A stretch of DNA of 26,344 bases from a virus (Duplodnaviria; Caudoviricetes), in IMG/VR virus record IMGVR_UViG_3300033416_000028, positions 1 to 26,344 of that record. The stretch is one strand, 5' to 3'. Position numbers and translations under genes: made by a program. Shown piece after piece: positions 1 to 26,344 of this stretch. The notes beneath the pieces were generated by a model. That model was not told the DNA's origin. It saw only the letters and a list, made by a program, of their open reading frames with translations, and did not search any database. Positions within the stretch are counted from its first letter, which is position 1. The number at the start of each line of letters is the position of its first letter.

Positions 1-2
1 AT

Positions 3-3000
3 GAGCCAACCTCGATCGAAAAGCTGGCCATCACCCAGATCAAGCCTGACACCCTGGCCAGAGTCTCTGATGATGAGGTCCGTGAGGTGTGGCTCAGGCT
101 GCACCAATGGTTTGCCAACGCGGTGAAGCAACGCAGGGCCACGGAGGACTTTATCAACGCAGCTGTCTGGGTCCTGGACGAGTTCAAGCGCAGGGGGTTT
201 GAGGCCTCGGACTCACCGCTCAAGGAGGAGGCTGAAAAGCTGCGCTCCGTGCGCAAGGAAAAAGGGATCGTGGGCAGGCTGGAAAAGCTCCCCAGGGATC
301 TGGTGGTGGTGCGGGATTTCATCTGCCTGGTGGGATCCGCAGCCAAGGGCAAGGAAGATCCCAATGACATCGATCTGCTAGTGCGCGCTCCACGTCAGGA
401 GGATGATTGCCTGGTGCAGCTGGAAAACATCTGGCTCCCCATACGCAACGTGATGGACCCAGAAAAGCGTGATCTGCTGTCATTCCTTTGGAACGCGCAG
501 GGAGCGCACGGCACGCACTTTCCGCTCTATGACTTGGTGTTGCGCAGGAAGGATCAGATAGAGCAAACGATCGTCAAGGCTGACAAGCCACGGAGCGCGC
601 AGGGCCTGACGGCCTTGGATACCCAGGAGCGCACCAAGTCCCAGCGGAGGGCATTCTACAAGACAGAGGCCCAGTATAGGGAAGGCATCGATGGGGGGAG
701 TGCCCCGTGCATCCTCTGCGCATTCTACCAGCGCAGTGGTTTGTCAGAATACCCAGGCCCTGAGACATCCTCCTGCCAGGTGGTGGAGGGCAGCGTCAAC
801 CCATTCGGAACCTGTACCCTCCACATCAATGCCCTGGCCCAGGCCAAGGCCACGCAGCAAGCCACGGAGGCTGGAACCCTCAAGGTTGACCTGGGGTGTG
901 GGGATGCAAAGCCTGACGGGTTTTTCGGGATCGATATCAAGCCAGGCCCCAGCGTGGACAAGGTGGCCAACCTGGAATGGGGCATCCCGCTTGCCAGCAA
1001 CAGCGCAGCCGTGATCCGAGCAAGCCACGTGCTGGAGCACCTCATGGACAAGGAGCACGTGATGAGGGAGATCCACCGTGTGCTCAGGCCCGGGGGTGAG
1101 CTGGTTTTTGAGGTCCCCAGCACCAAGGGTGAGGGGGCCTTTGCGCACCCTGGGCACCGCTCATTCTGGAACAAGTCCGCGTTCCTTTTCTGGGTGCAGG
1201 ATGAGCTGAGGGAGGATCGGCCACGGTTCAACATCAAGGAACTTGAGGAGGTCACCCAGGGAGATCTCACCTATGTGAGGGGCACCCTGGTGAAGCCAGA
1301 ACAGGTGCAAAAGGCCCTTGCCCCTGGGCAACGCTTCATCCCTCCCAAACCTGCCATGGCTGGGACCACGGAGCTGTTTGAGGTGGAGGACCTCTGGAGC
1401 TGGGCAAAGGACAAGCTCCCCATTGCCGTGGAGCCAAAGCACAATGGGTTTCGCGCTGTGGTGAACAAGGCAGGTGAGCGCGTGTCCGTGTGGTTCGAAG
1501 GGCAGATCGGCAAGGACTTGTCCGCGCGGTTCCCTGAGCTGGTGGAGGCTGTCCGCAAGCTGGAGGGAAACCTTGTCCTGGATGCTGACGTGGGCATGGA
1601 GCGCGGAGGCAAGCGCGTTCCAAGGATTGACTTGATGCGCCTCAATTCGGACAAGCCAGAGCTGAGGCCCGGGGAGCGCGTGGTCCTCACCGTGTTTGAT
1701 GCCCCCTACACAGGCGAGGACTTGACGGGCAAGCCATTCAAGGAGCGGAGGCAGGAGCTGGAGCGCGTCCTGGGCCAGGGCAGCGATCTGATCAGGACCT
1801 CACCCCTGCGCTGGGTCAACAGCGTGGAGGAGCTGCGCTCAGCCGCGCGCTGGGCATTCGGTCACGATCGCTCTGAGGGCCTGGTGGCCAAGACGGCACG
1901 CGGCACCTATGAAACGGACGGTTCCACAAATGAGTGGAGCAAGCTCAAACGGGTGGCAGAAATCAAGGTGATCGTGCTCAAGGTGCAAACCACCAAGGCT
2001 GGGGATTTCAACTATTGGGGAGGCCTCCTCCCTGGTGGGTCGGACTGGGAGAACACCACGGAGCTGAATGGCCATGAATATGTGAACCTCGGCAAGACAT
2101 TCAACACCAACCTCAAGGCCAAGGTTGGGGACATCCTCACGGTGCAGGTGCTGGAACTCATCCCCAATGAGGAGGCACGATCCCTGGCCTGGCTGGGTCC
2201 GATGGTGATCGATATCGATACCACGCGCTCCCAGCCCTATCTGGCAGATCAAGCCATCGATGTGACAAGGAGGGCCAACGTGCTCCAGAAGTCCACGCAG
2301 CAAGTCCCCACCAAAGGACCCAAGGGTGCGCCTGTGGCCTTTGTGGGTGCCAGTCCTGGACGGTTTGAGCTGGCCAGGCGTGAGCCCCTGGTGGGGCCAG
2401 CTGGGGAAACATTCAATGACGTGTATCTGAAACCCCTGGGCCTCAGCCGTGATCAGGTGGTGCTGGCAAACGTGGTGCCCGAGCTGTTGCTGGAGGGTGA
2501 TGGACGGGTGAGGGAGCCAAACGATCAGGAGGTGGCAGAGCACCGTGAGGCGCTCCTGGCTGAGCTGCGGGATCTGAGCCCCAGGATCGTGGTGGCCCTT
2601 GGGCGCACCGCTCAGACGGCTCTGGGTGAGGCCGTGGATTTCACCCTGCCCCACCCGTCAGCCGTGCGCAGGTTCGGGGATCGCGGGGAGGTTGCACGCA
2701 AGCTGAAACGGATCAAGGAGGCCATCTCATCCAGCGTGGCAAAGCAACACCCCCGTGGGCTGGAGGAGGGAGGGGAGGACACGCGCGGTGCAGCTGCCAA
2801 TGATGACTGGTTTGAAAACTGGCAGGACTACCTCCCCAAATCAGGCAAGGGGAGGTTTGTCTATCAGCACCACTGGAGGGGAATCCCTGAGGAGGACTTG
2901 GGCAAAACTGATGCCCAGCTCCTGGACACAGGCCACAGCGTGCACGGAGATCTCAGGCTCCAGGGTGAGGATGGCCTCTGGGGATGGGCTGTGCTGATTG

Positions 3001-3983
3001 GGAGCGCAGCCGATAACAAGGCAGCTGGTGGTGACAAGCTCCTGGGCATGAAGCCAGGGCAGCCTGAAAAACTGCGGCTGGCTGCCAAGCTCCACCAGCC
3101 CGAGGCATGGCTGGACGTGGGGGTGGGCAAGCCATTGGTGGCAGAGCCAGGAGGCGCAGGGGCCACCTCCCAGACATCAGCAAAATTCTTTGCGCTTGAC
3201 CGTGGCACATATCAGCTTGGTGTGGCACGCAGGAGCGCGATCGAGATCTTTCTTGACGGAGAGCACGTCAAGGGTCGATACTTGTTACAGCTTGCAGAGT
3301 TCCCAGGTGAAGGTGGTGCGCAAGCCAGGCGCGTGTGGCTGATCGATAAGCCAGAAGATCAAACACCGATGGCTGAGCGCAGAGATCTTGGCGATGTCAT
3401 AGCCGAGTTGAGGCAAAAACAGCAAAGGTTTTTGATATGGGCAAAGCCGGGTGAGAAGCCCCAGCTCATTGATGTGAAAACCGGAGATGTGCTCAAGGCC
3501 TCAATAAGGGTGCCCATCCTAAAAGCTGATCCTGAAAAGCGCATTGTGTATGGGGCTGTCCTCGATCCCTATGGGGACAATGGCCCAGAGGAGGATGCGC
3601 ACGCTGACTGGATGCCCCCTGGTGAGGTTGAAAAGACAGCTCACGCATTCATGCAAGGCCCCAGGACCGTGGGGTTGCAGCATGAAAAAACCGCTGATGC
3701 AAAGGTGGTGGAGAGCTGGGTGGAGCAATACCCAACGCGTGAGGATTATCTGGCAGCCATGAAGCTGCAACCTCACAAGGTTTGGGAAAGGCCGTTCGGT
3801 TCTGACAAGGTGCATTCTGGATCGTGGTGCATGGGAGTGGAGCTGGGACCTAAGGAATGGGAGCTGTTCAAGGCAGGTGAGCTGAATGCCTTCTCCCCGG
3901 GTGGTGTTGGGATGCGCACTCCGATGTCACGATCGATCATGCCCCGTGTCACCTATGTGGAGCTGGTGGCCAGGCCCGTTTGA
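3..3983 (+). CDS. Multidomain prohead-protease polyprotein (NTase / HiPIP-like / methyltransferase / ATP-dependent ligase / UDG-like / LigD phosphoesterase-like / XkdF-type protease); 5'-truncated
   Basis: The frame is open from base 3 (EPTSIEKLAITQIKPDTLARVSDDEVREVWLRLHQW...), so the listed GTG at 87 is probably internal and the start lies upstream of the window. Domain motifs are listed in the sub-features. It sits directly before the scaffold and capsid genes. Confidence 0.9.
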   Translation, partial: EPTSIEKLAITQIKPDTLARVSDDEVREVWLRLHQWFANAVKQRRATEDFINAAVWVLDEFKRRGFEASDSPLKEEAEKLRSVRKEKGIVGRLEKLPRDLVVVRDFICLVGSAAKGKEDPNDIDLLVRAPRQEDDCLVQLENIWLPIRNVMDPEKRDLLSFLWNAQGAHGTHFPLYDLVLRRKDQIEQTIVKADKPRSAQGLTALDTQERTKSQRRAFYKTEAQYREGIDGGSAPCILCAFYQRSGLSEYPGPETSSCQVVEGSVNPFGTCTLHINALAQAKATQQATEAGTLKVDLGCGDAKPDGFFGIDIKPGPSVDKVANLEWGIPLASNSAAVIRASHVLEHLMDKEHVMREIHRVLRPGGELVFEVPSTKGEGAFAHPGHRSFWNKSAFLFWVQDELREDRPRFNIKELEEVTQGDLTYVRGTLVKPEQVQKALAPGQRFIPPKPAMAGTTELFEVEDLWSWAKDKLPIAVEPKHNGFRAVVNKAGERVSVWFEGQIGKDLSARFPELVEAVRKLEGNLVLDADVGMERGGKRVPRIDLMRLNSDKPELRPGERVVLTVFDAPYTGEDLTGKPFKERRQELERVLGQGSDLIRTSPLRWVNSVEELRSAARWAFGHDRSEGLVAKTARGTYETDGSTNEWSKLKRVAEIKVIVLKVQTTKAGDFNYWGGLLPGGSDWENTTELNGHEYVNLGKTFNTNLKAKVGDILTVQVLELIPNEEARSLAWLGPMVIDIDTTRSQPYLADQAIDVTRRANVLQKSTQQVPTKGPKGAPVAFVGASPGRFELARREPLVGPAGETFNDVYLKPLGLSRDQVVLANVVPELLLEGDGRVREPNDQEVAEHREALLAELRDLSPRIVVALGRTAQTALGEAVDFTLPHPSAVRRFGDRGEVARKLKRIKEAISSSVAKQHPRGLEEGGEDTRGAAANDDWFENWQDYLPKSGKGRFVYQHHWRGIPEEDLGKTDAQLLDTGHSVHGDLRLQGEDGLWGWAVLIGSAADNKAAGGDKLLGMKPGQPEKLRLAAKLHQPEAWLDVGVGKPLVAEPGGAGATSQTSAKFFALDRGTYQLGVARRSAIEIFLDGEHVKGRYLLQLAEFPGEGGAQARRVWLIDKPEDQTPMAERRDLGDVIAELRQKQQRFLIWAKPGEKPQLIDVKTGDVLKASIRVPILKADPEKRIVYGAVLDPYGDNGPEEDAHADWMPPGEVEKTAHAFMQGPRTVGLQHEKTADAKVVESWVEQYPTREDYLAAMKLQPHKVWERPFGSDKVHSGSWCMGVELGPKEWELFKAGELNAFSPGGVGMRTPMSRSIMPRVTYVELVARPV
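264..560 (+). other. Domain of ORF1: Pol-beta-superfamily (minimal) nucleotidyltransferase-like
   Basis: FICLVGSAAKGKEDPNDIDLLVR matches the hG[GS]-x9-13-DhD signature (GS at 333, DID at 366). Confidence 0.7.
660..825 (+). other. Domain of ORF1: HiPIP-like four-cysteine metal/Fe-S binding module
   Basis: AQY...CILCAFY-x15-CQVVEGSVNPFGTC, with Cys codons at 708, 717, 774 and 813. Spacing and flanking residues resemble HiPIP (CxxCxxY...CxxxxGxVxxxGxC). Confidence 0.55.
879..1295 (+). other. Domain of ORF1: class I SAM-dependent methyltransferase (Methyltransf_11-like)
   Basis: KVDLGCG (motif I), GIDI, ASHVLEHL and MREIHRVLRPGG. Confidence 0.85.
1320..2288 (+). other. Domain of ORF1: ATP-dependent polynucleotide (DNA) ligase, adenylation domain plus probable OB-fold
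   Basis: Motif I EPKHNGFR (Lys at 1437), III VLDADV, IIIa VFD, ERRQEL, IV SEGLVAK, V WSKLKR, followed by a beta-rich OB-like region. Confidence 0.85.
2300..2730 (+). other. Domain of ORF1: uracil-DNA glycosylase superfamily (family 4-like, divergent)
   Basis: GPKGAPVAFVGASPGRFE...PLVGPAG, LANVV, PRIVVALGRTA and LPHPSA match family-4 UDG motifs A and B. Confidence 0.8.
2850..3360 (+). other. Domain of ORF1: LigD-type 3'-phosphoesterase-like
   Basis: RFVYQHH...HGDLRL...WAV...RLA...DRGTY...LDGEHVKGRYLL...WLIDK parallels the LigD PE consensus FVxQxH...HYDFRL...WAV...RLA...DxGxY...LxGxxLxGRWxL...WLLxK. Confidence 0.7.
3525..3983 (+). other. Domain of ORF1: XkdF-like (Peptidase S78/HK97-fold) prohead serine protease
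   Basis: EKRIVYGAVLDP, DAHADWM..GEVEKTAHAFM, GLQHE (His at 3681), VVESW, GSWCMGV, W...KAGELNAFSPGG (Ser at 3894). Confidence 0.8.
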
Positions 3984-3999
3984 CTTTTTGGAGGAGCAC

Positions 4000-4929
4000 G
4001 TGGGAAATAAAGGACTGACAGCCTTGACTGACTTGCGGGCAGGTGAGGTTTCCCTTGTCACGAGAGGCGCAAACAGGAAACGGCGATTTCCAATCTACAA
4101 ACAGGAGAACGGGACAATGGACGAGCAAACGATCGAGGTGCTCAAATCAGTGATGGAAACCGAGGTGGACGGGGAGGCTCAGCTGGATGAGGTTTTCAAG
4201 GCTGACAAGGTTTCCAAGAAGGGCCTTGAGGCGATCCGTGGTGCGCTGCGGATCCTCAATGGCTTCAAGGAGGAGATGCCCAAGGACGTGATGTCCAAGC
4301 TGGCAGGCCTGGCAGGGTACGCTCCCCCGGGAAAGGACGAGTATCCCAAACCCAAGGAGGATGAGATGGACAAGAACAAGGGCAAGGTGAACAAGGCAGA
4401 TGAGCTGCCCCCTGAGGTCAAGGCGATCCTCGATCCGATCATGAAAGCTCAGAACGATCAGATCACCGCGCTCAAGGAGCAGATCGCCAAGTCCGATGAG
4501 GCGCTCACCAAGGAGCGGGATCAGCACGCGCTGGAGGCCTGGATCAAGAAGTGTGAGCAGGAACTCAGCTTCTATCCGGGGAAGTCCAGCGAGGACCTCG
4601 GAAAGATGCTGCACGTGCTGGCCAAGCAAGACGGCAAGCTGGCAGAGGAGCAATTCAACAGCATGAAGCAAGCCAGCGCCACGATCGAAAAGAGCGCGCT
4701 CCTCACCGACGTGGGCCTCAAACAGGGTGACACCACGCGCACGGGAGTCACCAACGGCACGGCCTGGGATGCCATCTGCAAGCTGGCTGACGGGATCGTG
4801 GAGAAGTCCGAAAAGAACGTCTCCAGACACGCAGCGGTTTCGCAGGTGCTCAAGTCCGAGAAGGGCAGGCAGCTGTATGCCCAGTATCTGGAGGAGCACC
4901 CTGCGCAGATCGAGTCTTTCAGGCGCTAA
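4000..4929 (+). CDS. Capsid scaffolding protein with an N-terminal protease-like strand
   Basis: GGAGGAG at 3990-3996 precedes GTG at 4000, a better start than the listed 3886. The protein is charged and coiled-coil-like, begins LTDLRAGEVSLVTRGAN, and lies between the protease and capsid genes. Confidence 0.75.
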   Translation: MGNKGLTALTDLRAGEVSLVTRGANRKRRFPIYKQENGTMDEQTIEVLKSVMETEVDGEAQLDEVFKADKVSKKGLEAIRGALRILNGFKEEMPKDVMSKLAGLAGYAPPGKDEYPKPKEDEMDKNKGKVNKADELPPEVKAILDPIMKAQNDQITALKEQIAKSDEALTKERDQHALEAWIKKCEQELSFYPGKSSEDLGKMLHVLAKQDGKLAEEQFNSMKQASATIEKSALLTDVGLKQGDTTRTGVTNGTAWDAICKLADGIVEKSEKNVSRHAAVSQVLKSEKGRQLYAQYLEEHPAQIESFRR

Positions 4930-4986
4930 GCGCACGGACCAAACAACACGGCTCTGACTGAGCCTAAAAAAAAGGTGAGGTGAAAA

Positions 4987-5361
4987 ATGGCATTCGAGAA
5001 TCCGCATGAAATCCTTGAGGGGCTCTTGGCTGGGGAGGATCTTTCCCTGGCTCAGGACAGCCTGGTGGTGATTGACAACACGGGCAAGGCCGTGCTCAAC
5101 ACCGTGGCTGGTGGAATCGTGGACGGTGTGCTCCTGGGCAAACCCACCACGGGGCAGGTGGCAAGCGTGGCCTGCGGTGGACGTGCGATCGTCAAGTGCG
5201 GTGCCGCAGTGGATCCCGGGGATCCCGTGGCCTCGGACGATCAGGGCAGAGCGATCAAAGCGCTCAGCGCCACGTTTGCCTTTGGCCGTGCCCTCACGGG
5301 AACCACCACGGCTGGGGAGCGCCTAACCGTCAACCTCAAAGCCTTTGGGTTCCTGCCCTAA
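4987..5361 (+). CDS. Capsid decoration/cement protein (DUF2190-like)
   Basis: 124 aa, Gly/Ala/Val-rich (GAAVDPGDPVASDDQGRA...GRAL), just upstream of the capsid gene, with a GAGGTG RBS. Confidence 0.75.
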   Translation: MAFENPHEILEGLLAGEDLSLAQDSLVVIDNTGKAVLNTVAGGIVDGVLLGKPTTGQVASVACGGRAIVKCGAAVDPGDPVASDDQGRAIKALSATFAFGRALTGTTTAGERLTVNLKAFGFLP

Positions 5362-5386
5362 GGCCTGATCAGAGGAGGATCAAAAC

Positions 5387-6370
5387 ATGCCTACCAGCAA
5401 CCCCACTCCGTCTGATGTCCATGTGAATCAACCCCTAACCAACATCTCCGTGGCGTATCTCCAGGATACCAGGGAGTTCATCGCCACGCAGGTGTTTCCC
5501 AACGTGCCCGTGGCAAAGAACAGCGATGTGTTCTTTGTGTTTCCCAAGGGGCAGTGGTTCCGATCGGAGGCCCGTGAGAGGCCCCTGGGCAGCGAGTCCG
5601 CAGGCACACGGTATGACGTGGAGAAGGCCCCCGCGTACAACGCCACGGTCAAGGCCCTCCATGTGGACATCGATGATCAGCTGCGCGCCAATCAGGACGC
5701 GCCTCTGGATCTGGACATGGCCAGCTCTGAGCTGGTGACCCGTGGCTTGCTCCTGCGGAGGGAAAAAGACTTCGCGGACAAGTTCTACAAGACGGGCGTC
5801 TGGACGGGATCCACCACGGGCACGGACATTGTGCCAGGCACAAAGTGGAACGCCACGGGATCCACCCCCATCAAGGACATCAGGACCCAGATGAGGAGCC
5901 TGAAAACGAAATCGGGTTTCAGGCCCAACAAGCTGATCCTCGGTGAGGATGTTTGGGATGCCATCCAGGACAACGGCGATTTCCTCGATCGCATCTCGAT
6001 CAGCCGTGACAAAATCGTGACCCTTGACCTCCTGGCCACGGTGCTGGGTCTGCCCCCGGGTGGCGTGCTGGTGGCAGGCGCGATCCAGAACATCGCGATC
6101 GAGGGAGCACCGAGCGGGGATGATCTGCGCCTGCTGTTCCAGGACGCTGCCCTCCTGTGCTACGCAGCCGATCGGCCTTCCCTCATGATGCCCTCCGCTG
6201 GGTACACCTTCAGCTGGACGGGCTATCTGGGGGCCTCCGCAGATGGCCTCAGGATGCTCCGTTTCAGAATGCAGCATCTGCGCTCCGATCGGATCGAGGG
6301 TGAGATGGCTTATGACCTGCAAGTCATCGCCTCCGATCTGGGTGTGTTCTTTGACAACGTGCTGTCCTGA
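5387..6370 (+). CDS. Major capsid protein (HK97 fold)
   Basis: 327 aa, with HVNQPLTNISVAY...FIATQVFPNVPV and RPNKLILG motifs typical of this capsid family, a GAGGAGG RBS, and the expected synteny. Confidence 0.88.
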   Translation: MPTSNPTPSDVHVNQPLTNISVAYLQDTREFIATQVFPNVPVAKNSDVFFVFPKGQWFRSEARERPLGSESAGTRYDVEKAPAYNATVKALHVDIDDQLRANQDAPLDLDMASSELVTRGLLLRREKDFADKFYKTGVWTGSTTGTDIVPGTKWNATGSTPIKDIRTQMRSLKTKSGFRPNKLILGEDVWDAIQDNGDFLDRISISRDKIVTLDLLATVLGLPPGGVLVAGAIQNIAIEGAPSGDDLRLLFQDAALLCYAADRPSLMMPSAGYTFSWTGYLGASADGLRMLRFRMQHLRSDRIEGEMAYDLQVIASDLGVFFDNVLS

Positions 6371-6396
6371 TGACATCCAGGCCTTGACGTGGTAAG

Positions 6397-6419
6397 ACGG
6401 TTCCACGTGACGGAACCGT
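6397..6419. promoter_or_regulatory. Inverted repeat/hairpin downstream of the capsid gene
   Basis: ACGGTTCC-acgtgac-GGAACCGT: a perfect 8-bp stem with a 7-nt loop and no U-tract. Confidence 0.4.
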
Positions 6420-6441
6420 GCGCACGCAAGGAGGATCATCC

Positions 6442-6876
6442 ATGGGTTGGATTGCCACCAAAGCAATAAGAGTCTTGAGGGCTGGGTCCTATGTGGATTT
6501 GAGGCCAGGAGATCCGTGTCCAGAGGCTGAGACATGGCCTAACCTTGGCGCCTGGGAGCGCACGGGATACGTGCGCAAGGTGCCCGATGCGCCCAGTGCA
6601 GCTCCAGCCGTGGCTGTTGCCCAGGCCACGCGCACGCTGCCCGAGCTGCCCAAGGCATGTCAGGAGCCTGTGCCCCTCAAACCACTGCCCCAGGTGCAGG
6701 TGGCCACGCACCACCAGCCGCAGCGTGAGGCCTCCCCACATCGGTGGGGAACGCGTGAGCTGCGCAGGAAGTCTAAGGAGGAGCTGGTGGAGCTGGCTGC
6801 ACGGCACGGAGTCAGGGGTGCAGGAGTCCTCAAACGGGATGACATCATCCAAGCAATCAGAGAAGCCCAGGGGTGA
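6442..6876 (+). CDS. Hypothetical head-region protein with a C-terminal Rho_N/HeH-like domain
   Basis: AGGAGGA RBS then ATG at 6442. It has a Pro/Ala-rich linker and the C-terminus ELRRKSKEELVELAARHGVRGAGVLKRDDIIQAI. Confidence 0.7.
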   Translation: MGWIATKAIRVLRAGSYVDLRPGDPCPEAETWPNLGAWERTGYVRKVPDAPSAAPAVAVAQATRTLPELPKACQEPVPLKPLPQVQVATHHQPQREASPHRWGTRELRRKSKEELVELAARHGVRGAGVLKRDDIIQAIREAQG

Positions 6877-6879
6877 CCC

Positions 6880-7320
6880 ATGAAATGGACGTACAGTGGA
6901 GACCCAGCCACCTCATCATTGGATGAAACGCGTTTCCTGATCGGTGACACCGAAAAGGAAAAGCCTCAGGTGTCTGATGATGAGGTGTTCTGGGCCATCC
7001 AGAAGGCAGAGAATGACACCACAGGCGCAGCCGTCCTGCTGTGCCAGCACCTGGCAAGGAAGTATTCCAGGCTTGCTGATTGCTCCGTTGGTGACGTATC
7101 AAGGAGCTGTTCCCAGATCGCCAAAGCCTACAAGGATCGTGCTGATGAATTGACCTCTGACTCGCAACAGATCGGGATGGCCCTCCCCAGCTTTGGTGGC
7201 CTGTCGCTTGGCGAAAAAACGGCCTTGTCTGAAAACACCGATGCTGTGCAGCCTGCGTTTTCCGTGGGCATGGATGACAACCCTGGAGCACCACTGGGAC
7301 GTGAACCTGGAGGGGTTTGA
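6880..7320 (+). CDS. Head-tail adaptor/connector protein
   Basis: WTYSGDP...RFLIGDT......SDDE motif seen in connector proteins, and position after the capsid gene. Confidence 0.7.
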   Translation: MKWTYSGDPATSSLDETRFLIGDTEKEKPQVSDDEVFWAIQKAENDTTGAAVLLCQHLARKYSRLADCSVGDVSRSCSQIAKAYKDRADELTSDSQQIGMALPSFGGLSLGEKTALSENTDAVQPAFSVGMDDNPGAPLGREPGGV

Positions 7321-7856
7321 TGGCTGGAGGAAAGCCCACAGTCATTGTAAAGGATCTTGGCTGGAATAGGATCGTCAGGGTGGCAAAGCGCTATGCTGGC
7401 CTAGGTGGACTTGGCGTGTCCGTGGGCATCCAGGGCCAGGCAGCGCAGGAGGAGAAGGCCGTGCCCCCCGGGGAGGCACCTCCTGCAAGCCCAGTCACCA
7501 ACGTGCTGGTGGCCAGCGTGCATGAATTTGGGGCACCGTCCAAAGGCATCCCTGAGCGCTCGTTTCTCCGCTCCACCTTTGACGCCAACATGGCCCAGTA
7601 TGAACGGAGGCTCATGGAGATCTCAGCGCTGGGCCTGGAGGGGCAGCGCATTGAAGGACACCTTTTCCTCCTGGGGGAGCGCGCGCGGAGGGATGTGATC
7701 CGCAAGCTGCAATCGGACATCCCCCCAAAAACCCAGAGGCAGCTTGACCCAAACGATCCAAAGCGCATGGACCCAGCGCTGTTTGACACGGGCCAGCTTT
7801 GGAACTCGATCACTGCGGTGTTGCTTGACCTCAAGTCCTTTGGGGGTGGAGCGTGA
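7320..7856 (+). CDS. Neck/tail completion protein (HK97 gp10-like, virion morphogenesis)
   Basis: ASVHEFGAP...IPERSFLRST and LFDTGQLWNSIT motifs; TGATG overlap with the previous gene. Confidence 0.75.
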   Translation: MAGGKPTVIVKDLGWNRIVRVAKRYAGLGGLGVSVGIQGQAAQEEKAVPPGEAPPASPVTNVLVASVHEFGAPSKGIPERSFLRSTFDANMAQYERRLMEISALGLEGQRIEGHLFLLGERARRDVIRKLQSDIPPKTQRQLDPNDPKRMDPALFDTGQLWNSITAVLLDLKSFGGGA

Positions 7857-8221
7857 CATCCTGTTTCTGTGATGTTGTCCCGTGCCTTTGCGGGATGGGT
7901 GAAAAGCTGCGCATCCTGCGCAGGCTCCCTGGGGTGTACGATGAGAACGGAAGGTGGACGGAAGGTGAACCCACGGTGATCGATCTGATCGCTGTGGTGC
8001 AGCCCCTGAAAGCCCATGAGATGGTGCGAGTTCCAGAGGGCAGGAGGAGCACGGGCACGCTCAAACTGTACTCACCCACCAAGTTCCAGACGGCTGACGT
8101 GAAATTGCAGCGTCAGCCCGATCGGTTCTGTTGGCATGGGGATGAGTATGAGATCCTATCCGTGGAGGATTGGGCGCAAGGTGGATTTTATAAGGCAATC
8201 GCTGTGGAGGTTGGGCAATGA
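7853..8221 (+). CDS. Head closure/stopper protein
   Basis: GVYDENGRW, VVQP, PEGRR, D.F.W.GDEYEI.SVEDW pattern; synteny; GTGA overlap. Confidence 0.7.
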   Translation: MTSCFCDVVPCLCGMGEKLRILRRLPGVYDENGRWTEGEPTVIDLIAVVQPLKAHEMVRVPEGRRSTGTLKLYSPTKFQTADVKLQRQPDRFCWHGDEYEILSVEDWAQGGFYKAIAVEVGQ

Positions 8222-8814
8222 CGTTTGACCTGAGCGTGCCAGATAACCTCACTCCTCCGATTAACATGGAGGATTTTGAGGACACGGTGCACAGCTGGTT
8301 TGCTGATGCGATCGGCCTTGTGGCTGTGTGGCGTGACATGGCAGCTCCCCAGCCTCCCTATCCATACGGCTCATTGTTGATCACCACTGGACCGATACCA
8401 GCCTCACCGCGCTGGGAACAGCGTTATACGCTCGATCCGTCCAGGCCAGAGGGCCAGGAAATTGAGGCTGAGGTGTGCGTGCCTTGCGCGATCGTTGTCA
8501 ATTGTCAGGTGTACGTGGGGCAGCCGTGCGCGCGTGGAGCGCTGAAAAAGGCAACCCACTATTTGACGATCGCGCAGTCCAGCCTGGGGTTGCCAAGCGT
8601 GCTCCAGACGTTCCAGGACGCTGGGATCGCTGTGGTGCGTCCTGAGGCTGTGCTCAACATCGATGCCCTCATTGAGGATGCCTATGTATCGCGCGCCTCC
8701 ATGGATGTGCGCTTTGCTGCCAGTTTGAGCTTGCGGGAATATCTGGGCTACATTGAACGTGTCCACGCCAAGTCAGAGAGCCTGGGTGTGGATCAAACCT
8801 TTGGGAGGATTTGA
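8218..8814 (+). CDS. Neck/tail terminator protein
   Basis: Position immediately before the sheath; APQPPYPY and RASMDVRF patterns; ATGA overlap. Confidence 0.65.
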   Translation: MTFDLSVPDNLTPPINMEDFEDTVHSWFADAIGLVAVWRDMAAPQPPYPYGSLLITTGPIPASPRWEQRYTLDPSRPEGQEIEAEVCVPCAIVVNCQVYVGQPCARGALKKATHYLTIAQSSLGLPSVLQTFQDAGIAVVRPEAVLNIDALIEDAYVSRASMDVRFAASLSLREYLGYIERVHAKSESLGVDQTFGRI

Positions 8815-8817
8815 GCC

Positions 8818-10134
8818 ATGAGTCTATCCGATATCGTGCAGGTAACCATCACCGCTCAGACCACGGCACCCACCCGGGCAGGGTTTGGCGTGCCCCTTGT
8901 GATGGCCTTTCACTCCGTGTTCACCGAGCGCGCGCGCGTGTACTCCAGCGTGGATGCCATGATCACCGATGGCTTCACAGCCACGGATGAGGCCGTGCTG
9001 GCAGTCCAAGCGCTGTTCGCTCAGAACCCGAGGCCCACCCAGGTGGTGGTGGGCAGGGAAGTGAACAGGGAGAAAAAGAAGATCAACCTGACGCTTCCCT
9101 CGGTGCTGAGGGCATCCTTCCCGTACACCGTCTATGTCAACGGGCAGGAGGCCACCTATACCACCGATGCCAGCCCCACCGTGGCCGAAATCACCGCAGG
9201 CCTCAAGGTTGCCATCGATGCCCTCAGCGAGCCTGTCACCACCACGGACAACGCCACGGATCTGGACATCGAAGCCAACACGATCGCGGTGCCCTTCACC
9301 TTCCACGTCAAGGATCCTGCGGACATCTACCAGGAGAACGTGACCCCCGATGGGTCTCCTGACGGGATCGTGGCTGACATCGCAGCCGTGCGTGAGGAAA
9401 ATGACACGTGGTATGGGCTCATCCTCACCAACGCAAGCAAGCCCTGTGTTCTGGCTGCGGCTGCGTACATTGAGGCCACGTTCAAGATCATGGTGACCCA
9501 GAGCGCGGACACGGGGATGCTGCTCTCCACCGTGACGGATGACGTGGCCTCCGAGCTGCAAACCGCAGGGTATGCGCGCACAGCCATCATCTACCATCCC
9601 AAGGAGCAACAGCACGCTGGGGCAGCGTGGATGGGGAAGTGCCTGCCCAAGGATCCTGGGTCCATCACGTGGAAATTCAAAACGCTGGCAGGCGTGGACA
9701 GCGTGGATCTGACGGACACCGAGGTCACCAATCTGGAGGCCAAGGATGCGAATCACTACACCACGATCGCTGGGATCGCAATCACCCAGCAAGGCGTGAC
9801 CTCTGCGGGTGAGTTCATCGATGTGACCCAGAGCGTGGACTTCATGAGGGCCAGGCTCCAGGAGTACATCTATTCGCGCCTGGCCAACACGGACAAGGTG
9901 CCTTTCACGGATCCAGGGATCGCGATCGTGGAGGCAGAGGTCCGCGCTGTCATGGTGCTCTGTGTGAATCAGGGGATCCTGGCTGCGGATCCCGCTCCCA
10001 CCGTGTCCGTGCCCAGGGCAGCTGACGTGTCCATGATCGATAAGGCTGCGCGCCTCCTGCCTGATGTGAAGTTTGAGGCAACCCTGGCAGGCGCGATTCA
10101 CAAGGTGATCGTCAACGGCACCGTTTCGGTGTAA
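8818..10134 (+). CDS. Contractile tail sheath protein (DUF3383-like)
   Basis: 438 aa; LSDIVQVTIT...AGFG.PL, FAQNPRP, PGSITWKFKTLAGV, GEFID, KVPFTDPGI, LAGAIHKV.VNGTV. Confidence 0.9.
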   Translation: MSLSDIVQVTITAQTTAPTRAGFGVPLVMAFHSVFTERARVYSSVDAMITDGFTATDEAVLAVQALFAQNPRPTQVVVGREVNREKKKINLTLPSVLRASFPYTVYVNGQEATYTTDASPTVAEITAGLKVAIDALSEPVTTTDNATDLDIEANTIAVPFTFHVKDPADIYQENVTPDGSPDGIVADIAAVREENDTWYGLILTNASKPCVLAAAAYIEATFKIMVTQSADTGMLLSTVTDDVASELQTAGYARTAIIYHPKEQQHAGAAWMGKCLPKDPGSITWKFKTLAGVDSVDLTDTEVTNLEAKDANHYTTIAGIAITQQGVTSAGEFIDVTQSVDFMRARLQEYIYSRLANTDKVPFTDPGIAIVEAEVRAVMVLCVNQGILAADPAPTVSVPRAADVSMIDKAARLLPDVKFEATLAGAIHKVIVNGTVSV

Positions 10135-10152
10135 CCAAGGAGGAGGCGCAAG

Positions 10153-10581
10153 ATGGCACTTCACACGTATGACGCTGCACAGGTTGCGATCGTATTCGCG
10201 GGAATCCCCGTGGATGGGTTCGCAGATGGCACGTTCTTGAGCGTGGAGCAAAACGAGGACAGTTTTTCCCTCCAGGTGGGAACCGATGGGGAAGGGTGCC
10301 GATCGAAGTCCAACAACAGATCGGGACGAGTCACCTTCACCCTGGGGCAGTGGAGCAAGACAAACGATCTGCTCTCCGCGCTGCACCAGCTGGATATCAA
10401 CACCCCCAACGGAGATGGGATCGGGCCTCTGCTGATCAAGGACCTCAGCGGCACCTCGCTATACGCGGCTGAGAAGGCCTGGATCGTCAAGCCCCCTGCG
10501 GCTGCCTTTGCCCGTGAGGCAGAGAGCCGAGAGTGGATCATTGAGACCCACGATCTGCAACAATTCCATGGGAGCAATTGA
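10153..10581 (+). CDS. Tail tube protein (DUF3277-like)
   Basis: 142 aa following the sheath; TYD...V...G..VDGFADG, VGTDG, SGRVTFTL.Q.S..N..LS, REW.I; AGGAGGAGG RBS. Confidence 0.85.
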   Translation: MALHTYDAAQVAIVFAGIPVDGFADGTFLSVEQNEDSFSLQVGTDGEGCRSKSNNRSGRVTFTLGQWSKTNDLLSALHQLDINTPNGDGIGPLLIKDLSGTSLYAAEKAWIVKPPAAAFAREAESREWIIETHDLQQFHGSN

Positions 10582-10595
10582 GGGAGCGCTGAGGC

Positions 10596-11072
10596 ATGAC
10601 ACAGTTTGACGGTGAAACGCGAGAGCTGGAGGGGAACAAATACACGATCTACATGCTGGGGCCAATGGTATCCCACGATCTGTTGGTGGACGTTTCCAAG
10701 ATGGTGGGGCCTGCCCTGGGTCCAGTGATGGACGTGTTCCTGGGTGGTGCCGCAGCTGGCAAGGACGTGGCCAACACCGAGCTTGACGCTGGCTTTTTCA
10801 GCAAGGCAGCCGCTGCCTTTTTCGGAGGGATAGACAAGGCCACGATCCGAAACGTGATCACCACCATGGCAGAGGCAACCCACGTGGACGGCAAACCCCT
10901 CAAGGGAATTTTTGAGATCCATTTCAGGGGCAGGTTGCACGTCATGTACATGTGGCTGGCCTTTGCATTTGAGGTGCAATGGGGAAAGTCCTTAGGCGCC
11001 TTGGTGAACACCATCCAAACCAAAGGCGCAAGGCTAGGGATGGCTCAGGCGTCCCAGTCCCAGGGCACCTAA
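10596..11072 (+). CDS. Tail assembly chaperone (gpG-like)
   Basis: Lies between the tube and tape measure genes and contains the slippery heptamer G GGA AAG. Confidence 0.8.
   Translation: MTQFDGETRELEGNKYTIYMLGPMVSHDLLVDVSKMVGPALGPVMDVFLGGAAAGKDVANTELDAGFFSKAAAAFFGGIDKATIRNVITTMAEATHVDGKPLKGIFEIHFRGRLHVMYMWLAFAFEVQWGKSLGALVNTIQTKGARLGMAQASQSQGT
10982..10988 (+). promoter_or_regulatory. Programmed -1 ribosomal frameshift site GGGAAAG
   Basis: In-frame tgG GGA AAG, identical to the lambda G/GT slippery sequence. The -1 frame stays open to 11230. Confidence 0.8.
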
Positions 11073-11230
11073 ACTGGATGGTGTGGAGGCTGGTGATCGA
11101 GCGCGTGTCCACCCTCCAGGAGGTGCTTGGCTTCTATGATCTGAATGACGTTCTTGACGCGCATGAAGCCCTGGATCTGCGGGATGAAGCTGAGCGCAGG
11201 GCCATGGAGTCCTCCAGGAAAGGCAGGTAA
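10988..11230 (+). CDS. Frameshift extension of the tail chaperone (gpGT-like C-terminal part)
   Basis: The -1 frame encodes ...WMVWRLVIERVSTLQEVLGFYDLNDVLDAHEALD..., a typical gpT-like segment, and ends 6 nt before the tape measure start. Confidence 0.75.
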   Translation, partial: VLRRLGEHHPNQRRKARDGSGVPVPGHLNWMVWRLVIERVSTLQEVLGFYDLNDVLDAHEALDLRDEAERRAMESSRKGR

Positions 11231-11236
11231 GGCTGG

Positions 11237-13222
11237 ATGATTGTCAAACAGCTCACAGCCCTCCTTGGGTTCAAGGTAGATGAGGGGAGCGTGGCCAAGG
11301 CCAACGCCTCCATGGGCAACATGGTGGAGGTGGCAAAGCGTGCAGCTGTTGCCTTTGGTGTGTTCAAGACATTCCAGTTTTTCAGCAACCTTGGTGAACA
11401 GGTTGCAAAGCTGGGTGATCAATTCAGCGAAATGTCAGCGCGCACCAAGGTCAGCGTGCAGACCCTCCAGGCCTGGGCCTACGGTGCAGAGACCACAGGG
11501 GCCAGCCTGGGGGATCTGGAGGTTGCCCTCAAAACGCTGTCACGCACAGCCGTTGACGCGGGGAAGGGTTCCAAGGAAACAGCTGATGCCTATGCGCGCC
11601 TTGGCGTCAACGTCAAAAAAGCTGACGGCACGATCGCCACATCTGAGGAGCTGTTCATCGGTGTTGCTGAGGGACTCTCAGGCGTGGAGGATGAGTCCCT
11701 AAAAACCGCTCTGGCGCTCAAGGTCCTGGGAAAGAACGGGCAGATGTTGCTCCCCATGCTGGAGGGTGGCTCCCAGGGCCTTGACGATCTGATGGTGAAA
11801 GCAAAGGCCCTTGGCGTGGTGATGGATGAGGACCTCATCCAGATGACACGTGAGTATGATGATGCTGCTGATGAAAATAAGGCAGCGATCCAGGGCCTCA
11901 AGAACGCAATGGGAAAAGGCATCATCCCCCCGCTCATCCAGGCCAAGCGCAGGATGACGGAATGGATCAAGGTAAACAAGGAGTGGATCGCGCAGAGCTT
12001 TGGGAGGTGGCTGGGGCAGATGGGACAAGCGCTTGTCCGCACCAGACAGCTCCTCATGGATGTCACCAGCGCTGTTGCCAATTGGACAAAACAGCTTGAC
12101 CCTCTGCAAAAAAAGTTCCTGGCCCTTGGTGTTGCGGCTGCCATTGTGGCTGCCCTCCTGGCCCTCCCTGGTGGAATGTTTCTGCTGATCGCTGGGCTCA
12201 TCTGGCTCCTCATCGATGATTTCCAGACGTGGCGCGAGGGTGGCAAGTCAGCGATCGGAGATCTCATCAAGTGGTTTGAGGATCTGATCAACAAAATCCC
12301 TGGACTTGGATCAGCCATCAAGGCCGTGGGCACGATCGTTTATTCGGTGTTCAAGTACATCACGGACATCATCTATTCATTCTTTGGGTTCCTGATGGTG
12401 GCCTGGGATGAGGGCTGGATGGCTGCTTTCCGTTGGCTCATGGATACCTGGACCAAGGCCTGGAGCGATTTGGTGGCAGCGCTCTGGCCCATCCTGAGCG
12501 CGATCTGGACCAATGTCTCCACGCTGTTTGTGGAGCTGGGCACCTGGATCTGGGGTTGGGCCAAGAACGTATGGAAACCCATTGGGGACTTTTTCAGCGA
12601 AACCTGGGATGGGATTGTCAGCGGACTCAGCAAGGCGCTCAAGATCATGGGTTCCTTCCTGAGCGATTTTGTGACAAACGCTATCGCGTTCTATCTGTAC
12701 CCATTCAAAAAAATCTACTCATGGGTTTCAAAGCTGTTCGGCAAGGGCAAGGGAGCTGAGCTGGAGGCCGAGCTGGGCCAGCCTGCCCAGCCAGCTGGAG
12801 GCGCAGGAGCCACGGCTGGAGCTGGAGCTGGTGGCAAATGGCCTGGGCCTGAGGCTCAAACCCCTGGGCTCCAGGTGGTGCCCCTGGTGCAGCCCCAGGC
12901 CCCTGGGCTCAAGGTGGTGCCTCTGATGCCCCCCCAGGCCCCTGCGCCCAGGTTCCCCATGCGTGAGCTTGCTGGGCTCAACAGGGTGGCCACGGCTGGC
13001 CCTCAGGCCATGTATCCCCAGTCCGTGGCAGCTGCCCCAGCACGGGCACCTTTGACGCTGGCTCCTCAGACATCGATTGATGTCAAGGTCCAGGCCACCC
13101 CCGGAATGGATGAGGAGGCCCTGGCCCGTGCCGTGGCAAAACACGTGGAGGATGCCACGGAAAACCAGTATCGCTCAGCGCTCCAGGCGCTCACCCCCGC
13201 AGCCGCAGCCACAGGAGGTTGA
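11237..13222 (+). CDS. Tape measure protein
   Basis: 661 aa, helical and Ala-rich. It starts MIVKQL...LGFKVD and has a hydrophobic segment (LLIDDFQTWREGGKS), Trp/Phe-periodic repeats and a Pro/Ala-rich C-terminus. Confidence 0.85.
   Translation: MIVKQLTALLGFKVDEGSVAKANASMGNMVEVAKRAAVAFGVFKTFQFFSNLGEQVAKLGDQFSEMSARTKVSVQTLQAWAYGAETTGASLGDLEVALKTLSRTAVDAGKGSKETADAYARLGVNVKKADGTIATSEELFIGVAEGLSGVEDESLKTALALKVLGKNGQMLLPMLEGGSQGLDDLMVKAKALGVVMDEDLIQMTREYDDAADENKAAIQGLKNAMGKGIIPPLIQAKRRMTEWIKVNKEWIAQSFGRWLGQMGQALVRTRQLLMDVTSAVANWTKQLDPLQKKFLALGVAAAIVAALLALPGGMFLLIAGLIWLLIDDFQTWREGGKSAIGDLIKWFEDLINKIPGLGSAIKAVGTIVYSVFKYITDIIYSFFGFLMVAWDEGWMAAFRWLMDTWTKAWSDLVAALWPILSAIWTNVSTLFVELGTWIWGWAKNVWKPIGDFFSETWDGIVSGLSKALKIMGSFLSDFVTNAIAFYLYPFKKIYSWVSKLFGKGKGAELEAELGQPAQPAGGAGATAGAGAGGKWPGPEAQTPGLQVVPLVQPQAPGLKVVPLMPPQAPAPRFPMRELAGLNRVATAGPQAMYPQSVAAAPARAPLTLAPQTSIDVKVQATPGMDEEALARAVAKHVEDATENQYRSALQALTPAAAATGG
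12861..12943 (+). repeat. Imperfect 39-nt tandem duplication in the tape measure C-terminus
   Basis: Encodes PGLQVVPLVQPQA / PGLKVVPLMPPQA, with units starting at 12861 and 12900. Confidence 0.8.
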
Positions 13223-13228
13223 TCAGGC

Positions 13229-13816
13229 ATGGGACTCACTGAGCTGATTTTCGGACCCAAGACTCACTTGACCGTGGGGGTGGTGCAGTTTGACGCCTCG
13301 GTGAGTGAGACCCACACGCGGGAATGTGAAATCTGTGATCATCCCGTGGAGGAGGGGGCCACCATCAGCGATCACATCAGGCGCACTCCCGAGCGCCTGG
13401 AGGTCAACGGGATCGTCACCAATCACCCCCTGGTATTCCTGGCCAGCGTGCAGGCAGTTTCCCCGCTCACGGATGACATGAGCCCCGTGACGGATCGCGC
13501 TGAGGTTGCCTATTTCAAGCTGGCTGAGCTGATGGACACGGGCCAGCTGGTGACCGTGATAACCTCACTGCGCGAATACCAAAACATGGCCATCGTGTCC
13601 ATGAGCGTGACCCGTGACGTGCAGACGGGGAACGTCCTAAATTGCTCCCTGGGCTTGCGGGAAATCATCATCGCTCAGACGGAAACGGTAGCTGCACCAG
13701 TCCCAGAAAAGACGGTGCAGAAACGGAAAAAGGACAAGGGCAAGAAGGTTGCGCAGGAAACTCCCAAGGATGCGCAGTCAATTCTGTCCAGAGTCCTCGG
13801 ATTCTTTGGAGCGTGA
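13229..13816 (+). CDS. Baseplate/tail tube initiator (Dit-like) protein
   Basis: FDA.VSETH......DHPVEEGATISDH...P, and Y.NM.I.S.SV.RD motifs; follows the tape measure gene. Confidence 0.75.
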   Translation: MGLTELIFGPKTHLTVGVVQFDASVSETHTRECEICDHPVEEGATISDHIRRTPERLEVNGIVTNHPLVFLASVQAVSPLTDDMSPVTDRAEVAYFKLAELMDTGQLVTVITSLREYQNMAIVSMSVTRDVQTGNVLNCSLGLREIIIAQTETVAAPVPEKTVQKRKKDKGKKVAQETPKDAQSILSRVLGFFGA

Positions 13817-13819
13817 GCC

Positions 13820-14158
13820 ATGGCATTGATGAGCATCCCAACCCCCAACGCAAGCGTGGACGCAAATATCTTTTTTGTGGTGGAGCTGGATGGTGCGGAA
13901 TACCAGCTTTTCATGAAATACAATGAGCGTGAGGATGCCTGGTATCTGGACGTGGCGGACACCTACGGAAACCCGATCCGCTCTGGCATGAAAATGGTTT
14001 GCAATTTTCCATTCATGCGCACGTGCATGATCGAGACCAGACCTCCTGGGGAGTTCCTTGCGCTGGACACGTTGACGCCTCCCCGGGATCCAGGCCTCAC
14101 GGACATGGATCAGCGGATCGAGCTGGTATATGAGGAGGCAGAGAGCTTGCCCTCATGA
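13820..14158 (+). CDS. Small baseplate (plug-like) protein
   Basis: VELDG.EY....YNER...WYLD pattern and synteny. Confidence 0.65.
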   Translation: MALMSIPTPNASVDANIFFVVELDGAEYQLFMKYNEREDAWYLDVADTYGNPIRSGMKMVCNFPFMRTCMIETRPPGEFLALDTLTPPRDPGLTDMDQRIELVYEEAESLPS

Positions 14159-15009
14159 GTGAACTATTCAACAGGGATGTGGCGATCACCGTGGGCACCA
14201 TCAAGATTGCCTCACGGGTCAAGGCCTCTGGCTCTGATGAGCTGGTGAGCAAGCCCACCCTGCGCGTCACCTTCTCTGTTGAGAAGTCCTTGAACCGCGA
14301 TCCAAACAAGGCAGAGGTGGTGATCTACAATCTCAATGAGGAGCACCGAAAAAGCCTACAAAAGAAAAACGTGCCGTGCATCATTGAGGCTGGATATGTG
14401 GGATCCCTTGAAAAGATTTTCAGCGGAGATCTCGCCTATGCCAGCAATAACCGTGACGGGGTGAGCTGGGTGAGCAAGCTGCAAAGCAAGGATGGTGGGG
14501 ACAAGTACAGCTCAGCGCGCATGTCCAAATCATTCGGGCCTGGCACTCAATTCAAGCAAGTCCTCAAACAGGCAGCTGAGTCCCTGGGGGTCGGGCCAGG
14601 CAACACCAGGGATGCGATTTCTGGTGTGCTCCGTGGGGGCCTCACTCAATTCACCAAGGGTGTCACCCTGACGGGCAAGGTGTCCGACGTGCTGGACAAG
14701 CTGGTGCCCACGGCTGGCCTTGAGTGGAGCATCCAAGACGGGCAGCTCCAGATCCTTCCCTTGAAAGGCGTGACCCAGCAAACGGTGATCGTGCTCAGTC
14801 CTGACAGTGGGATGGTGGGTTCTCCCGAGCTGGGGGAGAAGGGGATTGTCAAGATCAAGTCCTTGCTGATGGGTGGGCTGACGCCTGGGCGCAAGCTCAA
14901 GATAGAGGCCTCCCTGGTAACGGGATTCTTTCGGATCGAGAAAGTCAAGCATTTTGGTGACACGTGGGGATCTGATTGGTACAGTGAGGTGGAGGCAAAG
15001 CCGATATGA
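14155..15009 (+). CDS. Baseplate hub protein
   Basis: F.VEKS....PN.A...IYNL, EAGY...IFSG, WSIQDGQL, SGMVGSP, GDTWG.DWY motifs. Confidence 0.8.
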   Translation: MSELFNRDVAITVGTIKIASRVKASGSDELVSKPTLRVTFSVEKSLNRDPNKAEVVIYNLNEEHRKSLQKKNVPCIIEAGYVGSLEKIFSGDLAYASNNRDGVSWVSKLQSKDGGDKYSSARMSKSFGPGTQFKQVLKQAAESLGVGPGNTRDAISGVLRGGLTQFTKGVTLTGKVSDVLDKLVPTAGLEWSIQDGQLQILPLKGVTQQTVIVLSPDSGMVGSPELGEKGIVKIKSLLMGGLTPGRKLKIEASLVTGFFRIEKVKHFGDTWGSDWYSEVEAKPI

Positions 15010-15791
15010 GAATGGGCAACACGCGCAGCCCCTCCCTTGAGGAGGTCCTCAGGATGGCCACCCATCAAGCCCTGTTTGATGTGCACACCGCACTCCCAGG
15101 CAAGGTGGAAAAGTATGATGAGCGGACCCAGAAGGCTGATGTCAAGCCTCTATTGAAGCGCACGGTGATCAATGATGACGGCACCGAGCTGTCCGAAACC
15201 CTCCCCGTCATCTCTGACGTTCCAGTCCTGTTCCCACGGGCTGGTGGCTTTTTCATTTCCTTCCCCGTCCAGCCTGGGGACTTTGTGCTCCTGGTTTTCT
15301 GTGAGCGCTCCATTGACAAGTTCACCGCTGGCACTGGTGGTGAGGTGGATCCCGTGGATCTGAGGATGCACGATCTGAGCGATGCTGTGGCTCTGCCAGC
15401 GTTCTACCCATTCAGCCGTCCCATCAAGGATGCCAACCCTGATGACTTGGTGCTGGGGCAGGATGGTGGAGGCGCGCAGCTGGCCATCAAGGATGGGGGC
15501 AAGGTGGAGATCACCTTTGACAAGGGCAACACCCTGGCCCTGGAGGGAATGGGTGCAGGCGCAAAGCTGACGCTGGGAGATGGTGCAAAGCACGTGGCGA
15601 TCGTGGAGGCCCTCCAGGCGCTCTGGGGAAACCTCAAGGTGGCCCTTGACCTCTGGGGGAGCCCAGCCACGGGACACGTGCACACCAGCGCAGCCCCTGG
15701 GCTCCCTACCAGCCAACCCCTCGCAGCGCTCACCACGCCTGCCTGGGATCCCAGCATCGCATCCAGCAAAGTGAGCATCCCAAATGGATGA
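15006..15791 (+). CDS. Baseplate central spike (Gp138/gpV-like)
   Basis: HTALPGKV..YD, DVPV.FPRAGGF.ISFPV.PGD..L.VF.ERSID, RMHDLSDA; HxH tip motif (HVH at 15675-15683). Confidence 0.85.
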   Translation: MRMGNTRSPSLEEVLRMATHQALFDVHTALPGKVEKYDERTQKADVKPLLKRTVINDDGTELSETLPVISDVPVLFPRAGGFFISFPVQPGDFVLLVFCERSIDKFTAGTGGEVDPVDLRMHDLSDAVALPAFYPFSRPIKDANPDDLVLGQDGGGAQLAIKDGGKVEITFDKGNTLALEGMGAGAKLTLGDGAKHVAIVEALQALWGNLKVALDLWGSPATGHVHTSAAPGLPTSQPLAALTTPAWDPSIASSKVSIPNG

Positions 15792-15798
15792 GGTTTGA

Positions 15799-16155
15799 AT
15801 GGACATCAAGCTGACAACCTCTGGAGATGTGGCGATCGAGAATGACGATCTGGTGCTGGTGGATGGTGCTGATGCCATCGCTCAGGAAATCACGATCAGG
15901 CTCCAGTTTTTCCTCGGTGAGTGGTTCCTGGACAAGCGCCAAGGCGTTCCCTATTTTGAAAAAATCCTGGGCCAGAAACCCAGGCTGCCTGTCATCAAGT
16001 CGATTTTCAGGGATGCCATCCTGAGCACACCAGGGGTGCAGAGCGTGAGCGATCTGTCCGTGACTTATGACGGGGTTGGACGCGTGCTCAGCGTCACGTT
16101 CAATGCTGTCAGCACGGAAGGCCCGATCACCTATAACAGGGAGCTGATCCTATGA
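15799..16155 (+). CDS. Baseplate wedge/sheath initiator (gp25-like)
   Basis: AIAQEITIRL.FFLGEWFLD...GVPY...ILG, IL.TPGV motifs. Confidence 0.8.
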   Translation: MDIKLTTSGDVAIENDDLVLVDGADAIAQEITIRLQFFLGEWFLDKRQGVPYFEKILGQKPRLPVIKSIFRDAILSTPGVQSVSDLSVTYDGVGRVLSVTFNAVSTEGPITYNRELIL

Positions 16156-17627
16156 CATTCGGTGTCACCCCAGAGGGGTTTTCCAAAAAGACCCTGGACG
16201 ATATCCTGGCAGAGATTGAGGCCGATGAGCGTGCGATCCTCAGCCCTACCTTGAACGTCCTAGCCTCATCGGTTTTCGGGCAATTCAATGGCATCTTTGC
16301 GGACAAGCTCCGTGAGATGTGGGATCTGGCAGAGGCTGTGTATAGGTCCCAGTATCCTGACAGCGCAAACGGGGAGGCCCTGGATCAGGTGGCATCGATC
16401 ACGGGCTGCACGCGCCTCCCTGCAACGCACAGCCTTGTCACCCTCGATCGCCTCTACCTGGACGCTGGAACCACGATCCCAGCTGGTAGCATTGTCAGCG
16501 TTGGCAACCTCGGTGCGCGGTTTCAGATCACGGAAACCGTGGCCAACGCAGGGAGCGCTCCAGCCACGTTCTCAGCCCTGGCAGAGTCCGAGGATTTCGG
16601 TGTCATCCAGGGTGTCTCCACCACCATTGACACCATCGTGACCCCCATCGCAGGCTGGAGGGCTGCGGCTGCGCTCACGTCAGGGAACGCTGAGCCATAC
16701 GCACTGAGCGATGGGGACACCCTCCAGATCCAGATCGATGGTGGCATCCTCCAGACGATCACGTTTCTGACTGGTGACTTTGTAGACATCAGCAACGCCA
16801 CAGCAACAGAGGTGGCAGCCGTCATTCAGGCCAACCTTGATGACGGCACCGCGATCGATGCTGCGGGGAGCGTGCGCGTGTCCTCCGATCTGGAGGGCAC
16901 AGGCTCATCCGTCCAGATCATCGGAGGAAGTGGAAACGCTGCCCTGGGGTTTGTGACCGATCTGATCAAAGGGTTCAATTCCCTGGACGCTGTGGTGGGC
17001 AGGGAAATCGAAACTGACGCTGACTTTCGGATCAGGCGGATCGAGCTGTTGCGCGTCACAGGCGCAGGAACAATGGAGGCCATACGCGCGCGTGTGCGTG
17101 AGGTGGATGATGTAATCCAGGCTTTCATCTTTGAAAATGTCACCATGGTGACGGACATAAACGGACTGCCTCCCAAGTCATTTGAGGTGGTGGTTTCCGG
17201 GGGTGACGATCAGGAAATTGCTGACGTGATCTGGCTGTGCAAACCAGCTGGGATCGAGACATTCGGATCAACCTCCATGAGCGTTCTGGACTCCATGGGA
17301 TTTCTGCACACCGTGAATTTCTCCAGGCCCACGGAGGTGCCGATCTGGATAGAATTGACGGTAACAAAAAACCCTGTCACCTTCCCCATAGATGGGGAGG
17401 CCCAGATCAAGGCAGCGCTCAAGGCTTATGGTGACGCGCTCCAGATCGGTGATGACGTGATCGCTCTGCAATTCAAGTGCGTTCCATTGTCCGTGGGAGG
17501 TGTGGTGGATGTCACGATTTTCAAAATAGACACCATCAATCCACCAGTGAACACTGGAAACATCAGCGTGCTGTTCCGAGATCTCGCAACCTTTGACACG
17601 TCACGGATCACCGTGACAGTGGTGTGA
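16152..17627 (+). CDS. Baseplate J/gp47-like wedge protein with an inserted domain
   Basis: FGVTPEGF, PDSANGEALD, GREIETDADFRIR, GLPPKSFEVVV.GG, KPAGIETFG, FSRPTEV. Confidence 0.88.
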   Translation: MTFGVTPEGFSKKTLDDILAEIEADERAILSPTLNVLASSVFGQFNGIFADKLREMWDLAEAVYRSQYPDSANGEALDQVASITGCTRLPATHSLVTLDRLYLDAGTTIPAGSIVSVGNLGARFQITETVANAGSAPATFSALAESEDFGVIQGVSTTIDTIVTPIAGWRAAAALTSGNAEPYALSDGDTLQIQIDGGILQTITFLTGDFVDISNATATEVAAVIQANLDDGTAIDAAGSVRVSSDLEGTGSSVQIIGGSGNAALGFVTDLIKGFNSLDAVVGREIETDADFRIRRIELLRVTGAGTMEAIRARVREVDDVIQAFIFENVTMVTDINGLPPKSFEVVVSGGDDQEIADVIWLCKPAGIETFGSTSMSVLDSMGFLHTVNFSRPTEVPIWIELTVTKNPVTFPIDGEAQIKAALKAYGDALQIGDDVIALQFKCVPLSVGGVVDVTIFKIDTINPPVNTGNISVLFRDLATFDTSRITVTVV

Positions 17628-17631
17628 TCCC

Positions 17632-18186
17632 ATGGGTATTGTCTACAAGGACGCGCACTCCACCGAGGCCCTGGCCAGGCTGATATCTCAATTCAAGGGC
17701 AAGCCAAACCTGGAGGCCATCCTCAGCGTGGTGATCAAACAGGTGCAGGACCTTGAGAACGTCAGCTTTGAACTTCTCACCGAGCGATTCATTGACGTGG
17801 CAGAGGGTGCACAGGTTGACGGGTTTGGAGCGATCGTGGGTGAGGCCCGTGAGGGCAGAGGGGATCCTGAGTACAAAACTGCAATCAAGGCCAGGATGCA
17901 ATTGAACCTAGGGAACGGCACCCCTGAGGATATCATCCAGCTCATCCGTGGCATCGCTGGTGACGTGCGTGTGCGCATCTATGACTTTTACCCTGCGGCA
18001 TTCATGGCTGAGATTGTGGATCCGCTCGATCCAGCCATCGTGGATCCGTCACGGATCCTGGGCATTGTCCAGGCAGGCAAGCCAGCTGGGGTGTGGTGCA
18101 TTGTTGCCTTTGGCGTCATTGGTTCATTCCGCTTTGACGCTGGCCCTGGATTTGACATTGGCAAATATGGAGGAGCACTAGGATGA
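17632..18186 (+). CDS. Baseplate wedge protein (DUF2612/gpI-like)
   Basis: LISQFKGKPNL, IDVAEGAQVD..G.IVG..R, KPAGV motifs; follows baseplate J. Confidence 0.8.
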   Translation: MGIVYKDAHSTEALARLISQFKGKPNLEAILSVVIKQVQDLENVSFELLTERFIDVAEGAQVDGFGAIVGEAREGRGDPEYKTAIKARMQLNLGNGTPEDIIQLIRGIAGDVRVRIYDFYPAAFMAEIVDPLDPAIVDPSRILGIVQAGKPAGVWCIVAFGVIGSFRFDAGPGFDIGKYGGALG

Positions 18187-20213
18187 CGGCCACCTATACC
18201 AAACCGGCAAAGACCCCCCGATGGGCTGACACCTCCAGCAACATCCTTGAGCCACCCGAGGCCAAGAAGGATGAGGGCTGGCTGTTCGAGGAAATCCCCC
18301 CCAGCTCGTTTGAGAACTGGAGGACAAACCTGGCAGGATCTTGGGTCAAGTGGATTGATGAGCGCCTGTTTGACGGGGCCAGCAAGGATCAGCTCCTCAT
18401 CAAGTCACCAGGCAGCGCAGTCAACGCGCTCCTCATCACGGACACCTATGTCAAGTCACACCTGGATTTCAGGGTGGAAGGTGATGATCTGGGCATGGAG
18501 GTGGACGGCACCAGCTCAAGGCGCATCTACTTTGACGCGGCAAAACAGAACTGGCTGGGATACAACCTGGGCGCCTCCAGAGTGGAGCTGTACGCAGGGG
18601 GTGCCTTGGCCCTCTGGGCTGATGCCACGCAGTGTTTTATCAATGGGGACATTGTGCTGGGTGACGATCTGAGCGTGCCAGGTGGCTTGTCCGTTGGGAT
18701 CGCAACCCCCACCATCGTGGATGACGTGATCCAGCTGGGTGACGCGGATCTCAGATGGGAATTGAACGCGGGCAGTCCACAATTTGTTTTCGATCACTTT
18801 GGTGGGACAATCGATGCACTCAGGTTTGATAGAGTCAACAGCCGTTTCTCATGGCTGATCGCCAACACGGAGGAGGCGCGCTTATCGGCCTCTGGCCTGG
18901 CCATCGCAAACGGCCTCTATGTCGGAGATGTCGCTGGCACCCTAACCGATAACGTGATCGTGGCTGAGGGATCGGGTGGATTTGGTGGATCCCTGAGAGT
19001 AGGGTTTGCAGGAGCTTCCATCCTTTCAGGCGTTTTGGAAATCGGAGATACACAATTCTACCTCCGACAACAAAGCGGGAACCCAAGTATCACTTTTGAT
19101 TCTAACGATGGTTTCAATTTCGATCGAACCCAGAACAGATTAGCGCTCAATGTAAATGTGGGTGTCAGAGTTTGGATGGGTGAGTCTGGCATGACGGTTT
19201 TGAACGGCCTCTATGTTGGCGGGGCTGGCTGGCCAGTCACGGATGACAGGATCACCTGCGAGGGTGACGGGGTTTTTTGGGGTGGCCTGCGTGTTGGCTT
19301 CTCTGGATCTCCCACGGCTGACAGAATAGAGCTGGGTGACCCAAACATGTTTTTGCAGTTTGCAGCCGATGTGTGTGAATTTGACTTTGCAGCTGGCAGC
19401 TCGTTTTCTTTCAGCCGGATAAATTCGCGCTATGCCTGGCTCATCGGCACCACCGAAAAAATGAGGCTGTCCACCTACGGACTGTCAATCGGAAACGGCC
19501 TCTATGTAGGGGATGCCACGGTGCAGCCTTCCGACAATGAGGTATATGCGGAGGGCTATGTCAAGGCCATGGGTGGCAGGCTATACCTTGGCGCAAATGA
19601 TTATCTGAGCTGGGATGAAACCAATCTCCAAACGATCCTCAATGGCGTGGAACAGTCCAGGCTGTCATCCATCGGACTTGCCATTGCCGCAGGGTTGTAC
19701 GTCGGATCAGCGTCTGGCACTCCTCCTAACAGCGATTCGATCTATGCTGAGGGAAACGTGCAATGTGGCTCCATGCTGTACGGTGCAACCTTAGGAGCTG
19801 CGGGAACTCCGATCGGGAGTGGTTACCAGACCAACGCCTACGTGACCCATCTTTACCAAGTCAATCACGCAAATTCCATAATCGAAGTCCACAATCACCT
19901 TGTCCCCACCACGTCCAATGATTTCAGCCTGGGAAGCGATGCCCTTCTAAAATATTGGAGCGCGATCTATGCAATCTCAGGGAAATTTTTTGCCGTCCAG
20001 ATTGGCAGTGGGATCCCATTGGGTGCCTCTGCCGGATATCTAAAATATTCGGGATACACCGTGGATAAAACCGGAACCAATTATCCAGGGGTGATCGAGT
20101 CAGACATTTGGTATACCTTCACTGTGGTGAAGTGGATCAAGGTTTGCCTTGCTGCGTATGAAATGGCAATCCCATGCTTCGATTGGGGAGAGGCAACCTA
20201 CGTTTCCCCGTGA
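18183..20213 (+). CDS. Tail fibre protein with internal ~97-aa repeats
   Basis: N-terminal baseplate anchor (WA......EP...KK..GW...E.PP....NW), repeated FDR...RLS..GL.I.NGLYVG modules, and a C-terminal P..SNDFSLGS....W..IY fibre motif. Confidence 0.8.
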   Translation: MTATYTKPAKTPRWADTSSNILEPPEAKKDEGWLFEEIPPSSFENWRTNLAGSWVKWIDERLFDGASKDQLLIKSPGSAVNALLITDTYVKSHLDFRVEGDDLGMEVDGTSSRRIYFDAAKQNWLGYNLGASRVELYAGGALALWADATQCFINGDIVLGDDLSVPGGLSVGIATPTIVDDVIQLGDADLRWELNAGSPQFVFDHFGGTIDALRFDRVNSRFSWLIANTEEARLSASGLAIANGLYVGDVAGTLTDNVIVAEGSGGFGGSLRVGFAGASILSGVLEIGDTQFYLRQQSGNPSITFDSNDGFNFDRTQNRLALNVNVGVRVWMGESGMTVLNGLYVGGAGWPVTDDRITCEGDGVFWGGLRVGFSGSPTADRIELGDPNMFLQFAADVCEFDFAAGSSFSFSRINSRYAWLIGTTEKMRLSTYGLSIGNGLYVGDATVQPSDNEVYAEGYVKAMGGRLYLGANDYLSWDETNLQTILNGVEQSRLSSIGLAIAAGLYVGSASGTPPNSDSIYAEGNVQCGSMLYGATLGAAGTPIGSGYQTNAYVTHLYQVNHANSIIEVHNHLVPTTSNDFSLGSDALLKYWSAIYAISGKFFAVQIGSGIPLGASAGYLKYSGYTVDKTGTNYPGVIESDIWYTFTVVKWIKVCLAAYEMAIPCFDWGEATYVSP

Positions 20214-20252
20214 TAGGTTAGAACAGGAAAACACTAGACAGGAGGTTATAAC

Positions 20253-20453
20253 ATGGGAATCGGAGATGTTGCTGCGGGATTGGCGCTTGGTAAGAAGTAC
20301 AGGATCCCGCGCCTGGGGACAAGCTGGGTAGAGGTCAAGGAAATTGAGCCTGGAAAATCAATCGTGGCTCAAGTACAGGAGGGGGGAACCTTCCACAAGT
20401 TTGTTTGTCCTGGTGATGACATCATGAGAACGGACTGGGTGGAAGTAACCTAA
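20253..20453 (+). CDS. Small DUF2829/Tad2-like protein (candidate anti-defence sponge)
   Basis: 66 aa with an AGGAGG RBS. N-terminal MGIGDVAAGLALGKKYR and C-terminal PGDDIMRTDWVEV resemble the DUF2829 pattern M.F..A...L..GK...R ... P...D..A.DW..V. Confidence 0.55.
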   Translation: MGIGDVAAGLALGKKYRIPRLGTSWVEVKEIEPGKSIVAQVQEGGTFHKFVCPGDDIMRTDWVEVT

Positions 20454-20474
20454 TAACGCGATCGGAGGCCGAAA

Positions 20475-20867
20475 GTGAATCAGAAAGAAGGGAATGATTA
20501 TCTGTTTGACCTGATCCAGAATAAGGTCAAGCCTGGATCTGAAACGGAGGAAATGGCCCTTGCCAAATTCAAACAGTGCATTGAGACAGAGCGCGATCTG
20601 CGTGACCGTGTGAGCACTCTGAGCACTGAGCTGGACGCTGCAAAGGTGCGCCTCAATGGACTGGCTGGGGCAAGGGAAGCGCTCTCCCAGATCCTGGTGG
20701 AGGCAGAAGCCAAACGGAGATCCACGGTCAAGGATCTGCACGTTGTCAAGGAGGCCAAGGAGGCAAAGGATTCAACGGACATCAAAAAGGCTGTTGAGTC
20801 AGCCCTGGGAGTGAAGGTTGACTCAGCCGAGGTTGTCAACGCAAGACATAAAACCAAGGAGGGCTGA
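20475..20867 (+). CDS. Hypothetical coiled-coil protein
   Basis: GGAGG RBS, GTG start, heptad-like charged helix. Confidence 0.65.
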   Translation: MNQKEGNDYLFDLIQNKVKPGSETEEMALAKFKQCIETERDLRDRVSTLSTELDAAKVRLNGLAGAREALSQILVEAEAKRRSTVKDLHVVKEAKEAKDSTDIKKAVESALGVKVDSAEVVNARHKTKEG

Positions 20868-20868
20868 A

Positions 20869-21396
20869 ATGAAACGGACCCAGTATCTCCTGATCCTGTT
20901 GCTGTGCGCGCTGCCTGTTTTGGCGTGCGCAGCTGACAGCGCACTGACACCGCAGGACCCACCCCTGAGCCAGAGCGCCCAGGTGGCACTCACGATCCTG
21001 GGGATGCTGGGATCCGTGATCACTGCCTTGCTTGCATGGGTTGGCGTGCACGCTTCATCTTGGCTGAAAGCGAAAAGCAAAAATGAGACCGTTGGTGGTA
21101 TGCTGGCACGGACATCTGACATGTTGTTTGCGCTGATCCGTGAGGCCGAGCAAACAGCCGTTTATGAGCTAAGGAAGGCCAAGGATCCCCGCAGCCCAGG
21201 TGGAGCGGTGATCACGCAGTCAGAAGGGAAACAGATCAAGGAGGCTGTGATCACCAAGTTCAAGGAGCTGTGGGGGCCAAAGGGCCTGGAGGAGCTGGCC
21301 AAGGTTCTGGGCCTCACATCGGATGGGCTCACCAAGTATCTCAATGCCAAGGTGGAGGAGGCCTGCCTGGTGGAGAATTCCAGGAACCCTCCTTGA
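20869..21396 (+). CDS. Membrane protein, holin-like (signal-like N-terminus plus one TM helix)
   Basis: AGGAGG RBS then ATG at 20869. It has MKRTQYLLILLLCALPVLACA, a second hydrophobic helix VALTILGMLGSVITALLAWVGV, and an amphipathic C-terminus. Confidence 0.6.
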   Translation: MKRTQYLLILLLCALPVLACAADSALTPQDPPLSQSAQVALTILGMLGSVITALLAWVGVHASSWLKAKSKNETVGGMLARTSDMLFALIREAEQTAVYELRKAKDPRSPGGAVITQSEGKQIKEAVITKFKELWGPKGLEELAKVLGLTSDGLTKYLNAKVEEACLVENSRNPP

Positions 21397-21668
21397 CCCC
21401 CGCGTTGACGCCAAGCGCCTTGAGCGCGGGGATCGATCGAGCGTTGGCGCTCCCAGTCCCAAAGGCTGGAGGGAGTGCAGGAGTTCTTGACCTGGGCATA
21501 AAAGCTGGGCCAGAGTCAATGATAGGGTATCTGGAAATGGTGCATCGGTTCAAAGCTGAGCGCGTCAACCTGGCTGGGTTTGCCCAGGCCTGGGCTGGGG
21601 TGACGCGCACGGAGCTGGGCTGGGATCGTGACTTTGGAGCCATGGCTGGGCTGAGGGTGAGCTGGTGA
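21393..21668 (+). CDS. Hypothetical beta-strand-rich protein ending in Trp
   Basis: Fills the gap between its neighbours with TTGA and GTGA overlaps, with AGGA 7 nt before the TTG. The start is uncertain. Confidence 0.5.
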   Translation: MTPALTPSALSAGIDRALALPVPKAGGSAGVLDLGIKAGPESMIGYLEMVHRFKAERVNLAGFAQAWAGVTRTELGWDRDFGAMAGLRVSW

Positions 21669-21982
21669 ACTCTGACACCTCATTGATGGTGAACTTGGTG
21701 GGCAACCTTGGCGCGCTAGGGTTTATCTTTTGGCTGGTGTGGCGCACGTTCAATCACACGATCCCGCGCCTGGCTGAGTCCTTTGAAAAAGGGATCTCAG
21801 AACAGAGGCAGGATCACCGTGCAGAGCTTGACCGTGCACGGGCAGAATACTTGCAGGCCCTGGCCACCCAGCGCAAGGAGTTCACCGATCAGCTGGAGCG
21901 TGAGCGCGCGTTCCACAGTGAGCACGGTGCAGCGCTGAGCGCTGCCATCAAGGAGCTGGCCCTGGAGCTGCGCCATGAGTGA
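21665..21982 (+). CDS. Holin-like protein (one TM helix plus coiled coil, BhlA/UviB-like architecture)
   Basis: LVGNLGALGFIFWLVW followed by a charged coiled coil. Confidence 0.55.
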   Translation: MNSDTSLMVNLVGNLGALGFIFWLVWRTFNHTIPRLAESFEKGISEQRQDHRAELDRARAEYLQALATQRKEFTDQLERERAFHSEHGAALSAAIKELALELRHE

Positions 21983-22349
21983 TCAGACCCTCGGACTCAT
22001 CGCCTTGTCCGTGGCAGCGCTGGCTGTGCTGTCATTGGATTTGGCCGTGATCAACGATCGAGTGAACCGCAGGATCAATGAGCCACGCACGATCCGTGCT
22101 CTGGCCTTGCGTGTCGGACGGCTGGCCTCAGCAACACCGATGATGATCGGGGTTGTCCTGGGTTCCCTGGTTTTCGACTCCCGATCCTGGATGGATAACG
22201 CGCTCTATGGATTCTTTCTGGTGGGCATCATCATCACCATGTGCCTTATTCACGGGCTGGCTGTCAGGAGATTCATGTTTCCATCTTGGTTTGCGTTGGT
22301 GTATATCGGAATAGGTTTGCTGTTCGGTTCTATCCATTGGCCAAAATAA
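21975..22349 (+). CDS. Hypothetical multi-pass membrane protein
   Basis: About four hydrophobic segments in 124 aa, within the membrane-gene cluster. Confidence 0.6.
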   Translation: MSDQTLGLIALSVAALAVLSLDLAVINDRVNRRINEPRTIRALALRVGRLASATPMMIGVVLGSLVFDSRSWMDNALYGFFLVGIIITMCLIHGLAVRRFMFPSWFALVYIGIGLLFGSIHWPK

Positions 22350-22362
22350 CACGGAGGATGCC

Positions 22363-22767
22363 ATGAGCTTTGGAGACTATCTGGAGAATGAGCTGTTGGA
22401 TCACGTTTGGGGAAACAGCGCCTACAGCGCGCCTGGGACGCTGTACGTGGGCCTGAGCACCACAGCCCCCACCGATGCTGGGGGCAACATCACCGAGCCG
22501 TCAGGGGCCAATGGATACGCAAGGGTGCCCGTGACAAACAACCTGACAAACTGGCCAGCCGCAGTGGGAGGCGCCAAGTCCAACGGGTTGGCGATCACCT
22601 TCCCCACGGCCACGGGTGGCTGGGGCACCGTGGGCTATTTCATCATCATGGATCTCGCCTCTGGCGGAAACATGATCGGGTATGGCTCCCTCACCAATCC
22701 CAAGACGATCGATTCTGGGGACACCGCGTCCTTTGCCATCGGGGATCTGGACATCACCCTGGATTGA
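22363..22767 (+). CDS. Small virion structural/fibre-associated protein
   Basis: YLENELLDH...Y.AP.TLYVGL.T.AP.D.G....E.SG..GYAR, ITFPTATGGWGTV, GDLDITLD is a pattern familiar from phage fibre modules; GGAGG RBS. Confidence 0.75.
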   Translation: MSFGDYLENELLDHVWGNSAYSAPGTLYVGLSTTAPTDAGGNITEPSGANGYARVPVTNNLTNWPAAVGGAKSNGLAITFPTATGGWGTVGYFIIMDLASGGNMIGYGSLTNPKTIDSGDTASFAIGDLDITLD

Positions 22768-22779
22768 TAGGAGGCTGCC

Positions 22780-23280
22780 ATGGCCCAGGGCCACACCCTG
22801 CTGATCTGGACGGCTGAGGCTGCACGGCCTCCAGCGTCCAATTTCGCCACGTTCGATCAGCGCAACGCTCACAACGTCCTGGACTTCGATGAGGCCACGG
22901 CTGAAACGTCTTTCTTTGGGAGCGTGCTCCCCAGGAGCTATGACGGAAACGGGATCGTGGCCACGATCATCTGGATGGCCACCTCAGCCACCACTGGAAA
23001 CGTCAGGTGGGAGATGGCCTTTGAACGGCACCAGGATGAGGTGGACGATCTGGACGCTGACAGCTTTGCCACAGCCAAGGGGGCCACGGGCAGCGCACCC
23101 ACCATCAATGGGTCCGTGCAGTATACTGAGATCTCATTCTCAAATTCCGAGCTTGACGGACTCCTCAAGGGTGAATCCTTCCGAGCGCTGGTGAGGCGCG
23201 CTGCGGCTGATGTGGCCGATACCATGACAGGTGACGCTGAGCTTCTCAGAGTGGAGCTGAGGGAGGCCCTGGCTCCTTAG
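22780..23280 (+). CDS. Hypothetical beta-sandwich virion protein
   Basis: AGGAGG RBS, beta-strand-rich composition, inside the fibre module. Confidence 0.65.
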   Translation: MAQGHTLLIWTAEAARPPASNFATFDQRNAHNVLDFDEATAETSFFGSVLPRSYDGNGIVATIIWMATSATTGNVRWEMAFERHQDEVDDLDADSFATAKGATGSAPTINGSVQYTEISFSNSELDGLLKGESFRALVRRAAADVADTMTGDAELLRVELREALAP

Positions 23281-23289
23281 GGGTGACCC

Positions 23290-25269
23290 GTGGCGAGGAT
23301 ATTTACCAACGCAGCCCAGCAATATCTGGCAGCTCCCAGCTCCACCGTCTTGAATTTGGGCACGGGTGATTTCACCGTGGCTGCCTGGGTTCTGCGCCCA
23401 GCCGTTGGACAGAATGACACCATCATCACGGGAAAAAGAAACTGGGATAATGGTACGGGCTGGGAGCTGAAAATCAGGGATGCTGGGAACCGCACGGTAA
23501 GATGGGATGTGCAAGGAACGCTTTCAGCTAGGCAGCGCGCTGAGGGTGCCATCCCTAACCTCAATGATGGAAACTGGCATCTCCTGATCGGACGGCGATC
23601 CGCAGCTGCCTTTGTGGACCTCTGGGCTGATAATGCCCTGATCAACACCAACAGCAACCCCACCTCAGGGAGCGTTGACAACGCTCTCAACTTCCACATC
23701 TCAGGGTCACCTGACACGCTTGTCCGATGCTTTGACGGCTGGATCGCGGAGGTGTCGATTTTCAGGCGCCTCCTGTCAACAGCCGAAATGACAGAGCTGT
23801 ATCTGCGCTTTTCCGCCTATTTCAAAAGGCCCTCCGTGTGGTTCCCCCTCATTGGGCGCTATTCGCCCGAGCTTGATCTGTTCGGTGGATCCCTGGCCAC
23901 CCTTTACAATGCCCCCACCACTGGTGCACACCTGCGCATCAGAGCCCCAACGATCGGGCAAGCTCCCTTTGCTGGGGAACAGCAAGCGCTCCAGGGCAGC
24001 ATCGATGCAACGTCAACCCTCAGCGCGATCCTGGCAGGGAGCGTGCCAATCAGTGGAACGCTCACAGCTCAGAGCACCACGGCTGTCTACCTGTCACGCG
24101 ATCGTGGGATCGCTGGGTCCTCCCAGGGCACAGCCACCCTTGACGCTGCGCTGGGCGCCTCTGTACCCATCAGCGCATCCTGCGATGGGGCGGGGCAGCT
24201 CCAGTGTTACCTTGAGCGGGATCGTGGCTTCACGTCCAGCTGCGCAGCCATGTCCAGCCTGTCAGCCTACCTCTCTGCCTGGGTTCCCTTGGCTGGGGAC
24301 TGCCCAGCGCTCTCCGATCTGAATTGCTACCTGAGGCGCGATCGTGGCTTCTGGGCCTCGGTGGACGGGCAGGCTGCGCTCCAGGGATACCTGATCGCTG
24401 ATGTGCCTATCGCTGGATCCCTCCACGGGCTGGGCCAGCTGGACGGTTACCCGAGCGCGCAATGGGCAATCGCTGGGATGCTGCACGGGGATGGGTCCGT
24501 GTTCTGTTTCCTCCGCGCCTCTGTTCCCATCAAGGCCGTTTGCGCTGGGGCTGGAGTCCTCCAGGGCAGGTTGGTCTCAGGCTCTGACATGGCAAGCTCC
24601 CTGCGCGCGGAGGCCATCCTCACAGGAGCGCTCAGTGCCAGCCTACCCATCGCGGGATCGTGCGATGCCACAGCCATCCTCCAGGCTGTCATCACGCGGA
24701 TCCGTCAGGTGAGCGGATCCCTGGATGGCCAGGGTGACCTCACCGCACAGTGGATTTTCAGGCGCTCCCTCCGTGGACTTATTACAGGCCAGTCCGACGT
24801 GGACGGGCTGCTGTCCATCGCAGCCGCGCTCAATGGCTACATCGGATCCATGTCCTGGCTGTCTGGTAAGACAACATCACAGCTTGCCCTCAAGGCCAGC
24901 TGGGGTGGAGTCAGCTCCCTGAGCGCACGGCTGATGAGGGCCACACCGCTGAGCGGATCGCTGCCTTCCACTTCCGAGCTGGAGGCATTCATCAGGAGGC
25001 GTTACCAGATCGCTGGGCAGCTCCCCGGGCAAGGTGAAATCATCGGCACGCTGGGGGCAATCGTGCCAGTGCTGGGCAGCATCCATGGGGACTCAGCGCT
25101 GGATGCCCTGGCCCACTATGCCTGGACGCTGCGGGGATCAATGGTGGGTGCTGGCTACCTGCGCGGGATGCTACTCATCCCAGGCGAAATTGACACCACC
25201 TCCGTGGGTGGACGGATCCACTTCCTGGGGAACGGTGTGGGTGGGTGGATCAGGAGGATCGGGAGATGA
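23290..25269 (+). CDS. LamG/concanavalin-A-like domain protein with ~20 tandem 20-aa repeats
   Basis: DFTVAAWV, NDGNWHLL, LWAD, FDGWIAEVSIFRR.LS..E are LamG-like, followed by the periodic region 23986-25185. Confidence 0.8.
   Translation: MARIFTNAAQQYLAAPSSTVLNLGTGDFTVAAWVLRPAVGQNDTIITGKRNWDNGTGWELKIRDAGNRTVRWDVQGTLSARQRAEGAIPNLNDGNWHLLIGRRSAAAFVDLWADNALINTNSNPTSGSVDNALNFHISGSPDTLVRCFDGWIAEVSIFRRLLSTAEMTELYLRFSAYFKRPSVWFPLIGRYSPELDLFGGSLATLYNAPTTGAHLRIRAPTIGQAPFAGEQQALQGSIDATSTLSAILAGSVPISGTLTAQSTTAVYLSRDRGIAGSSQGTATLDAALGASVPISASCDGAGQLQCYLERDRGFTSSCAAMSSLSAYLSAWVPLAGDCPALSDLNCYLRRDRGFWASVDGQAALQGYLIADVPIAGSLHGLGQLDGYPSAQWAIAGMLHGDGSVFCFLRASVPIKAVCAGAGVLQGRLVSGSDMASSLRAEAILTGALSASLPIAGSCDATAILQAVITRIRQVSGSLDGQGDLTAQWIFRRSLRGLITGQSDVDGLLSIAAALNGYIGSMSWLSGKTTSQLALKASWGGVSSLSARLMRATPLSGSLPSTSELEAFIRRRYQIAGQLPGQGEIIGTLGAIVPVLGSIHGDSALDALAHYAWTLRGSMVGAGYLRGMLLIPGEIDTTSVGGRIHFLGNGVGGWIRRIGR
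23986..25185 (+). repeat. 60-nt (20-aa) period degenerate repeat array
   Basis: Consensus about P-h-x-G-S-h-x-G-x-x-x-L-x-x-x-L. YL.RDRG recurs with RDRG at 24097, 24217 and 24337 (120-nt spacing). Confidence 0.8.
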
Positions 25270-25679
25270 GCGATACCTGCGAATTGACAGCGATCGATGA
25301 TGTCAGCGTGTCCGTCACGCCTGCTGAGCAAAACATCAGCGTGGTGCGCGGCACTGACAACACCTTTGAAGCCATCCTCACCGATGGTGACGGGGAGCCT
25401 GTTGACATCAGCCTTGACACGATCGTGTTCACGGTGCGTGACAAGCCAGGGGGCACCGTGATGATCCAGATCAGCAACGCTCCAGGAACCCACAAGGACG
25501 GGCCAAGCGGGGTGACTGAGTTTGCGATCAGCAAGGCTGACATCACCAACGTGAGCGCGATCCGCTCCACGTTCTGGGTGTACGAAATCAGGCGGATCAG
25601 GCCTGGAGGGGCAGAGCACGTGCACATCCAAGGCCAATTCATAATCACCCCATCAGTGGGAGGGATCGATGGTGACTGA
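25266..25679 (+). CDS. BppU-N-like/Ig-like adaptor protein
   Basis: RGTDNTF...LTD.DG.PVD.S.....FTVR, YEI, G.F.I.P.V pattern; ATGA overlap at 25266. Confidence 0.65.
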   Translation: MSDTCELTAIDDVSVSVTPAEQNISVVRGTDNTFEAILTDGDGEPVDISLDTIVFTVRDKPGGTVMIQISNAPGTHKDGPSGVTEFAISKADITNVSAIRSTFWVYEIRRIRPGGAEHVHIQGQFIITPSVGGIDGD

Positions 25680-25992
25680 TTGCAAGGCGATCATCAAGCT
25701 CCATGAGGGTGACCTCCTGCCCTTCCTGTTCTTTGAATGGGAGGACTCAGGATCGATCGTGGGCTACAGCTTCAAGCTCCACGTGCGCAGGGAGGATGGT
25801 GTCCGCTTCACGCGTGAGGCCGTCATTGATGATGACGGCACGTCCAGCGGAAACGGAGCGTTCCATTTCGAATGGCAGCTTGGTGATCTTGTCCGAGGCA
25901 GAGCCAACGCAGAGGTGGAGATGTGGAACCCTGACAGCAAAAACGAAACCTGGCCAGGGATGATCCTGGACGTGGTGGGAGACATATCATGA
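25669..25992 (+). CDS. BppU-N-like adaptor protein
   Basis: GDLLP, G.F.FEW..GDL..G...AEVE......ETWP pattern. Confidence 0.6.
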   Translation: MVTDCKAIIKLHEGDLLPFLFFEWEDSGSIVGYSFKLHVRREDGVRFTREAVIDDDGTSSGNGAFHFEWQLGDLVRGRANAEVEMWNPDSKNETWPGMILDVVGDIS

Positions 25993-26344
25993 CGGCAGAT
26001 CGCAAGGTGACTATCAGAACCGTAACGGTGATCCGTGACAAGGTGCCCACCCCATCGGGCAATGATGGATATGTGCTCACGGAACTTGGTGGGCTGATGG
26101 CATGGGCAGAGCCATCCCCGGTTTCTGAGGTCACGCAGAGCGCGCTCCACCTGCGCGTTGATCCCGTATCAGGTTCGGACACGCCAACAGTTGACAGGCC
26201 TGCCAGGCTGTACGGTGGGGACTACACAGGCCATCCCTTTGCCACCATCCAGGCTGCCATCGATGCGCTCCCAAACCCGTGGAACGCAAGCTGCCAGATC
26301 ACCCTTGCTCAGGGAGTGCACCCAGGGAACGTGACTATCAACAA
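25989..26344 (+). CDS. Probable beta-helix tailspike/pectin-lyase-fold protein, 3'-truncated
   Basis: Absent from the ORF track because it has no stop in the window. ATG at 25989 (ATGA overlap) reads MTADRKVTIR...LRVDPVSGSD...PFATIQAAIDALP...ITLAQGVH.GNVTI, the usual cap of right-handed beta-helix proteins. Confidence 0.7.
   Translation, partial: MTADRKVTIRTVTVIRDKVPTPSGNDGYVLTELGGLMAWAEPSPVSEVTQSALHLRVDPVSGSDTPTVDRPARLYGGDYTGHPFATIQAAIDALPNPWNASCQITLAQGVHPGNVTIN

Follow-up and report, generated by a model that had tools for sequence, protein, structure and literature searches.

The DNA analyzed here (the window) is the entire virus record IMGVR_UViG_3300033416_000028, 26,344 nucleotides (26.3 kb) long and 41% complete. 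Positions 3..3983 of its plus strand form a single open frame encoding a 5'-cut polyprotein of 1326 aminoacids, whose full-length form, P0002 (1375 aminoacids), differs from the window ORF by 49 extra N-terminal residues and four substitutions. As the full-length protein adds just these 49 residues, the recovered upstream sequence holds no additional enzyme domain. Downstream, on the same strand, lie a scaffold gene (4000..4929, with a GTG start behind a purine-rich ribosome-binding site), a putative capsid cement protein (4987..5361; Pfam Phage_cement_2 E-value 2e-4, slightly below the cut-off) and the major capsid protein (5387..6370; phrog_1005, E-value 2e-73). The polyprotein family is widespread, with 217 clusters that include the archaeal virus ANMV-1 among their members, and its gene order runs from portal/MuF through polyprotein and scaffold to capsid, with a portal and/or MuF gene upstream in 29 of the 32 loci scanned. 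Bacterial and archaeal viruses alike retain the gene at this place in the head module. We considered a particular connection with lysogeny and rejected it because integrases of either type occur in just one of 17 records each (serine recombinase 1/17, tyrosine integrase 1/17). No tRNAs were found, a promoter and terminator scan gave chance-level results, and the RNA run X13 yielded only seven short contigs and no evidence of expression.

The initial annotation read seven domains from this ORF, namely a nucleotidyltransferase (NTase), a four-Cys HiPIP-like piece, a SAM-dependent methyltransferase (MTase), an ATP-dependent ligase, a UDG fold, a LigD-type phosphoesterase (PE) and an XkdF-type protease. 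Their order within a single ORF is real, with four Pfam families above curated cut-offs and the PE recognized by profile; all seven are supported, the MTase, ligase, UDG, PE and XkdF domains by profiles, and the NTase and HiPIP-like piece weakly. The list had overlooked the helical domain at the N-terminus and the OB domain that follows the ligase, as well as the incompleteness of the protease domain. One could suspect an assembly chimera or a string of decaying pseudo-domains, given that the virus record is a fragment and that the frame is split in three relatives (L036, L083 and L084). However, the same domain order recurs in 74 homologues, a contig from a separate study covers positions 1-2740 of the window, 21 of the 28 listed variants in the ORF fall at third codon positions, and every domain tested is under purifying selection (dN/dS 0.07-0.15). 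This explanation is already refuted and we assign it practically no probability.

The helical N-terminal domain (3..257; residues 1-85 here, plus the 49 residues missing from the window) is conserved and present in 128 of the 173 large family members. Its model is helical with high pLDDT, and its fold matches are to generic helices only (Z-score at most 7); an Atlas search with residues 1-140 gave no usable match. It is followed by a minimal Pol-beta-type NTase (258..578), in which the Gly-Ser, Asp-x-Asp and Asp set is intact in the window protein and widely conserved (among 72 rows, G111 in 71, S112 in 69, D122 in 71, D124 in 71 and D177 in 62). Profile matches are Pfam NTP_transf_2 with an E-value of 0.035, below the cut-off, and, for the NTase of the relative P0175, Polbeta with an E-value of 2e-4. 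Foldseek rows to MNT, TdT and Pol-beta are weak (E-value 0.27 or worse), as is the support from an Atlas value of 0.89. Fold searches with the model of the combined helical and NTase region found nothing significant (best PDB E-value 0.16, best viral E-value 0.1, best VIA Z-score 7.0) and a PDB profile search over this region was empty; such empty searches are no evidence for a new fold. Next comes a small Cys-rich piece (579..848; C236, C239, C258 and C271) without a Pfam match, whose likeness to HiPIP we presume from its motif. It occupies a variable slot, being found in nine of the 173 large members, and the fourth Cys is present in six of ten carriers. A predicted class I SAM-dependent methyltransferase (849..1313; Pfam Methyltransf_11 above the cut-off over residues 323-369) occurs in 51 of 173 members; of its Gly residues for SAM binding, one is conserved in 37 and the other in 36 of 38 rows.

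The ligase-OB unit (1314..2291) has the fold of an ATP-dependent ligase with a rewired active site. Its Pfam match to DNA_ligase_A_M is above the curated cut-off (residues 473-649), its closest relatives are archaeal DNA ligases, and the unit has been swapped between close relatives. Across the family, K479 of motif I (132 of 134), the motif IV Glu (133 of 134) and the motif V Lys (132 of 134) are conserved. By alignment to archaeal ligases, the canonical motif III Glu, motif Ia Arg, Phe wedge of the NT-domain and motif VI Arg are absent, D529, E499, R541 and D739 standing in their places, and N481 is likewise non-canonical. The motif Ia Arg is replaced by an acidic residue in 127 of 134 sequences and the motif VI Arg is present in just three of 134. 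Judged from these alignments, the fold keeps its adenylation Lys but has the residues needed by nick-sealing ligases replaced family-wide.

Similar replacements are seen in the two domains that follow. The family-4-like UDG fold (2292..2744; Pfam UDG above the cut-off over residues 771-892), found in 83 of 173 members, has A783 in place of the motif A Glu (Ala in 48 of 61) and scores below the family-4 cut-offs; it has no Cys and hence no Fe-S cysteines. Among the 61 sequences E789 is kept in 47, N823 in 50 and H884 in 57, which we take to be the second Glu, the Asn and the motif B His, respectively. The LigD-type PE fold with a C-terminal extension (2745..3497) matches a profile of three canonical PEs and one second PE of a family member with an hhalign probability of 98.2, while the Pfam LigD_N match is below the cut-off (E-value 0.021). 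All five of its PDB matches are named as ligase domains or uncharacterized proteins, and we assume them to be LigD-type PE structures. Its metal triad (H957, H981 and D983) and R985, equivalent to His42, His48, Asp50 and Arg52, are each conserved in 68 of 69 rows, His84 is replaced by Q1032 (Gln in 64 of 69), Tyr88 by W1036 (Trp in 69 of 69) and the Glu82 region carries an invariant Lys (K1029). In the P. aeruginosa LigD PE, His84 and Tyr88 are essential and their mutation inactivates the enzyme; thus, the PE of the polyprotein may not hydrolyze at all.

These features bear on the proposal of the initial annotation that a canonical LigD-like or base-excision-like kit, capable of uracil excision, 3'-phosphatase action and nick sealing, is ejected to mend phage DNA. 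The co-occurrence of the three domains is indeed that of LigD (among 173 PE-bearing proteins, 143 have the NTase and 133 the ligase), the nearest relatives and the retained Lys and Glu residues of the ligase fit it, and in ANMV-1 motifs I, III and VI are canonical. Against it stand N481 and D529, the loss of the motif Ia Arg, Phe wedge and motif VI Arg, the replaced His84 and Tyr88 of the PE, and a UDG deprived of its motif A Glu and Fe-S cysteines. Moreover, no AEP-type polymerase domain was matched in Pfam or NCBIfam, the polyprotein carrying the minimal Pol-beta-type motif instead, and Ku was found in none of 17 viral records (seven of them complete, the window's own incomplete phage lying outside the 17), though in one of two host MAGs a Ku gene lies about 60 kb away from the provirus. 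Healing and sealing of breaks in the manner of LigD is thus weakened, also by the swappable anti-defense-type cargo (Acb1/2H, Dam) of relatives, and we regard a canonical kit as decidedly unlikely.

At the C-terminus, the assignment of an XkdF-type head protease was confirmed by a Pfam XkdF S78_2 match above the curated cut-off (residues 1172-1303) and by conserved residues (among 63 rows, D1198 in 63, H1227 in 62 and S1298 in 63). The protease core (3525..3983), however, lacks the last strand of the S78 fold, so the whole fold is not in one chain. The missing strand is encoded by the next gene, in an N-terminal segment of the scaffold (4003..4113) that ends in an invariant Lys. This segment was recognized by pattern at the start of 42 of 52 scaffolds, and the N-terminal segments of the relatives' scaffolds match positions 129-153 of the S78 profile. 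Contiguous and permuted forms of the protease exist elsewhere; a BLAST comparison between the XkdF core and the P0065 tail gave no significant match. The placement of the last strand on the scaffold is likely the docking route of the polyprotein into the prohead.

A short motif, hydrophobic-x-Lys followed by Ala or Ser, recurs at the junctions of the enzyme domains and abounds in the scaffolds too, those of unrelated XkdF phages among them. In XkdF-bearing members it lies at 107 of 275 enzyme junctions (27.0 expected), that is, the strict motif is found at 39% of junctions only. It lies at nine of 126 junctions inside one unit (ligase-OB and N0-helical) and at seven of 75 junctions of XkdF-less members; under the strictest de-duplication these counts become 35 of 92, one of 42 and two of 32, respectively. 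These figures are to be read with the knowledge that the motif had drawn attention in this window before it was put to the test, and that the family members are related. The scaffolds hold 301 sites versus 68.5 expected (eight versus 1.2 in the window's scaffold), and four unrelated XkdF-scaffold proteins hold 10, 12, 9 and 3 sites versus 1.3, 1.4, 1.4 and 0.7 expected. No enrichment was seen in capsid, cement or terminase/portal/MuF clusters. In an unbiased three-position scan, Ile/Val-x-Lys-Ala/Ser accounts for three of the top 15 entries in scaffolds, and Val-x-Lys-Ala ranks seventh at junctions after conserved domain-edge words, a result that is supportive of the motif but not decisive. 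An alternative cut motif with Met or Glu at P1, seen by eye in XkdF-less members, was not significant in seven loci and was rejected.

Within the polyprotein there are eight motif sites. Those at junctions are the putative cut site K192 after the NTase (576..578), K437 between MTase and ligase (1311..1313; 15 of 30 such junctions, 2.9 expected), K763 between OB and UDG (2289..2291; 18 of 35, 4.7 expected), and K1165 and K1174 between PE and protease (3495..3524; 70 of 93, 11.2 expected), all of them predicted. The remaining three are K489 and K946 inside domains and K1290 in the protease. A further predicted site, K914 between UDG and PE (2742..2744), is followed here by Gln; this junction has the motif with Ala or Ser in 16 of 37 cases and in 33 of 37 when Gln is allowed. 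Predicted cuts at K85 and K282 lie outside the strict motif. On sequence grounds, the distribution of the motif predicts self-processing of the polyprotein. The suggestion of the initial annotation that fusion to the protease loads the enzymes into the head gains from this junction motif shared with the scaffold and from the split protease; the loading itself we still infer.

Processing could also occur without delivery, the cargo acting in the producing cell or in the prohead during packaging, or being merely removed, with the protease gene serving as a tolerant, highly expressed landing site. Since repeated sites are also a means of destroying scaffolds, and the scaffold here is presumably degraded, cleavage of the cargo is no proof that it stays in the head. 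Self-processing must also reckon with the absence of XkdF from 44 of the 173 large members (some truncated, some with another protease). In favor of undelivered cargo, the cassette directly follows portal/MuF without XkdF in ANMV-1, L076, L079, L080, L086 and L087. On the other hand, cargo sites cluster at domain borders whereas scaffold sites occur throughout (21.5 per 1000 residues in scaffolds versus 2.5 in domain cores), the head-module position is maintained in bacterial and archaeal viruses, and newly inserted cargo carries flanking sites, the motif being present at 32 of 96 edges of inserted cargo (6.9 expected) versus four of 36. We therefore consider undelivered cargo very unlikely.

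The swappable cargo of relatives comprises Acb1 (above the cut-off in L035, P0112 and P0198), 2H, Dam, MBL and DHH domains, and by sequence it includes enzymes of anti-defense type (Acb1/2H, Dam). The idea that the MBL cargo is an Apyc1-like enzyme was rejected, as the one domain tested matched five beta-lactamase-like or putative hydrolases, none named anti-Pycsar. Such cargo raises the alternative that loading and cutting proceed as above, but that the core enzymes destroy, bind or alter immune signaling nucleotides, or nucleotidylate host proteins. It would be in keeping with the Acb1, 2H, DHH and MBL domains, with charge reversals at phosphate-binding positions (ligase motifs Ia and VI, and the Lys of the PE Glu82 region), with weak fold matches to protein-AMPylating MNT antitoxins, and with the roles proposed by Iyer et al. 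2017 (PMC5512222), in the text available to us, for 2H and minimal NTase domains. However, the OB domain remains in one piece with the ligase, no cut motif separating the two, and has Phe at position 700 in 113 of 134 sequences, which points to a nucleic-acid substrate; further, the MBL result lends no support, and PADLOC found no match for P0002. We hold this alternative to be unlikely.

We hypothesize that the polyprotein is a self-processing head-cargo precursor, a reading that as a whole is the best explanation, with an even chance of being correct; it is probably a processed head-cargo polyprotein devoted to counter-defense and not a canonical LigD kit. The head operon encodes the precursor of 1375 residues. 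Its incomplete XkdF core would dock on the first ~35 residues of the scaffold, which supply the last strand, and this docking would both activate the protease and tether the precursor in the prohead. The protease would then, judging from the motif statistics, cut after hydrophobic-x-Lys, digest the scaffold and release about eight folded cargo pieces (10-36 kDa), the ligase and OB domains staying together; we consider this scaffold-completed cutting highly probable. By analogy, the pieces would remain inside the head and accompany the DNA into the cell, which we regard as fairly probable; the Alt protein of T4 is likewise an internal head protein that is processed by the prohead protease and then ejected. 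Finally, the trio of NTase, ligase fold and PE fold may heal, adenylate, join or cap damaged or blocked nucleic-acid ends, the substrate being non-classical ends and not ordinary nicked duplex, such that the incoming genome is protected before gene expression, and the swappable slots may hold further counter-defense enzymes. For this last step the chances appear evenly balanced.

If this reading is right, small phages (about 50 kb) need little genetic machinery to load many enzymes into their heads and release them, namely a scaffold-completed protease and a brief cleavage motif. The little-studied XkdF proteases would gain a specificity that can be put to the test, injected anti-defense proteins could be recognized by a common rule in viruses that infect bacteria and archaea of sediments, and chosen enzymes might be packed into laboratory phage particles on this plan; the altered active sites of the ligase and LigD-PE folds suggest possibly new nucleic-acid chemistry. 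More speculatively, and less likely than not, bacterial and archaeal tailed viruses may share an undescribed virion-delivered trio with new chemistry, loaded by a scaffold-completed split protease and accompanied by a readable cut code for plug-in counter-defense domains. Were this true, the chemistry might be, for example, capping or joining of blocked ends or neutralization of immune nucleotides, and motif-flanked inserts of undefined type would constitute a predictable catalogue of injected anti-defense proteins.

The initial annotation knew of no characterized system with this architecture. The general layout of cargo with a C-terminal assemblin-like peptidase had already been set out in Iyer et al. 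2017 (PMC5512222), while our literature search found no paper, among the texts available, with exactly this polyprotein architecture, nor any on XkdF specificity or on cleavage by XkdF after hydrophobic-x-Lys. Like the polyvalent proteins of that study, as far as its available text describes them, the polyprotein combines unrelated catalytic domains (at least two disparate ones) in a single chain that has a maturation peptidase at its C-terminus and a gene located amid those of the virion, with predicted processing into units and injection, and 2H cargo is present in relatives. None of the polyvalent hallmark domains (MPTase, ArdC, LPD, PBECR and others) is among its Pfam and NCBIfam matches, the two libraries that this comparison covers. 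The main text of that study does not name DNA ligase, LigD PE or glycosylase domains and lists Pol-beta NTases for conjugative elements only, and its accessible passages describe neither a cut motif nor scaffold complementation. Enzymes joined to head proteins are likewise described in the accessible part of PMC9503650, where Nudix, 2H and ART domains fused to MuF, portal or capsid-processing peptidase are suggested to enter the virion and to be injected as a counter to the nucleotide signaling of the host; unlike the polyprotein, these fusions are single-domain and lack a ligase-PE-NTase cassette. With bacterial LigD, as presented in the available portions of PMC8656161 and PMC7470946, the polyprotein shares an ATP-dependent ligase fold with OB, a PE fold with its metal triad and a nucleotide-adding domain, but LigD has an AEP where the polyprotein has a Pol-beta-type minimal NTase and no Ku was found, and the polyprotein differs in its virion setting and in having other residues at His84/Tyr88 of the PE and in motifs Ia/VI of the ligase. 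XkdF protease-scaffold proteins of the ordinary type (Lactococcus 28201 gp33, Bacillus B83 gp09 and HSTV-1 gp13) have the same protease family, head-operon slot and Lys motif in the scaffold part, but are one chain with the completing strand N-terminal and are cargo-free. The ANMV-1 protein AJP62006, annotated as an ATP-dependent DNA ligase, shares NTase-ligase-OB-PE right after the portal gene and the E499/R541 signature, and differs in its archaeal virus setting, its lack of XkdF, UDG and MTase, and its canonical motifs noted above; the main text of the ANMV-1 paper (PMC4372165), as available, does not mention a ligase. In SPN3US (PMC10052503, as far as its text was available) head proteins are likewise cleaved by a maturation protease that recognizes a short motif, and ejection of internal proteins occurs too, but there the cargo consists of separate genes with propeptides, whereas here it forms domains of the protease chain. 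What is new here is the junction cut motif, the split protease, the conserved-but-rewired enzymes and the variable cargo.

The window comprises an entire virus record of 26.3 kb. The polyprotein gene is a single open frame of 1326 residues at window positions 3-3983, its 5' end cut by the record start, as the initial annotation had described, and the missing upstream sequence could be recovered from its full-length form, the database protein P0002 (1375 aa; 49 extra residues and four substitutions relative to the window ORF). The ORF is not a chimera: a contig from a second study covers positions 1-2740, another contig, possibly from the source sample, covers positions 597-6400, and 21 of the 28 variants among those listed inside the ORF fall at third codon positions. 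We regard an artefact as next to impossible. The multi-domain claim stands for the methyltransferase (MTase), ATP-dependent ligase, uracil-DNA-glycosylase-fold domain (UDG) and XkdF protease core, all above the Pfam cut-off, and for the LigD-type phosphoesterase (PE), where a 72-row profile of the PE region matches canonical LigD PEs with an hhalign probability of 98.2, as well as five PDB entries that we take to be PE structures; the Pol-beta-type nucleotidyltransferase (NTase) and LigD_N give weak Pfam matches. Pooled dN/dS is 0.07-0.15 (three to six non-independent pairs per domain, the Cys-rich piece left out), and the domains are under selection for something, if not obviously for textbook repair.

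The NTase active-site set is intact, and a model of the NTase with the helical domain (196 residues) has a mean pLDDT of 86 and weak Foldseek matches to MNT, TdT and Pol-beta. Among 134 ligase domains, with correspondences taken from alignments to archaeal ligases, K479 (window numbering) is kept in 132, E625 in 133, K647 in 132, F700 of the OB domain in 113, and the motif Ia Arg position is acidic in 127. At the NT-domain Phe position 132 of these domains have Arg, and three retain the motif VI Arg; the functions assigned to motif VI and the Phe pair follow PMC7470946. Ligase motifs I and III co-vary over the same 134 domains (Asp+Glu in 55, Asn+Asp in 54), the window polyprotein having Asn+Asp. 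The PE keeps its metal triad and Arg in 68 of 69 sequences, and has Gln for His84, Trp for Tyr88 and an invariant Lys adjoining Glu82; LigD mutants in His84 and Tyr88 are inactive according to excerpts of PMC8656161. In the UDG domain the motif A Glu is replaced by Ala, E789, N823 and H884 are kept and the Fe-S cysteines are absent. UDG families active without the motif A Glu exist. With the two PE residues replaced and the ligase motif Ia and VI Arg and the UDG motif A Glu lost, the earlier picture of a LigD-like repair kit is weakened; the window polyprotein is not a LigD, and canonical LigD-like repair is improbable. We consider signal or protein modification in place of repair unlikely, if deserving of attention.

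The family is real and widespread. With the PE profile, 217 clusters (50% identity) score below E 1e-30 and 432 below E 1e-10; of these, the best 150 were taken further. Among 173 PE-bearing proteins of at least 600 aa, a set biased toward relatives of the window polyprotein, the NTase is found in 143, ligase in 133, XkdF in 129, UDG in 83, MTase in 51, the Cys-rich piece in 9, and the full domain set of the window in three. The closest upstream neighbours include a portal and/or MuF gene in 29 of the 32 scanned loci (picked from 89). In the archaeal virus ANMV-1, NTase-ligase-OB-PE directly follows the portal; an XkdF-less member in a Dehalococcoidia MAG (G002) is a provirus flanked by host genes, and a bacterial host is indicated for the close relative G044 because it encodes an amidase. 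The best-matching two runs are wetland and freshwater metagenomes. The Dehalococcoidia MAG holds a second element (L098:10706-19998, on contig 3) with the order portal, MuF, a 1589-aa MBL-Dam-ligase protein and a PE protein that passes the LigD_N cut-off. Genes of defence type lie in the G002 provirus region, encoding a TIR-TPR protein, an N6 methylase that bears HSDR_N, and a deaminase-NB-ARC-TPR protein (L095:18884-19969, L096:14799-17477 and L097:1-2562). At three loci (L036, L083, L084) the polyprotein is in two frames, broken inside the UDG or ligase by a real break or an assembly error.

Variable cargo, for which a survey of relatives had been proposed, is indeed seen. Pfam searches of 30 proteins picked for large unassigned stretches found MBL folds in 15 (three under cut-off), Dam-type methylases in six, Acb1 in two, other 2H domains in two, and GNAT and HNH in one each; DHH and further 2H/Acb1 domains occur in other relatives. 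Three loci (L028, L030, L034) have PE domains 90-93% identical and ligases from three different supported clades in a quick tree, and therefore the ligase-OB unit has been swapped as a module. A His-rich insert with two to four copies of an acidic-Gly-x-His-x-His word, possibly a metal-binding module, fills a cargo slot in P0008, P0010, P0014, P0052, P0058, P0074, P0075, P0092, P0116, P0141 and P0192. Cargo is also taken up by neighbouring head genes of relatives (L042:3708-6593; L082:5516-7036; L025, L033 and L038; L089:1913-3193), with examples in a portal-MuF-HipA-like kinase, MuF with a kinase-like tail, inteins or homing domains within MuF, portal and terminase genes, and an ANMV-1 portal that is annotated as MutT-like.

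A short motif, a hydrophobic residue, any residue and Lys followed by Ala or Ser, was first spotted at a number of domain borders and in the downstream scaffold, and tested afterwards. Across 77 loci, 50 scaffolds contain 301 occurrences against a shuffle mean of 68.5, and the junction zones contain 157 against 42.1, figures to be read as those of a post-hoc motif in related sequences, its strict form being absent from most junctions; it is slightly above expectation in domain cores (131 versus 101.8) and near expectation in the capsid, cement and terminase/portal/MuF clusters. Among 146 proteins under 70% PE identity, the motif is present in 107 of 275 enzyme-enzyme junctions where XkdF is present (27.0 expected), 9 of 126 within-unit junctions (ligase/OB, N0/helical; 12.5 expected) and 7 of 75 enzyme junctions of XkdF-less members (7.4 expected); de-duplication at 55% identity gives 35 of 92, 1 of 42 and 2 of 32, respectively. 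The PE/XkdF junction, excluded from the pooled counts, has it in 70 of 93 cases, and inserted-cargo edges in 32 of 96 with XkdF (6.9 expected) and 4 of 36 without (2.2 expected). Ordinary XkdF-scaffold proteins outside the family are likewise enriched (10 versus 1.3, 12 versus 1.4 and 9 versus 1.4 expected; 3 versus 0.7 in HSTV-1). HK97 protease, which is related, cleaves after Lys. Going by sequence, we infer that the motif is an XkdF cleavage signal and that the precursor would be processed into separate enzymes. The junction sites of the polyprotein are K192, K437, K763, K914 (followed by Gln), K1165 and K1174, and K489, K946 and K1290 match inside domains; cuts at the borders, with the weaker K85 and K282, would give pieces of 10-36 kDa. 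In ordinary XkdF phages (L103-L105) the Lys motif also occurs close to the ends of the portal and, in the capsid and MuF proteins, within the first 20 residues, from which propeptides are predicted for these proteins. XkdF-less members end in (P0065, P0069, P0070, P0076, P0132, P0184), or precede (L076:10793-12043; L079:2157-3293; L080:9915-11081), other protease-like and scaffold-like sequences without a Pfam match; Lys-Ala or Met-Ser words are frequent at their junctions, and other cut codes are hinted at.

The C-terminal domain is an XkdF-type head-protease core, as proposed, its above-cut-off XkdF match being accompanied by conservation of D1198 (63/63), H1227 (62/63) and S1298 (63/63). 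The core stops short of the final S78 strand, which, per the assemblin fold, presumably supplies the third residue of the triad and the oxyanion loop. The missing segment opens the next gene (window 4000-4929), its pattern matching in 42 of 52 scaffolds, with a variant in most others, and having five invariant columns over 41 rows, the final Lys among them. At L040, L048 and L062 the core and the segment adjoin, and the S78 match extends over both (positions 95-158). Of five separate segments taken from relatives, two give weak matches to S78 positions 129-153 (E 0.005 and 0.045); for the segment in the window no match to this profile reaches E 1. The Lactococcus, Bacillus, Dulem-37 and HSTV-1 proteins have the segment ahead of the core, on its N-terminal side. 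The scaffold is thus predicted to recruit the precursor and switch on the protease. The protease region (window 3381-3935) is also matched by phrog_1530, whose label is DNA methyltransferase, and several Lactococcus XkdF-scaffold genes bear this label in GenBank (KX456206.1 and similar), likely a propagated mis-annotation.

The likeliest course of events, on which our confidence is evenly poised, is that the precursor would dock on the scaffold and be processed inside the prohead, the small enzymes being retained in the head and then ejected; the core trio would act on nucleic-acid ends that are non-classical, and counter-defence enzymes would occupy the variable slots. The architecture, its conservation, the genomic context, the motif statistics and the split of the gene are established by the data; binding, cleavage, packaging, ejection and all enzyme activities are what we infer here. 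We find it quite improbable that the cargo is cut off but left undelivered. The scaffold-like gene is followed by cement, major capsid and contractile tail genes. The tail module is complete (window 7853-18186), with matches to E217/Pam3-type collar, terminator, sheath, tube, hub and baseplate; a small gene 3' of the capsid (window 6442-6876) has a Rho_N-like C-terminal domain (E 3e-7), and window 23290-25269 encodes a LamG domain and, after it, a stretch of some 430 aa with quasi-repeated small-residue segments, G044 likewise encoding a LamG protein.

The putative self-processing code, the proposed completion of the protease by the scaffold and the rewired active sites are directly testable with purified proteins. 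No account of the domain set, cut motif or protease split was found in the published literature, within which subscription papers were thinly covered and the supplement of Iyer et al. 2017 may list the architecture. In the portions available, PMC4372165 places ANMV-1 with archaea and makes no mention of its ligase, a jumbo phage review (PMC7824862) has a single mention of XkdF, which it calls a head peptidase, PMC10052503 describes internal head proteins cut at a motif, and a 2022 NAD+-ADPr survey (PMC9503650) describes Nudix domains fused to the capsid-processing peptidase. The closest parallel is with the polyvalent proteins of Iyer et al. 2017 (PMC5512222), which, in the available sections of that paper, always have their assemblin-like peptidases at the C-terminus and are processed into units; the window polyprotein appears to work alike, and is probably a polyvalent protein in the broad sense.

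Follow-up and report, generated by a model that had tools for sequence, protein, structure and literature searches.

A single lysine-specific code is common to the scaffold and to the joints of a polyprotein in the head module of this uncultured tailed phage, and statistics, homologues and controls all lend it good support. The motif very likely marks where the phage cuts with its own serine protease of head maturation. We also consider it likely, with somewhat less assurance, that inside the prohead this Lys code, of HK97 type, has the scaffold shredded and the polyprotein, ORF1, divided into intact repair enzymes. The specificity would be HK97-like, with mainly Val or Ile at P3, Lys at P1, Ser, Ala or Gln at P1', and the cut after Lys. 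The preliminary description had claimed that one specificity both destroys the scaffold and frees the cargo; the shared Lys code supports this in part, but one of the proposed sites (846) does not hold up and the motif also occurs inside folded domains.

The window, that is, the whole stretch of 26,344 nucleotides analysed, opens with ORF1, in which several unrelated domains form one chain; 36 architectures occur among 151 relatives. ORF1 lies in a head module, with scaffold, cement and capsid genes downstream and, in locus L001, a MuF gene immediately upstream. The features are listed below, a slash marking the bond assumed to be cut.

3..3983, + strand: ORF1 polyprotein, 1326 aa in the window, 5' end open
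12..254, + strand: N1 helical domain, preceded by a conserved leader beyond the window edge
291..554, + strand: minimal Pol-beta-type nucleotidyltransferase (NTase) with invariant G111, S112, D122, D124 and D177
570..581, + strand: junction site IVK/A (K192, codon 576), strict in 9/11 homologues
654..836, + strand: tentative HiPIP-like four-Cys module (PF01355 at E 0.02-0.03 in P0006 and P0011)
840..851, + strand: claimed site QAK/A (K282, codon 846), unsupported, strict in 0/7 homologues
867..1304, + strand: class I SAM methyltransferase (MTase), structure match 1vl5
1305..1316, + strand: junction site VQK/A (K437, codon 1311)
1317..2282, + strand: ATP-dependent DNA ligase, adenylation and OB-type part, structure match 3l2p
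2283..2294, + strand: junction site LQK/S (K763, codon 2289), strict in 19/30 homologues
2313..2729, + strand: putative family-4-like uracil-DNA glycosylase (UDG) domain, first motif altered, cluster cysteines absent
2736..2747, + strand: junction site VAK/Q (K914, codon 2742), strict in 18/19 homologues
2784..3482, + strand: LigD-type 3'-phosphoesterase (PE) domain, structure match 3p4h, PF13298 at E 7e-4
3489..3527, + strand: double site VLK/A (3495) and ILK/A (3522), preceding the protease
3525..3983, + strand: XkdF (PF14550) protease body, candidate catalytic His1227 (codon 3681) and Ser1298 (codon 3894)
4000..4929, + strand: ORF2 scaffold, long form, GTG start, SD 3990-3996
4015..4101, + strand: predicted protease-completing strand module, EVSLV-type, ending at IYK/Q
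4099, 4144, 4198, 4393, 4444, 4489, 4624, 4690, 4804 and 4852, + strand: the 10 motif sites of ORF2
4103..4119, + strand: nested start for a shorter, strandless scaffold, SD 4103-4107, in-frame ATG 4117
4987..5361, + strand: cement or decoration protein, motif absent
5387..6370, + strand: major capsid protein, lambda-E type, without delta domain and without motif enrichment

A full-length, near-identical counterpart of ORF1 (record P0001) comprises 1375 aa. Structural comparison with VIA matched the MTase fold (residues 288-434) to 1vl5 (Z 14.3, rmsd 3.1, 133 aligned), the ligase (residues ~434-760) to 3l2p (Z 23.9, rmsd 2.8, 297 aligned) and the PE domain to 3p4h (Z 12.9, rmsd 1.6, 117 aligned). 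The NTase matched PF01909 at E 0.002, under the curated cut-off; the HiPIP-like module, with an Atlas score of 0.88, is a lead only, and the Atlas search gave no usable match for the N1 domain. Judged from its sequence, glycosylase activity of the UDG-like domain is uncertain. AlphaFold assigned low confidence to residues 750-763, 916-926 and 1167-1172 of ORF1, and these stretches together with the fold spans place K437, K763, K914, K1165 and K1174 in or beside linkers. This agrees with the boundary positions listed earlier for these five lysines. The site at codon 846 finds no support, the motif being present in 0/4 HiPIP-MTase joints. The site at codon 1311 is strict in 6/25 aligned homologues by column and in 6/8 MTase-ligase joints. 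In the double site, codon 3495 is strict in 12/30 homologues and codon 3522 in 30/32, the latter position being Lys in 107/124 relatives.

The motif was counted as [VILMF]-x-K-[ASQ], with the cut assumed after Lys. Of 16 lysine coordinates previously listed, 15 are in frame with the flanks given, but the Lys codon of the scaffold IYK/Q starts at 4099, not 4098; four further matches had escaped the listing, one in the scaffold (4624) and three within ORF1 domains (1467, 2838 and 3870). Because copies also lie inside folded domains, the motif is insufficient by itself. The enrichment anticipated for the scaffold was borne out by a shuffle test (10 motifs vs 1.76 expected, p<=0.0005, 2000 shuffles), and the whole of ORF1 has 9 vs 3.7 expected (p=0.015). 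The remaining 28 genes of the window contain 23 vs 16.2 expected, no single gene reaching p<0.05. Within ORF1, 5/7 joints bear the motif, and the expected difference between linkers and cores was found (6/14 linker lysines in motif vs 3/69 core lysines, Fisher p=5e-4); the core limits were hand-set and the motif was derived from the same window, so the window p-values flatter.

Out-of-sample evidence came from 23 related, non-redundant scaffolds (<50% identity). In these, 195/830 lysines stand in motif context, a 4.6x enrichment, and Arg at P1 is depleted (2/233, 0.17x); other P1 residues range over 0.75-1.46x, with Glu at 0.85x and Asp approximately neutral. The scaffold of locus L014 showed no motif enrichment. 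For the polyproteins, a first boundary test with masked BLAST was noisy (OR 1.6). Of 635 boundaries drawn by Lys-masked BLAST, 177 fell within 10 aa of a site, vs a random rate of 18.6%; sites with Arg or Glu showed no such effect. Stricter support left the odds ratio unraised (1.8 to 1.4), and domain-HMM junctions were therefore adopted. Among 247 junctions so defined in 151 related polyproteins with a C-terminal XkdF protease, the motif is present at 157 vs 37 expected, and at 67/151 vs 15 expected without the joint into the protease; the same count with other P1 residues gave 15 (Arg) and 24 (Glu). It occurs at 23/26 UDG-PE joints, and the strict form is missing from 90/247 junctions, among them 38/38 leader-N1 joints and HiPIP-MTase. 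These are non-independent events, because many sites travel with one domain end. Modules inserted in P0014, P0016 and P0018 have a motif site at either end of each. Inside eight pooled types of cargo core the motif is at background (36 vs 47 expected), with 0-0.8x in the NTase, N1, phosphoesterase, 2H and inserted helical module. UDG-like cores have 135 internal sites vs 44 (3.1x), mostly in distant relatives, with 0.5x in 33 close ones; protease cores have 115 vs 55 expected, and ligase cores of close relatives 41 vs 21 expected. Six MAG contigs yielded no credible host for the relatives.

The counting method recovered known specificities in T4 gp22 (Glu 11 vs 3.0 expected, Lys 1 vs 1.8) and in the HK97 delta domain (Lys 5 vs 0.9 expected). 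Five phages picked as negatives by capsid similarity proved to have motif-rich scaffolds, three of them with an adjacent XkdF body and four with a strand match, so T7, T4, lambda, SPP1 and P22 were used instead. The T7, P22 and SPP1 scaffolds contain 1-2 Lys motifs each, at expectation; lambda Nu3 and T7 gp9 are poor in lysine. In cultured XkdF phages, 10/14 scaffolds or protease-scaffolds have 9-15 sites vs 1-2.5 expected; that of HSTV-1 is weakly enriched, and those of L338C, RcDurkin and HJ05 are not. A tblastn search of cultured phages with the ORF2 scaffold gave no match. Cultured phages with the same split layout of protease and scaffold exist. The cultured XkdF phages include Rhizobium RHph_Y60, in which a ParB-like domain is fused to XkdF, Roseobacter RDJL Phi1, and Arthrobacter Mufasa8, which has a portal-NUDIX-MuF chain. 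The capsid protein of 0105phi7-2 reads IEK11/A, and its virions lack capsid residues 1-10; in this tryptic digest K11 was sometimes kept, and the authors leave its status undetermined (PMC10219371).

The protease of ORF1 matches PF14550 with 54.9 bits vs a curated cut-off of 24. The Ser noted earlier at codon 3894 was identified as Ser1298, invariant in a 33-protein alignment, and H1227 and S1298 are invariant across 71 sequences; their likeness to T4 H85/S140 suggests a catalytic role. In a three-domain model the body aligned to T4 gp21 (5jbl, residues 15-154) at VIA Z 6.2 (<8), rmsd 3.1 and 105 aligned; Iyer 2021 held XkdF unrelated to assemblin-like peptidases. The peptidase is C-terminal: the Ser motif was located in 158 proteins, and 24-76 residues follow it. 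The final strand of the HK97 fold is missing from the body. A module for this strand was sought in 175 polyproteins and was absent, save one partial match (E 0.32); it starts the next (scaffold) gene at 88/89 loci and is never in the same ORF as the protease. Its E16 and N25 are invariant in 13 scaffolds. The nested start that follows has Met in 22/23 scaffolds and an SD-like sequence in 20/23, and since the 4099 site overlaps the SD of the start at 4117, the letters downstream of this site are partly constrained. One scaffold N-terminus matched both PF04586 (positions 127-161 of 165, E 0.087) and phrog_3017 (positions 3-35, E 7e-6), and the scaffold N-terminus aligns with the HK97 gp4 strand 140-160, ending K-S (hhalign P 0.057); the scores linking the strand to the canonical fold are weak (E 0.01-0.09, hhalign P 0.057). 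The XkdF alignment gave nothing against HK97 gp4 alone with hhalign; the gp4 relatives found were 96-100% identical, too alike for a profile, and a sequence search of solved structures found no protease. Since the strand is absent from the ORF1 protease and opens the scaffold gene, ORF2 is probably a protease co-subunit as well as a substrate. The 4000-4929 protein had been described as substrate only; its richness in motifs agrees with that part, but the protein also bears the strand that the protease is without.

The least probable reading, already largely refuted, is that the motif is an artefact, arising from the periodicity of helices, from the composition of linkers or from Shine-Dalgarno relics that gene fusion left behind. 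It could draw on the three-residue spacing of a hydrophobic P3 and a small P1', on the 4099 site, which does overlap an SD, and on the Lys at 3522, which may be structural, HK97 gp4 having I-K at the equivalent place; however, P1 Glu, Asp, Gln, Ala and Ser stand at ~1x and Arg at 0.17x, and the helical scaffolds of T7, P22, SPP1 and T4 show no Lys signal. Both AAA and AAG serve as Lys codons at motif sites, ATG follows none of ORF1 sites 576, 1311 and 2289 (these three inspected by eye), and no DNA repeat, promoter or terminator found in a search accounts for the motif. It is highly improbable that a host protease or another phage protease reads the motif, although some phage proteins are matured by host proteases (discussion in PMC8569155) and the ORF1 protease by itself looks incomplete: the motif tracks the XkdF gene in phages of Bacillus, Lactococcus, Arthrobacter, Pseudomonas, Rhizobium and Roseobacter, the His and Ser of the ORF1 protease are invariant, and no further protease family was matched among the genes of the window, the genome being partial. 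A docking or capsid-targeting signal, bound but uncut, is very doubtful. In XkdF phages the motif does occur close to the N-terminus of the portal, MuF and capsid proteins, where tags are expected. Against this reading stand its agreement with the scissile site proven for HK97, its P3-x-P1 layout, which the protease motifs of T4 and SPN3US share, and its ten copies along a scaffold, which degradation fits better.

An unlikely alternative, but one that shares the same protease sites, is that the code serves clearance only, its cuts freeing the protease and emptying the head, with the enzymes acting earlier as a polyprotein or being discarded. The enrichment of UDG-like and protease cores themselves in distant relatives and the degenerate first UDG motif would suit it. 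Against it, the NTase, N1, phosphoesterase, 2H and helical insert avoid internal sites while scaffolds are peppered with them, and newly gained modules bear sites precisely at their ends.

The favoured explanation, in which one Lys code shreds the scaffold and releases repair enzymes, would begin with ORF1 synthesised as a single modular chain that ends in the protease body, as its anatomy shows. The long scaffold form, as homology suggests, would donate the missing strand, tethering ORF1 to the scaffold core and probably completing the protease active site; cargo loading and activation would therefore coincide in the prohead. The protease would then cleave exposed sites, shredding the scaffold, which has a site per ~30 residues, and severing the strand at 4099, possibly turning the enzyme off. 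ORF1 would be divided, mainly at joints, into N1+NTase, HiPIP+MTase, ligase, UDG-like, phosphoesterase and protease pieces, and release of intact cargo domains within the prohead is probable. In the least certain step, the pieces, exceeding the exit size of scaffold peptides, would remain in the head and probably act on ends or nicks of phage DNA, at packaging or post-entry; their useful delivery to the next host is conceivable but leans towards doubtful. More tentatively still, a widespread group of tailed phages may possess a modular cargo system, in which Lys-tagged domains are slotted before an incomplete protease, a minority long scaffold, by supplying the missing strand, confines loading of the chain and arming of the protease to the prohead, and one specificity destroys the scaffold, disarms the protease and frees ligase, phosphoesterase, nucleotidyltransferase, methyltransferase and UDG-like protein, which would travel with the genome as a kit for repairing ends.

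A literature search made mostly without subscription papers found no published account of a junction code or split protease, nor any published specificity for proteases of the XkdF family. What has already been published is processing by one motif, in T4 and SPN3US, and the existence of polyvalent proteins tipped with a protease (Iyer 2017). The present results turn the 2017 prediction of polyvalent-protein processing into exact, testable cut sites, supply a candidate specificity for the XkdF family and make domain boundaries of uncharacterised phage head proteins readable from sequence. A protease in two parts hints at how the loading of cargo is coupled to activation, and the split may also hold the enzyme silent in the cytoplasm, where CBASS could sense it; CBASS can sense prohead proteases (bioRxiv 10.64898/2026.03.04.709575).

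Among known systems, the HK97 protease was said to cut at Lys/Ser, and K103/S104 is confirmed in PMC10275583; this and four other sites in gp5 residues 1-103 fit the motif. HK97-like proteases can be loose, that of phi12 cutting R128/L and presumably K87/Q (PMC8569155). The HK97 protease is a single chain without cargo and its scaffold is fused to the capsid protein, whereas this phage has a separate scaffold, an unenriched capsid protein and a split protease that bears seven modules. In T4 gp21 (I/L-x-E) and SPN3US gp245 (A-x-E), a single motif directs three tasks: the scaffold is broken down, the protease cleaves itself and ejected enzymes are trimmed (PMC10052503, PMC5694885 and bioRxiv 10.64898/2026.03.04.709575). 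Here too the scaffold and the boundaries of substrates are enriched in a single P3-x-P1 motif, but their P1 is Glu (here Lys 4.6x, Glu 0.85x), and their substrates are separate proteins shedding propeptides, not domains of a protease-containing chain. The likeness to viral polyproteins rests on an embedded protease with sites at domain joints and is not new: Iyer 2017 (PMC5512222) describes polyvalent proteins as multi-enzyme chains, encoded in the head module, that invariably end in the peptidase, proposes processing and draws the RNA-virus analogy; a search of its main text found no mention of a cleavage motif, scaffold, LigD or glycosylase. Single-chain XkdF protease-scaffolds, namely 0105phi7-2 gp5 and B83 gp9 (Bacillus), 28201 (Lactococcus) and HSTV-1 gp13, share the body, the strand module and the motif enrichment (HSTV-1 weakly), but they carry no enzyme cargo, and in them the strand lies N-terminal to the body within one chain, a permuted arrangement.

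The window, which makes up the whole of G000, the DNA studied here, comes from an uncultured phage and holds its head and contractile-tail module. Its first gene encodes a multi-enzyme polyprotein:

3-3983, plus strand: ORF1, open at the 5' end; a near-identical record (P0001) supplies 49 further residues.

The modules of ORF1 are, in order, an unassigned helical domain (N1), a minimal nucleotidyltransferase (NTase), a tentative HiPIP-like module, a SAM methyltransferase, an ATP-dependent DNA ligase, a family-4-like UDG, a LigD-type phosphoesterase and the XkdF protease body; scaffold, cement and capsid genes follow. Because the close relatives P0002, P0003 and P0006 have the same architecture, an assembly join is an unlikely origin for it judging from these sequences, and 36 architectures were found among 151 related polyproteins. 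The leader lying upstream of the window (P0001 residues 1-48) is conserved on 93 of the 151, irrespective of cargo, and is possibly a loading or oligomerisation tag; an Atlas search with it gave no match. The most constant cargo is the UDG-like domain (2313-2729; 111 of 151). Its first motif is degenerate, it lacks cluster cysteines, and it shows similarity to the UDG-like part of a family-A phage polymerase (9qhs) as well; it may serve as a reader or have a structural role. Two tail genes contain repeats: a LamG-domain protein (23290-25269; about 40 residues, 120-nt period) and a tail-fibre-like protein without a match in a Pfam search (18183-20213; about 97 residues).

The preliminary description reported a recurring hydrophobic-x-Lys|(Ala/Ser/Gln) motif in ORF1 and the scaffold (4000-4929, plus strand), and this observation is confirmed. 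Fifteen of its 16 Lys coordinates are correct, the site listed at 4098 lying at 4099, and four further matches were found, three of them within ORF1 domains. The pattern counted was [VILMF]-x-K-[ASQ]; Phe was included ahead of any control, and the window counts are the same without it. The scaffold is enriched, with 10 sites versus 1.76 in shuffles; the corresponding counts are 9 versus 3.7 in ORF1 and 23 versus 16.2 in the remaining 28 genes of the window. Five ORF1 sites lie in or beside linkers by structure. Over the NTase and HiPIP parts the N-terminal structure model is of low quality, so those boundaries were taken from alignments. The proposed QAK|A site at 846 is conserved in 0 of 7 cases and is not upheld, and a strict site is also absent from the joint between N1 and NTase in the window.

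In the same count, motif excess was absent from the scaffolds of T7, P22 and SPP1, phages that are not known to have a maturation protease. The HK97 delta domain contains 5 Lys sites versus 0.9, among them K103/S104, the HK97 cleavage site (PMC10275583). T4 gp22 has 11 hydrophobic-x-Glu sites versus 3.0 and no excess of Lys sites, in agreement with the I/L-x-E rule described for T4 (bioRxiv 10.64898/2026.03.04.709575). Of 14 scaffold-bearing proteins from cultured XkdF phages, 10 carry 9-15 sites versus 1-2.5; HSTV-1 has 3 versus 0.8, and L338C, RcDurkin and HJ05 are at background. The 0105phi7-2 capsid protein contains IEK11|A and is reported to lose residues 1-10, in a tryptic digest with K11 sometimes retained (PMC10219371); this fits a cut at K11|A but does not prove the bond. 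An HK97-like protease can have loose specificity, as described for phi12 (PMC8569155).

Related loci (94) yielded 73 complete scaffolds and, at below 50% identity, 23, in which 195 of 830 Lys residues fall in motif sites (4.6-fold) versus 2 of 233 for Arg (0.17-fold); eight other residues at the Lys position give 0.75- to 1.46-fold. P3 is mostly Ile or Val, and P1' mostly Ser, Ala or Gln. Junctions, defined as 4-60 residues between recognised cores, were taken from 151 polyproteins (150 cluster representatives plus P0001). The motif occurs at 157 of 247 junctions versus 37 expected (Arg version 15, Glu version 24), sites travelling with a domain end not being independent events. Excluding the joint into the protease leaves 67 of 151 versus 15 expected; the leader-N1 joint accounts for 38 of these 151 and never carries the motif. 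At least one site is present in 24 of 30 junction types, and a helical module inserted between NTase and ligase (P0014, P0016, P0018) has one at each end. Boundaries from Lys-masked BLAST gave weaker agreement (28% vs 19%). The strict motif is missing from more than a third of junctions. In P0030, a His-rich module with a motif site at its start is inserted between NTase and UDG (residues about 245-390); a similar His pattern occurs at the protease ends of L338C, RcDurkin and HJ05.

Internal sites occur at 0.76-fold in eight pooled cargo core types, at 3.3-fold in UDG-like cores of distant relatives, 2.1-fold in protease cores and 1.9-fold in ligase cores of close relatives. Since the last three are enriched, the motif by itself does not suffice, and exposure must matter.

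Motif sites were also seen in further genes. Six loci (L001, L004, L010, L012, L013, L015) have a MuF-type gene upstream of the polyprotein with a site within its first 20 residues, resembling a removable targeting propeptide. Arthrobacter phage Mufasa8 (L019, 1503-4505) encodes a portal-NUDIX-MuF chain in which residue 11 and the stretch from NUDIX to MuF (670-774) carry sites, and offers a cultured test case. In Rhizobium phage RHph_Y60 (L187, 2225-2962) the XkdF body is fused to a ParB-like domain, and their joint carries a relaxed site. Other long genes of the head module that lie close to the protease gene and contain motif sites (L004, 904-2733; L014, 4630-6879) may be further cargo chains. 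Several XkdF genes carry the database label DNA methyltransferase.

An EVSLV-type segment forms the start of the scaffold and terminates at the 4099 site. Such a segment also starts the single-chain XkdF proteases of cultured phages, N-terminal to the body. Of 17 N-termini with this segment, 13 gave matches to phrog_3017, a head-protease family. A scaffold N-terminus aligns with the final 35 positions of the canonical HK97 protease model (E 0.087) and with phrog_3244 positions 150-186 (E 0.011); the segment alignment falls gap-free on HK97 gp4 140-160 (P 0.057). The ORF1 protease model aligns with T4 gp21 only to residue 154, before the strand with Asp168, which we take to be the third triad residue. 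The order of the triad is His-Ser-Asp (PMC5694885). The segment is present in 0 of 175 polyproteins. Of 89 loci with sufficient downstream DNA, 88 have it at the start of the following gene, some loci being duplicates and two matches weak. The ORF1 protease is thus split in its layout and would be completed by the scaffold, although ORF1 has a conserved strand at its C-terminus that might in part replace the scaffold strand. An in-frame Met lies right behind the segment in 22 of 23 scaffolds, with an SD-like run in 20, so that the scaffold is likely made in a long and a short form. In the window:

4103-4119: nested SD and ATG, for a short scaffold form that lacks the protease strand.

The anatomy of ORF1, the Lys-specific enrichment, the placement of sites at junctions and the split layout are observed, and on them a mechanism can be proposed in which the long scaffold would tether the protease and complete it. 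Cuts after exposed motif Lys residues would break the scaffold down to fragments of 15-65 residues and ORF1 to fragments of 151-326 residues; least certain is that the freed enzymes would be kept and delivered as a DNA end-repair kit. The preliminary idea of one specificity for scaffold destruction and cargo release is probable, short of proof: scaffold and junction enrichment favour it, and core sites, junctions lacking the motif, the non-independence of sites that travel with a domain end and the loose specificity seen in phi12 count against it. Weighed against the same evidence, clearance without useful release of the enzymes seems unlikely, and all other explanations, even jointly, slightly more so; Lys-code processing of both scaffold and ORF1 is, as a whole, the probable account.

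Iyer 2017 describes C-terminal assemblin-like peptidases on polyvalent proteins, proposes their processing and draws the polyprotein analogy; its supplements may list these architectures. XkdF is treated in Iyer 2021 as unrelated to T4-type peptidases, a view that the weak fold match of the modelled ORF1 protease to T4 gp21 may call into question. A literature search, largely without subscription papers, found no report of a junction code or protease split. Processing of scaffold and ejected enzymes by one motif is established in T4, SPN3US and phiKZ (PMC10052503, PMC5694885); within such known head-protease processing, what stands out here is the exact, testable sites and a protease that would be completed by its scaffold.
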